64,000 nucleotides of DNA from a virus, in IMG/VR virus record IMGVR_UViG_3300025082_002887, positions 20,702-84,701 of that record; one strand, written 5' to 3'. The notes beneath the pieces were generated by a model. It did not search any database. It saw nothing but the letters and a program-made list of their open reading frames with translations, and was not told the DNA's origin. Positions within the stretch are counted from its first letter, which is position 1, and each line of letters opens with the position of its first letter. Position numbers and translations under genes: made by a program. Of the stretch, positions 1 through 64,000 are shown in pieces.

Positions 1-456
1 AAAGACAATGCTTTATATATCACGAATGATCAAGATAACGAAAATGATATGATGGATGACATTGTGCACGAAATTGCGCATGCCGTTGAAGAACAATTTG
101 AAGAACAGCTTTATTCTGATGTCTCAATTGAAAACGAGTTTAGAGGAAAAAGAGAAACTTTATATCACCTTTTAGACCAAGAAGGATATGAGCCCCCCGG
201 GAAACAATTTAATAATATCGAATACAACAAGTATTTTGACCATTATCTTTATAATATTGTAGGATATCCTACGCTAAACGCTTTAATCGCGGGCCTGTTT
301 TATTCTCCATATGCTGTGACGTCTTATCGAGAATATTTTGCAAACGGTTTCGAGAACTATTTTTTAAGAGATCAAAACTATTTAAAGAAAGTAAGTCCGA
401 TATTATATAATAAGATTGTCGACTTATTAGTTGACCAAACAGAAGAGGAATTATAG
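1..456 (+). CDS. Zincin-like metallopeptidase (5'-truncated; frame is open from base 1)
   Basis: HEIAH (HExxH) motif plus downstream REYFANGF, resembling the third-ligand ExFA motif of anthrax-LF-like zincins. Frame 1 has no stop between base 1 and the ATG at 49. Confidence 0.6.
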   Translation, partial: KDNALYITNDQDNENDMMDDIVHEIAHAVEEQFEEQLYSDVSIENEFRGKRETLYHLLDQEGYEPPGKQFNNIEYNKYFDHYLYNIVGYPTLNALIAGLFYSPYAVTSYREYFANGFENYFLRDQNYLKKVSPILYNKIVDLLVDQTEEEL

Positions 457-459
457 AAA

Positions 460-783
460 ATGAATATTAAGTTTATCGATAAGAACACTGTAGAAATTAC
501 AGCATCTTTAAAGTGGATCGCCACGCGCCCACCAGCGTCACAAAGGAAAATTATAAAAAAAGAAGAGTTTATTGCTAAGTTCAAAAAGAAACACCCTTCT
601 TATACTGTAGAAAAAGTCGAAGGCCCCGATAAGATTTCCAACTTTAGAGAAGAAAGACAGTCTAAAGGGGCATGGGTGCTCACGGTATCGAAAATTGAAA
701 AAAGCAAGCTTGCACCAAAAAAAGTAAAAAAAGTGATCACTAAACCGCAACAGCCACAAAAAGAAAAGAAACAAGGTGTTTAA
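460..783 (+). CDS. Hypothetical basic protein
   Basis: 107-aa ORF tightly packed between neighbours (TAATG overlap with the next gene); Lys-rich; no recognisable motif. Confidence 0.7.
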   Translation: MNIKFIDKNTVEITASLKWIATRPPASQRKIIKKEEFIAKFKKKHPSYTVEKVEGPDKISNFREERQSKGAWVLTVSKIEKSKLAPKKVKKVITKPQQPQKEKKQGV

Positions 784-1559
784 TGCCCCACATATCTTTC
801 TCAGAATTAAAATTATGGAATGAGTGCCCCTGGAAACACAAGCTCGTTTATTTAGATGGCATCAAGGCCTTTGAGGGCAATGAGCACACAGCTTTTGGTA
901 CAGCAATTCATTCTGTTTGTGAACAACTGGTCGAGAATAATATTAAAAATGCAGCTGAATATTTTCAGGAACAATTTTTAAAAGAACTACAAGAATTACC
1001 AAAAGATTATGAATTGAAAAAAGATCTTGTTACTAGTATGCGTATGCAGGGATGTATGTTGATTGGCCATATATTGCCATCATTAAAAGATTATTTTGGA
1101 AGTTATGAGTTGGTTTCTGTTGAAGAAAAACTATATGTGCCCATTGAAGGATATGACGATTATAATTTTAAAGGGTATATTGATTTGGTTTTGAAAACTT
1201 CTGATGAAAAATATCATATTATTGATTGGAAGACGTGTTCTTGGGGTTGGGATCCACGACGCAAAAGTGATAGAATGACAACATATCAATTAACACTATA
1301 TAAGCACTTCTTTTGTATTGAACATGGTATAGACACGTCAATGGTAGACACACACTTCGCGCTGCTTAAAAGAACAGCCAAAAAAAATAATATAGAGTTA
1401 TTTAAAGTTACTAGTGGTAATAAAAAAACTGAAAATGCCCTTAAATTATTGAATAAATCTCTTTATAATTTAACTAATAAAAATTATATTAAAAATCGCG
1501 CGGCGTGCCAAGGAAGATTTGGCCCCTGCGAATTTTTAAAATCACAACATTGCAATTAA
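783..1559 (+). CDS. PD-(D/E)XK nuclease, Cas4/AddB/RecB-like, probable Fe-S cluster
   Basis: SFSEL..ECP N-terminus, GTAIH, GYIDLV, IIDWKT, QLTLY; one N-terminal Cys and three C-terminal Cys (CQGRFGPCEFLKSQHC). Confidence 0.85.
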   Translation: MPHISFSELKLWNECPWKHKLVYLDGIKAFEGNEHTAFGTAIHSVCEQLVENNIKNAAEYFQEQFLKELQELPKDYELKKDLVTSMRMQGCMLIGHILPSLKDYFGSYELVSVEEKLYVPIEGYDDYNFKGYIDLVLKTSDEKYHIIDWKTCSWGWDPRRKSDRMTTYQLTLYKHFFCIEHGIDTSMVDTHFALLKRTAKKNNIELFKVTSGNKKTENALKLLNKSLYNLTNKNYIKNRAACQGRFGPCEFLKSQHCN

Positions 1560-1568
1560 GAGGCCCGC

Positions 1569-2837
1569 ATGAGCGAAAAAATTAAGATCATGACTATTAG
1601 TGATATGCCTTTTGCACCTTCTGGTGTGGGCACACAAACAAGATATATTATTGAGAATATGTTAAAAACTGGCAAATACAAATTTGTTAGCTTAGGGGGC
1701 GCTATGAAACACGCCTCGCACAAACCGATTACAACTGAAGAATGGGGCGAAGACTGGATTACTTTTCCAGTAGATGGATACGGCACACAAGAAATTGTAA
1801 GATCAATTCTTCGACAAGAAAAACCTGATATACTTTGGTTTATGACGGACCCAAGATTTTGGGGTTGGCTGTGGGAAATTGAAAACGAAATCCGCCCACT
1901 GGTTCCAATGGTCTATTATCATGTTTGGGACAACTACCCCTACCCAGACTATAATAAAAAGTTTTATGAATCAAATGATTTGATCGCGACAATATCTAAA
2001 GTCACTGATGACGTTGTAAGAACTGTGGCGCCCTCAGTAAAATCAATTTACTTACCGCACGCTGTCAACACAGAAGCATTCAAAAAACACGATTCAGAAA
2101 AAGTTAAATCATTCGTTATGAACAGTTTTGGCGATAAATATGATCCGGATAAATTCATTTTCTTTTGGAACAATAGAAATGCACGCCGAAAACAAAGCGG
2201 CTCATTAATTTTTTGGTTTAAAAAGTTTTTAGATAAAGTGGGACACGACAAAGCTTCTTTAATAATGCATACCGATGTTAAAGATGCTCATGGGCAAAAC
2301 CTTGAAGAGATTGTTAACCATTTAGGAATAAACAATGGAGAAGTGATGTTCTCGCAGAAAAAAATAAATCCAGAAGTATTAGCATTATTATATAATATGG
2401 CTGATTGTACAATTAATATAGCAGATGCAGAAGGGTTTGGTTTATCTACTTTAGAATCATTGGCTTGCGAAACCCCCATTATTGTCAACATGACAGGAGG
2501 CCTACAGGAACAAGTAACAGATGGCGAAGAGTGGTTTGGAATTGGGGTAGAGCCTACATCCAAAGGAATAATCGGCTCACAGGAAATATCTTGGATTTAT
2601 GAGGACCGGCTTTCTGAAAAGGTGGTTGTTGATGCGATGTTAGAAATGTATAACAAGTCTAAAGAGGAAAGATCTGAATTGGGCAGGAAAGGGCGCAATC
2701 ACGTAATGACTAACTATAATTTTGATAATTTTATTAAAAAATGGGATGAAGTGTTTACAATGGTCCACGAAGAATATGGTTCGTGGGGCACGCGAAAACC
2801 ATATGATAATCGCTGGGTTTTAAAGGAGATCGCATGA
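1569..2837 (+). CDS. Glycosyltransferase, GT-B fold (GT4-like)
   Basis: SGVG N-terminal loop, NRNARRKQ, EGFGLSTLESLACETPII donor-binding motif. Confidence 0.9.
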   Translation: MSEKIKIMTISDMPFAPSGVGTQTRYIIENMLKTGKYKFVSLGGAMKHASHKPITTEEWGEDWITFPVDGYGTQEIVRSILRQEKPDILWFMTDPRFWGWLWEIENEIRPLVPMVYYHVWDNYPYPDYNKKFYESNDLIATISKVTDDVVRTVAPSVKSIYLPHAVNTEAFKKHDSEKVKSFVMNSFGDKYDPDKFIFFWNNRNARRKQSGSLIFWFKKFLDKVGHDKASLIMHTDVKDAHGQNLEEIVNHLGINNGEVMFSQKKINPEVLALLYNMADCTINIADAEGFGLSTLESLACETPIIVNMTGGLQEQVTDGEEWFGIGVEPTSKGIIGSQEISWIYEDRLSEKVVVDAMLEMYNKSKEERSELGRKGRNHVMTNYNFDNFIKKWDEVFTMVHEEYGSWGTRKPYDNRWVLKEIA

Positions 2838-4123
2838 AAAAGAAAATATTGGTTAGAGCACCTGTTTTAACGCGGTCAGGCTATGGGGAACATTCTCGAT
2901 TTGTCTTGCGTTCTCTTCGCACACAAGAAGACAAATTTGATATTTATGTGTTTCCTGTGAATTGGGGCAAGTGCGGCTGGATATACGACGATAATGAAGA
3001 GAGAAGGTGGCTGGACAAGCTTATTACCAAGACCGCTCATTATAACCAGGATAAAAATGCATTTTATGATATTAGTATTCAAGTCTCTATCCCAAATGAG
3101 TGGGAGCGCATAGCGCCCATTAATATTGGTGTTACCGCCGGAATTGAAACGAATCGTGTCGCCCCAGTGTGGCTCGAAAGAGCAAACATGATGGACAAAA
3201 TTATTACAATCTCTAGTCATTCAAAAAATGTATTTTTAAACACAGAATACGATGCAGTACACAAAGAAACAGGGCAAAAGCTTCAGCTACGCTGCAATAA
3301 GCCTGTAGAGGTTGTCCACTATCCCACAAAAGAATTTGAAGATCTTAATCTTAATTTAAAATTGGAAACTGATTTTAATTTCCTTGCAGTTGCCCAGTGG
3401 GGCCCCAGAAAAAATTTAGAAAACACAGTAAGATGGTTTGTTGAAGAGTTCATTGACCAGCCGGTGGGCCTTGTTGTTAAAACTTTTATGAAAGGTAATT
3501 CCGTCATTGATCGCACACACATCGATGCGAAACTTACAAATATATTAGAAAAATATAAAAATAGAAAATGCAAAGTTTATTTATTGCACGGAGACATGAC
3601 AGATCAGGAGTTGCACTCCTTGTATAAACACCCGAAAATTAAAGCATTTGTTTCGCTTGCCCACGGAGAAGGTTTTGGACTTCCTCATTTTGAAGCCGCA
3701 TATTCAGGCCTCCCGGTGGTGGCGCCAGAATGGAGTGGGTATCTTGATTTTCTTTGTGCCCCGAGAAAGGATAAAAAAACTGGAAAAGAAAAAATTAAAC
3801 CATATTTTGCATGCGTAGACTGTGATTTACAGCCTGTACAAAAAGAGGCGCAATGGGATGGGGTTATACAAGCGGATTCAATGTGGTGTTTTCCGCAGCA
3901 AGGCTCATATAAAATGAAACTTCGCGAAGTACATAAAGATTATGGGCGATTTAAGAAACAGGCGGATTCGCTTAAAAAATGGATATTAGACAACTTTTCT
4001 GAAAAAAAACAATATGAAACATTTGCTAGCCACTTAAAAGAATATGCCCCCGTTCCGGGCGAGTTCGTATCTAACAATGAAATAGATGATTTATTTAATA
4101 AATTAGCTAAACAGAGTGTATGA
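2834..4123 (+). CDS. Glycosyltransferase, GT-B fold (GT4-like)
   Basis: SGYGEH, PRKNL, GEGFGLPHFEAAYSGLPVV; ATGA overlap with the previous gene. Confidence 0.9.
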   Translation: MKKKILVRAPVLTRSGYGEHSRFVLRSLRTQEDKFDIYVFPVNWGKCGWIYDDNEERRWLDKLITKTAHYNQDKNAFYDISIQVSIPNEWERIAPINIGVTAGIETNRVAPVWLERANMMDKIITISSHSKNVFLNTEYDAVHKETGQKLQLRCNKPVEVVHYPTKEFEDLNLNLKLETDFNFLAVAQWGPRKNLENTVRWFVEEFIDQPVGLVVKTFMKGNSVIDRTHIDAKLTNILEKYKNRKCKVYLLHGDMTDQELHSLYKHPKIKAFVSLAHGEGFGLPHFEAAYSGLPVVAPEWSGYLDFLCAPRKDKKTGKEKIKPYFACVDCDLQPVQKEAQWDGVIQADSMWCFPQQGSYKMKLREVHKDYGRFKKQADSLKKWILDNFSEKKQYETFASHLKEYAPVPGEFVSNNEIDDLFNKLAKQSV

Positions 4124-5736
4124 TCTTTTTTGTTTGCGACATGTTTGCCGAACAGTATGAGGGCGGCGCTGAATTAACTACAGAAGCTATAATTAAAAAG
4201 GGATTATTTCCAGTAAATAAAGTTATTTGCAGCGAAGCCAATCCCGCCATTATGGAAAAGTATAAAGATGCATTTTGGATATTCGGAAATTATAGAGACC
4301 TATCAGAAGAGTGTCTTATGTATGCTGCGAAAAATCTTCACTATAGCGTTTTGGAATATGATTATAAATTTTGTTTCTATCGCTCTATTAAGAAACACGA
4401 ATTTGCGGAAGGAGCTTGTACGTGTGTAACTTCAAGAAAAGGAAAGTTAGTATCCATTTTTTTGCACAATGCAAAAGCCACCTGGTGGATGTCTCAAAAA
4501 CAGATGGAAAAATATCAGAGTCTTTATCCATTTTTGAAAAAGAGCAATAATATAGTATTAAACTCTGTGTTCTCTGATGAAACTTTAGAGTACGTTGAAA
4601 CACTAGATACAGAAAATAAAAATGATACATGGTTGATATTGGATTCTCCTTCTTGGATAAAGGGGGCAAAGGAATCCATCAATTATGCTGAAAAAAATAA
4701 TTTAAAGTATGAACTAATCTGGGATATCCCGCACTCGAAACTTTTAGATAAGCTAGCGCAATCTAAAGGGATTATTTTTTTCCCCCAAGACTCTGATACA
4801 TGTCCGAGGATGACAGTAGAAGCCCGACTACTTGGTTGCGAAATTATATCAAATGACAATATGCAGCATAAAGACGAGCCGTGGTTTAAAAACAAAAATT
4901 CTACCATAAAACACTTAAGGCAGAGAACAAATATTTTTTGGAAAGAGATAGAAAATATCGCTGCCAAAAATCTAAATATTCCGCAAACAATTAGCGTTAT
5001 TAGTGATCTTAAGTTTAAAATTGTAGTTCCGTTTTTCAACTGCGAAAGGTGGATCAAAAAATGTATCAACAGCATGCAAAGTCAAAAATATAAAAATTTT
5101 GAATGTTTTTTGATAGATGATGCGTCAACGGACAATTCAGCAGGCATCGTAAAAAAAGAGATTGCAAATGATTCTAGATTTAATTTAATACAGAATAGAG
5201 AGAAGAAATATGCCCTCTCCAACATTGCCGGCGCAATAGAAGAATTCAATTGCAATGATGATGATGTAATTATTTTACTTGACGGAGATGACTGGTTCGC
5301 TTCTTCGCTAACTTTGAATAAACTTTGTGAGAGCTACGGTGACAAATTAATGACTTATGGAAGTTACGTTTTTAATCCTAGCGGTATAAGAGGTCCTGAA
5401 CCATCAGAATATTCAAATGAAGTGATTAAAACAAGTTCTTTTAGAAAAGATCAATGGAGAGCCTCTCATCTAAGAACTTTTAAATATGAACTATGGAAAC
5501 GTATTGATCATAATGATTTAAAAGATGAGAATGGTGATTATTATAAAATGACTTATGATCAAGCCATAATGTTTCCCTTGTTGGAAATGGCAGGAGATCG
5601 CTCCGCCTTTATACCAGAAATTTTACACGTCTACAACAAAGACAACCCATTAAGTGTCGACAAAAATAAAGCACAAGAACAATGCGCCCTGGCTCAAAAA
5701 ATTCGTTCTAAAAAGACCTATAGCAAATTAGTATGA
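4120..5736 (+). CDS. Two-domain glycosyltransferase (GT-B-like N-terminus + GT2 C-terminus)
   Basis: N-terminal GGAELT and DTCPRMTVEARLLGC; C-terminal VVPFFN...IDDASTD...LLDGDDW (GT2 DxD). Confidence 0.85.
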   Translation: MIFFVCDMFAEQYEGGAELTTEAIIKKGLFPVNKVICSEANPAIMEKYKDAFWIFGNYRDLSEECLMYAAKNLHYSVLEYDYKFCFYRSIKKHEFAEGACTCVTSRKGKLVSIFLHNAKATWWMSQKQMEKYQSLYPFLKKSNNIVLNSVFSDETLEYVETLDTENKNDTWLILDSPSWIKGAKESINYAEKNNLKYELIWDIPHSKLLDKLAQSKGIIFFPQDSDTCPRMTVEARLLGCEIISNDNMQHKDEPWFKNKNSTIKHLRQRTNIFWKEIENIAAKNLNIPQTISVISDLKFKIVVPFFNCERWIKKCINSMQSQKYKNFECFLIDDASTDNSAGIVKKEIANDSRFNLIQNREKKYALSNIAGAIEEFNCNDDDVIILLDGDDWFASSLTLNKLCESYGDKLMTYGSYVFNPSGIRGPEPSEYSNEVIKTSSFRKDQWRASHLRTFKYELWKRIDHNDLKDENGDYYKMTYDQAIMFPLLEMAGDRSAFIPEILHVYNKDNPLSVDKNKAQEQCALAQKIRSKKTYSKLV

Positions 5737-6644
5737 ATATACATTTAGAAAATGTTAATTTACAAAGCACATCCGGTCCAAATCACTTTGCTTCAAAGTT
5801 GATTAAATATTTAGACGCCACTTTTGATTACAATGAGAAACCAGGCGCGAGATTATGTTTTATAGAGTCTCATAGAAGCACGTTCGACGACATACCCTTA
5901 TTTCAAAGGCTGGATGGCATATATTTCAACACAGCACAAGATTACAAATCGCAGAATACAAACATAAAAAGAACTTATGACAATGCAGATGGTGTTATTT
6001 TCCAATCAAACTTCAATAAAGAGCTTATAACAAAGCATTTCGGAGAACATAAAAACTCCACTGTTATACATAATGGTGCTGATGTTGAGTATATTGATAA
6101 AGTTCCACCACTGGAAAATTCAAAATTAGATCAACATGAAAATGTTTGGTGTTGCGCTTCTTCCTGGAGGCCACATAAAAGATTGTCTGAGAATATAAAA
6201 TATTTTTTAGAACACTCTTCTGAAAAGGATTGCTTAGTAATTGCAGGCCCTAAAGATCAAGATATAATTAAAAATGATAGAATTTTTTATGTTGGAAATG
6301 TAAGTATCCTTCCACTTATTTCTTTATATAAAAGATCTAAATATTTCATACATTTAGCATGGCTCGATCATTGTCCAAACGTTGTTGTAGATGCTCGCGC
6401 AGCAGATTGTCAAATTATTTGCACTTCTGCTGGAGGCACAAAAGAAATTGCTGGGCCGAATGCAATTGTGATTGAAGAAGATAAATGGGATTTTGAGCCA
6501 GTTGAATTATATAGCCCCCCCCCATTAGACTTTAGTAAAAAGATTAAAAATGATTGGGAAATAGATTATAATATGAGAGCAGTCGCAAAAAAATATAAGA
6601 ATTTTCTAGAAGGTGTGATAAATGAGAAAAACAAGACATTATAA
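5733..6644 (+). CDS. Glycosyltransferase (GT4-like)
   Basis: SGPNHF, VIHNG, WRPHKRL, DHCPNVVVDA...GGTKEI. Confidence 0.8.
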   Translation: MNIHLENVNLQSTSGPNHFASKLIKYLDATFDYNEKPGARLCFIESHRSTFDDIPLFQRLDGIYFNTAQDYKSQNTNIKRTYDNADGVIFQSNFNKELITKHFGEHKNSTVIHNGADVEYIDKVPPLENSKLDQHENVWCCASSWRPHKRLSENIKYFLEHSSEKDCLVIAGPKDQDIIKNDRIFYVGNVSILPLISLYKRSKYFIHLAWLDHCPNVVVDARAADCQIICTSAGGTKEIAGPNAIVIEEDKWDFEPVELYSPPPLDFSKKIKNDWEIDYNMRAVAKKYKNFLEGVINEKNKTL

Positions 6645-7869
6645 CAATTATAAAGAATACCTAGATCATCAAAAAACCAAGACTCTTGACCCAGCGCGCC
6701 GAAAAAAATGGCTTAATGAAGAGTGGGAATTAAAATTAGATGGTTTTGGGCGGATGTTTGATCGACATATGGGTACTGTTTTACGGCCGGAAATGAAAGT
6801 TTTATGTGTTGGCGCCCGTACAGGTCAAGAAGTAGTCGCCCTTAGAGATAGAAATATTGATGCAGTTGGAATTGATATTGTTCCACACCCACCACACGTA
6901 ATCCAAGGAGACATGCACAATCTAGATTTTCCAGATAATAGTTTTGATTTTGTCTTTTCTAATATATTTGATCATTCGTTGTATCCCGACAAGAAGATTT
7001 CAGAGATAGAAAGAGTATTGAAAACCAATGGACATGTTTTATTACAATTCCAAATTGATATTAGCCAAGATGAATATACAGAAGTTATCGTTAATCGTGT
7101 TGATCATGATGTATTGCCCTTGTTTGAAAAGTCATTTTGTATTGTTAAAGAAAATATTCCAAGAAACTTTGCAGGGATGAATTATGAAGTATTAATGAAA
7201 AAAGATGCGCTTATGTCTTCCTTGTATGATAAGGTTGGCAATGTGACAGAAATCACGTTACCAGAAGAATATAAAAAAATTTGGAATGATATAAATTTGC
7301 CAATTCAAACCAACAAAGGGCATGTACATAATATACAAGGACCCGAGCTTGATGAGTGTTTGAATAAATTATCCAAAAGGGCATATTATCTTGTCTCTAT
7401 AGCAGAACACTTCGGTGTTAAAAACATTGCTGAAGTCGGCACAGCACAAGGATGGCAATTTTACTCTTTCGCTCATTATGCACAAAAAGTTGGTGGCAAG
7501 GTTTATAGCTGCGATATTAAAGATGTTAGAAATGAACAATATAAAAATAAATATTTGAATTCATCTGTATTCTGTTTAGGGGATAGTAAACAACTAGCTA
7601 ATAGATTAAAAGAAGATAATACAAAAATTGATTTATTCTATATTGATGGCGATCACATAGCAAAAGCTGTCTTAACGGACGTGATTAACCTCAGAGATTA
7701 TCAATCGGATCAATGCATATGGGTTTTTGATGATTATGATGCAAGATTTGGGTGCTTTAAAGAGATAGGAATGTTACAACAAATTAATAATAATTTTAAA
7801 GTTTATCGTGTTGGAGATGCAGCCAGCGGAAATCCAAACCATCAAGTTGTTATATTGGGGAAACTTTAA
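6622..7869 (+). CDS. Tandem double class I SAM-dependent methyltransferase
   Basis: Domain 1: LCVGARTG, GIDI, GDMHNLDFPDNSFDFVFS. Domain 2: AEVGTAQG, SCDI, GDS, DLFYIDGDH, VFDDY (Methyltransf_24-like). Confidence 0.85.
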   Translation: MRKTRHYNNYKEYLDHQKTKTLDPARRKKWLNEEWELKLDGFGRMFDRHMGTVLRPEMKVLCVGARTGQEVVALRDRNIDAVGIDIVPHPPHVIQGDMHNLDFPDNSFDFVFSNIFDHSLYPDKKISEIERVLKTNGHVLLQFQIDISQDEYTEVIVNRVDHDVLPLFEKSFCIVKENIPRNFAGMNYEVLMKKDALMSSLYDKVGNVTEITLPEEYKKIWNDINLPIQTNKGHVHNIQGPELDECLNKLSKRAYYLVSIAEHFGVKNIAEVGTAQGWQFYSFAHYAQKVGGKVYSCDIKDVRNEQYKNKYLNSSVFCLGDSKQLANRLKEDNTKIDLFYIDGDHIAKAVLTDVINLRDYQSDQCIWVFDDYDARFGCFKEIGMLQQINNNFKVYRVGDAASGNPNHQVVILGKL

Positions 7870-7877
7870 GGAAAAAA

Positions 7878-9119
7878 ATGTTAAAAAGTTTAGAATTTAA
7901 ATCATTTGAGTTTAACTCGCGCAAAGAAACATTAATCGGCATCGACGCAACTAGAAAGTACGTAATCAAGATACAGATTATAAAAAATAAAAACAAAGCC
8001 AACAGTATAGAACAAGAATACGAAGTGATGAAACATTTAAATAAGAATGGTTGCGTAACGTGCCCAGAAGCATATGAGTTGGGGACAGTACAAAAATCAG
8101 AAATTTATCCTAAAACAAGAGAAAACAATATTTTAGATTCTATTGATAAAACAAAATTTGAATATATTATTCAAGAGTATATCCCAGACAGCGGAACACA
8201 CAAATTAGCAGATATAGTGTTAGCCCTTATTGAACAAAAAAAATTAGGAGTTTATCAAGGGGACGTAAAGCCAGATAATGTTAGATTTGATCCGAGTAAA
8301 AATATTTGTTATTTTATTGACTACGATCAGTCTATTTTTCTCAGTGATGAACAATCTAATCTAGATAATATTAGTTTTTTAAATTTTTGTTCTGAGTATG
8401 ATAAAGCCAAGTATGGCTTCGGCAATTGGCTTCGACATTTTTCTCGGTATACAGAGCGTAATGTAACATCTTTGTTTAGTAATAAGGCTTTCAATCTTGA
8501 AGCTACTACTGTTTTTAAAACTCAAAAGACTACTAATTCTGCAAGTGGCATATACCACTCTATTGATGAAAGAGACATTTTTATTAATGGCTCAAGGGCG
8601 CTGGATGTTCGTGCAAAACTATTGGATGAATGTACTTTTGATGCAAATGAAAGAGTTTTAGATATTGGTTGTAATGCGGGGCTGCTTAGCATGTATCTTC
8701 ACGATAGGGGATGCCGAACAGTTGGAGTTGATAACGATCCTCATATTGTTGTTGCATCTAAAATTATTTCAAACATTCTTGGGAAAAACATTGAGTATTT
8801 TCATCTAGATTTAGATCGCACAGAACAGGTAGAAGACTTTGATACAATAATGTTGTTTTCAGTAATTCACCACACCAGAGACCTTGTTAAGAATGCTAGA
8901 AAAATAGCAAATTCATGTTCTAGGTTTTTTTTGGAAACCAGATTAATTGAGAGCGGTAAACAACCATATGGAGATATATGGGTAGACACGACAAGATGGT
9001 CTTTTGATACTGTTGATGAATTGGTTTCTTTTTGTGAAAGTATTTTTGAAGGCTTTAAGTTGAAAACTAACTTAGGAATGGCAGATAAAGATCGTTATAT
9101 ATTAGAGTTTGTTAAGTGA
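7878..9119 (+). CDS. Kinase-like domain fused to a class I methyltransferase
   Basis: YVIKIQ (beta3 Lys), IEQEY, QEYI, QGDVKPDN catalytic loop and FIDYD; then VLDIGCNAG, GVDND and FSVIHH. Confidence 0.8.
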   Translation: MLKSLEFKSFEFNSRKETLIGIDATRKYVIKIQIIKNKNKANSIEQEYEVMKHLNKNGCVTCPEAYELGTVQKSEIYPKTRENNILDSIDKTKFEYIIQEYIPDSGTHKLADIVLALIEQKKLGVYQGDVKPDNVRFDPSKNICYFIDYDQSIFLSDEQSNLDNISFLNFCSEYDKAKYGFGNWLRHFSRYTERNVTSLFSNKAFNLEATTVFKTQKTTNSASGIYHSIDERDIFINGSRALDVRAKLLDECTFDANERVLDIGCNAGLLSMYLHDRGCRTVGVDNDPHIVVASKIISNILGKNIEYFHLDLDRTEQVEDFDTIMLFSVIHHTRDLVKNARKIANSCSRFFLETRLIESGKQPYGDIWVDTTRWSFDTVDELVSFCESIFEGFKLKTNLGMADKDRYILEFVK

Positions 9120-9739
9120 GAGATATAGCGATTAAGAAAATATGTAGTAAACTAATTGATAGATATCATATAAATTTAGATGATAAAACTGCACTAGATT
9201 TTTTTGCCAGAGAAGGAGATTGGCAGACGTCTTATTATGCCAATAAAATAAAGAAAATTTATGCATGGGAAATCAACCCTAGGCACGAACAAAATTTAAA
9301 ACAAAATTTACCTGAAAATGCTGATGTAACCATAGGAGATTCATTTGTATTGGCAAAACAAAACAATATCTTTTTTGATATGGTTGTTTTAGATAACCCA
9401 CAGGGATGTTATGGCAAAAATAAAATGTATTGCGAGCACTTTGAAGCATTAGAGCTTTCTCTTGATTTATTAAAAAACTCCGGCGCCCTACTGATTTTTA
9501 ATGTTAAGGCACAACCATTTAATTATGCGGATAACAAACAATGGCAAAAAAGACGTAATGATTTTTATTCATTAGGGGATTGTTCTTGTCTTTCTAAAGA
9601 ATTTATATTTAGTTTTTATGAAAATTATTTTAACATACGAGGATATGTAACTAAGTTTGCTTTTATAGAAACCCGACCACAAGAGCCTGGATTATATGCT
9701 TTTGTAACACAAATAGTAAGGATTGCTGATGATAATTGA
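9116..9739 (+). CDS. Putative SAM-dependent methyltransferase
   Basis: ALDFFAREG, AWEIN, IGDSF, DMVVLDNP; GTG start overlapping the upstream stop. Confidence 0.65.
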   Translation: MRDIAIKKICSKLIDRYHINLDDKTALDFFAREGDWQTSYYANKIKKIYAWEINPRHEQNLKQNLPENADVTIGDSFVLAKQNNIFFDMVVLDNPQGCYGKNKMYCEHFEALELSLDLLKNSGALLIFNVKAQPFNYADNKQWQKRRNDFYSLGDCSCLSKEFIFSFYENYFNIRGYVTKFAFIETRPQEPGLYAFVTQIVRIADDN

Positions 9740-10856
9740 GAACATAACTAATGGTTTAAATACAACAAAAAAAGCTGCTTTATATTATAAGACAGAACCC
9801 TACTATACCAATGTGGATTCTTATGTACATACAAATAACTGGGAAATATTACAATCAATAAACATCTTAAACCGGCGAGGGTATTCCGTTGATTTGTTAG
9901 ATCGGGGGATTCATAATTGGGCTCCTAAATTATCTTATGATATATTTCTTGGCCTAGGCGTAGGAAATACAGGAAGAAATTTTGTAAGGTGGGCCACCGC
10001 TTCCAGGGCCAAGCAAAAAGTTTTGTTATCGATGGGCCCTCAACCAGATGTTTCTAACAAACTGGTGCATATGCGATATGAGATGTTCAATAAAAGAACT
10101 GGACAGCATGCCCCTCCGATGAGAACCGTTGAGGCAGTAACGGGCGATCAATTTATTGAAATTATAAACACCGCAGATTTTGTGTTTAACATTGGCGAAA
10201 AAAACACTCCAAGTTATAATAGTTTTGCCAAGTATGGAAAGCCCGTTTTGAATTTTTATCCGTCTGTAAGCCCTGCTGTACAGTTCCGCCCGGATTGGAT
10301 TGAAACAAGAGACCTTAATTCATTTTTGTGTTTTGCTGGAAATGGATTTATTTGTAAGGGCGTGGACCTTGTAGTGGAATCATTTTTGAACAATCCCACA
10401 AAACAATTACATATATGTGGACCAAATACAGAAAAAGCCTTTTTTAATTATTATGGAGATCTTATCAACAAAGCACCCAACATTAAATATCATGGTTTTA
10501 TTACGCCCGGAGGAAAAGTATTTAATGAATTAGCCGCCAAGTGCTCGTTTGTCATTTTTCACTCCGCGGCCGAAGGTTGTTGCACCTCTGTTGCCACCGC
10601 AATTAAAGCCGGCCTGGTGCCAATCATTAATCCATGGACCGGCATTTGTATTAATAATCAAGATGGCATTGTATTAAGTGAAGATGGGATCTTGATTGAA
10701 AATATATCTGATGGGGTAAAAAAAGCTTCATCGATGAGCGACGCGGCCTATGAACAGATGTTGAGCCATACTTTAAAAAAATCTGAATTGTTTTCACAAC
10801 AATCCTTTATAAAAAGCTATGCAGCTGCGCTAGATACAGTGATAGGGGAGGAATAA
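9729..10856 (+). CDS. Glycosyltransferase (GT4-like)
   Basis: KGVDLVV, LHICG, SAAEGCCTSVATAIKAGLVPI. ATG at 9729 preferred over TTG at 9723. Confidence 0.8.
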   Translation: MIIENITNGLNTTKKAALYYKTEPYYTNVDSYVHTNNWEILQSINILNRRGYSVDLLDRGIHNWAPKLSYDIFLGLGVGNTGRNFVRWATASRAKQKVLLSMGPQPDVSNKLVHMRYEMFNKRTGQHAPPMRTVEAVTGDQFIEIINTADFVFNIGEKNTPSYNSFAKYGKPVLNFYPSVSPAVQFRPDWIETRDLNSFLCFAGNGFICKGVDLVVESFLNNPTKQLHICGPNTEKAFFNYYGDLINKAPNIKYHGFITPGGKVFNELAAKCSFVIFHSAAEGCCTSVATAIKAGLVPIINPWTGICINNQDGIVLSEDGILIENISDGVKKASSMSDAAYEQMLSHTLKKSELFSQQSFIKSYAAALDTVIGEE

Positions 10857-11824
10857 TGAAAATTGTTTTTAACACACAACAGCCGTATGCGCCATGTTCC
10901 ATGTTTTACACGGCAGCGTTTCAGGGAATAGACGATTTAGTTTTTTATGATAATGATTTTGCTTCATATGATGTGGCATTATTTATGACATATGATCATG
11001 AACAAATAAAACATGTTAAACGGAGGTTTCCTCAATTAAAAGTAGGCATAATTGATCCACGCAGCAGCAAAGTATATGATAGCACACAATATTGTGATTT
11101 TATTGTCATTGACAGCATTGAAATGGAAGATTTTTGGAGGATGTCTGGGAAGCCTATTTTTAGATACATTGAATACCCCAACATACCATATGTGAAGAAA
11201 GTGCATGAACAAAAAGATAAGATAATTATTGGCTACCATGGCAACCAAATTCATTTAGCATGCATGGCAGAAAATGTTACGCCCGCTTTATCGGCGCTCG
11301 GTAAAAAATACAACATAGAGCTTTTAGTTATGCACAATGGCTCTCCACCGCGCGGCAACGAAAATTGGATTCCAGATAACGTGTCAGTTCGCCACATTCC
11401 ATGGAGTATGGAAAACTATATTCATGAATTAGGACATTCAGATATAGGCATTGTGCCCAACAATAAAATACATGATGTTTCAACAAAGTTATTAACTAAA
11501 ACAAATAATAATTTTAACTATACTGATGATGATTATTCCTTAAGGTTTAAAATGCCGTCAAACCCGGGGAGGTACGTTATTTTTGGCAAATTAGGTATCC
11601 CCGTGGTTGCTGATTTCTACCCATCAGCGTTACAGTATTTAAAAAACGATGTCGGATTTGTAGCCCATAGTAAAGCCGGTTGGCACCATTGTTTGGAACA
11701 GCTAATCATTTCTTATAATTTGCGACAAAAGATGGGCGACAAACTTCAAAGTTTAGTGCGAGAAGAGTTTGATTTTGAGTTGCAAAATAAGAAACTAATT
11801 TCTTTTTTAAAAGCTAATGTATGA
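10856..11824 (+). CDS. Putative glycosyltransferase (GT-B fold)
   Basis: IIGYHGN, SDIGIVP, K..SNPGR, LGIPVVAD, LRQKMG C-terminal pattern. Confidence 0.7.
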   Translation: MKIVFNTQQPYAPCSMFYTAAFQGIDDLVFYDNDFASYDVALFMTYDHEQIKHVKRRFPQLKVGIIDPRSSKVYDSTQYCDFIVIDSIEMEDFWRMSGKPIFRYIEYPNIPYVKKVHEQKDKIIIGYHGNQIHLACMAENVTPALSALGKKYNIELLVMHNGSPPRGNENWIPDNVSVRHIPWSMENYIHELGHSDIGIVPNNKIHDVSTKLLTKTNNNFNYTDDDYSLRFKMPSNPGRYVIFGKLGIPVVADFYPSALQYLKNDVGFVAHSKAGWHHCLEQLIISYNLRQKMGDKLQSLVREEFDFELQNKKLISFLKANV

Positions 11825-12459
11825 TGATGAAAGATTTATATTTTTTTATTGCCCATTTAGATGATTTTGAAATATCGTGTTTGGGATACCTTTTTAAAAA
11901 TAAACACCAATACAATAATATTAATATTATTATATCTACGAATTGGGCACCCAAAAAAGAGATATGGAAAGAAAATCTTGAGCTGATAAAATCTAAATTA
12001 GACATTAATGTTGATTATATTAATTTGGATTACAATCAAAGAACACTGATGAGCAATTTTGACAATTTAAAAGACGACTTCTATAAACAAATAAATTTTA
12101 ATAATAGATTTGATATTGTCACGCACGATAGTGAAGATTGCCACACGGATCATATAGCCTGCAACATAATCGCCACGGGCCTTTTTAAATACACGAATAA
12201 GTTTGTAACTATATATTCACCCAGCTCTAAAAATTTTAAGGCAAATTATTGGATTGGGTTGACTAAAAAAACATATCAATTCAAAAAAGAATGTATTGAT
12301 AAATATAATATTAATAATGAACAATCTTATACAAAATTGGGCTATTATATACAAAACGAAGATCATTATAATATTGGTAAATCCTATTATCTTGAAAATT
12401 TTGTACATCAAGACTGCGATTATTATGAAACCTATAGAATACTTAAGTCTTTAGAGTGA
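11821..12459 (+). CDS. PIG-L/LmbE-family de-N-acetylase
   Basis: AHLDDFE and THDSEDCHTDH metal-binding motifs. Confidence 0.8.
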   Translation: MMMKDLYFFIAHLDDFEISCLGYLFKNKHQYNNINIIISTNWAPKKEIWKENLELIKSKLDINVDYINLDYNQRTLMSNFDNLKDDFYKQINFNNRFDIVTHDSEDCHTDHIACNIIATGLFKYTNKFVTIYSPSSKNFKANYWIGLTKKTYQFKKECIDKYNINNEQSYTKLGYYIQNEDHYNIGKSYYLENFVHQDCDYYETYRILKSLE

Positions 12460-13160
12460 GAATAAGCATACATCAGCCGGAACATATGCCATGGCTTGGT
12501 TTTTTTAACAAAGCTATTAATTGTGATATTTTTGTGCTTTTAGATACCGTTCAGTTTGAGAAGGATTATTTTCAAAATCGAAATCAAATTATATCAAATA
12601 ATGCTAATGGTCGAGAGTGGCTCACCATCCCTGTAAAAAAAGGCAGACACACAGATTTAATTTGTGAAAAACAAACAGCATTTAATCGAAAGACCAAAAA
12701 TAAATATTTACAACAAATATATAGAGCCTATAGTTCTTATCCTTTTTATCGCGATATAATGTGCGACATTACAAGCATTATTAATTATGATGATGTATAT
12801 TTATCAAAGTTGAACATCAAGCTAATAAAATATTTTATTAATCTATTAAACATAAAATGTAAATTACAAGTATCATCTGATCTTCAGTTGAGGCCATGCG
12901 AACCAGGCGGCGTAATAAATTATAATATTTGCAAGAAGCTGGGTGCAACAACGTATTTGTCGGGAAAATCAGGTAAAAATTATTTAGACGAAACCCCGTA
13001 TTTAAAAGATAATATTTCTGTTAAATACCAAAATTTTAAACATCCAGAATATCTTCAACCTAGAGACAGTTTTATTTCTAACTTGAGTATTCTAGACTTG
13101 GTTTTTTCTTTAAGTGTTGACCAGTGTTGTGATATAATAAACGAAGCATACCAGATATAA
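12456..13160 (+). CDS. wbqC: WbqC-family protein
   Basis: IHQPEHMPWLGFFNK, LDTVQF, QNRN, WLTIPV, YLSGKSGKNYL, LSILDL. Confidence 0.9.
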   Translation: MRISIHQPEHMPWLGFFNKAINCDIFVLLDTVQFEKDYFQNRNQIISNNANGREWLTIPVKKGRHTDLICEKQTAFNRKTKNKYLQQIYRAYSSYPFYRDIMCDITSIINYDDVYLSKLNIKLIKYFINLLNIKCKLQVSSDLQLRPCEPGGVINYNICKKLGATTYLSGKSGKNYLDETPYLKDNISVKYQNFKHPEYLQPRDSFISNLSILDLVFSLSVDQCCDIINEAYQI

Positions 13161-13176
13161 ATTAACAGGAGTAAAC

Positions 13177-13836
13177 GTGTTAGATAAGAAGAAAGTGAGA
13201 GGATTAATATGTGGCCGCGGCAAATCATTAAAACACTATAATAAGCTTTTATCGACAAAATTTGATTTTACTTACCTGGTTAATGAATTTAATCGATTTA
13301 TTAGAGAAGATGAAAATTTATTGTTGTTTTTAAAAAGCAAGTCAGAAGAAGGTCACTTAACCCAACAAGTCAATATCGAAGCTGGGGGAGTTGACTCTTT
13401 TTTGTTAGAAAACATAGAAATAAAAGAAATAATAATGGCTAGGTTGGCATACAATGGTGAAAACTCAAAATGGCGCCCTCGTATAAATACAAACATTTTT
13501 AATCACTTTGGAAAAACCCTACAATTACAGCCGGATACAGTCGCTCCTTATATGAAATATATTGAAAACTCTTTAGGTATTGCAATATTGAATTTAATAG
13601 TTGACAAGGGTTGCGATGAAATATGTATTATAGGCTCGGACTTTTATGAGGCTGACTATTATCTTTCCCACCGCGGCCCTGATTGGTTTGAGGTTTCTAA
13701 GAAGAAAATACAGGATAAATTAAAAAAAGGGATTGATCAGTTGGTGGAAATATTCCCAGAGGTGAAGTTTAATATTTACACCTGTTCAACTTATAAAAAT
13801 AATTTTGCTAACTGTGATATCACAAAAATTGAGTAA
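13177..13836 (+). CDS. CstII (GT42)/Maf-like putative nonulosonate transferase
   Basis: LICGRGKSL...FDFTYLVNEF and EICIIGSDFY parallel the CstII motifs IIAGNGPSL...FDVFRCNQF and EIYLSGIDFY. AGGAG RBS and GTG start. Confidence 0.55.
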   Translation: MLDKKKVRGLICGRGKSLKHYNKLLSTKFDFTYLVNEFNRFIREDENLLLFLKSKSEEGHLTQQVNIEAGGVDSFLLENIEIKEIIMARLAYNGENSKWRPRINTNIFNHFGKTLQLQPDTVAPYMKYIENSLGIAILNLIVDKGCDEICIIGSDFYEADYYLSHRGPDWFEVSKKKIQDKLKKGIDQLVEIFPEVKFNIYTCSTYKNNFANCDITKIE

Positions 13837-13844
13837 ATTTTAAT

Positions 13845-15464
13845 ATGAGCACCAAAACAGATATCGGTATGAAAATAACTTTTATTAACATGCCTCTTCG
13901 CGAATCAGCTTCGCCCAATACTCCACCCGAAGGTCCAGGTATATTAGCAGCAATTGCACGCCGGCACGGAGCAGAGTCGTATATACTTGATTTAAATGCT
14001 TATCGGATTAAAGATATCATAGCTGAAAAAAGAGGGCTCCCGAATGGAAGACACTTAACATATGATGAGGCTGAGAATTTAATAGTTCAACATATTAAAA
14101 ACGTGGGCGATCAAGACATAATTGCTTTTTCTGGCAAAATAACGACTTTAAGATGGCAAGAACAAATAGCAAAAATCATTAGAAACCATCAGCCAGATGC
14201 CTTTTTAGTAAGCGGGAATGGCCTAGCTACAGAAATCAAGACAGGCCTATTCAATTGGATTCCAGAATTAGATGCAATTGGAAGATCAGAAGGGGATGAT
14301 ATTATTCTTTTAATTTTGCAAGATGCAAAAACTATAAAAGAAATGGGGATTAATAAGGCTTTACGATCCGGTAGACTAAGCACATCTTACATAGGGGAAC
14401 TTAATGGAAAACATAGGTTTTGCTATGAAGGTGATAGGCCTCGTAATCTAGATGTGATCCCATATGCAGCGTGGGATTTATTAGAGTCTGATCCATATGG
14501 TCATAATGTTTTAGAAGACTACATTAAAATACCGGTGTGGGGAATTGCTGCAAATAATAGCTCTGCCACCCCTTTTACTATGGAGAGAAGCTTAACTACA
14601 GTTAGTAGTCGTGGCTGTCCGTATGCATGCGCATTTTGCTACCGCGGCTCTCAAGGCGAGCGAAATTATGGGATGAGATCTCCAGAGCACATTGCAAAAC
14701 AAATTAAAGAGTATGTTGATAATTACAATCTAGATTTTATAGGCTTTCCAGATGATAATTTTGCAGTAGATAAAAGAAGAATGGAAAGAATCCCAGAAGT
14801 TTTTAAGGAATACGGAATTAATCATATTAGGTGGGGCACACACACTCGTATGGATGAAGCAGATGAACGAATATTCGACATGGCACGAGGTGGGTGTGTA
14901 TATATTGGCTTTGGAGCAGAATCTGCTTCTCCTCACACTTTGAAGCTCATGAAAAAGGGCGGTTTTATATTAAAAAATGGCCTAACGCCAACAAAAATTA
15001 ATGGAAAAATTTATGAGTTTCCAACAACCATGGTTAACGCCGTTAAAAACAGTAAAAAAGCTGGTGTACACGCAAACTGTACTTGGATCATGGCATACCC
15101 AGGAGAAGAGCTAAAACATTTAAAAACAAGCGTAGCATTTATTTTATGGCAACAGGAATTTTGGTCGAATAGAGAATCAGTGAATAGAAAAATGTTTACA
15201 GCAACTGCATATCCCGGGACAGAAATGTGGAAAGTGGTTCGCCCACAATTAGAAAAGCATTTTAATATCAATTTTAATGTTATGGGAGAGCCCATTTGTG
15301 ATGAAAATTTTCATCAATATGTTTTAGAATTAGATGATGCTACGAAAGTTTTAAATAATAAACATGGAAATCCTGTAAATTTTGGCAGGATGCCAATGGA
15401 AACTTTCCTACAGGCTAGAGACTATGTTAATTCTGATCAAATAGAAAAGATCTTAGACATGTAG
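13845..15464 (+). CDS. Cobalamin-binding radical SAM protein (class B methylase-like)
   Basis: PPEGPGILAA N-terminal B12-domain pattern, SRGCPYACAFC (CxxxCxxC), FPDDNF, GFGAES, YPGT. Confidence 0.9.
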   Translation: MSTKTDIGMKITFINMPLRESASPNTPPEGPGILAAIARRHGAESYILDLNAYRIKDIIAEKRGLPNGRHLTYDEAENLIVQHIKNVGDQDIIAFSGKITTLRWQEQIAKIIRNHQPDAFLVSGNGLATEIKTGLFNWIPELDAIGRSEGDDIILLILQDAKTIKEMGINKALRSGRLSTSYIGELNGKHRFCYEGDRPRNLDVIPYAAWDLLESDPYGHNVLEDYIKIPVWGIAANNSSATPFTMERSLTTVSSRGCPYACAFCYRGSQGERNYGMRSPEHIAKQIKEYVDNYNLDFIGFPDDNFAVDKRRMERIPEVFKEYGINHIRWGTHTRMDEADERIFDMARGGCVYIGFGAESASPHTLKLMKKGGFILKNGLTPTKINGKIYEFPTTMVNAVKNSKKAGVHANCTWIMAYPGEELKHLKTSVAFILWQQEFWSNRESVNRKMFTATAYPGTEMWKVVRPQLEKHFNINFNVMGEPICDENFHQYVLELDDATKVLNNKHGNPVNFGRMPMETFLQARDYVNSDQIEKILDM

Positions 15465-15471
15465 GGAATAT

Positions 15472-16239
15472 ATGTCAAAAGCTATATTTATAACAGTTCG
15501 ATCCGGATCATCCCGATTACCAAAAAAAGCGTTATTAAAAATTAATGATGCTGCAACAATAGAACATTTAATAAATCATGTAAGAAAATCACAAAAAGCT
15601 GATAAAATTGTTGTTTGTACTACTGTCTCTAAAAATGACGACGAAATTTGTGCTTTGGCAGAGAAGAGCGGAGTTAATTTTTTTAGAGGGAGCATTAAAG
15701 ATAAATTAGATAGATGTTTAAAAGCTGCGTTGCATTATAATATAGAATATTTTGTTAATGTTGATGGAGATGATATCTTTTGCGAGCCGGAATTAATTGA
15801 TTTGGCTTTTGATCAGTATGAAGCTGACAATCATGATTTCATAAAGTCAAATGAAAAAGACCTTGTTTGCGGAGCTTTCACTTTTGGTATTAAAACAGAG
15901 GCGCTAAAAGAAATCTGTCGTATTAAAGATACTGATGATACTGAAGCTGCGTGGCTTTTATTTTCTGAAATTTCTTCTATTAAGACGTCAATGCTGGACA
16001 ATATACCCGAGATATATTGCCGTCCAGAAATAAGAGCAACCCTGGATTACTCAGAAGATCTAGAATTTTTTAAAGCTATAATTGATCATTTTCACGACCG
16101 AAACAAAAAACAATTTAGCTTGAGAGATATTATATCTTTTATAGATTCGAATCCTGACGTTCTGTTAATCAACAGACACAGGCATAAAGATTATTTAGAA
16201 AATCAAAAAAAATTATTAAAAAATATAGGAGTCCAATAG
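15472..16239 (+). CDS. Cytidylyltransferase (SpsF/NeuA/KdsB family)
   Basis: VRSGSSRLPKKAL, FFRGS, VDGDD, RATLDYSEDLEF. Confidence 0.9.
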   Translation: MSKAIFITVRSGSSRLPKKALLKINDAATIEHLINHVRKSQKADKIVVCTTVSKNDDEICALAEKSGVNFFRGSIKDKLDRCLKAALHYNIEYFVNVDGDDIFCEPELIDLAFDQYEADNHDFIKSNEKDLVCGAFTFGIKTEALKEICRIKDTDDTEAAWLLFSEISSIKTSMLDNIPEIYCRPEIRATLDYSEDLEFFKAIIDHFHDRNKKQFSLRDIISFIDSNPDVLLINRHRHKDYLENQKKLLKNIGVQ

Positions 16240-17256
16240 ATGTCCGAATTAAAAGAAAGAGTTACATATCATTCCGGTGAATGGGTACCGGAATCTAAAG
16301 CTGCGATTCATATATATGATTCTCAGTTTATGTATGGAGATGGTGTTTTTGAGATGGTTAGAACTTTTAAACATAAGTTCTTTTTGTTGGAAGAGCATAT
16401 CGACAGGCTTTATAGAAGCATGAAGTACATGCATATACCATTTAATAAAACAAAACAAGAAGCAATTGATTTATGTTTAGAATCATTTGATAGAAACAAG
16501 GCCCACTTTCCGGAAGGAGAAGAGTGTCGTGTGATGATTAATGTTTCTAGGGGTCCACTAGGCATATATAAAGAAGTATTTGAGCTATCCAAAAGTCAAG
16601 CTTGGAATGAACCAACTTGGATTGTGAATGTTTGGCCTCTTAGTAAAACTGCTGGAATATTAGGGCATTTTTATGAGACAGGCGCTAATGCGGTGATTCC
16701 ATCACAAAGACAAATCCCCTCGCGCCTGTTGGAAAACAAAGTTAAAAATAGGAGTAGATTTCATTACCAAATGGCAAATATACAGGTTTCTTCTTTTGGC
16801 AAGGATGCTATGCCGTTGTTATTAGATGAGGATGGCTTTATAACTGAGAGCACAGGCGCAAACTTTTTAATGATAAAAGATGGAAAGTTGATTGCTCCGG
16901 AGCTAAGAAACATGCTCAGAGGCTCTAGTATGATGTATATTTTGGAAGTTTTAGCTCCTCAAATTGGTTTAGAAGTGGTTCATAAAAACTTTGAACCTTA
17001 TGATGTTATGAATTGTGATGAGGCTATGTTCACTGGAACTTTTGTTAATTTGCTCCCTTGTAATAGATTAAACGGAATATATCTTAATGCGGACATAAAA
17101 GAAAATCCAATTGGGCCGGTCACACAAAGAATTTGTGACGCATGGTCAAAAAATGTTGGGATTAATTTTATAGGACAAATAAAAGATTGGTCTAAAAATG
17201 TTTCTTCAGTGGGCATATCAAGTGCAATGTTGGGGTCTGGAGGTGAAAATGAGTAA
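16240..17256 (+). CDS. PLP-dependent aminotransferase class IV (IlvE/Dat/PabC fold)
   Basis: YGDGVFE, HIDRL, catalytic-Lys region NKVKNRS, ITESTGAN, EAMFTGT. Confidence 0.9.
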   Translation: MSELKERVTYHSGEWVPESKAAIHIYDSQFMYGDGVFEMVRTFKHKFFLLEEHIDRLYRSMKYMHIPFNKTKQEAIDLCLESFDRNKAHFPEGEECRVMINVSRGPLGIYKEVFELSKSQAWNEPTWIVNVWPLSKTAGILGHFYETGANAVIPSQRQIPSRLLENKVKNRSRFHYQMANIQVSSFGKDAMPLLLDEDGFITESTGANFLMIKDGKLIAPELRNMLRGSSMMYILEVLAPQIGLEVVHKNFEPYDVMNCDEAMFTGTFVNLLPCNRLNGIYLNADIKENPIGPVTQRICDAWSKNVGINFIGQIKDWSKNVSSVGISSAMLGSGGENE

Positions 17257-17944
17257 GAGGATAATTATAACCGGCTCAGAGGGGCTTTTAGGAAAAGAGA
17301 TAAGTAGATATTTAGAATCTACTGGCCACTCTGTGATCGGGTGTGATTTACAGCTTGGTCACGATTTAACAGATGAAGAATTTGTAAAAGATTTTTTTAA
17401 GAAAAATAAAGCAGATTGTTTAGCAAATTTGTATGCTATTAATCCACATGTGAATTCAGAGGATTACTCTACAAACATGTTTGATATAACTTTAGATTCT
17501 TTAAATTCGTATTTACAGGTTAACCTTTTGAGTCTTTTTTCTGTTTGTAGAGAATATGCAAGAAATAATAAAAATGGCTCTATAATTAATTTTTCTTCGA
17601 CATATGGAATTGTATCGCCCAATCCTGCGCTTTATGAAGAGGGAAAAGAAAAACATATTGGCTATTGCGTTTCTAAATCTGGTGTGATACAATTAACTAG
17701 ATATTTGGCTGTACACTTAGCACCAAATATCAGGGTAAACTGCGTAGCACCAGGAGGCGTTACTTTTGAACCCACTAACGAACATAGTAAAAAGTTTATT
17801 GAACAATACAGAGAGAAAACACCTATGAAAAGAATGATGAATGTTGATGAATTAAATGGAATTATCGAATATTTATGTTCTGACAAATCCTCATATGCTA
17901 CTGGGACTACCTTTCATATTGACGGGGGCTGGACCATATGGTAG
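17249..17944 (+). CDS. Short-chain dehydrogenase/reductase
   Basis: ITGSEGLLG, NFSSTYG, YCVSK (YxxxK), IRVNCVAPGG, IDGG. Start moved to the ATG at 17249, behind GGAGGTG. Confidence 0.9.
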   Translation: MSKRIIITGSEGLLGKEISRYLESTGHSVIGCDLQLGHDLTDEEFVKDFFKKNKADCLANLYAINPHVNSEDYSTNMFDITLDSLNSYLQVNLLSLFSVCREYARNNKNGSIINFSSTYGIVSPNPALYEEGKEKHIGYCVSKSGVIQLTRYLAVHLAPNIRVNCVAPGGVTFEPTNEHSKKFIEQYREKTPMKRMMNVDELNGIIEYLCSDKSSYATGTTFHIDGGWTIW

Positions 17945-18789
17945 ATTTTAGAAATTTAAATAAACATTATTTTATTGGTGAGATCGGCATTAATCATAAC
18001 GGCGATTTGCAAATAGCAAAAAAATTAATTGATGCGGTGCATGCATGTAACTGGGATTGCGCCAAATTCCAAAAAAGAAATCCCGATGTCTGCGTGCCAG
18101 AACATCAAAAAAACGTCTTAAGGGAAACACCATGGGGCACTTTAAAATATATTGACTATAAATACAGAGTTGAATTTGGTAAAGAAAAATATGATTATAT
18201 AAATTCTTATTGTGGCGAAAAACCAGTCGATTGGTCAGCTTCTGTTTGGGATTTAAATAGTTTAGATTTTCTGTTACAATATAATCTGCCTTTTATTAAA
18301 ATCCCTTCTGCCATGGTGGCTAATGAGGTTTTAGTGGCAGAAACTGCAAAGTCTGGTAAACCTATTATAATGTCAACTGGTATGTGCAACATAGAAGAAG
18401 TGGACAGTGCTGTAAATAATGTATTGAAATATAACGATAATCTAGTTTTAATGCACACAAACTCTAGTTACCCGACACCCAAAGAGGAACTAAACTTAAG
18501 TTTAATACCTTTCTTAAAGGAACGTTACAATTGCACAGTAGGATACTCGGGGCATGAAGAGGATCTAGAACCAACAGTGATCGCTGCAGTACTGGGTGCT
18601 AAAGTTATTGAAAGGCATATAACATTGTCGCACGATATGTGGGGCACAGATCAAAAATCAAGTTTAGAAGTATTGGCAATGGATATATTACAAAAGAGAA
18701 TAAAAGATATCGACAAGATTGTGGGAAAACCAATCAAGGAAGTTACAAATAGTGAAGTCAATATTAGAAAGAAGTTGAGGGGATATTAA
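17938..18789 (+). CDS. neuB: N-acetylneuraminate/nonulosonate synthase (NeuB family), short form without the SAF domain
   Basis: IGEIGINHNGD, AKFQKR, KIPSA, MSTGM, HTNSSYP, GYSGHE, IERHITL, GTDQ. Confidence 0.92.
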   Translation: MVDFRNLNKHYFIGEIGINHNGDLQIAKKLIDAVHACNWDCAKFQKRNPDVCVPEHQKNVLRETPWGTLKYIDYKYRVEFGKEKYDYINSYCGEKPVDWSASVWDLNSLDFLLQYNLPFIKIPSAMVANEVLVAETAKSGKPIIMSTGMCNIEEVDSAVNNVLKYNDNLVLMHTNSSYPTPKEELNLSLIPFLKERYNCTVGYSGHEEDLEPTVIAAVLGAKVIERHITLSHDMWGTDQKSSLEVLAMDILQKRIKDIDKIVGKPIKEVTNSEVNIRKKLRGY

Positions 18790-18814
18790 TGAAAAGTAGT
18801 TATGATGTGATTAA

Positions 18815-19126
18815 ATGGTAATTTATGTAGATATTGATGAAACAATTTGTATAACACCAGGAGATGCGCATACGGCAAGAAATTATGAAAATGCAAAACC
18901 TCTATTAAAAAACATTGAAAAATGTAATAAACTATATGAAGATGGTAATACAATTGTATATTGGACCGCCAGAGGGTGTACAACTGGTATAGATTGGTTT
19001 GACGTTACAGAAAAGCAATTAAATGAATGGGATGTTAAATATCACGATCTAAAATTGGGAAAGCCATTTTATGATTTATTTATTGATGATAAAGCAATAA
19101 ATTCAAAAGATTTTTTTAAAAATTAG
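18815..19126 (+). CDS. Small HAD-family phosphatase (capsule-biosynthesis type)
   Basis: VDIDETI (DxDxT), WTARG, GKP, FIDDKA. Confidence 0.85.
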   Translation: MVIYVDIDETICITPGDAHTARNYENAKPLLKNIEKCNKLYEDGNTIVYWTARGCTTGIDWFDVTEKQLNEWDVKYHDLKLGKPFYDLFIDDKAINSKDFFKN

Positions 19127-19137
19127 GAGGAAAATAG

Positions 19138-20022
19138 ATGGCTAAATGCTTAGTTACGGGTCATAAAGGATATATTGGCTCAAAAGTATATGCAAGATTA
19201 AAGGAATTAGGACACGAGGTACAAGGAATAGATCTTTTTGATGGTTATGATATATTAAAAGATTTAAAAGAATATAATGAACCAATGCGTGGTCGTTTCC
19301 ATCCACATTATCATGAGTTCAAGCCAGAATATATTTTTCATTTAGCCTGCATCCCGCGTGTTGCTTATAGTGTTGAAAACCCTGCGCGTACAATGAAAAA
19401 CAATGTTCTAGCTACGACATATATCCTTAATTTTGCTAGAAAAAGAAATGTAAAGCGCGTTATTTATTCTGGATCGTCTTCAGTCGTTGGTAATGGATCC
19501 GGCCCGAGCAGCCCATATGGATTACAAAAATTAATTTCAGAGATGGAATGTAAATTGTATTCTGATTTATATGGATTAGATACTGTTTCTTTACGTTACT
19601 TTAACGTATATTCTCCAGATCAAGAGGCAAGCGGCCCGTATGCAACGGCAATCGCAAATTGGATGCAATATATTAGAGATGGCAAAACTCCATATATAAC
19701 TGGTAACGGGGAACAAAAACGCGATATGGCACATTTAAATGATATAGTGTCGGCAAATATTTTTGCAATGGAACATAAAAAGGATTTCAATGGACAACAT
19801 TTTGATGTTGGGACAGGTAGCAATATTTCTTTAAATGAAATTAAGAATATTGTTTTAGATTATTTTCCAAATATAAAATTTGATTACACTGAAGAAAGAA
19901 AGGGCGATGTACTACACACACAAGCAAATATATTGCCTTTAAAAGAGTTAGGATGGCACGCTAAAGTGAACATCGTTGATGGCATTAACGAATGCTTTAA
20001 AATATTAAAAGAAAGGAGTTAG
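19138..20022 (+). CDS. NAD-dependent nucleotide-sugar epimerase/dehydratase
   Basis: VTGHKGYIGS, FHLA, SPYGLQK (YxxxK), LRYFNVY, GNGEQKRD. AGGAGG RBS. Confidence 0.9.
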   Translation: MAKCLVTGHKGYIGSKVYARLKELGHEVQGIDLFDGYDILKDLKEYNEPMRGRFHPHYHEFKPEYIFHLACIPRVAYSVENPARTMKNNVLATTYILNFARKRNVKRVIYSGSSSVVGNGSGPSSPYGLQKLISEMECKLYSDLYGLDTVSLRYFNVYSPDQEASGPYATAIANWMQYIRDGKTPYITGNGEQKRDMAHLNDIVSANIFAMEHKKDFNGQHFDVGTGSNISLNEIKNIVLDYFPNIKFDYTEERKGDVLHTQANILPLKELGWHAKVNIVDGINECFKILKERS

Positions 20023-20024
20023 AA

Positions 20025-20273
20025 ATGACACAAGATAAAAATATGTCAATGTCAGACCAAGCAGTGGGGGCCGTTATGATGGCTCTCCAAAAAAGTTTAA
20101 TGGAACAAAGCGATATTGTTCCGGTGCTAAAAGGGTTTAAATTTAGATTATCCAAACAAGGTCTTGCCGTTTTGAACCCACCTATTGTTAAGTTCAATGA
20201 GGAAACCCAAAATAATTTTCAAGAAAGTTTAGATTTTGGAGACCAAGACCATTCTGAAGATTCAACTTCATAA
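20025..20273 (+). CDS. Hypothetical protein
   Basis: AAGGAG RBS, tight packing; no recognisable motif. Confidence 0.7.
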   Translation: MTQDKNMSMSDQAVGAVMMALQKSLMEQSDIVPVLKGFKFRLSKQGLAVLNPPIVKFNEETQNNFQESLDFGDQDHSEDSTS

Positions 20274-20527
20274 TGCCCATCTATATTTATGGTTGTGATA
20301 ATTGTGGAAGTGAAACAACAGTCAGCCATTCAATGACTGAAATAATAGAAGACTGCGAAGTATGCGAAATTTCTAGTTCTTTAACTAGAAGGCCTTCTAT
20401 GTTTTCCAATATCAAAAAGAAACCAGAACAAAAACAAAAAGTTGGTGACTATGTTGAAGGCTTTATAAAAGAGGCTGAACAAGATTTAAAACAACAAAAA
20501 AACAATTTGAGGAAAAAGAATGATTGA
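20273..20527 (+). CDS. FmdB-family zinc-ribbon protein
   Basis: MPIYIYGCDNCG...CEVC. Confidence 0.8.
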   Translation: MPIYIYGCDNCGSETTVSHSMTEIIEDCEVCEISSSLTRRPSMFSNIKKKPEQKQKVGDYVEGFIKEAEQDLKQQKNNLRKKND

Positions 20528-20822
20528 AATATTATTAGGAGTATCCATTTTAATTAATGGATTTTTGATATGGTATGTTGTTAAGTTAATAAAGAAATTT
20601 CTTAATATTTCTGAAGAGTTAGAAGGGCTTTTTATTCTCTTAGAAGAATATGCGGAGCATGTAGACTCTGTATACAATTTAGAAAGATTTTATGGCGACA
20701 CGACATTGGAACATTTAATGAGACATTCTAAATCTATAGCTGAAATAGCCAAGAATTTTCGAGTTATTTATGATGTAAATTATGAGTTAGAAGAAGAGGA
20801 AGATGAGGAAGAGGAAGAATAA
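20520..20822 (+). CDS. Small membrane-anchored protein with acidic tail
   Basis: Hydrophobic N-terminal helix (ILLGVSILINGFLIWYVV), a coiled segment and a poly-Glu C-terminus. Confidence 0.65.
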   Translation: MIEILLGVSILINGFLIWYVVKLIKKFLNISEELEGLFILLEEYAEHVDSVYNLERFYGDTTLEHLMRHSKSIAEIAKNFRVIYDVNYELEEEEDEEEEE

Positions 20823-20825
20823 TGT

Positions 20826-21521
20826 ATGGCCGGCAAAAGAAAAAAAAACCACTACTTTACTAAAGTTCATGAGCAAGCGATTATAGACTATTGCTCGTCC
20901 CATGACCAGAAAGAAAGAAACGAATTATATAATGAATTTATCGGCCCTGCCTTTAGTGAATTAGTAGACAAAATTGTTTATACATATAAATTTACTAATC
21001 TCCCAAACTGTGATTATTTGAGAGAAGATTGCAAAAATTGGCTAATAACTGTATTAAATAAATATGATCCAAATCGCGGCTCTAAAGCCTTTTCTTATTT
21101 TAGTGTCATAACAAAGAATTGGTTCATTCACAAAGTAAAGAAAAATGTACAAAGAGCTAAAAGAGAAGTATTAATCGAGAGTTATTGCGCGCCATTAAGC
21201 CAACAACAAGATGCACGCCATCCACTAGTAGTTTATAATACATTTATTGAAGATAATATAAAAAATGAATTTTGGACTGCGTTTAAAGAACAAATACATG
21301 ATTGGGAAAAATTACCTGTTCGAAATAACGAAAAAAAAGTTATTCAAGCTGTTAAAATTCTTTTCGAAGAATCTGAAAATATAGAAATTTTTAATAAAAA
21401 AGCTATTTATTTATACATAAGAGAAATCACGGGCTTGAATACTAAACAAGTTGTTAGTAGCTTAAATAGAATTAGAGTTCGATACAGGGAGTTTAAAACC
21501 AAATGGGACAAGGAAGATTAA
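20826..21521 (+). CDS. Phage late-transcription sigma factor (T4 gp55-like)
   Basis: NHYFT N-terminus and KYDPNRGSKAFSYFSVITKNWF (sigma region 2 of the gp55 type); lies directly upstream of the structural module. Confidence 0.7.
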   Translation: MAGKRKKNHYFTKVHEQAIIDYCSSHDQKERNELYNEFIGPAFSELVDKIVYTYKFTNLPNCDYLREDCKNWLITVLNKYDPNRGSKAFSYFSVITKNWFIHKVKKNVQRAKREVLIESYCAPLSQQQDARHPLVVYNTFIEDNIKNEFWTAFKEQIHDWEKLPVRNNEKKVIQAVKILFEESENIEIFNKKAIYLYIREITGLNTKQVVSSLNRIRVRYREFKTKWDKED

Positions 21522-21808
21522 AAAACATCGATGAATATATTAATGAATCGCTTTCTAATATAAGAGATGATAGAGCCGTTACCTCCACTCTTTTGACAGA
21601 GTTATTAATAGAAATGAAGAAAGCCGGCGACCTTGAGACCCACAAACAGCTTGGTTTAATCGCGTCCAAATATGTTGAAACCCTCCAGCGATCCAACGAA
21701 CAGTTAGTTAAAATCACTGCCATATTAAACAAAAGACAGCAAGGTACACTTGAGCTAGATGAAGAAGACAAACAAGAACTTTTTGATTTGATTCAGGGAG
21801 AAAAATAA
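21503..21808 (+). CDS. Hypothetical helical protein
   Basis: 101-aa ORF filling the space between the sigma factor and the hub gene. Confidence 0.7.
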   Translation: MGQGRLKNIDEYINESLSNIRDDRAVTSTLLTELLIEMKKAGDLETHKQLGLIASKYVETLQRSNEQLVKITAILNKRQQGTLELDEEDKQELFDLIQGEK

Positions 21809-21811
21809 TAT

Positions 21812-24800
21812 ATGGCAGAATGTGATTATCAAGGCGATGAGGGGTGCGAAGCGCCAGCTATATTTAAGTTGCCGGCCGGGACGCTTAATCCTCAAATTAA
21901 TGAGGTCGACCTCAATCAAAGAAGTATAAATTTTCAAGAAGAAGGTGTTTATTCTGTCCTAGGCCAAACAGTAGATGAAGCTTTTACCCCAAATAAATTT
22001 AAAGGTCTCGGCCCTTTAAATGCTATATTATTGCGGATAGAAAATCCATATGGCGAAGGCGCTTCATGCACAGCCGAAGAGGTTGCTGCGAATGCCACCC
22101 ATACTGGTGAAAAAGATCCATTAACAAAATATCGCGTACGCATACCGGAGATGTGTGTTGCTACTTTGCCGCCACCGAACAACTTAGAAGATCCTTGTGA
22201 TCAAGACAACCTTCGCATCGATGCCCACATACTTTGCGAAGCAAAAGACAGAGAAGTGATGAGCATACCAGTTAAACTTGGCCAAGTAGTCAGAGTTCAG
22301 TTCGCTTCTGGCGCCGGATTAACTAATCTTAAATACTTGGGCCCCGTCGATTCGAAGGGCACAGCGTGGGAAAAACTTGATGGACCACACAGCCCCCCCG
22401 CCGATTATGGGAAACGCTTAGAAGAATGTAAAAAAATATATCCCAACAGAGGGGCAACTGGTGACATAATTGGTATGGATACAAATTTGTGGAAAAAAAA
22501 TAGTGGGCGTACACCGCTTGTTTCGGGCATTGGTATACCCGATGGTCCTGTCATCCCCGGAGAAATACACAAAGAATGGGTTGTAAACCTGTTTAAAGAA
22601 CTAAAAAAAGAAGGTAAGTATAAAGGATTAATTTGGACTGGGGTATGCAAAAATAACGGACCAGAAGATAATCTAAATATGTTAACAAGCGCCGGAAAAA
22701 AATCTTCTATAGGCGATCCCGGGCGCTCAACTGTTATTTATATGCCAATTGGCACCGACCCCACAATCCCTCTAGAAATAATATATTGGTTCCATGATGA
22801 AGCCGGCTTTAAAAACGATAAAGAAGAATGGGATGTGCTTTGGCAATCATTGTCGGGGATGATTAAAAAAAAGAGATCTTTAAATAATGCGAGGCGCAAT
22901 TTTATTTTAGTTATACCAGAGATGTTATGGTCTAAACAAAACACTACAGTAGCCGGTATGCGAAGAAATGAAACCACGCCAGTTTCAATAAAGTTTGGCC
23001 AATTAGATGTCGCCTCTTCATCGGGCTTCGTTGGTGAAACTCGCCTGCGCCATGCGGGATACACAGACCGTCAATGGGCCGCCTGGGGCTTCTCCGCAGG
23101 CTCGCATGATACCATCAACGCCTCGTCATTCGATCGGCCGTATCCGCCGCTAGCTTTCGTGTCATTAGAAGCCGGAGAAGCAAACCCTGCTTTGGCTGCT
23201 CCCACTGCCGGCAATATGAAACTTCTTCATGAGGAAGTATTGGGCCTATTACAAAAATATTTCAACGTCACCAAGGACAACGCCACACAAATAACATTGG
23301 TAGCCGATCACAAAGGAGGCATTGCTATATCTAATTTAGCACGTCTTAACCAATTAGAAGAGTTAAATCCATCAAAAATAGTTTTAATACACGCAGATTA
23401 TAGCAGCATCGGGCAATTACCAACCCAAGGGCTAGCGTTCGCGAAGAACTCCCAGATTCCAGACGGTATAGTTTTTAATTATTTTCATGACAATGATGCA
23501 TTTGAGATTTTAAAACACATTAATGCAAACACTCGATTAGAAATACATGTATCGCGCACCTCCGGGAAAAATCCCCTGCCGCGCCAAGCGGCCCGGGCCT
23601 TTATAGGGGCACTTTCCACAATGCTGCCCACTCCACCCGGGTGGTGGGCGCCCGACCCGCTCCCGGTCCACACCTTCGACGACCGCGTGCAAAAATTAAA
23701 AGAGCTTTATCATTACGCTGGTTTGGACCATTGGAGAGGAAAAACCACTGACGGGAATTATAATCCAAACCCCGCCCTGTTTAATGCTTATAAAGCTGGC
23801 TATTCCTTAATAAATCGCACCGGGCCCGCCGCCAATATAATTCGATTGGAGCCTCCCTTTAATAATATTGTATATAAAAGCTGGGGCGCATCTGCAAAGG
23901 GAGCTTTGGCGTGGCTCCCAGCAGATAACAACGTATCGCAACCTGAAGCACTGGTACAAGAATCCAAAAAACTTGCAGGCACTTTTGATATCGAGTCCGA
24001 TGTACCCAACAGCGTAAAAGAGGCCTTTAGAAAGTTTAGCGGAAGAGCGATATTATACAGATCAGAACTGGTCGGCACTACAAAAAATGTTGCAATACTA
24101 GAACCCAGCGGTGCTAGCATTTATAATAATTACGAACTTATCTATTATTTACATGGGGATATAGGCCAGAATGGCGCCGCAAAAACATATACAGACGCAT
24201 TAGGGAATCAATTTGCAACAATGGTTGGCGACGACCGAAATGTAATTATTGTGTTAATGGATCTTGATAATCCATCATCTAACACGGGCCTTTGGCAAAA
24301 TGGCGGCTTTAATCGGTTTCATGAGGAAATTTTATCCAAAATTAAAGAAAAGTGGTCTGGCCAAAAAAAGGGAGTTAATGATGATGGAAGTATATCATAT
24401 GACACTCCAGTCCACCCCCAACCCGGATTCTTTACAATCAAAGCCAATCACGGCGGATCTCGGATTCTTAACAGTATTGTTAAAAGCTTGGATAGTTCTC
24501 TTAGAGCGCCATCACCAGGCGCCCTCCGGAGGATAGATTTATTTGATGCAAATTACGGCCCAGAAATAGGAATAATCAAACAACTAAAAAGTTGGGGTGC
24601 TTCGACGCTAGGTACTAATTTTGAAATTCAAATGGTAGTAACGCCCACTACGATTGGGAAGCCCGGCCAGCAAGGCCAGCCGGCCAACAAACAAGCTGAA
24701 AAATATCAATCAGAACCAGGAGTATGGATTATTCCGGCTTCGGTTGATCACGGTGTGCTGCCCTATGTGTATTTTTCTGCCCCAAGTAAATTAGACACTG

Positions 24801-25828
24801 GTATACCAAAGATCCCTGTTCCAAACACACCAGATGCTTTACCTTTAACTCCTCCTGGTATGAAACCCAAGGCCCCCATACCACTTGTGTATAACAAAGA
24901 TGGTCATGCATATGCTGAACAAGGCGCCCCGTATTATGGAAAAAGATTACCAGAATATGATATGCAATTAACAGCATTTTTTAAAGGCAGATTAGAATAC
25001 CACACACCATCGACAGAAGAAGTTGGAAAAATAGAAGTGTGTTTAGCGGATTCGCGCCGAACGAACAACACTACAAAAACTTCTACATCATCTACTTCTG
25101 CTGATACTCAAGATTGTAAAACAAACCCGCTTGGATTAATAGATTATAAAACATCTGATTTTACTAGTATTGCTATAGAACCAACAAAAAGAAATTTTTC
25201 TTGGGGGGCCAAAGAATTTGGTAAATATTTAAAAGATCTTGATGCTTCTATGTGGGCAAGAACTAGCCCCGCCACTAAGTGGATTATTAAAGACTTATCT
25301 CCTAAAAATGCTAATGGCGTTGATAAAGTAGGGGGCCACGCTTCGCACAGAGAGGGAATAGACGCAGATTTTAATTTACCAAAAATAGATACTACTGGCG
25401 AAGCACCAATTCCAGTAGGACTAACAACATCAGAAATTTTAAAGGCACAAGAATTAGATGTAGATAAAATGTTGGCTTTTATAATGCTTTCAAAGATGCA
25501 TGGCGCAAAAGTTTTTTTCTTAGATAAAAAGTTTTTTAAACCTTTAAGAGAAAGGGCAAATTTTATTGCAACGGATGGTATCACGGCAACAACTAAAGGT
25601 AAAACTTTAGTTATAGATAATGCACTCAGAAGCTTTTTTAGAGAACATCTATATGAAAAACCAAAAATGGTTAAAGAAATAATGAATTCACTTATACACA
25701 AGCCGGGGCATCAAAACCGAGTACACGTAAGGATCCAGCGCAAATGGGGGTCTCACGAAACAAGAGATTATCCTGGCTGGGCAATTAGGCGCCTTAAAAA
25801 AATGGGCTGTAATTATAAAGAATTATAA
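21812..25828 (+). CDS. Baseplate hub (gp5-like OB domain) with two alpha/beta-hydrolase-like domains and a C-terminal MepA-like murein endopeptidase
   Basis: YRVRIPE...GQVVRVQF (gp5/VgrG OB pattern); IIYWFHD and LIYYLHG hydrolase-like repeats; KDLS...GGHASHREGIDAD...HQNRVHVRI. Confidence 0.6.
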   Translation: MAECDYQGDEGCEAPAIFKLPAGTLNPQINEVDLNQRSINFQEEGVYSVLGQTVDEAFTPNKFKGLGPLNAILLRIENPYGEGASCTAEEVAANATHTGEKDPLTKYRVRIPEMCVATLPPPNNLEDPCDQDNLRIDAHILCEAKDREVMSIPVKLGQVVRVQFASGAGLTNLKYLGPVDSKGTAWEKLDGPHSPPADYGKRLEECKKIYPNRGATGDIIGMDTNLWKKNSGRTPLVSGIGIPDGPVIPGEIHKEWVVNLFKELKKEGKYKGLIWTGVCKNNGPEDNLNMLTSAGKKSSIGDPGRSTVIYMPIGTDPTIPLEIIYWFHDEAGFKNDKEEWDVLWQSLSGMIKKKRSLNNARRNFILVIPEMLWSKQNTTVAGMRRNETTPVSIKFGQLDVASSSGFVGETRLRHAGYTDRQWAAWGFSAGSHDTINASSFDRPYPPLAFVSLEAGEANPALAAPTAGNMKLLHEEVLGLLQKYFNVTKDNATQITLVADHKGGIAISNLARLNQLEELNPSKIVLIHADYSSIGQLPTQGLAFAKNSQIPDGIVFNYFHDNDAFEILKHINANTRLEIHVSRTSGKNPLPRQAARAFIGALSTMLPTPPGWWAPDPLPVHTFDDRVQKLKELYHYAGLDHWRGKTTDGNYNPNPALFNAYKAGYSLINRTGPAANIIRLEPPFNNIVYKSWGASAKGALAWLPADNNVSQPEALVQESKKLAGTFDIESDVPNSVKEAFRKFSGRAILYRSELVGTTKNVAILEPSGASIYNNYELIYYLHGDIGQNGAAKTYTDALGNQFATMVGDDRNVIIVLMDLDNPSSNTGLWQNGGFNRFHEEILSKIKEKWSGQKKGVNDDGSISYDTPVHPQPGFFTIKANHGGSRILNSIVKSLDSSLRAPSPGALRRIDLFDANYGPEIGIIKQLKSWGASTLGTNFEIQMVVTPTTIGKPGQQGQPANKQAEKYQSEPGVWIIPASVDHGVLPYVYFSAPSKLDTGIPKIPVPNTPDALPLTPPGMKPKAPIPLVYNKDGHAYAEQGAPYYGKRLPEYDMQLTAFFKGRLEYHTPSTEEVGKIEVCLADSRRTNNTTKTSTSSTSADTQDCKTNPLGLIDYKTSDFTSIAIEPTKRNFSWGAKEFGKYLKDLDASMWARTSPATKWIIKDLSPKNANGVDKVGGHASHREGIDADFNLPKIDTTGEAPIPVGLTTSEILKAQELDVDKMLAFIMLSKMHGAKVFFLDKKFFKPLRERANFIATDGITATTKGKTLVIDNALRSFFREHLYEKPKMVKEIMNSLIHKPGHQNRVHVRIQRKWGSHETRDYPGWAIRRLKKMGCNYKEL

Positions 25829-25856
25829 AGAATTAATAGTTATATAGAGGGAAATA

Positions 25857-26840
25857 ATGTCAGCAAATACTGTAAAACCGAGCGATCCAAAAAGAAAGGC
25901 TCCCGGGGGCAACTTACCAAAAGAAAGGATGCTCCGACAATCTGGGATTGATGGAGATCCAAATCCACAAAAAGTACCTAAATTAAATGTGCCTCCCTCC
26001 GGAGAGGTAGTATATTTTGGCCCTTATGGATCGCACATCGCGCTGGGCGGGGATCGTTTAAACCCGCGCAAAGGCTTCAAATATGGCGGAGGGAAAGCCA
26101 TGGCCGGCGTTACTGCCTGTGCCCATGTTGATATTGTCGCCGGCCTTGATTCTTTTGACACGTATAAGAATAGAATACCCACAGTACCAGTTAACCCGGA
26201 TGCATTTCGTGATGCTGCACGAGTTTATATTTCTCAAAATTGTGATGTAGACGATCAATTCACTTGCGCAGATGGCAGTATAGGAAATATAAAAAATAAA
26301 TCGGCTGCAGTCATCAAAGCTGATGGAGTTAGGATAATTGGACGAGAAGGGATTAAAATTATAACTGGAACCGACTCAGCTAATTCACGCGGCAAAACTA
26401 TAAATAGTGTTCCTCCTATCGATTTAATTGCTGGAAACGCCCCTCCTGAAATGATGCAACCCATTCCAAGGGGCATGAATTTAAGAGACGCGCTACAAAC
26501 AATAGTTGATAGAATCAATCAATTGAGTGGAATTGTTGATAATTTTTTCACCGAACAGCAAGCCTTTAATAGCGTGTTGGCATGGCACGACCACCCAGAT
26601 TTCATATCAATGGCAATTTCTGGGATTGCCACAAGCGGCACAAGTACAAAAGCTTTTTTTAATGGCAATACTTATTTTAATATGGATGTAGCGATCCAGG
26701 GATTGAAAAACCAGGCTGCCGGCATCAGAATTAAAAAAGATTTTCTACTTCACAAATGTGCGATGAGTGGTTTAGTTGTAGAATATTTAAGACCAAGCGG
26801 CCTCAAATGGATTAATAGTCGCCAAGTTAATACCAGCTAA
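25857..26840 (+). CDS. Putative baseplate spike (gp5 C-terminal beta-helix-like)
   Basis: Short beta-strand repeats (AARVYISQ, AAVIKADGVRIIGREGIKIITG) and an HxH (WHDH) tip-like motif; follows the hub gene. Confidence 0.5.
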   Translation: MSANTVKPSDPKRKAPGGNLPKERMLRQSGIDGDPNPQKVPKLNVPPSGEVVYFGPYGSHIALGGDRLNPRKGFKYGGGKAMAGVTACAHVDIVAGLDSFDTYKNRIPTVPVNPDAFRDAARVYISQNCDVDDQFTCADGSIGNIKNKSAAVIKADGVRIIGREGIKIITGTDSANSRGKTINSVPPIDLIAGNAPPEMMQPIPRGMNLRDALQTIVDRINQLSGIVDNFFTEQQAFNSVLAWHDHPDFISMAISGIATSGTSTKAFFNGNTYFNMDVAIQGLKNQAAGIRIKKDFLLHKCAMSGLVVEYLRPSGLKWINSRQVNTS

Positions 26841-26857
26841 ACAAATGAGAAACTAAT

Positions 26858-29800
26858 ATGCCTAATAATATACCTTTAACAGAAGAACAAAAAACACAAC
26901 TGTACCGCTCACTTTATACACTGTATCAAAACTTAAAAGATTCACCCGAGAAAGGTACGAATAATATTTCATTTGTTGCTTGGACCGCCCCTAAAGGAGT
27001 CCCCGGATCCGCCGGCTATATAGCCGGTTTCTATTCTCCCACACAAACTGAGTTTGTAGACACGCTAACCGCACAATACAAAGAATCCTCACAAACAATA
27101 CAACAATTTATTGTTGATACATACAAATATTATGGCTACGGACCAAAAATCAAGATTAAAGAAGAAGGAGCCGACACAACTGCAGAAAAATGGCATTTAC
27201 AAACAAAAACTTTTTTGTCAAAAGATAAAAAATATTATATTGTTCCAGTAGTATATAAGAAAATAGTTGACAACCCAGCGATAAAACAATTTTTTACAAA
27301 CCCTTCTGATACTCTTTCTAAAGACAGTAAACTACAGATTTATGGCAATAAGGAAGAGCCCGGTCATGGAATTCTTGGTGATGCTCCTGCTTCTAAAATA
27401 TTTCGAAATTCTGCAAAAGTATGGGCTCTGGAAAAGCTAGCCAGCGATTTAGCAAAAAGTATTAATCAAGACCATAGAAAAGAAGCGGAAACTATGGGCT
27501 TTCTACCTGTTGATTCTAAAAACGTTGATAATAATAATGCTGAAATGGCAGAAGCATGGTATATTGATGCGCGCCCACCTGAATACCAAAATCTATTTTT
27601 AAAAATAATGTTTGATAAAGGCTGGGTCGATGCAATCCCTCCACAACTTAGTCCTTGTGTGGACTTGCCATCATCTCGCACTGTTATGATATTTATAAAA
27701 TCATTTCAACAAGATCTAAATAATTTAGAACAAATATTATGGAAATTTAATGATCGTATTATATCTTCTAAAGTTCAAATGCCTTTTGATGCGGCGTGTA
27801 CCGCTGGAAAAGTACCAAAGATTCCTGAACTTATAAACTATCTCCTAAGATTAAATGGAAAGCCTGAAATTGATGACAAGTCCAACGCCGCCCTTCAATT
27901 TGGTTTTACCGAGGAATTAGAATTACAATATATTGCTTACAGCGAAGAACCTGAATGTTTGTGTGACGACACAAACATTAATGCATACATTTTACAAAAA
28001 GGCATCGAAGATCTTAAGAAAACTCCTCCTTTCGACTCTCCAACTAACAATGGTTTTTTATTTTATTTGCCTGAAATTATGAGAAAATATGTTCCATACC
28101 TGAACGGGCCAAAAAGTAAGTTTCTTTTTTCAGCTCAAGAGTCGTGGATACGTTTTGCTAATTCTTTTGTCTATCCAAAGCCTGAAATAGTACATGACAC
28201 ATCAGAATCTGCGGCGGATCATTTTGCAAAACAAATGGCAGCAATCGAAAAAGTAACAAAATCAGGCTTTAACGTCTTAAAAGACGCTGCGTATCTTCAA
28301 GACCCCACAATGATCATGAATTCAGATATAAGAAATTTAATTCAAGGGGCAACGAGTTCTCAAGTTGTATTTGCTGGTGATGATGTAATGATGAAGGCCA
28401 TTAAATCAGATATACTTAATTTAACATCATTATATGGGCGCCTTCTTCACAAAGTACCAATAACAGAATTAGTTAAACTTGCTGTAGCAGCTATTGTTAA
28501 ATGCACCAGCGATAGCGCGCTTAAGAAAAAATTATGTAGAACTCTTATAAAAACGATGCCAAGGATTGAGATTGAAACAAAAATATATCCATGTTTGCGC
28601 GATGGCGGCCATGAAGGTGCCATCGCTTCATTACAAAGTGCTATTGGAGGAAGAGAAAGTAAAGTTTATGAACAGGCAAGGGCACGCCATCCAGAAAAAT
28701 TTCCCGCTTCTGAAGGAATGAAAACAGAAGCCGAGATGGCAGCCGTAAATGATTTTTATTGTAATGACCCGGCACTTCAAAATGCGCTCGGTCGTTCTCC
28801 CGATGACATGTCTGAAGAATTGCTTGCTTGGCTAGAGGGCGAATATGCATCGGCCGTTTGCGATTGTATATTAACAGTTTACGGACCCGTACAAAAAATA
28901 ATTCAATTTGTAGAAGAAGCAAAAGACGAAGTTAGCGATGTTGTAGACATCCTTGGTAAAAATAAAGCTCAATCTGCAGAAGGCCAATCAACTTTTTCAT
29001 TTGACAGATATATAGCTCCTTGCAAAAAAACCGAAGACAGGATCCAGTCCTTCGGGGACGAACTTCAAAAAGGTCTAGAAAAGATGGTTCTTGATATAAT
29101 GTTAGCGGCCGTTTTAGTAGTATTAAACCAAGTTAAAAGTTCAATAATGGGAGGGCTCCTAAGAGATGTATGTAATGCAGCAAAAAGTCCCTGGAAATTA
29201 TTAGATATCACCGATGAAATAATGAATTCTCCTCTTCATGTAGATACGACTTTTCTTGATCTTAAGAAAAAGATTGGAAATATTGGAAAACTGGCCGGCC
29301 TTAGTGCCGATATAAACGATTTAATAGACGGAATTAATGCTCTTTCTAGTGAGTTCAGCCCAAGCGAAATGAAACGTCTTTTTTTCACCGAGTGTGGTGA
29401 TAACTCTTTTGATGCCGGGTTTCAATCAGTTGCCGATTCGATGGCCAAGAACCACAATGTTACCATTGAGGGACAGAACCCCGAGGTGGCCACCAATAAT
29501 ATATTTAACGACCATACTCCCACAGGCGCCGCGCTTACAGCACAAGAATCAATGACGTTAACAAACCTAGAAGACCCAGAAGCGGCACCATTAAATATTC
29601 CTCCGGCATGCCCGGCCGCCCCCGTAAATAGCCCGGGCCCCTATCACGATTTATTATCGGGCATAGGCGGACTAATGAGTCCTGATGTGTTTGATGAAGC
29701 AATAGATGCTTGGGAAAGAGCTAAATCAGAGTTTGTTGACTTATGTGATCCGGACACGCCAAATGTTCTGGGGGACAATGTTTCCGAAGGTGATATTAGA

Positions 29801-32800
29801 AAATTAGCAGAATATGATCAAAACAAGATGCTTGATGAAATTACAACAATGTTGCCATTGTTGGATCCTAGTAAACTAGAAGATATGATGCCTCCATTAT
29901 TTTGCGGCCCATGTGATCCTGGAAAAGTTGGCCAAGAGCCTTTAATGCCAAGCCAAACACATCCATCACAATTATTCTTGCTTGATCGCATGAACAAAAA
30001 TCTTTTTAAAATGGTTAATAAGATGTTTAATAACAATATAAGCGCTTATAAGCCAATTATAATGGACGTTAGAGAAGATGCTAAACAATACCCAGAAATA
30101 TACAAAGAGTTGGCAGAAAAACATATGCCCACTAAAAAAGAACTAAAAAAAATGACAGATGTTGAAAAGTCAGAGGCTTTTTCAGATGCTCACAAACTTA
30201 TACAAACAGAAATGATGTCGCGCTTCGCCGCTGAAGATGGCGATGGGACGAGCCAAAAAGATAAATTTGTTGCAAAAGCACTTTTGGATGCTCTTGAATC
30301 GGCCGCGGCCCAGTCTGAGGTTAACCCAAACCAAAATATAATTATCAATCCTGAATCCCGCGTATTCTCATACGATATCCCTGATAGTGCGAATCAAATA
30401 TTAATGATAATAAATTTTTCAAACAGCGCATCGACATATGGTTCTATAACAACAGAATCACGACAAATAAAGATTGCTGTTCAAAATAAATTTAGTAAAA
30501 CCATTGAATACGAATGGCCTAATCCTAAAAGTACCGAACTCCACCAAATAAAAGATTTTAACGAATTAGATTTAACTATGGAATTTTTTAGGCACCTCGG
30601 TGAAAAAATACCCGCGATGAATTCTTTACTAGGATTGGAGGTTGTAACCCAGACAATAACGGGGGGAAAACAAGCATCGGTTCTTACACAACACTATCCT
30701 TTGATTGTAAATCTAATATTTGAAACTGTTTTTACTCAAGCAGCACAACATGATTTGTTTAGAAGTAATATATTTTATCAAGTGCCATTGACGGATGAAG
30801 AAGTAAAAAAGAGATGCAAAGAGGGCCCCGGCAAAAAGCCTCTTTTAGATACGGCAAAGCTTGCTGATGATGTTTCCAAAGCACGCGAAGCGCTAGAATG
30901 TGTTATAGGAATGTTTGAAACTCCAGACGCAACCCAGGTTGCACAAATGTTTGGTCTTTATAAGTTAATAATCAAAGTTTGTATAATAGAAGAATTCTTA
31001 AAAAATATATTTATCTTTGGTTTCGTTAGAATAGCTGATATTTTAGAATCAGACATATACATGCCAATATTATTAAAAAATATTGTTGGTGTTATACAAT
31101 CATCAGTTAACGGAGACAACTATGATAACTTATTAGATTACTCAGCAAAAATTATAAATGGGCGAGAAATTTTAGGAGAAGAATTTAAAAGCGTAGGCCC
31201 CGCCGACGAATGGGCAACAGGGCCTTTCGGTCCAATGAAAAAAATGAAAACACCAGAAGAGTGTTTAATGATAATAATTAGAGAAACCGCGCGAGAAGTT
31301 AACGACATTTTAGATGATCGTATACAAGGCCTTTTAGATCCAGGCTGGACTAAAAAGTTTTTTGCATATGATAGTGTAGACGACCCCGAAACTCAATCTG
31401 TATTAGAAAGTAGACTTTTAGAGTATGCAATTTTATCGCCAGATTATTGGTCTCCAAACGTATATCCCCGCCCCCATCACGGCCTCTCACCTACTTTAGG
31501 AAAGTTAGATGCAATGAACCCTATATTGGAGACCGAACCCGACCGCGGGCTGACCGTGTACAGCGACGCCAACGGTGCCACAATCTTCAAAGGTGGGTGG
31601 CCCACCGCCCCCACAAACGTAACCCAGTTTGAAACGGACCGCGCATTCAACGCAGTATCTTATTGGCCGACTATTGGGAATCAACCATGGGGCGGCGGAC
31701 TATTTCTGCAACCTTATATGAAAATTACATCTAAACTATCTGGCCCGTCAGGACCCGGCTCCTTTTGGACAAAATTCAAAAAGGCCTATGAGTTAAAAAA
31801 AGAATTCGAAACAAATCCAACCTCGGCCGCATTCGCCGCACAGTATACAAAATCTTCTGATCCAAACAATGTAGGAGAAAATGCAGTTGCGTTGTTGATA
31901 AGCAAAATGGATGACAATAGTCTGACACAGGATGCGCGCGCTCTATTATTCAATTCGTTCTTTAAAACATTTTTCGACCCAACTTACCTCCCAGATGCGA
32001 AAGCTAAAATGCCGTTTACACGATTAGTTTCTTCGCAAGTAACCTCGGCTGAAACCGCCGACACTAGCTATGAACCATATTATTATTGGGACGACAACCT
32101 AGATAACGCCATTCAGGGCGCCCAAGAAAGATATCATTGGCTTAATAGAGGTATAATATCGACGGACTTTGCTCTTGACGTAGCTCAGCGAGCCGAGCAA
32201 AAAGCACAGAACCTCGCCCTCGCGGAAGAAATAGCACTTCAGGCAGCATATGCAAATATGATATCAGGAATCGTACTCGCCCCCGGGGAATCCTTGTCCT
32301 CCCGTAAAAAAGAGATTCATAGTTACATCTATTCTAACAGGAAGCATTTTTATCCTCCCCACATTAACCCTTCCAACAGCTTTGGAAACTTAAACGCTGT
32401 TCCTGCAAAGGCGTTCCCAGAAGGCATGATGTTGTCTACCATTAATTTACTTGGGCTGGCCAAAGATATGTCCCCAATTACTAATCTAAAACCATCGACG
32501 ACAACCAGTGCCTTCTTCGACAGTGTTCGCAATTTTTTAGGCACAAACGGCGCCGGCTCTTTACAAACAACTGATCAATATCCCATCGACAAGGACGGCG
32601 CCGGCGGGTTCGAGTCCCCTGTACATGATTATACTGAAGCTGTAGCGTTCTGGTCTAGAGTAAGAGATATAATTTTTGATAGTCCTTATGATCTCTGGTT
32701 TGATTTCACATTAGGGATGAGATTAAATTTGGTGTTTCCTATAGATAGCGAAGAGGCTCAACAAGGTATTTTTGAAGCGGCGCAATTTCAAATGGACAAG

Positions 32801-34828
32801 GAAGACTTTGCTAAATACAAAAAAGAAAAAATGTTTATTTGGGAGAAAAGCGTGGACGAGAGGTTTCTTTGCCTTCCCTTGGAAAGTGTAGAGCATGACT
32901 TAACTTACATTGAAAACGAAATATGGAATGGCTGGGGCCCCGTTTATACAGCTTTAAATGATATTAATACATGGACGTCTCCGCTCTTCGGCACACAAAG
33001 TACTCTGGGCATAGTCACCACTCCCGGCGATTCTGGCGCGCCGTCTTTGTGGTCTATCACAAGAGCCATGTCTGCTGGCCTATACCAAGACAAAGATAAA
33101 GTTTTAGGATTGTTAAAAAAAGAATTAATGCAAAAAATGTTAGCTCCCGGGCCCGAACAAGAGCCTAATAAATTTTTGAATGAAATTCTGCCGGTTAAAG
33201 AATTAGTAGTAACAACTGCTTTGATGTTTCGATATTATATGGAAGGCGCCTACCCTTCTTTGAACCAATTATTTGATCCAACTAAAAAAACTCTTAATAG
33301 ATATATAAAACAATTAGCAGCAACCATTGATGGAGACTATCAATACGTAGATGACCTTACCGAAGAATCCGACCCGAACGCAGATTTAGGCACATCCCCG
33401 ACCGCAGAAGAGATAGTAAAGAAATTTTTCATGCTGGTGGTCCAGATGGCAGCTAATATGACAGATCCAACATGGAAAACGCCATGGTTTTTACCAGGCC
33501 CAATAACACCATGGGGAATTATCGCAAAATTATTAAATACTAAGTGGTCAGAGGACGAAACCGCTGGGGATTCAGACCTTCTTAAGCTTCTAGAAGAGTG
33601 CCCCGCCATACCGGTATCGTACGGCGAATCAGAGGAAGAGGCTGTAGAAGAAATATTATTACCGACTGCGCCAATGATTGACCCAGTAATACAAGAGCAG
33701 CTTAACAAATGGGCTCAAGATAAAGCAGACGGCTTTCCACCTCCAACATACGATGGGTTTGTCTTCTCGCCGTTCCCTTATTCGGAAGGCATACAGTTCC
33801 GCTATCGCGACGGCGTAGTTAAAAATAATAAAACGCTCCTTAAACTCCCCTTCTGGGAAAATAAGTGGCGCCACCCAATATACGTACCATATGTTTATTT
33901 GACAGACGAAGCGAAAAAGCGCCAATGGGAATTTTTTCAAGCGCGCCATTTTGGATTCCCAGCGCCCCCACCGTTTTATAATAAATTCAATGTTTTGAGT
34001 TGGGCCGTGGCCACGGACGACATTACAATCGATCAAAGCAACAACGCTACATACCCAAACCTCGCATCGACGACCCACCCGCGCTATAAAAAAAGCTGGG
34101 ACGGGATCCTCCGCGGCGTTAAAAACGCTGATTTTGCAGAGATGGCCGCCGGAACGATTCAACCAGCCTCTTGGGCACAAGTTTGTTCTTGGTATAATCC
34201 ATGCGTTTCCGACACCCCGCGGAGCGGGCTAGCATACACTGATGAATGCAGTTGGCCCAACGTACAACACCCTCCGCGAAGAAATTTCCCTGCATGGGGC
34301 GGCTCTGTGACCTCTCTCGGAGTCTCCAACCCCGAGCTTGTTCCATTTGTACATGGAAAGAACCTCACATGGAACCCAGCCCCCGGCGCCGTTGTGTGGG
34401 TGAGCCCCACGGATCCGGATAAGGTCATGTTCGCACCCCCGGCCCAGCCTTTAACAAACACCCAGACACACCCAGAGACAGGCGGAGTCGTGCCTTACAC
34501 TGAAACCGGCTATAATCAAGCCTGGTATTATTATTTGTATGGCTATGCCGGCGGTACATATGATACATTCGGACACAAAGGAGAAAACTATAAATACACG
34601 GACAACTGGTGGCAATGGCCCAACTTGTTCGGGCCCCCAAATTGGTCGCCCACATGGAAAGGCCCCGACATTCATACACAGATATATGTTAGCTGGTATC
34701 AAAGTCAGATAGTTGAGTATCAAATAGTGAAAGAAGGCGCTGTTGAACATCTTAAAGGATTAGCACAAGAAGTGATCGATACAGGGTACATCACTGCGGG
34801 CATGGCGGCTACTTGGAAAAACTTCTAA
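26858..34828 (+). CDS. Giant hypothetical virion-associated protein (2656 aa)
   Basis: Uninterrupted 8-kb ORF between the spike-like gene and gp25; mostly helical-looking; no family recognised. Confidence 0.75.
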   Translation: MPNNIPLTEEQKTQLYRSLYTLYQNLKDSPEKGTNNISFVAWTAPKGVPGSAGYIAGFYSPTQTEFVDTLTAQYKESSQTIQQFIVDTYKYYGYGPKIKIKEEGADTTAEKWHLQTKTFLSKDKKYYIVPVVYKKIVDNPAIKQFFTNPSDTLSKDSKLQIYGNKEEPGHGILGDAPASKIFRNSAKVWALEKLASDLAKSINQDHRKEAETMGFLPVDSKNVDNNNAEMAEAWYIDARPPEYQNLFLKIMFDKGWVDAIPPQLSPCVDLPSSRTVMIFIKSFQQDLNNLEQILWKFNDRIISSKVQMPFDAACTAGKVPKIPELINYLLRLNGKPEIDDKSNAALQFGFTEELELQYIAYSEEPECLCDDTNINAYILQKGIEDLKKTPPFDSPTNNGFLFYLPEIMRKYVPYLNGPKSKFLFSAQESWIRFANSFVYPKPEIVHDTSESAADHFAKQMAAIEKVTKSGFNVLKDAAYLQDPTMIMNSDIRNLIQGATSSQVVFAGDDVMMKAIKSDILNLTSLYGRLLHKVPITELVKLAVAAIVKCTSDSALKKKLCRTLIKTMPRIEIETKIYPCLRDGGHEGAIASLQSAIGGRESKVYEQARARHPEKFPASEGMKTEAEMAAVNDFYCNDPALQNALGRSPDDMSEELLAWLEGEYASAVCDCILTVYGPVQKIIQFVEEAKDEVSDVVDILGKNKAQSAEGQSTFSFDRYIAPCKKTEDRIQSFGDELQKGLEKMVLDIMLAAVLVVLNQVKSSIMGGLLRDVCNAAKSPWKLLDITDEIMNSPLHVDTTFLDLKKKIGNIGKLAGLSADINDLIDGINALSSEFSPSEMKRLFFTECGDNSFDAGFQSVADSMAKNHNVTIEGQNPEVATNNIFNDHTPTGAALTAQESMTLTNLEDPEAAPLNIPPACPAAPVNSPGPYHDLLSGIGGLMSPDVFDEAIDAWERAKSEFVDLCDPDTPNVLGDNVSEGDIRKLAEYDQNKMLDEITTMLPLLDPSKLEDMMPPLFCGPCDPGKVGQEPLMPSQTHPSQLFLLDRMNKNLFKMVNKMFNNNISAYKPIIMDVREDAKQYPEIYKELAEKHMPTKKELKKMTDVEKSEAFSDAHKLIQTEMMSRFAAEDGDGTSQKDKFVAKALLDALESAAAQSEVNPNQNIIINPESRVFSYDIPDSANQILMIINFSNSASTYGSITTESRQIKIAVQNKFSKTIEYEWPNPKSTELHQIKDFNELDLTMEFFRHLGEKIPAMNSLLGLEVVTQTITGGKQASVLTQHYPLIVNLIFETVFTQAAQHDLFRSNIFYQVPLTDEEVKKRCKEGPGKKPLLDTAKLADDVSKAREALECVIGMFETPDATQVAQMFGLYKLIIKVCIIEEFLKNIFIFGFVRIADILESDIYMPILLKNIVGVIQSSVNGDNYDNLLDYSAKIINGREILGEEFKSVGPADEWATGPFGPMKKMKTPEECLMIIIRETAREVNDILDDRIQGLLDPGWTKKFFAYDSVDDPETQSVLESRLLEYAILSPDYWSPNVYPRPHHGLSPTLGKLDAMNPILETEPDRGLTVYSDANGATIFKGGWPTAPTNVTQFETDRAFNAVSYWPTIGNQPWGGGLFLQPYMKITSKLSGPSGPGSFWTKFKKAYELKKEFETNPTSAAFAAQYTKSSDPNNVGENAVALLISKMDDNSLTQDARALLFNSFFKTFFDPTYLPDAKAKMPFTRLVSSQVTSAETADTSYEPYYYWDDNLDNAIQGAQERYHWLNRGIISTDFALDVAQRAEQKAQNLALAEEIALQAAYANMISGIVLAPGESLSSRKKEIHSYIYSNRKHFYPPHINPSNSFGNLNAVPAKAFPEGMMLSTINLLGLAKDMSPITNLKPSTTTSAFFDSVRNFLGTNGAGSLQTTDQYPIDKDGAGGFESPVHDYTEAVAFWSRVRDIIFDSPYDLWFDFTLGMRLNLVFPIDSEEAQQGIFEAAQFQMDKEDFAKYKKEKMFIWEKSVDERFLCLPLESVEHDLTYIENEIWNGWGPVYTALNDINTWTSPLFGTQSTLGIVTTPGDSGAPSLWSITRAMSAGLYQDKDKVLGLLKKELMQKMLAPGPEQEPNKFLNEILPVKELVVTTALMFRYYMEGAYPSLNQLFDPTKKTLNRYIKQLAATIDGDYQYVDDLTEESDPNADLGTSPTAEEIVKKFFMLVVQMAANMTDPTWKTPWFLPGPITPWGIIAKLLNTKWSEDETAGDSDLLKLLEECPAIPVSYGESEEEAVEEILLPTAPMIDPVIQEQLNKWAQDKADGFPPPTYDGFVFSPFPYSEGIQFRYRDGVVKNNKTLLKLPFWENKWRHPIYVPYVYLTDEAKKRQWEFFQARHFGFPAPPPFYNKFNVLSWAVATDDITIDQSNNATYPNLASTTHPRYKKSWDGILRGVKNADFAEMAAGTIQPASWAQVCSWYNPCVSDTPRSGLAYTDECSWPNVQHPPRRNFPAWGGSVTSLGVSNPELVPFVHGKNLTWNPAPGAVVWVSPTDPDKVMFAPPAQPLTNTQTHPETGGVVPYTETGYNQAWYYYLYGYAGGTYDTFGHKGENYKYTDNWWQWPNLFGPPNWSPTWKGPDIHTQIYVSWYQSQIVEYQIVKEGAVEHLKGLAQEVIDTGYITAGMAATWKNF

Positions 34829-34867
34829 GCAGAATAAAAAGAAGAAGAGAAATAATTGATGTAATTG

Positions 34868-34878
34868 CTATTTATTAT
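34868..34878 (+). promoter_or_regulatory. Putative late promoter motif (CTAWTTA)
   Basis: CTATTTATTAT in the gap before gp25; recurs before other late genes. Confidence 0.45.
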
Positions 34879-34896
34879 AAAAAGGGGTAAAAAAAA

Positions 34897-35307
34897 ATGG
34901 CAGTTGGATTTTCTCCAAAATTACCTTTGCAACCTGATTCTGTAGACGGGTTTTACAAATTAAATAAAACTTTAGGAGAAGTTGTTAAGCAAAATTTAAA
35001 AATGATTATATTGACAACGCCTGGCGAACGCATGATGCACCCAGAGTTTGGCGTCGGTGCCAGAAATTTTTTATTTGAGACAACAGACTCAACCTTCCAG
35101 GGTCTTACTGCTAAAATAAATGAACAAGTACGAAAATATTTACCCTTTATTGATATTGTAGATATTGGTTTAACAGACGAGAATCTAGAAAAAACAGATA
35201 ATTTTAATTATAAATCAACACACTATATGAGATTACAGCTAGTATATTATATTCCAAATTTAAACTTAAGTGATACTTTAAGAATCGTTGTTTCTACGAG
35301 CCCTTAA
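34897..35307 (+). CDS. Baseplate wedge subunit, gp25/GPW family
   Basis: VKQNLKMIILTTPGERMMHPEFGVGARNFLFE, YLPFI. Confidence 0.92.
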   Translation: MAVGFSPKLPLQPDSVDGFYKLNKTLGEVVKQNLKMIILTTPGERMMHPEFGVGARNFLFETTDSTFQGLTAKINEQVRKYLPFIDIVDIGLTDENLEKTDNFNYKSTHYMRLQLVYYIPNLNLSDTLRIVVSTSP

Positions 35308-35327
35308 ATAACAAGGAAAGATAAAAG

Positions 35328-37115
35328 ATGCCAAAAATAAAACCTTCTATAAATTATACAAGCCGTGATTTTGAATCAATTAGAACGGACTTAGAAACTT
35401 ATGTAAAAAGATATTATCCTGATAATTTTAAAGATTTTACCGAGGCGTCTTTCGGCGCCCTGATGCTAGATACAGTTTCATATGTTGGAGACATGCTATC
35501 TTTTTATGTAGATTACCAAGCGAACGAATCATATTTAGCGACCGCTAATGAATTTCAAAATATATTAAAATTAGGTTCAGAACTTGGATATAAATATAAA
35601 CCTTTCCCATCATCTTTTGGAGTGTGCAATTTTTATATAACAGTCCCCGCCGAAACGAATTCGCCCGCACCAGATGATAGTTACAAACCAATTTTGAAAA
35701 AAGGCTCAACCTTTTATTCTAGTGCAAATGTTATTTATACCTTACTGGAAGATGTAAATTTTGCAAAGAGCGCTAATCCAATCGTAGTCGCGAGCCAATC
35801 AGAAACAGGGGCCCCCACTACATATGCCGTACGTTCGGCCGGCCAAGTAGTTTCTGGCGAACTAGCAGTCCAAGAGCAACCAATTGGTGAATTTCAAAGA
35901 TTTTTGAGAATTGCAGTAAAAGGACAAAATATTAGCGAGATAGTTCAAGTTTTTGACGACAATGGAAATCAATATTATGAAGTTGACTATCTTACACAAA
36001 ATGTAATATATGTCCCCGTTTTGAACAAAGGCGACGACTCAAGCACGGTGCCTTATATAATAAAACCAGTAGCAGTATCGCGTCGATTTATGGTTGACAG
36101 TACTCCAAATGGCGTCTACCTACAGTTTGGGTATGGAAGCGAAGAGGCGCCAGTTTCGCTTAAAGACCCTTCTGAGGTAATTTTGCAGCTTCATGGCAAA
36201 GATTATACCTCTGATACTTCGTTTGATCCATCCATTTTGAATGAGACAGACAAACTAGGCGTCGTCCCGGCGGATACTATTTTAACAATAATCTATAGGA
36301 TCAACACTAATGAAAATACTAATTCAGCAGCCAACACGATAAGAAGGGTCGGAACCGCCGATTTCCAATTCACCGCGCCAGAAACTTTAGATAGCAACAA
36401 AAGAAGCTCCGTAATTAATAGTTTAGCAGTTTTAAATGAAGAACCAGTAATTGGCGATATAAGCGTAGTGACTGGCGAAGAGATTAAACAACGAGCAGTT
36501 GGAAATTTCGCAGCACAATATAGGGCCGTAACAAAACAAGATTATATTAGTATGGCTTACAACATGCCTTCTAAATACGGAAAATTTAAAAGATGCGCTA
36601 TAGAGCTAGATTCTGATTCTTATAACCAACGAAATCTTAATTTGTATGTTATTTCTGAAGATACAGACGGCACTTTAATAACGAGCAATGGTGCTCTTAA
36701 AGGTAATTTGAAGACCTGGGTCAACCAATATAAAATGATTAACGATACTGTTGATATATTAGATGCCAAAATCGCCAACATAGGCATTGAATTTAAGGCG
36801 CTTGCATTCTCTGGCGTAAATAAATATGACCTTTTGAACGAAGCAGCAACGGTCTTACGAAGCGCTTTTGATAAAGCGTTTTATATTGGTGAACCTCTTT
36901 TGATAACGGATGTATACCAGACTTTAAAATCAGTACCTGATTTAATGGATGTTATCGATGTCGATATTGTGATAAAAACAGGAGCCACATATGCAGATTC
37001 ACCGATAAGTATCGAAAATGTAATATCTGCAGATGGAAGATATGTCGTGCCTCCATCGGATACAATTTTTGAGATTAAGTTTCCAAAATCAGACATATTA
37101 GGAACAATATTATAA
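35328..37115 (+). CDS. Baseplate wedge subunit, T4 gp6/baseplate J-like
   Basis: YTSRDFESIR, DFTEAS, SFYVD...NESYLATA, LQFGYG, AQYRAVTKQDY. Confidence 0.9.
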   Translation: MPKIKPSINYTSRDFESIRTDLETYVKRYYPDNFKDFTEASFGALMLDTVSYVGDMLSFYVDYQANESYLATANEFQNILKLGSELGYKYKPFPSSFGVCNFYITVPAETNSPAPDDSYKPILKKGSTFYSSANVIYTLLEDVNFAKSANPIVVASQSETGAPTTYAVRSAGQVVSGELAVQEQPIGEFQRFLRIAVKGQNISEIVQVFDDNGNQYYEVDYLTQNVIYVPVLNKGDDSSTVPYIIKPVAVSRRFMVDSTPNGVYLQFGYGSEEAPVSLKDPSEVILQLHGKDYTSDTSFDPSILNETDKLGVVPADTILTIIYRINTNENTNSAANTIRRVGTADFQFTAPETLDSNKRSSVINSLAVLNEEPVIGDISVVTGEEIKQRAVGNFAAQYRAVTKQDYISMAYNMPSKYGKFKRCAIELDSDSYNQRNLNLYVISEDTDGTLITSNGALKGNLKTWVNQYKMINDTVDILDAKIANIGIEFKALAFSGVNKYDLLNEAATVLRSAFDKAFYIGEPLLITDVYQTLKSVPDLMDVIDVDIVIKTGATYADSPISIENVISADGRYVVPPSDTIFEIKFPKSDILGTIL

Positions 37116-38644
37116 TGGCTATTAAAAGATATAAAGCAGATGCAGACACAACAATAACAAACGCTTTTAAAGCAAACTTAACAACTCGCGGCGTGAGCGG
37201 CAATATGGGGCAATCAGATATACTTGAAGTGTTTTCAATTTATGCCCAAGAATCTTCTGCATCATCGGAATTGGAAAGAATTTTAATTAAATTTCCTGCT
37301 ACCGGCACTGCGGCTGGGTACATTTCTTATGATAGAACACAAGGAAATATACCAGCCTCCGGGAGTGTTTCATTCTATTTAAGAATGTTTAACGCAGAGC
37401 ACTCACAAACCACCCCTAAAAATTTTAATTTAATTGTTTCTGCGATTTCTCGTTCCTGGGCGGAGGGGCTCGGGTTGGATATGGAAGAATATACTGATGA
37501 AGGCGCCGCCAATTGGATGTCAGGAAATATTTCAGCTAGTGTCGATGACGATGGATCTTGGACGACGCCAGGTGGTGATTATTTAACAGACGTTTCTTCT
37601 TCTTTTACTGCATCTTTTGACACAGGATTCGAAGATGTAGAATTAGATATTACTCCATTGGTTGAACAGTGGATTAATAGTGCAGGTAATGAAGCAGTCT
37701 TAGGTTCTAAATCAAATTATGGCGTCGGAGTCAGACTGTCACCGACAGAAGATAGCGCGACTGATTCTTATTACACTAAAAAATTCTTTGCAAGAGGATC
37801 ACAATTTTTCTTTAAGCGCCCCTATATCGAAGCGCGTTGGGATTCTTCCACCAAGGATAATCGAGGAAGTTTTTATTATAGTAGCTCATTAGCGCCAGCG
37901 GCCGATAATTTGAATACAATTTATCTCTATAATTATGTGCGTGGGCAATTAAAAAACATTCCAAGCATTGGATCCGGCTCCATTTATGTTAGTGTTTATT
38001 CTGGCTCCTCTGACAATTCTACACCGTCTGGTTCGAAATTACAATTAAGCGTCGGAGGAGACGTCGCCTCAACGAACCTTTTTAACATTACCGGAGGGAA
38101 TGTATCTACGGGCCTTTATTCAGCATCGTTTGCTTTTACGGGTTCGACCTCTTTGTCAGGCGTATTTGATGTTTGGCATAGCGGCAGTACAGAATATTTT
38201 ACAGGAACAATTACTCCAGCAAGCTTAACGCAAAACTGGCCCGGGCAGTCTCACAACCCAAATCAACAGTATGTATCTAAAATTACAAATTTAAAATCTT
38301 TTTATTCGAGTCAAAATACAACTGCCAGATTACGTTTATATACTAGAAAGAAAGATTGGAATCCAAATATTTATAGTGTGGCTTCTTCAGAAGCTCCTAT
38401 TGACTTGGTAGAAGATGCCTATTATCGAGTATATCGCGTAAATGATAATTTGAGCGCGATATCTTATGGAACTGGAAGCGACAACAGCACGCGGTTATCA
38501 TACGATAATAATGGAAGCTACTTTGATATAAATATGTCTCTTTTAGAGCCAGACTATACGTATGCAGTCAAATTTGTTTACTATCTTAATAATCAATATG
38601 TAGAACAGCCAGAAGAATTTAAGTTTAGAGTAGAGAAGGTATGA
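37115..38644 (+). CDS. Virion/baseplate structural protein (Ser/Thr/Gly-rich, beta-rich)
   Basis: Translationally coupled to the gp6-like gene; ADTTI, LERILIKF, DITPLVEQW, NYGV, RPYIEARWD pattern. Confidence 0.65.
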   Translation: MAIKRYKADADTTITNAFKANLTTRGVSGNMGQSDILEVFSIYAQESSASSELERILIKFPATGTAAGYISYDRTQGNIPASGSVSFYLRMFNAEHSQTTPKNFNLIVSAISRSWAEGLGLDMEEYTDEGAANWMSGNISASVDDDGSWTTPGGDYLTDVSSSFTASFDTGFEDVELDITPLVEQWINSAGNEAVLGSKSNYGVGVRLSPTEDSATDSYYTKKFFARGSQFFFKRPYIEARWDSSTKDNRGSFYYSSSLAPAADNLNTIYLYNYVRGQLKNIPSIGSGSIYVSVYSGSSDNSTPSGSKLQLSVGGDVASTNLFNITGGNVSTGLYSASFAFTGSTSLSGVFDVWHSGSTEYFTGTITPASLTQNWPGQSHNPNQQYVSKITNLKSFYSSQNTTARLRLYTRKKDWNPNIYSVASSEAPIDLVEDAYYRVYRVNDNLSAISYGTGSDNSTRLSYDNNGSYFDINMSLLEPDYTYAVKFVYYLNNQYVEQPEEFKFRVEKV

Positions 38645-41600
38645 GCAAAGATTATAAAGAACTTTTTGGCCAAAAAGATGTTATTCTAACAAATGCGGAC
38701 AGAGAAGTTTTAGGGTCAGAACTAGAATCTGTCGAGTACATGACAGAATATTTCAACAAGAAACAAAGATTTGTCCCTCCTGTCGACTTCACCAAGCCTA
38801 AAAATTTCGCCCGGTTTGGCTCAGCAGAAAAATACTATATTGATGCAATTGATAGAATTTATAAAACTTATCCGTATGATGGCTCACTAAAAGAACGAGT
38901 TCAGTGGGAGTTAAGTTCATCTTATTTTGACCTCCACGTTTTTGAAAACGGATACCCCCGTACAAATGGTTACGTACTTTTTTCTCCGGAAGGCTGGGGA
39001 ACGAGAGTTGGCTCACAAGTCAATAACTTTGGTCTCTCGGATGCAGTTGAATATGTTCAAATTAAAGGCGGCCCCAATACTTCTCAGCGGAGTCAAGGCA
39101 AAGATATTCAGGACACAACAGGAGATTATAAAGATGGCTATGCTAATGTATGGGACCCCGTAAAAAATCGAACTTCTAACTTAGCTTTGGATCTTGACGA
39201 GGGCGTCACAGTTGAATTTTGGTTAAAAAAAGCAGCTGCGCTCGGCATCGGAGAATCAGTACTAGAAACAATATTTGATGCATGGAACGACGACGATTCC
39301 GCCGCCGCCTACGGTAGGCTCCAAATTCTCCACATTACGGCCGCCCCCAGCCTCATCGGAGTTTATTTCAGTTCGGGGTCTGTATACAATACTATGACAT
39401 CGCCTGCGTATTACTTGTCATTGGATGACCAGTGGCATCATTATGCAATTAGTTTGAAAAATGATGGTTCTAATTTAATCACTAAATTTTATAAAGATGG
39501 TGCATGCGTAAAGGAAGAAGCAGATACGACACTGAATGAAATTACTGGTTCTCTAATTGCGAATATTGGTGCTGCTCGACGCCCCTCGATAGTGCGCATG
39601 GAAACCGCAACCTTATCACCCGCCCAAAAAATTGATGGGTACGGCAAACTTTCTGGTTCTATAGATGAATTTAGATTTTGGAAAACAGAAAGAACATCCC
39701 AACAGATCGGTCGCCAAATGATCGAACCGGTCGGTGGCGGCGCAAATACTGATGATGCGAATACTGATTTAGGTGTATATTATAAATTTAACGAAGGAAT
39801 CACTTCAGTTGCCTCAACTGATAATATTGTCTTAGATTATTCTGGTAGAATTAGTAATGGTAGCTTTGTAGGATATAGCACCTCTAGTAGAAACACCAAC
39901 TCAGCAATAGTTGAATCAGGAAAAGCATCAGAAGAGTTTAAAGATCCAATTCTTTATGATTTTCACCCAGATGTTATATCTTTTCGAGACACAAAAAAAT
40001 CTGAAGGACAAATTTATGATTATTCAAATAATTCATCCATTTATCATACACTTCCAACGTGGATATTAGAAGAAGACGAGCTTAAAGAATACTCTCCATT
40101 AAGAAATTTAACTCAGATTATTGGCAGCTACTTTGATTCGTTAGCAAATCAAATTTGGACTCTTCCAAAATTAAAACATAAAAACTATTTAAGCTCAAGT
40201 TATAAAGCATATCCCTTTTCTGATAAGCTATTGGAATCAGTTGGGTTTTCATATTTTCCAGAATTATTTTCTGACGCGTCAGCCCTAGCTCAGTTCAGGA
40301 ATAGAGACGATAACTTACTTTTTAAACAGAAATTATATGACGTAAAAAATCGCATATATCAAAATATCTACAATAATATTGTTTATATATATAAAACAAA
40401 GGGCACCGAAAAGTCTTTTAGAAACCTTATTCGTTGTTTTGGCTTCGATGATGAAATTTATAAAATAAATTTATATGGGAATAGAGTAACTTATCAATTA
40501 AAAGACAACTACTCATCCGTGGCAGAGTTTAAAAAGTATATTAATTTTGCGCTAACAGGCACACAAGAAGCAACCGTTTTTCCAGTTTCATCGAGCAGGA
40601 ATCCAAACTCTACTTCATATATTTCTGGTACAGATAACAATGAATGTAGTTTTACATCATTCACAATGGAAACAGAAGTCGCCTTTCCTAGACGACACAG
40701 CCTCGCAGCTGCTAATACTGTAGTAGAATCCAGCAAAGGACCAAGCAAGTCTTTTAGAGCATATATACCTTTTAAAACCGCTTCTCTTTTTGGTACACAT
40801 CAAGTTAATGGCACAACAGAAAATGATTTAACATGGGCGTCAACTGATTATGCTAATTTTCAGGTGTCCGCTGTTAGAGATGAAGAATACTCGAAAAGAT
40901 GCCAATTCAAATTAACAGGCGTCGGCGCCTCTGTTATGCCAACCTTAACAAGCAGCTATTTCGATACAGTATTTGATGATACGCGCTGGACTTTTTCTGT
41001 AGCCTTAAGGCCGTCTTTGGAAGCAGATCTGCCATCCGGATCAATCCACTCTCCTTTTATAGTAGAATTTTATGGCGTAGAAAAAGTATTAGATATTACT
41101 AACAACGAATTTTTCTTGACCTCTTCAATTGATTCAACTAGCGCTCAGCGGTTTATGAATAATCCAAAGAGTGTTTATATCGGCGCACACCTAGAGAACT
41201 TTTCTGGAACACTGCAACAACGATCTGATGGAAATATTTCATCGACGCGAGTTTGGTTAACACATTTGCCAACCGGCACAATAAAACAGCACGCACAAGA
41301 CGTAAAGAACTACGGAACGTCAAGCCCATATAAAAGTGCGTATTTATATCAAACTTCAATGACCGGCACCCGCGTACCGGAAATTCATACGCTAGTATTA
41401 AATTGGACTTTTGACACAGTAACTGGATCTGATTCTGGCGGAGCATTTATTGGAGAAGATTTTTCTTCCGGCTCAGTTAGTTTACAAAACCGATATAATT
41501 GGATTGGAAACATTGTAGGAAAACAATATTTACCAAAAGGTTACAATTTCCCAACTAATTTTTCTAGCTCTATTAATAAAAAGTATGTTTATTCTGCAAA

Positions 41601-44600
41601 AAAACAATTACCAGAGTTTGTAAACAGTTCAAACATGGTAAATATTTTGTCTGATGATGACATATTTTTTAATAAAGTTGATTTAGCGCGACCAACGAAT
41701 TATTATATGTATATTGAAAAAAGTATGTATCAAACCATATCGGAAGAAATGGTAAGAATGTTTTCTTCAATAAAAGATTTTAATAACCTGATTGGAGAGC
41801 CGGCAAATAAATATCGAAGCAGTTATAAGCATATGGAAAAGCTTCGACAACTCTTCTTTGAAAGGGTCGGCAATACACCAGATCTAGATAAATATATTGA
41901 TTTTTATAAATGGGTCGATCACACTTTAGATGTATTACTTGGCTATCTGGTACCGGCGTCAGCAGACATTAGCGATCAATATGGCAGCAATATTCGTACG
42001 CTAGTAGAAAGTCACGTTTTAGAAAGAAACAAATATAAATGGCAATTCCCCACATTAGAAGATAAAGGATCAGACCCGGAAGGAAATATACTTGGCATTA
42101 ATGAACTCCTTTATAATTGGGAATATGGCCATACACCCCTCGATCCTTTCAATTCGAAAAGTATCGCCTTTAATGGGATGACCGGTCATTCACTATTGGC
42201 CGCCCCAGCACCCGCTTCTGATTTGCTCTTCGGCGCCGATGGGGATCCCGCCAATGAACCCAAGTTTTCTTTATGTGCGTGGGTTAAGCCAGCCACGTCT
42301 CTCAGCACGAACTTTGGGGTTATAGGCCACGGCGCCTATTCCGCAACCAACGCCGGCTATGCTTTAGATATATCCACAGCACATAAAGTTCGAATGTCTA
42401 TCCGCGATGAAGACACCAATGCGAGCAACCTGTTGACTGCAATAGAAAATGCCGTTAGTTTGACACCTGGCGAATGGAACCACATTTGTGCAACTTATGA
42501 TGGTTCTTCCGCCGCCACTGGAATAACTATTTATGTTAATGGAGAGTCTAAGACAACGACAAAAACCACTGGCGGTTCCTATTCTGCGATGCACAATATC
42601 AACTCCGATGTTACTATTGGGCGGAAATATTCAAATTTCACCTATGATAGCCAGGCCGAAGGTAATATTGATGAAGTTGCCGCCTTCGGCAAAGAGTTGT
42701 CAGCCACTGAAGTTACCGAGCTTTACCATTCGCGACATGCGTACGATCTAAACACCTTTTCTGCCCGGACCAGTTTAGTTTCATGGTGGAGAATGGGGGA
42801 TAAAGCCTCCGGAACATCCCCAAACTATACAATTCCTGATCTAGTTGGCTCTAACAACGCCACAATGACCAACTTTTCAGGCACCATAGACAGTGGGGTA
42901 GTCGACGATCATGCACCCTCTGTTCGGGACCAAATTCAAAAGTGCCTATGGTGGCGCCAGAGGGCAGAAAGAGATACTCCAGCCATCTCTTCATCCGCTA
43001 ACGGCGTTAATTCTGATAAGCAGGCAATGCTTGATTCCATCAACAACGAGACAAACGCTAAGAACTATATGCTATATGATAGTGCAACTAGCACAACGTA
43101 TTCTGGTTCTACATTTGCAATTCGCCGATTAGCCAAACCATACAAATTTACAGTTGATGAGTCTCGTACGACCAAGGGCGGTACAAATTATTATCCCAAT
43201 AAAAAAGTTGATATTATTAAGTCTGAAATATTATTTGGGCAGCCAGCCTCTGACAATCCAGTCGCGCGGCTATCATTGCCACTTTCCGAACTCGAAGCTC
43301 TTGAAAATTGCGATGACGACGCAGGGCTAATATTAAAACGCAAACGACATGGCCTAGCTTACATTTCTCATGACGACGCCTCCGACGCGACACATATAGC
43401 TCAAAAAGAAGGCTATCTTATAGGAAAAAGTGATTTATTTACACCGTTTAGTATGTATAGCGCGTCCAGCCCAGTTACTTATCATAACATAAGTGCGTGG
43501 CAGAATATTGACATTACAAACTACCACGCTGACATATACGGCCCTTCTTACGAAGTGCCAATGCAGGGGCCGTTCACAGAAAAATATGTCGGTGGAAATC
43601 AGTACAGACATGTGGGTTTAAATGATGGCCTTGATGATCTCAACACCCGCCCAGAGGGCTGGCGGACTCTTTTAGCTCCCACCGTTTTGTATCTTTACAA
43701 TGGCGGCGCAGGAGCCCAGGCACAGCCTAATGCCTCGCGCTATAGAGATGAAACAGCTAAACGCCCCGTAAACATTAGAAATATTCAACAAGCAACCGGG
43801 TCTAGTATAATTGGCAATTACAATAAAGATTATGAAATTTTAATGACTAGTGGCCGCACAATTAATAACCGCTTTTTTGTTAAAAACGAAGGCGTTTCTG
43901 CAAGCTCAACAGACTCTTTATCGGTAAGCGGAGTATTCGATTATGTTTTACCAGGCGCCGCTCAATCAGAAAGAGACCGACAAGAAGTTGTTATAAACGG
44001 TCTAACTTCGTCCGCGCGCAATGATTATATTATTGTCAACAGATTCTCTGCGCCTGGAGATCCATCAACAATGGGGTTTGCTTATTTAGATATCGAGGCA
44101 CAAGAATATTCAGTTTACAATGCACTGCCATGGCGCAACTTAATAGTTCGTGAAAGTTTGCATGAGCTGCTGACAGATCACACAAAACAATTTGGATATT
44201 TTAGTGACACACAGAATTCAGCCAGCTATGCTTTAGCGGGCGCCACCTATCCGGGGTCCAGCGGCTCGGTAAATGCACTAGATTATGTCGGCACCGCATC
44301 TTTTCACAAGATCAATAGAAACGCAACAAGAACAATAAATTTGACAGAGACTACAGCCAACTTTGATAATAGTAAATATATAGATTTTGAAGCTTCGAAC
44401 AGTGAATTTCTAAGCTCTTCGGCACCAAGCGGATTTCTGACAAATAAGTTTAGTTTCTCTGCGTGGGTAAAAGCAGAAAGCGTGGATACTAATACTTATA
44501 TAGCCACTCATGGGGATTTTGGGTCGAGCCACTACACCGCTCGTTGGTGGTTGTTGAAACGCACAGACGCGGTCGCCGGAGTGGATGCCATAACTGTATA

Positions 44601-47600
44601 TATTGTGGGTGACGGATGGTCTACTTCAACTTATAAATTTTGGACCACCGCCGAAGACGCTATTTACGCAGACACTTGGGCCCATGTTGCCTTCACTTAT
44701 GACGCCTCTCTTGACAGCGCCGGCGGCGACGCGGCCCTTAAAATTTATATTAACGGAGTAGAACAATCCACCACTATGGGTGAAACCGGCACCGGTGCGC
44801 AGCCGCCTAATTTGACTTCTCAAAACGGCCCATTCGTTGTTGGTGCCATCCAAAACAACGGCGCGCCAAGCTCACCATTCGACGGCGGCATAGATGAGCC
44901 AAGTTTTTGGAACACGGCTTTATCGCATCTCGACATTAAAGAAATTTACGAAGGATCTTCCGGAGTTTATAGCGCCGCCGGCGGCCCTGGCAATTTGAAT
45001 GCGCACACAAAGAAAGATAATTTAGTTTCATGGTGGCGAATGGGCGATGACTATAATGATGATGTTACGCCCGGTATACCTGATGGTGTTCAAGACGTCG
45101 GCCAAAATGGAAATAATAACCACCTGACAATACCAATCGCATCGTGGAACCCAGTGTCGTCTTCGGTAAATTATTTAACAGGCGCGGCCTATTATGTGGC
45201 GGAAACTGGCCCCAAAAGAAATGATAACTGGTTTGTCCAACATCAGATTCCTCAAACTGATTTACAATATCAATGGATTACAGCAAGCGTAATTGAAGGA
45301 TATACGGGCTCAGCATATTATGGTTTCCAACAGCCAGATTATAGCAACGCAGGTTTAGCTTCTACTGATATTACGTTTGTACTACAAAGCCAGATTGAAG
45401 ATGCAGATGGAAATAAAGTTGATTTTGCTGGAATAAATACGTTGATTGTCGATCCGATTTCAAGTACTTCGAACACATTAAGTTCATCTGATGGCTATCT
45501 TGGCTATAGTAATAATGATGTGGCCGGCGGCATCGCCCCATCTCAAATTTTAAATGGTTTAAATCTCCATAGAAACGGCCCTTACGAATGGGCTTCGTGG
45601 CAACAAATTAGAGGAAATGAACATCCTGTAATCCGACTACATAGAAAGGAAAATAGACAATCATTTTTACAATTAATCAAAGGCGGTACAGACTCAGGAA
45701 AATTAAAATATAAAAAATCTGTAGTTTCTCAAATAGTGACACCAATTACATCAAAGCACAAGCCGTTAAAACATTATTTAAATATTAAGGAAAATAAACA
45801 TTCAGATTCTCCCACTTCAGGAATAACAATACGCCATACCTATGGAAATGAAAGATGTTACTTTCCTCAAAGAACTTCGGGTGGAATAGATTTGAATAAA
45901 TCAAACTTTATTTATACTCAAGCAGGTACTATGGGCCAAGCAATTAATCAGGGACAAAAGAATTTAATTTATGACTCTTTGAATCAATTTATTATTAACA
46001 AAGATATGAGCGGGTCAACTGCAAACCCTGTTGATAAATTTGTTAAAATGACAATGGGACAGACAATTCATCCTCGCGGATATAACACTTATACAAAAAG
46101 AACAAGACAGCGCGACAACTTCCAAAATAATTTCTGGAGAGATCTTCGATTAGCAAGAACACCGGGATACCCAAACTTTGTGACGGCGAGCGTCTACCCG
46201 TACAACCTACACAAGAATTCCCAAGGATTCGGCACATGGTACTCTTGTAAGGCCTCGGGGCGCGCCTCGAACGGGGGCACCGCAGAGCTTCCAATGTCAA
46301 GTATGTGGGCTCTCGACGGCCGCGTTGACCGAGCAGGATCGTATCAAGACGCCGTGCTCGATAATAATAGCTGCGACGGGCAACCATCAGGCACTTCTGG
46401 TATGGTCTCGAAAGGTGAACTGCAGAATAGTTATAGTTTATACTTATATATTCAAGCCAGCGGGATCCGGTTTCATATATTATTGGCCGCGGCCGCAACT
46501 TATTGTCGAATGGTGCCAGAAAGCATGTCAAGCGGAATACAGTTCGCTGGGGACACCAAATGGGAAGCCGGCGAACAAGCAGGCATTAATCCTTTTTACG
46601 ATTCGTATGAATATTATATTGAAGATCTAAAAAGAATAGGTAAAGATTATGGAATATTACCAGAATTTAGAATTAGTGACCATATGGATTATTATGTAAA
46701 TGACAAAAAAGAAGACTTTTTAGCAAACAATCCCGGTTTCCTTAGCCTAACTGGGTCAACGATTTCTAGTAGTAATGATGAATCTTTTTATACGGTGTAT
46801 TCCACTAGTGATTTTATGCAACATTTTGGTTTAGTTCGAAAAGATTACGGAAAAACTGCGCTCCCCACTGAATTAAAACTTGAATGTAAAGGCTTAATGA
46901 AATTTTTACCATATGATGGTTTTTATCCAGCACAAAGAACATTACAATTAGCATCGCTATTTAGTAAATCTTTCGGCCCAACGGCTGAAAAATATTCAAC
47001 CGGCTGGGGCGGCTACAATCCGCTGATCAGCTCGTGGCAAACTCTTTTGCAGCCCATATTTTCCCCGGGTCTATTATATAATTCAATTAAATCTGGCATC
47101 GCAGTTGAATATCCAGTTTGCACAGGCTCAGCAGGCGTACATATGGCTATCACAGGAGTATACGCAGATTCCGGAGTCGGCTTCCCCGGCTGGGGAGACC
47201 ATCATGATGGCGCCGATGCACGCCTTTCGGGCACTTTCGAACATAGAATACCATTTGAGGCTTTAGCAAGCCCAAACCAGCACTTAAATGGCTTAAAAAT
47301 AATATATATGGAGCCACACCCTAGCGCTTCTATCATGCAGACAGCCAGCTTTGGCACCTCCGAGAATCCATTATATCGCTATGCAATGAACAACTTCTTA
47401 GCGGAAACGCCATCATTTTTCTTGCAAGGGAGCGGTCTTAGCACCATATCTTCAAAATCGGACAAAGATTTAAAAACAGTTGAGGAAAATAAACAGTATA
47501 AAATGAGAATAGTGCTAGCACATTCACAGCGGAAAAATAAAGAACTTTTTGAGATAAGTGCCATTGACCCAGACGAAAGCTCAAAATTTGCACTGTCACG

Positions 47601-49278
47601 GTCGTTAAATTATCTTTCTTTCGAATGGAATCGGCCAACCATAACAATGTATAATCGCTCCTTCGACCGGTCAACCAAAAAAGATTATGTAGGATCTTTT
47701 GTGGGGGACAGCGGATCAACACTAGCTTACGGGTCGTCTTTTGGTCCTCCTTGTGCAGCCTCCTCCTCAGAGTATGGCTACGAAGCTAGTTTCGAGCCTT
47801 TTACACCGCCTTATTATAATGGCTATAGTCATATTGAGGTTACATATGATTCTGGCCTAGGCGGCGACACACAAATATCTGATATACTAGCCAAAGCCCA
47901 ATCAACGGCCACTCTTCATCGTGAACATAGCCGGCTGGATTATGCCAACTCACCGGCTGGAGTCAATGCGATGCAGCTTACAGCGTCTTTAAATTGGAAT
48001 CAGCTTGTTACGGACCCTGATACTGGAGCAGGAAGATGGGTGATACAACCCAAATGGGAATGTCCTGTATTAGATTTTAATGAAGCTGATATCACATTGC
48101 CAATTACTGGATCTGGATCAGTTGCAAAAGGAATGTGGCACCAATATGGCTCTATTCCACGCGGGCCGGCCGGCATCACTTTATCAGTACAGGATGTACC
48201 AGGGTCAGATTCTCTAAGAGATCTTTTGGGCATAGAAACTGAGGAAATAAAACTAGGCCGCGTCTCAGAAGAAGGTAAAGAAATTTCTGAAGCTATTGTT
48301 GCAATACCGTTCGTAGATCAGGTAGCCAAAGATTATTTCAATATTAATCGTCAAACAATTGACTGGGCTGAAGCTATATTAAAGCCGCCGCCGACTTTCC
48401 ACTCTGACAACGCTTCTTACTGGGTTGATAGATTTGTCGCTACTAAAAAGCCTTTTAAAATTCACAAGCCTGCACAAAGTGTTCTTGAGATGGTTAAGAA
48501 AATGCGAAAATATGTAATTCCCCCGCGCTTCGATTTCTTAACAAACAAAAGTATTAAACCTCTTGCAATGGTAATATTTGAATTTACAGCACAATTATCG
48601 CAACAAGATTTAGTAAATATATGGCAGAATTTGCCGCCAACAAGTTTAAGCACTATCATGACAGGATCTCAAGCAACAATTTCATTAGATCTTCTCCGAC
48701 GTTATGAATCTTTTGACGGAGACCCAACAGGGGACAGCTGGAAAGGATTTAGCTTATTGAATGAAAGAGCACCGGACAACGGACCGTCCCCTTTCCCAAG
48801 TAAAATTCAGTGGCTTGTTTTCAAAGTAAAGAAGAAAGCAAAAACTAATTATTTTGGTTTAACAGCAAAAAATGAAAAATCTGAAGCTCAAACAGCCATG
48901 GGGTTTGATCCAACTTTTAAAGGTACCCCGCCTCCTCCAATTCCTAATTATAGTTTTAATTGGCCATATGATTTCTTTTCTTTAGTTGAGTTAGCCAAAA
49001 TAGATTCTACATATAAATTAGAACCACACCCATCACTAGTAAAAGACATCGCCCCCTCAAAGATTTCTCTTGAAGAAGCGCTTGACAAAGGAGAGGACGC
49101 ATCTGAAAATACTGAAGAAATAACTAACAAGGAAAAAGAATTGACGATGGGCCAACAAACGGGCGTCGGCTGGGATAAAAATGCATTAGAAAATGTCGAT
49201 CAACAAGGTGGTGCCGTAGATAAGCCCGCCGGCGGCGCAGGTTCTGGAAAAGCTGGTAAGCCTGGAGGAGTATATTAA
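38641..49278 (+). CDS. Giant baseplate wedge/tail protein (gp7/gpI-like core) with multiple LamG/concanavalin-like domains (3545 aa)
   Basis: YKTKGTEKSFRNLIRCFG wedge motif; LamG signatures VTVEFW..WHHYA..IDEFRFW, FSLCAWVK..WNHICATY..IDEVAAF and FSFSAWVK..WAHVAFTY..IDEPSFW. Confidence 0.75.
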   Translation: MSKDYKELFGQKDVILTNADREVLGSELESVEYMTEYFNKKQRFVPPVDFTKPKNFARFGSAEKYYIDAIDRIYKTYPYDGSLKERVQWELSSSYFDLHVFENGYPRTNGYVLFSPEGWGTRVGSQVNNFGLSDAVEYVQIKGGPNTSQRSQGKDIQDTTGDYKDGYANVWDPVKNRTSNLALDLDEGVTVEFWLKKAAALGIGESVLETIFDAWNDDDSAAAYGRLQILHITAAPSLIGVYFSSGSVYNTMTSPAYYLSLDDQWHHYAISLKNDGSNLITKFYKDGACVKEEADTTLNEITGSLIANIGAARRPSIVRMETATLSPAQKIDGYGKLSGSIDEFRFWKTERTSQQIGRQMIEPVGGGANTDDANTDLGVYYKFNEGITSVASTDNIVLDYSGRISNGSFVGYSTSSRNTNSAIVESGKASEEFKDPILYDFHPDVISFRDTKKSEGQIYDYSNNSSIYHTLPTWILEEDELKEYSPLRNLTQIIGSYFDSLANQIWTLPKLKHKNYLSSSYKAYPFSDKLLESVGFSYFPELFSDASALAQFRNRDDNLLFKQKLYDVKNRIYQNIYNNIVYIYKTKGTEKSFRNLIRCFGFDDEIYKINLYGNRVTYQLKDNYSSVAEFKKYINFALTGTQEATVFPVSSSRNPNSTSYISGTDNNECSFTSFTMETEVAFPRRHSLAAANTVVESSKGPSKSFRAYIPFKTASLFGTHQVNGTTENDLTWASTDYANFQVSAVRDEEYSKRCQFKLTGVGASVMPTLTSSYFDTVFDDTRWTFSVALRPSLEADLPSGSIHSPFIVEFYGVEKVLDITNNEFFLTSSIDSTSAQRFMNNPKSVYIGAHLENFSGTLQQRSDGNISSTRVWLTHLPTGTIKQHAQDVKNYGTSSPYKSAYLYQTSMTGTRVPEIHTLVLNWTFDTVTGSDSGGAFIGEDFSSGSVSLQNRYNWIGNIVGKQYLPKGYNFPTNFSSSINKKYVYSAKKQLPEFVNSSNMVNILSDDDIFFNKVDLARPTNYYMYIEKSMYQTISEEMVRMFSSIKDFNNLIGEPANKYRSSYKHMEKLRQLFFERVGNTPDLDKYIDFYKWVDHTLDVLLGYLVPASADISDQYGSNIRTLVESHVLERNKYKWQFPTLEDKGSDPEGNILGINELLYNWEYGHTPLDPFNSKSIAFNGMTGHSLLAAPAPASDLLFGADGDPANEPKFSLCAWVKPATSLSTNFGVIGHGAYSATNAGYALDISTAHKVRMSIRDEDTNASNLLTAIENAVSLTPGEWNHICATYDGSSAATGITIYVNGESKTTTKTTGGSYSAMHNINSDVTIGRKYSNFTYDSQAEGNIDEVAAFGKELSATEVTELYHSRHAYDLNTFSARTSLVSWWRMGDKASGTSPNYTIPDLVGSNNATMTNFSGTIDSGVVDDHAPSVRDQIQKCLWWRQRAERDTPAISSSANGVNSDKQAMLDSINNETNAKNYMLYDSATSTTYSGSTFAIRRLAKPYKFTVDESRTTKGGTNYYPNKKVDIIKSEILFGQPASDNPVARLSLPLSELEALENCDDDAGLILKRKRHGLAYISHDDASDATHIAQKEGYLIGKSDLFTPFSMYSASSPVTYHNISAWQNIDITNYHADIYGPSYEVPMQGPFTEKYVGGNQYRHVGLNDGLDDLNTRPEGWRTLLAPTVLYLYNGGAGAQAQPNASRYRDETAKRPVNIRNIQQATGSSIIGNYNKDYEILMTSGRTINNRFFVKNEGVSASSTDSLSVSGVFDYVLPGAAQSERDRQEVVINGLTSSARNDYIIVNRFSAPGDPSTMGFAYLDIEAQEYSVYNALPWRNLIVRESLHELLTDHTKQFGYFSDTQNSASYALAGATYPGSSGSVNALDYVGTASFHKINRNATRTINLTETTANFDNSKYIDFEASNSEFLSSSAPSGFLTNKFSFSAWVKAESVDTNTYIATHGDFGSSHYTARWWLLKRTDAVAGVDAITVYIVGDGWSTSTYKFWTTAEDAIYADTWAHVAFTYDASLDSAGGDAALKIYINGVEQSTTMGETGTGAQPPNLTSQNGPFVVGAIQNNGAPSSPFDGGIDEPSFWNTALSHLDIKEIYEGSSGVYSAAGGPGNLNAHTKKDNLVSWWRMGDDYNDDVTPGIPDGVQDVGQNGNNNHLTIPIASWNPVSSSVNYLTGAAYYVAETGPKRNDNWFVQHQIPQTDLQYQWITASVIEGYTGSAYYGFQQPDYSNAGLASTDITFVLQSQIEDADGNKVDFAGINTLIVDPISSTSNTLSSSDGYLGYSNNDVAGGIAPSQILNGLNLHRNGPYEWASWQQIRGNEHPVIRLHRKENRQSFLQLIKGGTDSGKLKYKKSVVSQIVTPITSKHKPLKHYLNIKENKHSDSPTSGITIRHTYGNERCYFPQRTSGGIDLNKSNFIYTQAGTMGQAINQGQKNLIYDSLNQFIINKDMSGSTANPVDKFVKMTMGQTIHPRGYNTYTKRTRQRDNFQNNFWRDLRLARTPGYPNFVTASVYPYNLHKNSQGFGTWYSCKASGRASNGGTAELPMSSMWALDGRVDRAGSYQDAVLDNNSCDGQPSGTSGMVSKGELQNSYSLYLYIQASGIRFHILLAAAATYCRMVPESMSSGIQFAGDTKWEAGEQAGINPFYDSYEYYIEDLKRIGKDYGILPEFRISDHMDYYVNDKKEDFLANNPGFLSLTGSTISSSNDESFYTVYSTSDFMQHFGLVRKDYGKTALPTELKLECKGLMKFLPYDGFYPAQRTLQLASLFSKSFGPTAEKYSTGWGGYNPLISSWQTLLQPIFSPGLLYNSIKSGIAVEYPVCTGSAGVHMAITGVYADSGVGFPGWGDHHDGADARLSGTFEHRIPFEALASPNQHLNGLKIIYMEPHPSASIMQTASFGTSENPLYRYAMNNFLAETPSFFLQGSGLSTISSKSDKDLKTVEENKQYKMRIVLAHSQRKNKELFEISAIDPDESSKFALSRSLNYLSFEWNRPTITMYNRSFDRSTKKDYVGSFVGDSGSTLAYGSSFGPPCAASSSEYGYEASFEPFTPPYYNGYSHIEVTYDSGLGGDTQISDILAKAQSTATLHREHSRLDYANSPAGVNAMQLTASLNWNQLVTDPDTGAGRWVIQPKWECPVLDFNEADITLPITGSGSVAKGMWHQYGSIPRGPAGITLSVQDVPGSDSLRDLLGIETEEIKLGRVSEEGKEISEAIVAIPFVDQVAKDYFNINRQTIDWAEAILKPPPTFHSDNASYWVDRFVATKKPFKIHKPAQSVLEMVKKMRKYVIPPRFDFLTNKSIKPLAMVIFEFTAQLSQQDLVNIWQNLPPTSLSTIMTGSQATISLDLLRRYESFDGDPTGDSWKGFSLLNERAPDNGPSPFPSKIQWLVFKVKKKAKTNYFGLTAKNEKSEAQTAMGFDPTFKGTPPPPIPNYSFNWPYDFFSLVELAKIDSTYKLEPHPSLVKDIAPSKISLEEALDKGEDASENTEEITNKEKELTMGQQTGVGWDKNALENVDQQGGAVDKPAGGAGSGKAGKPGGVY

Positions 49279-49281
49279 TAA

Positions 49282-50361
49282 ATGAGTTTTTTAGATCCAA
49301 AAGAAAGAGTCATTGATTTACAATTAACTTCATATGGAAGATATTTGTTGTCCATCGGAGCTTTTAAACCAGCAATATATGCTTTTTTTGATGATGATAT
49401 TATTTATGATCAACGTTTTACACAAAGTGGGTCTACCACAAAAACAGAAGAACTTCAAAATGAAATTGAGCTACGCATACAAGAAAACACTCCGCGCTTA
49501 GAAGCACAAACGCTTTATAGAGGGTCCGAACTTGGCGTCTTCTCTAGTAATCCAAACTTGGCTTACAATCTAATGCCAGGCGTGTTAGCGGACAAAAAGA
49601 ATGAAGTAAGCTTAACTCAAACTCCTGAAAAATCATACCTTCTGTCAGAACCAATTGGTAATTCTGCTTATAATTCTAAAAATATAGCTGCTTGGGACAT
49701 CGGCTTTTATAAGGCACCTTTATTAAACTCATCTGAAGTTTTAACTGGTTCTTATAAAGAGATGCCCACTACATTTATTCCGCAGCTGGAGTGTACTATA
49801 GACTATCACATTGAACGGTATCCGGCGGATGTGGAAATACAAAACACACTTGGAACATGGGAAAAAATGGCTCAAGCAGGAGAGGACGTCGCCGCGCATC
49901 AAGCCATGTACGATGAAAATACGCCTATTATGTTCAAAGATGATACTTATATGATTTATAAAGAAGACTTTGCATTATTAAAAATAGAAGAAGCCAATAC
50001 TGAATTTTTAAAAGAAAATTTTGAAATAGAAGTTTTCAAAAAAATCCCAGTAACCGGCTCTGCTACATATATCGTCGACGGCGTCACAAGAACTAAAACT
50101 ACTTATTCTGAAATACTAAAAAAATTATATTTTGGCGGCGACGATGTTATAGAGACAGATCGTATTGATTATTATTTTGATATAGATATTGATTTTGAAA
50201 TAAATGAAGAAGAATATTGCAAGCTAAGTCGCGACGAAGATAAAGTTAAAAATATTTATGTTGATAGGGTATTTAATTGTAAGAGCAGAAAAGAAACATT
50301 ATATGCATTAAATATTTATGCCACTGCTGAAAATCAAGAACCGGAGGATGTTTGCCCATGA
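49282..50361 (+). CDS. Structural protein, N-terminus paralogous to 57571-58515
   Basis: MSFLD...IDLQLTSYGRYLLS.G...YAFFDDDIIYD matches MAFLD...LDAVLTDAGRKRLA.G...YAFGDDEIDY. Confidence 0.65.
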   Translation: MSFLDPKERVIDLQLTSYGRYLLSIGAFKPAIYAFFDDDIIYDQRFTQSGSTTKTEELQNEIELRIQENTPRLEAQTLYRGSELGVFSSNPNLAYNLMPGVLADKKNEVSLTQTPEKSYLLSEPIGNSAYNSKNIAAWDIGFYKAPLLNSSEVLTGSYKEMPTTFIPQLECTIDYHIERYPADVEIQNTLGTWEKMAQAGEDVAAHQAMYDENTPIMFKDDTYMIYKEDFALLKIEEANTEFLKENFEIEVFKKIPVTGSATYIVDGVTRTKTTYSEILKKLYFGGDDVIETDRIDYYFDIDIDFEINEEEYCKLSRDEDKVKNIYVDRVFNCKSRKETLYALNIYATAENQEPEDVCP

Positions 50362-53300
50362 GTTATGAATTTAATGGATTGCTCGATTCTGTGCTACCAA
50401 ATGTTTACATTAATAAAATTACTTTGGAACAACTCAATTCACAGCCCCCCTCACATAATAAATATGATGTAACACCTCATATTGATCAATCAAAAACACC
50501 AGAACGCGAGGTGCAAGTAACTGCAACCACGACTGAAATAGTAACGGAACCAAATTTAACTGCAGGGTATGGTAGTTACGAAGATAAGCTAAGAGTCATT
50601 TTTGATTTATTTTTAGAAATACCAAACGTCGATAGCGATGATTTTTGGAGTTTTCTTTTTGATGACGATATAACAAAACACTTGTCACTTAAATTATTAG
50701 TATTGGCCGGCGCCGGCGGCAAAGAACAGTACCTACGCTTATTGAACCCAGCCAACACCTGGGCCCAAGTAACAGACGTAGTAGACTTATTAGAAAATGG
50801 TAATCCTGTTGATTGGGATTTAGTAGAGCACGATGATTATCACTACGAAAATAAAACATCACTATTTGCAGAACTAATCGATCCTGGTAAATTTATAGGA
50901 AGCAAGACAGCAGACACTGGAGATATTAGCGATTCACAAAGACTTGCTTACGTTAAACAAAAATATGCAAAAACATTACCAGACGGCACAGTTGTATATA
51001 AAATTCCTATTAGAATGGAGGCGCGCCTAAATGGTGCTTTTCCTACTGATCTAGCTGCTATAGCATATTGTGGCTTGGATGTGAGCGAAATATTTCAAGG
51101 CATGGCGTCCGCCGGCGCCTCCGGGGCGCAGATAAACCTTGCAAAAACTAATGCTTTTGGGCGTATGGCAATGGAAGTAATCATCCAAAACAAGAGAATT
51201 CAACAAAGTGGGATGATATTTTTTGTTTCAAACGATCAAAGCGTTGCAACAGACCAAGACCTTTCTGCAAAGCGAGAAGCCGCCTTTAATCATCTTAAGG
51301 GGCAACTTTGGTTTGGGAACGTTCAATTAAAAAAACTTCCAAAAAAAGATCGTTACATGGCCGGGAGTAATCAAAAAGGTTATGAATCTACTGAAGCTAT
51401 GAAGCCTTTTTTAGATTACGTAACTGTACCAAATAGACGAATACAAGACTTTAGACAAGTGGCAACGATACAAAAACAAATAGCCAACTTTAATCCTGTA
51501 ACAAATTTAGTGTTTGGAGGAGACTATATTGACTTGAGAGCTAAAGCAACCGGCACTTCTTTTGAAAATTTAGCAGTATTTTCAAATCTGTTATCATCGG
51601 TTGATAAATTTGAACATATTAAATTATTTTTTAGTATTGACTGGGGCAAATTAATTAAAAAATATTGTGCCATCCCAGCGCTATTAGATAAACTTTCACA
51701 GCCCGGCGCCCCAGGAATAAATCAACTACTTGGTGATTCCCCATCTCCCCTTTCTTTTAAAGTTTATAGAAAACGAGTGGATGCTGGTAGTGAAGTTGGA
51801 GACAATACCAATGAGCAATTGATTTACAATGGATATCCCAATCTTTATTATTTCGGCGCCTATCATCCGGATGTAGGAGCTGCTGGTAAACCCACTATTT
51901 CTTCTTTGGCGCCAGTGAAGCTCGACTCCGCTGCAACTTCTTTTAATGGCTATCATCGACACTACTCTTTTACAGACTATGGTGTGAATAGAGGAAAAGG
52001 TAATTTTAAATATTCAATTGAAATTGAAATATATGATCCAACGTTAGATTATTTTAAAGACCAACTTAAATTAGCAAAATTAGCTATTAGTAAATTAAAA
52101 AAATATATGTATCTTGCAAACGGTACGCATGGTAATCAACTTTATTATAATTCTTATCTAGGAGAATTTGAAGAAGAGTTTAAAATATTAGCCACTAGCG
52201 GGACTGATAAAATTGAGGGTTTGGGCTTTGGAGACACACTGCCAAGCCCCATTTCGGATGCGCTAGGAACACTTCAGTTTATGACAGGGATTTTACGTTC
52301 AAATTATACCGCGGCGAACGCTGCAATTGAGACTGTAGATACTAAACCGTCAATTGGTGGTTTGACGCCCGCCATCACAAATATGTTAAACCCCTATACA
52401 GCAACTCCGGATTCTATAACAGCCGTGTATGAAATATTTACTACATTAACAGCTCAATTGAGAAACTTTATAAAATCTTTTTCTACTGTCAAAAAACCTA
52501 AAATAGATAGCGCACTCGGCGCGAGCGGAAACAAAATAGAAGAAAATTTTACTACAACGCCTGTGGGAGCAGCTACCCCAGAAAGAAAAATAATGATCAG
52601 ACATGATTTTGATGATCTAGCAGAGCTTGTAGATACAACTCAAATGGCCGCAGGCTATGATTTTTTTGCCGATCTTAAGAACACTTCTAAATACGGAGTT
52701 GGCTTAAAACTTATACCATATGATTCTTATAGCGAGAAGTCGATATCAGAAACCTTAAAATATTTTGCCATTGAGGGATCATCTCCCCATCTTAGAATCC
52801 CTCTCCAGTTATCCTCACTAGCTGATGACAAAGGAAAGATTCTTTCCGGAAAATCTGTTTTTGCAGATACAGAATTTACACAAGGACAATTTTTTACTTT
52901 AGGAACAAATAGTCCCGGATCCCCCAGCAACCCTTTTGGCACTCAATTTACAAAATTACCTAAATCTATTAAATCTGCTAATGAAGAAAACGAACCATGG
53001 AAACTCATAAATAATGTAATTCGATACAAACTTAATTTGCTAGGGAACCCAGGAAAGTATTCTTATCTTGGTTATGACGACAACGATAATATTCCAGGTA
53101 GTGAATTTATAGGGCCAACAATGGAAAGAATTCTTAAAGAGTACCAGACACTGGCTCACAAAGGAGCAGTTTTTGTCCATGAACAGTATGCAAAGCCTGG
53201 CGACCCAGCAATGTCTAAAGGCATTATTGGGCCTTTAGACTACGTGGCTAGTGATTCCGAACCAGTACAAGACGAGCAAGCGCCCCCCCCAGAATCAGAA

Positions 53301-54122
53301 TCCAGCGATAATCCGCTACCACCATACTACTCCTCCCAACTCTGGTTCCTCCCGGAGCCCGCAACTAAAGTTCCATGGGCAGCAAACGTAGGCCAAGAAA
53401 GATTTTTATTAGCATTAATTATGCAAAGCTGTTTCAATCTAAAATTTAATGATATAAAATTAGGTTCATTTAACGCAAACATAATTAAAAGCATTACAAG
53501 CAAGTATTTAAGTAGCTTTGTTCCATCCAAGGATAAAGGCTTTAAAATAAGTATAAAGAAGACTTGGGAGCCATGGGTCAAAGCGGCGCTTGATAATTTA
53601 CCAAATCAAATTTTAGTTTTGGTAGCAAATCATAATAAAAACATAAAGAGTAATATAAATCCAAAAATGTATTATCTTGGCAATGACAAGCTTTATAATA
53701 GTGCAGAGGAGGGGACCGACCAAGAAACAATGTTTGCACAGGATTTCGGCACCTTTTGGTTTCAACACCAGAATTTGGTAGAGGTACAATATTTGAGTGG
53801 CTATAAAAAAGTTACGCAAGGAGGAAACCTAAACAAATATGAAAACAGTATGGGCAGTTCTGTCATTAACTCACCTGTATGGAAGCCACTAAAAGCCAAG
53901 ACTGCTCAAAATTTTAACAAAGACGCAGATGGTTTATTATTGTGCCGACTTAAAAAATACAGACATCCGCTTTTTACTAATAAGCGCGCCTATGATATTT
54001 TAGATTTGCCTCTTTATGATGAACATTTTCTCATGCTTGTTGGATCTCAATTAAATGCGCGCGACGCGCTCCAGCCGTACCCGCCGTCGCTCATGATTAA
54101 GACACAGGAGCCGTCCATATAA
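50358..54122 (+). CDS. Large hypothetical structural protein
   Basis: Long ORF in the tail module. The ATG at 50358 forms an ATGA overlap with the upstream stop. Confidence 0.7.
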   Translation: MSYEFNGLLDSVLPNVYINKITLEQLNSQPPSHNKYDVTPHIDQSKTPEREVQVTATTTEIVTEPNLTAGYGSYEDKLRVIFDLFLEIPNVDSDDFWSFLFDDDITKHLSLKLLVLAGAGGKEQYLRLLNPANTWAQVTDVVDLLENGNPVDWDLVEHDDYHYENKTSLFAELIDPGKFIGSKTADTGDISDSQRLAYVKQKYAKTLPDGTVVYKIPIRMEARLNGAFPTDLAAIAYCGLDVSEIFQGMASAGASGAQINLAKTNAFGRMAMEVIIQNKRIQQSGMIFFVSNDQSVATDQDLSAKREAAFNHLKGQLWFGNVQLKKLPKKDRYMAGSNQKGYESTEAMKPFLDYVTVPNRRIQDFRQVATIQKQIANFNPVTNLVFGGDYIDLRAKATGTSFENLAVFSNLLSSVDKFEHIKLFFSIDWGKLIKKYCAIPALLDKLSQPGAPGINQLLGDSPSPLSFKVYRKRVDAGSEVGDNTNEQLIYNGYPNLYYFGAYHPDVGAAGKPTISSLAPVKLDSAATSFNGYHRHYSFTDYGVNRGKGNFKYSIEIEIYDPTLDYFKDQLKLAKLAISKLKKYMYLANGTHGNQLYYNSYLGEFEEEFKILATSGTDKIEGLGFGDTLPSPISDALGTLQFMTGILRSNYTAANAAIETVDTKPSIGGLTPAITNMLNPYTATPDSITAVYEIFTTLTAQLRNFIKSFSTVKKPKIDSALGASGNKIEENFTTTPVGAATPERKIMIRHDFDDLAELVDTTQMAAGYDFFADLKNTSKYGVGLKLIPYDSYSEKSISETLKYFAIEGSSPHLRIPLQLSSLADDKGKILSGKSVFADTEFTQGQFFTLGTNSPGSPSNPFGTQFTKLPKSIKSANEENEPWKLINNVIRYKLNLLGNPGKYSYLGYDDNDNIPGSEFIGPTMERILKEYQTLAHKGAVFVHEQYAKPGDPAMSKGIIGPLDYVASDSEPVQDEQAPPPESESSDNPLPPYYSSQLWFLPEPATKVPWAANVGQERFLLALIMQSCFNLKFNDIKLGSFNANIIKSITSKYLSSFVPSKDKGFKISIKKTWEPWVKAALDNLPNQILVLVANHNKNIKSNINPKMYYLGNDKLYNSAEEGTDQETMFAQDFGTFWFQHQNLVEVQYLSGYKKVTQGGNLNKYENSMGSSVINSPVWKPLKAKTAQNFNKDADGLLLCRLKKYRHPLFTNKRAYDILDLPLYDEHFLMLVGSQLNARDALQPYPPSLMIKTQEPSI

Positions 54123-54139
54123 TTATATTTTTATTAAAA

Positions 54140-54150
54140 CTAATTAATTA
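54140..54150 (+). promoter_or_regulatory. Putative late promoter motif
   Basis: CTAATTAATTA directly before the RBS of 54163. Confidence 0.45.
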
Positions 54151-54162
54151 GAGGAGTACAAT

Positions 54163-54456
54163 ATGGCAGTTAAAGCAACAGAATTATATAATGCAGACTT
54201 TTTTTCACAGGTAGGAACTGAATATATTTGTACTGGTTTTATGTTTGGGATGGTCCCAGAAGCCACTATGGATAAACAATTAACAAAAGCCGGCGTTTTT
54301 ATGGCCGGCCAAGTCGCCACCACGGGCAAGCAGGGAGAAGCTCTCACTGGACACTCGGCAGACAAATATGGATATATAGCTCAGCAAAAAGGAGGAGGCG
54401 CCTCCACACCTGGAACAACCGGAATGGGCGGTTCGAAAGGGGGAGGAAGCTACTAA
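54163..54456 (+). CDS. Small Gly-rich hypothetical protein
   Basis: GAGGAG RBS, upstream late-promoter-like motif, fills the gap between two large genes. Confidence 0.6.
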   Translation: MAVKATELYNADFFSQVGTEYICTGFMFGMVPEATMDKQLTKAGVFMAGQVATTGKQGEALTGHSADKYGYIAQQKGGGASTPGTTGMGGSKGGGSY

Positions 54457-54459
54457 AAT

Positions 54460-57400
54460 ATGGCTTTTTTCACAACAAAAACTGGCGATGTTTATGAACA
54501 AGATATTGCCAATAATGAGTTAATTAAAGCCGCTCAAGCTGAATTAATTTTTATACCTTTTGGAGTCCCATGGATCACCCTTGGGATTACCGACGCAACG
54601 AAATACAATGCATATGCTCGCGCATGGTGGCCCGGCGGCCGCGGCTCCAAAGGAATGAGCAATTATTATCCATATGGTTTAACAGCAATTGCGAATGAAA
54701 CAACTGCATGGGACTTTGCTGATGAAACTGGCGTCATCGACCAAAACATGGGCATAGAAGGAACAAATCTGGATAATGAATTCGTTGCGCCACCTCCCGG
54801 AACCATTGGCGAAGCACAAGCAGATCCCTTAAGAACTCTTTTTTTTACAAGATTCGTAGATAACCGCGCGAATGTGGAGAGCGCCGGCGTCCCAACCGCC
54901 ACCATCGGATTGGAAAAAAGAATAGATTGGGCGCCGTACTTCGGGACGGCTCCTCCAACGCCCCATGGGGCGTTGGGTGCACCATGGTCTGGCAGTGTCT
55001 CCGATGGGCTCGCGCTGGCCTGGTACAAGAGTAGCCATCTTCTCCCGGGAGAAGATGGTGTCATTAGAATAACAGAAAAATCAGGTTTTGAGGAACGTAT
55101 AAGCAAATTAGATGCGATGGGATATACCTATATGACACCTAAATCATACCGCGATGCAACTTTTTCAATAAAAAAACCGTTTGTTGAAGTCGCGTACGGG
55201 GAAGCTTTAGGAGAAAAAATTGGGATATCCGACCCCGTAAAAGTTAAAGCACATTATAATTTTTATTTGCAACCATATGAAAACGTTGTGAGTACTTTAG
55301 AAATAGGTTCAGATACCACCGCTGGCCCCACGCAATTGCCAGAAACAGTATTACCAAATATATATACTTTAATATCTGATTTAGAAAAAGAGGGTTTTGA
55401 AGAATATCAATTCGCAGAACAGTGGGCCCCCTGGAAAGCCGACCCCACTGAACAAAAGATTGCCGCTGAACAGCTAGCTAAAAAATGGAACTCGTCGGGT
55501 AATCGAGAATACTTTAACACCATGGCGACCATCTTCTCGACCATTGCCTCTCACGGCAATATCCCGCACACAGATATTGGGCGCCAAATTGATACAAAGA
55601 GATATTATACAACTGGTATGGCATCTAATAAGATAAAAGACTTTATGGATGAAGCCGACAAAACCAAAAAGCATTTTCCTATGTATGTTGATATAGAAGT
55701 ACCTCCCGCCAATCAAGGTAAAGTAGGTGCTATTTTACACAAGGCCGGCCTCATGGATCAATTTATGCAATTGATGATAGCGGCAATGTTTCCGCGACCA
55801 TACTACGCTTTGGCAACCGACAGCACGCCTTCTTTTTTTAGAAAAACATTTATAATTAAAAAAGATTCTTTTATTAAAGATGATCCTATTAATGGCTTAA
55901 ATTTAAGTGGTTGGCAAAATAGTCTTTATGAAGAACCATTAATCAAAATATGGCTAAATGAGATTCTTCTAGATGAAGGCTGGGAGGCTCCTCCTGATCT
56001 AGATAGCGAGCAGGCAGCTGTCCTAGAAGTACCTTCGGCGCTGAAAAATTGGTACATTACAGATAGCGACCCGGCGGGGTTTATGAATAAGCTTAATGAT
56101 CAAATTGGCAATGTCCCGTTCATACGACCAGTTATAATTGGAAAGAAAAAAGGAAGTCCAATCAAATTTATTAACAATATCAAATGGCTAGCTACAAAAA
56201 AGAAAATAAAAAAAATTATTAATGAAAAAACACGAAGTGTCAAAGAAATATATGACGGCGATTATGCATATTCTGAAGTGTTATTTTATGAAATAGCAAA
56301 ATTCCGCTCCACAAAAGATGAAAATGGAGTCGTCAAAGAAGCCGGCGGTACATTTGTACAGAATATCTTTTTACCGAACACACCAGGAATGGAAGTTCTC
56401 AAATATGTTGATACACAAGTTAAATACGGCGAAGAATATTATTATCAAGTTTATGCACACACTTTTGTTGTTGGAACTCAGTACCGGCTTTCTGATCAGA
56501 GTATCCAATTGGTGGATAAAAGTACGCTAACCGCAAAATTTAAATTTAAGCCTACCGTTTATCTAATGAGAGTACCTTATTATAATACTTATGTAACTAT
56601 GAATGGCGCAGTCACGGAGGAAGGCAATCCGATTACTAAAAATGTTTGGAATTGGAATCCATCTAAATTAGAAAGAACTCCAATACATGATATGCCTCCT
56701 GTTTTTCCAGATGCAGTATTCCTTCCTCTGTACGGCGAAAGAGACAAGATATTATTAAATACTAATTTTAATGTTGGAGAATATGAATTAGCACCAGTTT
56801 TTCTTGATGAAAAAGAAAAGGTGAATTTAGATAAGATAAGAAGAAACCAAAAAAAGATGCCGCCGTCGTCGGACGCCCCCGGCCCGCCAATAACTTTTAA
56901 GAGTGATGATTTTTGTGGACAAATAGAACTTTTAAGAATAGATAAAAAGCCAACTTCATACGCAGCTTTCGATCCCACTAATGACAGAATTGCTATTTTA
57001 GGAGGATCCTCTGCTTTTGGCTATATTGATGACACTCTGGAGCCAAATAAAGATTATTATTATGTTGTAAGAGCGAAAGATGTACATGGCAATTATTCAA
57101 ATCCTTCACCAATATATCAGGCTCGGCTTGTAGCTAGAGAAGGAGAAGCCCCTTACGCTATTTTTAAAATGTTTTTCATCGAAGAGGTAGAAGAAAAGAA
57201 ACCTGTAATACGAAAAAATTTAATGAAATACATAAGAATCCAACCGTCGTTTAAACAGACTTATATTAATGCCGGCGCATTAACTTCCGGACTTGATTCT
57301 GCGGAAGAGGTCAGTGACACTATTTTAAGCGCTAACCTTGGCGAAACAGGCTTAAAAACTGTTTTCGGAGAAAAATTTAAGATTCGGTTTACAAGCAAAA

Positions 57401-57513
57401 AGACGGGGAAAAAATTTGATTTAAATCTTAATATACAGTCTCCTTATATTGCCCCCGCAGAAAATAAAAGCACAAAAGGCGCTCAAGACGAGTACAGTTC
57501 AGGAAAATGTTAA
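54460..57513 (+). CDS. Large structural protein with C-terminal FN3/Ig-like segments
   Basis: YVDTQVKYGEEYYYQVYA and YIDDTLEPNKDYYYVVRAKDVHGNYSNPS resemble FN3 C-terminal strands. Confidence 0.65.
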   Translation: MAFFTTKTGDVYEQDIANNELIKAAQAELIFIPFGVPWITLGITDATKYNAYARAWWPGGRGSKGMSNYYPYGLTAIANETTAWDFADETGVIDQNMGIEGTNLDNEFVAPPPGTIGEAQADPLRTLFFTRFVDNRANVESAGVPTATIGLEKRIDWAPYFGTAPPTPHGALGAPWSGSVSDGLALAWYKSSHLLPGEDGVIRITEKSGFEERISKLDAMGYTYMTPKSYRDATFSIKKPFVEVAYGEALGEKIGISDPVKVKAHYNFYLQPYENVVSTLEIGSDTTAGPTQLPETVLPNIYTLISDLEKEGFEEYQFAEQWAPWKADPTEQKIAAEQLAKKWNSSGNREYFNTMATIFSTIASHGNIPHTDIGRQIDTKRYYTTGMASNKIKDFMDEADKTKKHFPMYVDIEVPPANQGKVGAILHKAGLMDQFMQLMIAAMFPRPYYALATDSTPSFFRKTFIIKKDSFIKDDPINGLNLSGWQNSLYEEPLIKIWLNEILLDEGWEAPPDLDSEQAAVLEVPSALKNWYITDSDPAGFMNKLNDQIGNVPFIRPVIIGKKKGSPIKFINNIKWLATKKKIKKIINEKTRSVKEIYDGDYAYSEVLFYEIAKFRSTKDENGVVKEAGGTFVQNIFLPNTPGMEVLKYVDTQVKYGEEYYYQVYAHTFVVGTQYRLSDQSIQLVDKSTLTAKFKFKPTVYLMRVPYYNTYVTMNGAVTEEGNPITKNVWNWNPSKLERTPIHDMPPVFPDAVFLPLYGERDKILLNTNFNVGEYELAPVFLDEKEKVNLDKIRRNQKKMPPSSDAPGPPITFKSDDFCGQIELLRIDKKPTSYAAFDPTNDRIAILGGSSAFGYIDDTLEPNKDYYYVVRAKDVHGNYSNPSPIYQARLVAREGEAPYAIFKMFFIEEVEEKKPVIRKNLMKYIRIQPSFKQTYINAGALTSGLDSAEEVSDTILSANLGETGLKTVFGEKFKIRFTSKKTGKKFDLNLNIQSPYIAPAENKSTKGAQDEYSSGKC

Positions 57514-57541
57514 TAAAGAAAGAAAAAACCAATAAAACTTA

Positions 57542-57552
57542 CTAATTATTTA
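57542..57552 (+). promoter_or_regulatory. Putative late promoter motif
   Basis: CTAATTATTTA before the RBS of 57571. Confidence 0.45.
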
Positions 57553-57570
57553 CAGTAAAGGAGTATTATT

Positions 57571-58515
57571 ATGGCATTTTTAGATAATAGTGGTGATATC
57601 ATTTTGGATGCAGTCTTAACAGATGCAGGCAGAAAGAGATTAGCAGAAGGCAATGGTTCATTTAGAATTACTAAATATGCCTTTGGTGATGATGAAATTG
57701 ATTATAGCAATTATAATGCTACAAACAGTAGTGGTAGCGCGTATTATGATTTAGAAATTTTACAAACTCCAATATTAGAAGCGTTTACAAACAACACCGC
57801 TACAATGAAATCAAAACTTGTTACATTAACAAATAATAATATTCTTTATTTGCCCATGACAGTGTTGAATACTTTGGACGAAACATGTCAAGTTAATACA
57901 CAAGTTGGCTCAGGGTCGCATATTGTATGTGTAGACGTAGATACAACTAACACGTTCTCTACAGAATTTAGCGCCGGCGGCGCAGGGTTTGGATATTATA
58001 TTGATGGAACCAATCCCGGCAGCACAAATAGCCGTGATATAAGAATAGATCAAGGACTTAATACACTTGAGATACCTGCCACTTATAAAATTGATGCGGA
58101 ACTACAAGAAAATCAGTATATTGTAGAAATTGATAATCGCTTCGGAACTATAACCACTAACAAGGGTAACGTCGCGCAATCATTTTCTTTTATTGATGAT
58201 GACAATATCGCTAGTTATTATTTGTCGACAACAGATTATGTTAATTCAACGGCTGCGCAACCAGTCGTCCTTGTTACAACCGACACAATAAACCAGGCGA
58301 TATCAGGGCCAAGAGGTACCCATTTAGTATTTAGAATACAAGCTTCTACTAATCTCAGAACAAGCAATTATTTGTTTGACAGACTTGGAAGCTCTTTTGG
58401 TATCACAGGCGCCGAAAGCTATACATTTAAATTTATAGATACTATAATAAGAGTTACTGGCGCAACCACAGGATATAAGTTGGATATTCCGGTTAGGTTT
58501 ATTAAGAAACAGTAA
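57571..58515 (+). CDS. Structural protein with a tail-collar-like N-terminal motif
   Basis: VLTDAGRKRLA...ITKYAFGDDE; AAGGAG RBS. Confidence 0.65.
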   Translation: MAFLDNSGDIILDAVLTDAGRKRLAEGNGSFRITKYAFGDDEIDYSNYNATNSSGSAYYDLEILQTPILEAFTNNTATMKSKLVTLTNNNILYLPMTVLNTLDETCQVNTQVGSGSHIVCVDVDTTNTFSTEFSAGGAGFGYYIDGTNPGSTNSRDIRIDQGLNTLEIPATYKIDAELQENQYIVEIDNRFGTITTNKGNVAQSFSFIDDDNIASYYLSTTDYVNSTAAQPVVLVTTDTINQAISGPRGTHLVFRIQASTNLRTSNYLFDRLGSSFGITGAESYTFKFIDTIIRVTGATTGYKLDIPVRFIKKQ

Positions 58516-58540
58516 TAACAAAAATTGAGGAAAAGCAAAT

Positions 58541-59632
58541 ATGGCTACAACATTTAAAACATTTCTAAATAATGACATTGCATCAGCAAGGACATTACTG
58601 CACGAAGCAATTCCAATCACAGGGTCGATTGTATCAGGAACATACGCCGGTAATAATATTAAAAATTATGCGCACGGAATGTTTCAATCAGTCTATGATT
58701 ATCCATATTTAAGCTCCTCTGCAAACCACATTTTTGATCTTACAGTGGGTCTTAGTTCAAACAGCGCCCTTAGCCAGTCCGGTACAGACACTAGTGTTGC
58801 CAACTATGTTTCAAGCCAGTTTACAAAAAAGCGCAATATTTATGATCAGATGGCACAAGTTCTGGTTCCTTACGACACCAGCGGGAATATTCAACCCTTT
58901 GATCAAGATGGAGATATTGTCGCCGGCGGAAATAAATTTAATGATTCGTTTTTTGTTAATTTCTCTCGACTCCTAAACAAAGACGAAGTTAAGAAAGGCA
59001 CATTTACAGTATCATTTTTTACTGGCGGCGCCCCCTCCCAGCCGACCGATATACTAACAATTTCTGACCATAACGCAGCCAACAGCTTTAAGGTCAATTC
59101 ACCAACTGGTGAATACGGGCTATTATATACCGGATCGCTGGACGCCGGCTCGGCAACAAAAGCCGTAGGCCATATCTATTATCAAGCAGGGATTGCAGTC
59201 ATAACAGCTAGCATTTTTAGTAATAATTTCCTGACGCCAACTCTGATGTGCGGCTTTGGGTCCGCCGATGGCGTGTACGACACAACTAATTATCAAGCTG
59301 TTTTGACGGCATCAACAATTCAGTCATTTTCTGATGGCCTTAGAAACAGACTATACAATATTTCGTTTAATAACACAACAGAACTAAATTCAACAATTTA
59401 CTTCTGTAGAGCAAATGTTGGAGATTATAACTATTCTTCAAATCCAACATATTTAAGTTCTAGTAAAATTATAGTGAAAGGAGATCAACCATTCGCGGAG
59501 CCGGTTTCATATATTACAACCATTGGCCTATATTCTCCAAATAATGAACTCTTGGCCGTTGCAAAACTTTCAGAACCTCTCAAGAAAACCCCCAGTAACG
59601 AACTTACGCTACGCGTTAGACTAGATTACTAA
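58541..59632 (+). CDS. Structural protein with a tail-collar-like C-terminal motif
   Basis: YITTIGLYSPNNELLAVAKLSEPLKK...LRVRLDY. Confidence 0.65.
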   Translation: MATTFKTFLNNDIASARTLLHEAIPITGSIVSGTYAGNNIKNYAHGMFQSVYDYPYLSSSANHIFDLTVGLSSNSALSQSGTDTSVANYVSSQFTKKRNIYDQMAQVLVPYDTSGNIQPFDQDGDIVAGGNKFNDSFFVNFSRLLNKDEVKKGTFTVSFFTGGAPSQPTDILTISDHNAANSFKVNSPTGEYGLLYTGSLDAGSATKAVGHIYYQAGIAVITASIFSNNFLTPTLMCGFGSADGVYDTTNYQAVLTASTIQSFSDGLRNRLYNISFNNTTELNSTIYFCRANVGDYNYSSNPTYLSSSKIIVKGDQPFAEPVSYITTIGLYSPNNELLAVAKLSEPLKKTPSNELTLRVRLDY

Positions 59633-59636
59633 TGAT

Positions 59637-60821
59637 ATGCCTTATTATGAATTTAAAACAAAGGATGTTCTTCGAAATACCTTAAAAACACATCCGCAAT
59701 ATACATTTAATATTTACAATAGAAACATATATCTGAACAATCAATATAATATATCCGGCACCCATGTTGATAATGTAACAATGGTTCCTACCGGGTACGT
59801 AAGTTTGTACGAATTGAATATTGATAGAGCTTCTGACAATAAAATTTACCCATTTGTTACGAAAGACGGCAATTTTTCATCTATCGGCACTGTAACAAAT
59901 GCCTCTTTTAATAGTAGTTTTCAATATGGAGATGTAATTAGCGGTTCTTACCCACTATCAGCCAGTATTATTAGAGAGAGATTTGCCAGCTCTCGTCCTG
60001 CCAGCGCGGCCTCCCATGTTGAAGCTTTAAAAAATACTTTAAACCACTATACATATTTAAGCCAGCACTATGCATATTCCTCCTCGCTTGGTGATAAATC
60101 ACAACAAGAAATTAATTTAATAAGTATACCATCCATCTTTTTCGATAGCGGTATAAAACCCGGGACAGTTGATTTAAAATTTTATAATACCGGCACACTA
60201 GTTGCACAGGTTACAGATAAAAATAAAAATGGCGAATTAATACAAATAAGCGGCACCGCATATGCGCAAGCTAATGGTTTCGAATCAGTTGCCGGCGTCG
60301 TTTTATATAATGAGGGATTTGTATTATTAACTGGTAGTTGGAACTTGACCGAAGAAAGCTATAATTTCAATTCAACGGCCTCTCCTTTGAACCGAGTCGG
60401 CTCGTGGCGAGATTTCGCAGTCGGAGCAAACGATACCGCTGACGACGGCCTTACTTTTTCTGGTAGTTTTCAATTTCAATTCCAAGGCACGAATGAGGTT
60501 TCAACGTTGACCATGAATGCAATTGCGCCCCGCGGCCAGCTAAATCATTCTATGAATTCAACTTTTAGGCTATATGAAAGCGCATCACTACCCGGTTCCG
60601 CCGATCAATTTACGTACACAGAAGCTGCTGCCATTCCGGTCAAGAATACAATAAGCAGTTCATTTTGTAATTTTTCTGCATCTTTTGCAAAGCAGACATT
60701 TATTAGCAAAATAGGAATATATGATGACGAGAGAAATCTTATAGCAATAGCAAAATTAGCTACTCCTGTAAAGAAAACAGAAGACAGGGCCCTTACTTTT
60801 AAATTAAAACTAGATATTTAG
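59637..60821 (+). CDS. Structural protein, paralogue of 58541-59632
   Basis: FISKIGIYDDERNLIAIAKLATPVKK...FKLKLDI; AGVVLYNEG aligns with VGHIYYQAG. Confidence 0.65.
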   Translation: MPYYEFKTKDVLRNTLKTHPQYTFNIYNRNIYLNNQYNISGTHVDNVTMVPTGYVSLYELNIDRASDNKIYPFVTKDGNFSSIGTVTNASFNSSFQYGDVISGSYPLSASIIRERFASSRPASAASHVEALKNTLNHYTYLSQHYAYSSSLGDKSQQEINLISIPSIFFDSGIKPGTVDLKFYNTGTLVAQVTDKNKNGELIQISGTAYAQANGFESVAGVVLYNEGFVLLTGSWNLTEESYNFNSTASPLNRVGSWRDFAVGANDTADDGLTFSGSFQFQFQGTNEVSTLTMNAIAPRGQLNHSMNSTFRLYESASLPGSADQFTYTEAAAIPVKNTISSSFCNFSASFAKQTFISKIGIYDDERNLIAIAKLATPVKKTEDRALTFKLKLDI

Positions 60822-60832
60822 AGAACAAATAT

Positions 60833-61405
60833 ATGATATTAGGATTGGATATTTCAACCAGTATTACTGGTTATACAGTAATGGATCTCGAAGGTAAAAT
60901 TCTTCGATGTGATGCATGGGACATGCGCAATAAAAAGAAGTTTGGGAATCACTTCGACAAAGCGCAATTCATAAAAGACGATCTTTGTTTCTTGAAGGTT
61001 CAATACCCCATTAGTAAAATTTATATTGAGGAACCATTTATGTTTTTTAATTCTGGAGGATCCTCCGCCAAAACCATGGCGGTCCTTCAAAAGTTTAATG
61101 GGGTCGTTTCCTGGCTTTGTTACGATATATTTGCTCTCACCCCAAATTATGTTAGAGCAAACGAAGCGCGCAAACTTTGCGGTATAAAAGTACACAGAGG
61201 GCAGAAAGCAAAGAAAGTTGTCATACAATGGCTACTTGACAATGATCCAAGTTTTAAGGTAGAATATACATCAAAAAACAATCCGAAGCCTAAATATTAT
61301 GATATGGCAGATTCAGTGGTAATTGCTAAAGCTGGCTACTATTTACTTAAAAAGCAGAACCCACAAGTTTGTTACAATAAGGACTTAACAAATGAAACTA
61401 ACTAA
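60833..61405 (+). CDS. RuvC-like Holliday junction resolvase
   Basis: ILGLDISTSITG, IYIEE, YDMADSVVIA acidic catalytic residues. Confidence 0.85.
   Translation: MILGLDISTSITGYTVMDLEGKILRCDAWDMRNKKKFGNHFDKAQFIKDDLCFLKVQYPISKIYIEEPFMFFNSGGSSAKTMAVLQKFNGVVSWLCYDIFALTPNYVRANEARKLCGIKVHRGQKAKKVVIQWLLDNDPSFKVEYTSKNNPKPKYYDMADSVVIAKAGYYLLKKQNPQVCYNKDLTNETN
61339..61349 (+). promoter_or_regulatory. Putative late promoter motif
   Basis: CTATTTACTTA within the 3' end of the RuvC-like gene, upstream of the MKLTK genes. Confidence 0.4.
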
Positions 61406-61877
61406 ATCCAAGCTAAAACAGATCATCAAAGAAGAAATACAGAAAACATTAAACGAGGGCCCGGGCGCGGGGGAACGGGACCCCACGCGAGTGGATGCAC
61501 CATATGGTCGAAGGCCTCACGCGCATGATGCGGGGAGTGATGAACGTGTCATAGCTGGCCTTGGAGATGGCGGGCCCGGATCCGGGTACAATCCTTATCG
61601 TAGGGAAGGCGGCGAGTGGTATGGTGACTACATTGCAGGCCCCGTTCCTGAAGAGGAAGTGTTCGCAGCGGTTTATGAACAGCTCTATTGGAGTATGACT
61701 GCAGAAGAGATAGAACACGATTCGCGCGATGAAATGATTGGTAAAGTAATGGAGCTTTATAAATCAGGTAAAATCAATCCATTCGATATGGACAATGAAG
61801 AGAAAGATAATTTTATTGACAAACTTCGTCCACAAATGGAGCTTCCTTTTGGCAAAGATGACGAAGAGGAATGGTAA
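61392..61877 (+). CDS. Acidic hypothetical protein with N-terminal MKLTKSKLKQIIKEE peptide
   Basis: AAGGA RBS; N-terminal peptide shared with the next gene. Confidence 0.75.
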   Translation: MKLTKSKLKQIIKEEIQKTLNEGPGAGERDPTRVDAPYGRRPHAHDAGSDERVIAGLGDGGPGSGYNPYRREGGEWYGDYIAGPVPEEEVFAAVYEQLYWSMTAEEIEHDSRDEMIGKVMELYKSGKINPFDMDNEEKDNFIDKLRPQMELPFGKDDEEEW

Positions 61878-61878
61878 A

Positions 61879-62301
61879 ATGAAACTAACTAAATCAAAAC
61901 TTAAACAACTCATTAAAGAAGCCTTCGAAACCGAAGAAGATTTTCTCGAAGCAGTCCCCGAAGGTGAAGAAGAAGGCGAAGATCTCGGAGGCGAGACCAT
62001 CGATACAGTAGACGAATTTATGAAAACCGCGCAGACTTTTTATGATAGTTTACCGGAGGAAAAAAAGCGGGCCATGACCCAGGCCTTTGAGCTACATTTT
62101 GATAAATGGGAAGAAGAGCTAGAAGGCGGCACCGAAGAAGAAGACGAAGAAGAAGGCGAAGAAGAAGACGAAGAAGACGAAGGGGAATATGAAAAGCTCC
62201 GGGGCGTTTACGGGCGCAAAACCAGGCATGGCACTCCACTGACACCAACACAAGCGGTGTGGGCAACAAAAAGAGGATATCCTTTTCAATCTGAAAAGTA
62301 A
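61879..62301 (+). CDS. Glu-rich hypothetical protein with N-terminal MKLTKSKLKQLIKEA peptide
   Basis: ATG at 61879, two bases after the upstream stop and behind GAGGA; shared peptide; Glu runs. Confidence 0.75.
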   Translation: MKLTKSKLKQLIKEAFETEEDFLEAVPEGEEEGEDLGGETIDTVDEFMKTAQTFYDSLPEEKKRAMTQAFELHFDKWEEELEGGTEEEDEEEGEEEDEEDEGEYEKLRGVYGRKTRHGTPLTPTQAVWATKRGYPFQSEK

Positions 62302-62310
62302 AATAAACCC

Positions 62311-62339
62311 TTGACATCTTAAATTACATTTGATAATAT
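62311..62339 (+). promoter_or_regulatory. Sigma70-type promoter for the primase gene
   Basis: TTGACA (62311-16), 17-nt spacer, TGn extended -10 TAATAT (62334-39). Confidence 0.7.
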
Positions 62340-62345
62340 TTATAC

Positions 62346-63275
62346 ATGCACTTTGACAAGCTTCGAATCCTCGAAGAAATACTAGGAAACAATTACCGAT
62401 CAAACGATGAACACCTATTCTTTTGTCCGCTTTGCAAACACCACAAAAGAAAGATGTCAATAAATATATCTAAAAATACATACAAATGCTGGATATGCGA
62501 TAGCCGAGGGAAAAACATTTACACCCTCGTAAGAAAGTTTGGTAATCACTTCCAGAAACAAAAGTGGCAAAGCTTCGAAGAGAGTGTTAACATATCAGAA
62601 TTTGATAACATCTTCGAAGAAAAAGAAGAAGAAACAATACAGCGAATTTCCCTCCCAAAAGAATTCATAAGCTTGGCAAATAAGAATTTGTCTTTAACTG
62701 CAAGCGCACCTTTAAATTATTTGAGAAAAAGAGGAATTAATTCGGCTGATATATTAAAATGGAAGATAGGATATTGTGAAGATGGAGAATACAGAAATCG
62801 TATTATTGTTCCCTCATTTAATAGGGATGGGAATTGCAATTATTTCGTTGCACGGTCGTGGACGAAAGACTGGTTAAAATATAAGAACCCACCAGCATCA
62901 AAAAACGTAGTTTTTAATGAATTAATGATAAATTGGGATGAACCAATTGTTTTAGTTGAAGGTATATTTGACGCTATAATCGCAGACAATTCGATACCTC
63001 TGCTAGGCTCTACATTAAATGCCTATTCTAGGCTGTTTAAGGCCATTCTGACGCGCTCTAAGCAAGTTTATGTAGCCCTCGACCAAGACGCTGAAAAGAA
63101 GGCTCTAAGCATCATTAGCGCGCTTATTTCGCATGGCATTGAAATTTATAAAATTGATACATCTGGCTACGAAGATGTTGGAGAGATGACAAAAGAAGAG
63201 TTCAAGGAGAAAAGAGAATTAGCTATAGCATTTGATTCAAGTGCACTTTTAATACAAAAGATATTGCAAATCTGA
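62346..63275 (+). CDS. DNA primase (zinc finger + TOPRIM)
   Basis: CPLC...CWIC zinc finger, YLRKRGI, RIIVP, KYKNP, LVEGIFDA, ALDQDA, DVGEM. Confidence 0.9.
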   Translation: MHFDKLRILEEILGNNYRSNDEHLFFCPLCKHHKRKMSINISKNTYKCWICDSRGKNIYTLVRKFGNHFQKQKWQSFEESVNISEFDNIFEEKEEETIQRISLPKEFISLANKNLSLTASAPLNYLRKRGINSADILKWKIGYCEDGEYRNRIIVPSFNRDGNCNYFVARSWTKDWLKYKNPPASKNVVFNELMINWDEPIVLVEGIFDAIIADNSIPLLGSTLNAYSRLFKAILTRSKQVYVALDQDAEKKALSIISALISHGIEIYKIDTSGYEDVGEMTKEEFKEKRELAIAFDSSALLIQKILQI

Positions 63276-63292
63276 ATTAAGGGTGATATAGT
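63264..63292 (+). promoter_or_regulatory. Sigma70-type promoter for the SbcD-like nuclease gene
   Basis: TTGCAA (63264-69), 17-nt spacer, TGn extended -10 TATAGT (63287-92). Confidence 0.55.
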
Positions 63293-63299
63293 ATACATT

Positions 63300-64000
63300 A
63301 TGAAATTTGCTCACATTGCGGACACGCACATTAAAAACCTTAAATATCATTACGAGTACCGAATTGTTTTCGAAAAACTCTATGAAAAATTAAAAAAAGA
63401 AAAAGTCGATTATATTATTCATTGCGGAGATTTAGCGCACACCAAGACACAGATATCTCCAGAGTTTGTAGAGATGTCCACAAACTTTTTAAGAAGTTTA
63501 GCTGACATCGCACCTACATATGTAATATTGGGGAATCACGATGGGAATCTTAAAAACTCCAGTAGACAAGACGCATTAACACCAATTGTTGATGCTTTAG
63601 AGCATACGGATCTTCATTTATTGAAGAATTCCGGGGAGGTATGTTTAAACGATGAGTTTACTATTAACGTTTTGTCTGTTTTTGATCGCGATAATTGGGC
63701 CACTATTTCTGATACCAGTCGGATTAATATTGCACTTTATCATGGGTCTATATCAAATAGCAAAACAGATCTTGGTTGGATTATGGAACATGGCGAAGAC
63801 GATGTATCTATTTTCGAAGGATACGATTTCGCTTTCTTGGGGGACATTCATAAAACCAATCAAGTTTTAGACTACAAGGGTACAATTCGTTACGCAGGTT
63901 CCACGGTGCAGCAAAATCATGGAGAAACTAACGACAAGGGTTTTCTAGTTTGGGACATTGAAAACAAAGATGATTTTACTTGTAAACATGTTACACTAGA
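63300..64000 (+). CDS. Mre11/SbcD/gp47-like metallophosphoesterase nuclease (3'-truncated; not in the ORF track)
   Basis: Manual translation from the ATG at 63300: MKFAHIADTHI...HCGDLAH...ILGNHD...LYHG...LGDIHK...YAGSTVQQNHGE; open to the window end. Confidence 0.9.
   Translation, partial: MKFAHIADTHIKNLKYHYEYRIVFEKLYEKLKKEKVDYIIHCGDLAHTKTQISPEFVEMSTNFLRSLADIAPTYVILGNHDGNLKNSSRQDALTPIVDALEHTDLHLLKNSGEVCLNDEFTINVLSVFDRDNWATISDTSRINIALYHGSISNSKTDLGWIMEHGEDDVSIFEGYDFAFLGDIHKTNQVLDYKGTIRYAGSTVQQNHGETNDKGFLVWDIENKDDFTCKHVTL

What the first reader, a model, noticed from the sequence alone, without database searches (positions are those of the whole stretch)
13177..19126. Apparently complete nonulosonic (sialic-like) acid pathway in a phage, probably via a phosphorylated intermediate
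Seen: NeuB synthase (283 aa, no C-terminal SAF domain), an adjacent small HAD phosphatase, a cytidylyltransferase and a CstII/Maf-like transferase, covering synthesis, dephosphorylation, activation and transfer. No NeuC epimerase and no DegT-type PseC/LegC aminotransferase is visible. Established: synthase + HAD phosphatase + cytidylyltransferase is the logic of 9-phosphate routes such as Bacteroides KDN synthesis. Inference: the product is not standard Neu5Ac, Pse or Leg, and may be a KDN-like or new ulosonic acid.
Basis: partly seen in the sequence, partly recalled or inferred. Interest (0 to 1): 0.75.

Follow-up and report, generated by a model that had tools for sequence, protein, structure and literature searches.

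The report
Phage cassette for modified sialic-like sugar
A large uncultured marine phage carries seven adjacent genes that most likely build a sialic-acid-like sugar from a sugar phosphate, add an amino group, activate it with CMP and attach it with a miniature sialyltransferase; the gene kit is widespread but its product has never been identified.

Summary
No NeuC or DegT gene lies on the 84.7-kb contig, and two complete relatives have no NeuC.

In five sister phages a DegT aminotransferase fills the class IV slot. In bacteria a class III aminotransferase fills it.

The same NeuB clade sits beside a KdsC/KDN-9-P-type phosphatase in 65 of 79 bacterial loci, often fused to the cytidylyltransferase. 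This supports a phosphorylated intermediate.

The likely product is an amino-substituted, possibly methylated, CMP-activated ulosonic acid. It is not plain KDN, and not canonical Neu5Ac, Pse or Leg.

This is the phage version of a widespread, biochemically untested cassette. This scan had already reached the same reading on other phage and bacterial DNA. The sugar's identity, carbon number and acceptor remain inference.

The parts
13177..13836 (+). Miniature GT42-like (CstII/Cst-I-like) CMP-sugar transferase, 219 aa
   Evidence: No Pfam, NCBIfam or PHROG match. AF2 model pLDDT 88.5. Foldseek top hits are CstII and Cst-I, probability 1.0, TM 0.55-0.59. Family profile A3 hits Cst-I 2P2V at 3.7e-9 and CstII at 4e-5 by sequence, aligning GRGxSL, VNEF and GSDFYE with GNGPSL, CNQF and GIDFY.
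13845..15464 (+). B12-binding-type radical SAM enzyme, 539 aa (tailoring: C-methylation most likely, radical dehydration possible)
   Evidence: PF04055 at 9.7e-19. PF02310 scores 20.4 bits, below its cut-off. Best NCBIfam matches are BchE and P-methyltransferase families, all far below cut-off. CPYACAFC motif at residue 258. Present at 72-75% identity in L003, L004, L006, L007 and L009. Absent from the bacterial cassettes.
15472..16239 (+). KdsB-like CMP-ulosonate cytidylyltransferase, 255 aa
   Evidence: PF02348 at 8.7e-21. KdsB subfamily models score 61 bits against 22.5 for PseF, all below cut-off. Full-length match to PDB 6OEW at 5.8e-22. N-terminal RSGSSRLPKK motif.
16240..17256 (+). Class IV (BCAT/D-AAT fold) aminotransferase, 338 aa, in the sugar-aminotransferase slot
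   Evidence: PF01063 at 3.3e-36. Best PDB matches are archaeal BCATs, then (R)-amine transaminases; the catalytic Lys is aligned. The same slot holds DegT in L002, L007, L008, L011 and L012 and a class III aminotransferase in Melioribacter L049.
17249..17944 (+). Classical SDR oxidoreductase (PtmA/PRK09186-like), about 231 aa; the ORF opens at 17198 but the likely start is 17249
   Evidence: PF13561 at 1.9e-34; NF006619 scores 135 bits. TGSEGLLG Rossmann motif and the Ser / YxxxK triad are present. Conserved at 46-80% in 11 of 15 phage loci and at 30-36% in 48 of 79 bacterial loci.
17938..18789 (+). SAF-less NeuB-family ulosonate (phosphate) synthase, 283 aa
   Evidence: PF03102 at 3.4e-63. 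TIGR03569 scores 218 bits against a cut-off of 400; TIGR03586 scores 162 against 340. Best PDB match is the SAF-less 6NCS. Catalytic and metal residues are conserved, the Nm Glu134 position is Met, and a clade signature FQKR-P / PW / Y71 / Y74 / E79 is present. The 13 phage sequences form one clade, support 97.
18815..19126 (+). Capless mini-HAD phosphatase, 103 aa
   Evidence: Motifs DIDET, TAR, K and DD. PDB 9IQW at 7e-11 and 1XPJ. TIGR01689 at 1.2e-6. phrog_1238 at 3e-26. Adjacent to NeuB in 13 of 15 phage loci; in L008 it occupies the position of the bacterial KdsC-type HAD.
19138..20022 (+). GalE-like NAD epimerase/dehydratase, 294 aa; a neighbour, not a conserved member of the cassette
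   Evidence: PF01370 at 1.6e-44. An orthologue (62-76% identity) occurs only in L003-L006.
1569..13160 (+). Upstream part of the same tightly packed glycan island: four GT4/GT2 transferases, methyltransferases, a further GT1-like transferase (GT1_377, 9723-10856), PIG-L deacetylase, WbqC-like protein and two unknowns
   Evidence: Pfam. Gene gaps of -23 to +25 nt and no hydrophobic segment in any of the 19 proteins.

Best explanation
The stretch is the phage version of a widespread, biochemically uncharacterised cassette that makes and uses a CMP-activated, amino-substituted 3-deoxy-2-ulosonic (sialic-acid-like) sugar.

Proposed steps:
1. The SAF-less NeuB condenses phosphoenolpyruvate with a host sugar phosphate to give a phospho-ulosonate.
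2. The mini-HAD removes the phosphate.
3. The SDR oxidises one hydroxyl.
4. The class IV aminotransferase converts the resulting carbonyl to an amine.
5. The B12-type radical SAM enzyme adds a further tailoring step, most likely C-methylation.
6. The KdsB-like enzyme makes the CMP-sugar.
7. The miniature GT42-like transferase attaches it to a cytoplasmic acceptor. This is probably a glycan built by the upstream transferases on a phage structural protein.

Shown here: gene identities, intact catalytic motifs, conservation of the gene set, and interchange of analogous enzymes in fixed slots.

Inferred: the substrate, the carbon number, the position of the amine, the order of the tailoring steps and the acceptor.
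For: - Domain assignments and motifs are intact.
- The core CMP-transferase / aminotransferase / SDR / NeuB / HAD set is conserved in related phages.
- The aminotransferase slot is filled by class IV in the window and five loci, by DegT in five loci and by class III in bacteria. Such replacement implies a conserved amination step.
- In bacteria the same NeuB clade adjoins a KdsC-family phosphatase in 65 of 79 loci. In L049 that phosphatase's best model is the B. thetaiotaomicron KDN-9-P phosphatase, at 157 bits. In L081 and L084 it is fused to the cytidylyltransferase.
- Loci with only HAD and NeuB (Chlorobi), and phage L009 without SDR or aminotransferase, show that the phosphatase goes with the synthase and that SDR plus aminotransferase is an optional tailoring module.
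- NeuB keeps its metal and catalytic residues and carries a clade-specific signature.
- The transferase is GT42-like by fold and by profile.
- All 19 island proteins lack hydrophobic segments and the genes are packed like an operon.
- Published precedents exist. Kdn-9-P synthase and phosphatase are characterised in B. thetaiotaomicron and P. parvum (PMC6200933). A Leptospira NeuB::phosphatase fusion lies next to an aminotransferase and a CMP synthetase (PMC3438082, PMC4758666). Kdo8N is made by oxidation then transamination of free Kdo (Gattis 2013, as cited in PMC5125639).
Against: - No enzyme of this clade has been assayed.
- The phage phosphatase belongs to a different HAD family from the KdsC type, so its substrate is inferred from position only.
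- Class IV aminotransferases are not known to act on sugars and could act on an alpha-keto acid.
- The radical SAM enzyme's B12 domain scores below the Pfam cut-off, and its chemistry is open.
- The catalytic base of the GT42-like protein was not located.
- No RNA or glycan data exist.
- The contig is about half a genome.
Confidence: 0.6

Rival explanations
1. Kanosamine-like order. The SDR, aminotransferase and HAD first turn a sugar 6-phosphate into a free amino sugar, as NtdC/NtdA/NtdB or RifL/K/M do. NeuB then condenses the unphosphorylated amino sugar with PEP, so there is no phospho-ulosonate intermediate.
For: The triad of dehydrogenase, aminotransferase and HAD phosphatase is the logic of kanosamine synthesis (my own knowledge of NtdABC, not tested here). 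In phage L008 and in bacterial type-A loci the order SDR-HAD-NeuB fits either scheme.
Against: Many loci have HAD and NeuB without any SDR or aminotransferase (Chlorobi, Planctomycetes, phage L009). The bacterial HAD is KdsC/KDN-9-P-type, a family specialised on ulosonate phosphates, and is fused to the cytidylyltransferase, the enzyme that would use its product. NeuB stays 61-78% identical between phage loci with and without the tailoring genes, which suggests one shared substrate.
Confidence: 0.13
2. Plain KDN (or another deaminated ulosonic acid) is the product. The SDR, aminotransferase and radical SAM genes would serve a different sugar of the island.
For: Synthase, phosphatase and cytidylyltransferase alone reproduce the Kdn pathway (PMC6200933). 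Minimal HAD-plus-NeuB loci exist in bacteria.
Against: The SDR and aminotransferase lie between the cytidylyltransferase and NeuB with overlapping or abutting reading frames. They keep that place in phages and bacteria even though the aminotransferase fold changes.
Confidence: 0.08
3. A canonical Neu5Ac, legionaminic or pseudaminic acid is made. The missing early steps (NeuC, PseB/C or LegB/C) would be supplied by the host or by the unsequenced half of the genome.
For: The contig is about 48% complete. Ricaldi et al. proposed Neu5Ac as the product of a Leptospira synthase-phosphatase fusion (PMC3438082). Two complete relatives carry a short DegT-like gene next to the cassette.
Against: NeuB scores about half of both equivalog cut-offs. 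It lacks the SAF domain and the Glu134 equivalent. Complete 203-kb and 186-kb relatives have no NeuC. The bacterial cassettes are self-contained six-gene units. Canonical NeuB paralogues present in the same genomes fall outside the clade.
Confidence: 0.08
4. The cassette does not feed a glycan on the virion. It remodels the host surface during infection (for example to block superinfection), or it makes a soluble metabolite.
For: No acceptor is known and no virion data exist. Phage-encoded modification of host surface glycans is well known (my own knowledge).
Against: No flippase, polymerase, ABC exporter or any membrane protein lies among the 19 island genes. The island sits beside a late-sigma-like gene and the baseplate module. 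A dedicated CMP-sugar transferase is present. This rival concerns only the acceptor, not the chemistry.
Confidence: 0.25

Closest known systems
CMP-Kdn pathway of Bacteroides thetaiotaomicron and Prymnesium parvum (Kdn-9-P synthase, Kdn-9-P phosphatase BT1713, CMP-Kdn synthetase; PMC6200933)
   Same: A NeuB-family synthase, a dedicated phosphatase and a cytidylyltransferase. In bacterial members of this NeuB clade the phosphatase is best matched by the BT1713 model NF058599.
   Different: The phage phosphatase is a 103-aa capless HAD of another family. An SDR, an aminotransferase and a radical SAM enzyme are added, so the end product should not be Kdn. Whether BT1714 belongs to this NeuB clade could not be tested.
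Kdo and Kdo8N pathways (KdsA/KdsC/KdsB; KdnB oxidase plus KdnA aminotransferase of Shewanella, Gattis 2013 as cited in PMC5125639)
   Same: Phospho-ulosonate, then phosphatase, then oxidation and transamination of the free acid, then CMP activation. The cytidylyltransferase scores best with KdsB models.
   Different: The synthase is NeuB-family, not KdsA. The oxidase is an SDR, not an iron alcohol dehydrogenase. The aminotransferase here is class IV. The carbon number is unknown.
Leptospira interrogans second NulO set (NeuB2::phosphatase fusion NP_711794, aminotransferase NP_711795, NeuA2; PMC3438082, PMC4758666) and the Leptospira structures 6NCS and 6OEW
   Same: A divergent synthase linked to a phosphatase, next to an aminotransferase and a CMP synthetase. 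The best PDB matches of the phage NeuB and cytidylyltransferase are 6NCS and 6OEW. Their Leptospira origin is from my memory.
   Different: In Leptospira the phosphatase is a fused domain of another fold, and the product was proposed, not shown, to be Neu5Ac. Identity to 6NCS is modest (111 bits), and 6NCS has Asp at the Glu134 position.
Campylobacter jejuni CstII / Cst-I sialyltransferases (GT42)
   Same: The same fold, and sequence-profile homology over the CMP-binding half including the GxGxSL and GxDFY motifs.
   Different: It is about 40-70 residues shorter, with no Pfam match. The region holding the CstII catalytic His did not align. The family is almost entirely viral, with 222 representatives of about 200-250 aa.
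Canonical bacterial Neu5Ac, Pse and Leg pathways (NeuC/NeuB/NeuA; PseB-I; LegB-I)
   Same: A NeuB-family condensation with PEP, followed by CMP activation.
   Different: There is no NeuC, no 4,6-dehydratase/DegT pair acting on a nucleotide sugar, no SAF domain and no acetyltransferase. The equivalog HMM cut-offs are not reached.

Membership tests
NeuB family (PF03102) ulosonate synthases | NeuB TIM-barrel domain over the Pfam threshold | tested here: met
   213.8 bits against a cut-off of 22.1, covering 240 of 241 profile positions.
NeuB family (PF03102) ulosonate synthases | Catalytic and metal residues of N. meningitidis NeuB (E25, K53, K129, E134, H215, E234, H236) | tested here: inconclusive
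   E15, K43, K121, H206, E225 and H227 are invariant in 16 phage and 79 bacterial sequences. The E134 position is Met/Leu/Lys in phages and Ser/Leu/Ala/Cys in bacteria, never acidic.
N-acetylneuraminate synthase / pseudaminic acid synthase equivalogs (TIGR03569, TIGR03586) | Score above the curated equivalog cut-off, with the C-terminal SAF domain | tested here: not met
   218 against 400 bits and 162 against 340 bits. The protein ends after the NeuB domain.
9-phosphate (Kdn / animal Neu5Ac-type) route | A dedicated ulosonate-phosphate phosphatase encoded with the synthase | tested here: met
   A HAD is adjacent in 13 of 15 phage loci. A KdsC/KDN-9-P-type HAD is adjacent or fused in 65 of 79 bacterial loci. 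The phage HAD itself belongs to a different HAD family.
9-phosphate (Kdn / animal Neu5Ac-type) route | The synthase requires a phosphorylated aldose | not testable with these tools
   This needs an enzyme assay. The invariant clade-specific Lys46/Arg47 after the KFQ strand are only a lead.
HAD superfamily phosphatases | Motifs I-IV (DxDxT, T/S, K, DD) | tested here: met
   DIDET at residues 6-10, TAR, GKP and IDDKA, aligned with 9IQW and 1XPJ.
GT42 sialyltransferases (CstII / Cst-I) | GT-A-variant fold with a CMP-binding N-terminal half | tested here: met
   Foldseek probability 1.0, TM 0.55-0.59. Profile A3 against Cst-I gives 3.7e-9 over profile positions 9-174.
GT42 sialyltransferases (CstII / Cst-I) | Catalytic His (His188 of CstII) and the Tyr pair that binds the phosphate | tested here: inconclusive
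   The GSDFYE.DYY region aligns with GIDFY. The alignment stops before the CstII His region. His165 of the phage protein is not invariant in the family.
Class IV aminotransferases (PF01063) | Fold-type IV domain with the catalytic Lys | tested here: met
   125.6 bits. The Lys in NKVKNRS aligns with the BCAT Schiff-base Lys of 5MQZ.
Class B (cobalamin-dependent) radical SAM enzymes | CxxxCxxC cluster motif together with an N-terminal B12-binding domain | tested here: inconclusive
   CPYACAFC is present and PF04055 scores 68.6 bits. PF02310 scores only 20.4 bits against a cut-off of 32.1.
Canonical Neu5Ac / Pse / Leg gene sets | NeuC-type 2-epimerase, or a nucleotide-sugar 4,6-dehydratase with a DegT aminotransferase | tested here: not met
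   PF02350 and PF01041 are absent from the 84.7-kb record. PF02350 is absent from two complete relatives.

The most novel reading that the evidence does not exclude
The phage makes a previously undescribed ulosonic acid: amino-substituted and C-methylated (or deoxygenated) by a B12-type radical SAM enzyme. The amine would be installed by a class IV aminotransferase, which would be the first sugar-acting member of that fold. A new, almost exclusively viral family of miniature GT42 transferases would then place the sugar on its own virion proteins.
Probability: 0.35. Interest if true: 0.8.

Novelty: new variant of a known kind. Interest (0 to 1): 0.62.

Why it matters
Sialic-acid-like sugars shape recognition between cells, viruses and immune systems. 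The known bacterial routes start from nucleotide sugars.

This cassette points to a second route based on a sugar phosphate. It is very common: more than 8000 close NeuB relatives were found in metagenomes, and the cassette occurs in many bacterial phyla. Its product has never been identified.

In phages three of its steps are carried out by unrelated replacement enzymes: the mini-HAD, the class IV aminotransferase and the mini-GT42. A radical SAM enzyme is added on top. Abundant marine phages may therefore decorate themselves, or their hosts, with an unknown acidic amino sugar.

If confirmed, this would add a new sugar, new enzyme specificities and a new example of phage-encoded glycosylation.

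Tried and rejected
- **Named phylogeny.** A tree against characterised Neu, Leg, Pse and Kdn synthases could not be built, because no tool gave me those sequences by reference. Wang 2008 (PMC4425688) is not held. Only canonical paralogues from the fetched loci served as an outgroup (quick tree; the careful search did not finish).
- **GT42-like protein, early searches.** The first 12-sequence profile found nothing in the PDB by sequence. Pfam scans of 50 family members gave only two weak MptE-like hits. The ESM Atlas gave only viral 'hypothetical' clusters, one of them with 13% MptE-like members.
- **PDB entry 9IQW.** No relevant paper was found.
- **Literature on phage NulO pathways.** Searches for phage-encoded NulO pathways, or for this cassette, found nothing specific.
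- **GenBank phages.** DNA similarity of the cassette gave two short hits only. By protein, NeuB has three hits and no cultured phage among them. PHROGs has no family for NeuB, the cytidylyltransferase, the aminotransferase, the radical SAM enzyme or the transferase.
- **Transcription signals.** Sigma-70-like promoters, terminators and the T4 late-promoter motif TATAAATA all occur at background frequency.
- **Expression.** No RNA holder was listed.
- **Upstream 20.7 kb of the contig.** It holds no sugar-pathway gene.
- **Cluster look-up.** Look-up of NCBI-sourced NeuB relatives returned no organism names.

Full report
**Setting.** The window is bases 20702-84701 of an 84.7-kb IMG/VR phage record that CheckV rates about 48% complete. 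Bases 1569-20022 hold 19 genes on the + strand, with gaps of -23 to +25 nt and no hydrophobic segment in any product. A PD-(D/E)XK nuclease gene lies upstream. Downstream lie a weakly late-sigma-like gene, giant structural proteins and gp25/gp6-like baseplate wedge genes. The finding covers the last part of this island.

**Observation.**
- NeuB (17938-18789, 283 aa) matches PF03102 over 240 of 241 positions and stops there, so it has no SAF domain.
- The 103-aa protein at 18815-19126 has the four HAD motifs. It matches capless HADs 9IQW (7e-11) and 1XPJ, TIGR01689 and phrog_1238.
- The protein at 15472-16239 is a CTP_transf_3 cytidylyltransferase that scores best with KdsB models. It aligns end to end with PDB 6OEW.
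- The 219-aa protein at 13177-13836 has no match in Pfam, NCBIfam or PHROGs, and only phage homologues.

For the 219-aa protein, an AlphaFold model built on those homologues (pLDDT 88.5) finds CstII and Cst-I as its top twelve or so PDB matches (probability 1.0, TM 0.55-0.59). A full-library HMM search gave 222 representatives, nearly all 200-250 aa. A profile of 50 of them hits Cst-I at 3.7e-9 and CstII at about 4e-5 by sequence. It aligns GRGxSL, VNEF and GSDFYE with the GT42 motifs. The 'CstII-like transferase' is therefore real, and it is a miniature, mostly viral branch of GT42.

Three genes lie between the four it named:
- a radical SAM enzyme with a weak B12-binding domain and a CPYACAFC motif (13845-15464);
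- a class IV aminotransferase with its catalytic Lys (16240-17256);
- a classical SDR with an intact Rossmann motif and Ser-Tyr-Lys triad, whose likely start is 17249.

**Is the gene set meaningful?** Fifteen related phage loci were fetched, with NeuB at 40-78% identity. Eleven have the cytidylyltransferase, eleven the SDR and thirteen the mini-HAD next to NeuB.

The gene between the cytidylyltransferase and the SDR is the class IV aminotransferase in this window and in L001, L003, L004, L006 and L010. In L002, L007, L008, L011 and L012 the same slot holds a DegT-family aminotransferase (1e-75 to 1e-81).

The nearest cellular NeuB relatives (45-59% identity) come from Chloroflexota, Chlorobiota, Ignavibacteriota, Bacteroidota, Planctomycetota, Actinomycetota and CPR genomes. 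In Melioribacter (L049) the order is:
- a putative NulO transferase;
- a cytidylyltransferase;
- a class III aminotransferase;
- an SDR;
- a 179-aa HAD;
- NeuB.

In Bellilinea (L081) and Blastopirellula (L084) the cytidylyltransferase and the HAD are one fused protein next to NeuB. Three unrelated aminotransferase folds in one slot is strong evidence that amination of a carbonyl made by the SDR is a conserved step.

Contigs from four other marine metagenomes are identical to the window across every gene junction of the cassette and show no indels. The arrangement is therefore not an assembly artefact.

**Phosphorylated intermediate.** Among 79 bacterial loci, 65 have a KdsC-family HAD within 6 kb on the same strand as NeuB, usually directly upstream. 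The L049 HAD scores above the cut-off for the KdsC family. Its best single model is the B. thetaiotaomicron KDN-9-P phosphatase, at 157 bits against a cut-off of 180.

Chlorobi loci carry only HAD plus NeuB, and phage L009 lacks the SDR and aminotransferase. The phosphatase therefore travels with the synthase, not with the amination pair. Its fusion to the cytidylyltransferase fits the order phosphatase, then activation.

In phages the KdsC-type enzyme is replaced by the mini-HAD. In L008 the mini-HAD occupies exactly the bacterial position, SDR-HAD-NeuB.

It argues against the rival in which SDR, aminotransferase and HAD first make a free amino sugar. It is still inference, because no enzyme of the clade has been assayed.

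**The synthase.** The phage NeuB reaches only 218 of 400 bits for the Neu5Ac-synthase equivalog and 162 of 340 for PseI. Its best solved relative is the SAF-less 6NCS.

Aligned to N. meningitidis NeuB, the positions of E25, K53, K129, H215, E234 and H236 are invariant in 16 phage and 79 bacterial sequences. The E134 position is never acidic. The clade also shares an invariant signature (FQKR-P, PW, Y71, Y74, E79, W99, E207, W235) in a loop that canonical enzymes lack.

In a quick maximum-likelihood tree the 13 close phage sequences form one clade (support 97), sister to a CPR MAG sequence. They stand apart from the bacterial SAF-less clade and from the canonical paralogues found in the same genomes.

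SAF-less NeuB proteins are known as an environmental group of unknown specificity (PMC8208679).

**Missing genes elsewhere?** No NeuC or DegT lies on this contig. Two complete relatives (203 kb, and 186 kb with terminal repeats) have no NeuC. Each has only a short DegT-like gene next to the cassette. The upstream 20.7 kb holds no sugar gene.

**Mechanism proposed.** The steps and their basis are:
1. PEP plus a host sugar phosphate gives a phospho-ulosonate (NeuB). The enzyme family is shown; the substrate is inferred.
2. Dephosphorylation by the mini-HAD. Inferred from position and from the bacterial KdsC analogues.
3. Oxidation by the SDR and transamination by the class IV enzyme. Inferred from slot conservation and from the Kdo8N precedent, in which free Kdo is oxidised and then aminated.
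4. Radical SAM tailoring, probably C-methylation. Weak inference; this step is phage-specific.
5. CMP activation.
6. Transfer by the GT42-like enzyme.

Every island protein is soluble and there is no export gene. The acceptor is therefore probably cytoplasmic, plausibly a virion protein carrying a glycan built by the upstream transferases. Host-surface remodelling is not excluded.

**Comparison with known systems.** The closest characterised system is the Kdn pathway of B. thetaiotaomicron and P. parvum (PMC6200933). The closest in logic for the amino group is Kdo8N. The closest published hypothesis is the Leptospira NeuB2-phosphatase fusion with its neighbouring aminotransferase and CMP synthetase (PMC3438082, PMC4758666).

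The phage version differs from all three in four ways: the phosphatase family, the aminotransferase fold, the added radical SAM enzyme and the miniature transferase.

No cultured phage in GenBank or PHROGs carries this NeuB. More than 8000 relatives, many at 70-82% identity, occur in marine metagenomes.

**Relation to earlier notes of this scan.** The same cassette was already followed up on a 186-kb and a 203-kb marine phage and in a bacterium, with the same reading. My tests reproduce that reading independently on this DNA. They add the sequence-level link of the transferase to GT42, the residue analysis of NeuB, and the counts over 79 bacterial loci.

**Verdict.** It is wrong to lean towards KDN. 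This is a new variant of a known kind of pathway, and it is worth a biochemical test.

Noticed in passing
G000:C1:16141-17193 (L096:7142-8194), upstream of the window: A 350-aa ORF that an earlier first-stage note called an archaeal-type GAPDH has no Pfam match at E <= 0.01.
   Followed up: partly
L096:9842-11152: A PIN-domain::PhoH fusion protein (436 aa) lies just upstream of the window.
   Followed up: no
window 783-1559 and 20826-21521: The glycan island lies between a PD-(D/E)XK nuclease gene and a weakly late-sigma-like gene (phrog_234, 33.5 bits). The small genes at 20025-21808 are syntenic with the cassette in most related phages, while the island's content varies from phage to phage.
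   Followed up: partly
window 15164-15189: In two independent marine runs a contig skips 24 nt inside the radical SAM gene. This is an in-frame eight-codon length variant in related strains.
   Followed up: no
window 18814-18850 and 19087-19119: Contigs from four marine runs diverge at both ends of the mini-HAD gene. The HAD gene therefore occurs in several different flanking contexts (gene-level mosaicism).
   Followed up: no
L014:9306-9995: A related phage has a weak GT29 (animal-type sialyltransferase, PF00777, 4e-5) look-alike directly upstream of NeuB, in place of the GT42-like gene.
   Followed up: no
L001:7687-8430: One related phage carries a second, short (247 aa), very divergent NeuB-like gene inside the cassette, between the aminotransferase and the SDR.
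   Followed up: no
window 11821-13160: A PIG-L-type deacetylase and a WbqC-family protein lie directly upstream of the cassette. They have no counterpart in the 15 related phage loci. They may tailor an N-acyl group but were not studied.
   Followed up: no
window 21812-25828, 26858-34828, 38641-49278: Three very large structural-region proteins of 1338, 2656 and 3545 aa. The first has a weak Peptidase_M74 match.
   Followed up: no
L016 (CPR MAG, Staskawiczbacteria): The closest non-viral NeuB (59% identity) is on a CPR MAG contig and groups with the phage clade. It may be a prophage, a mis-binned phage contig or a transfer.
   Followed up: no
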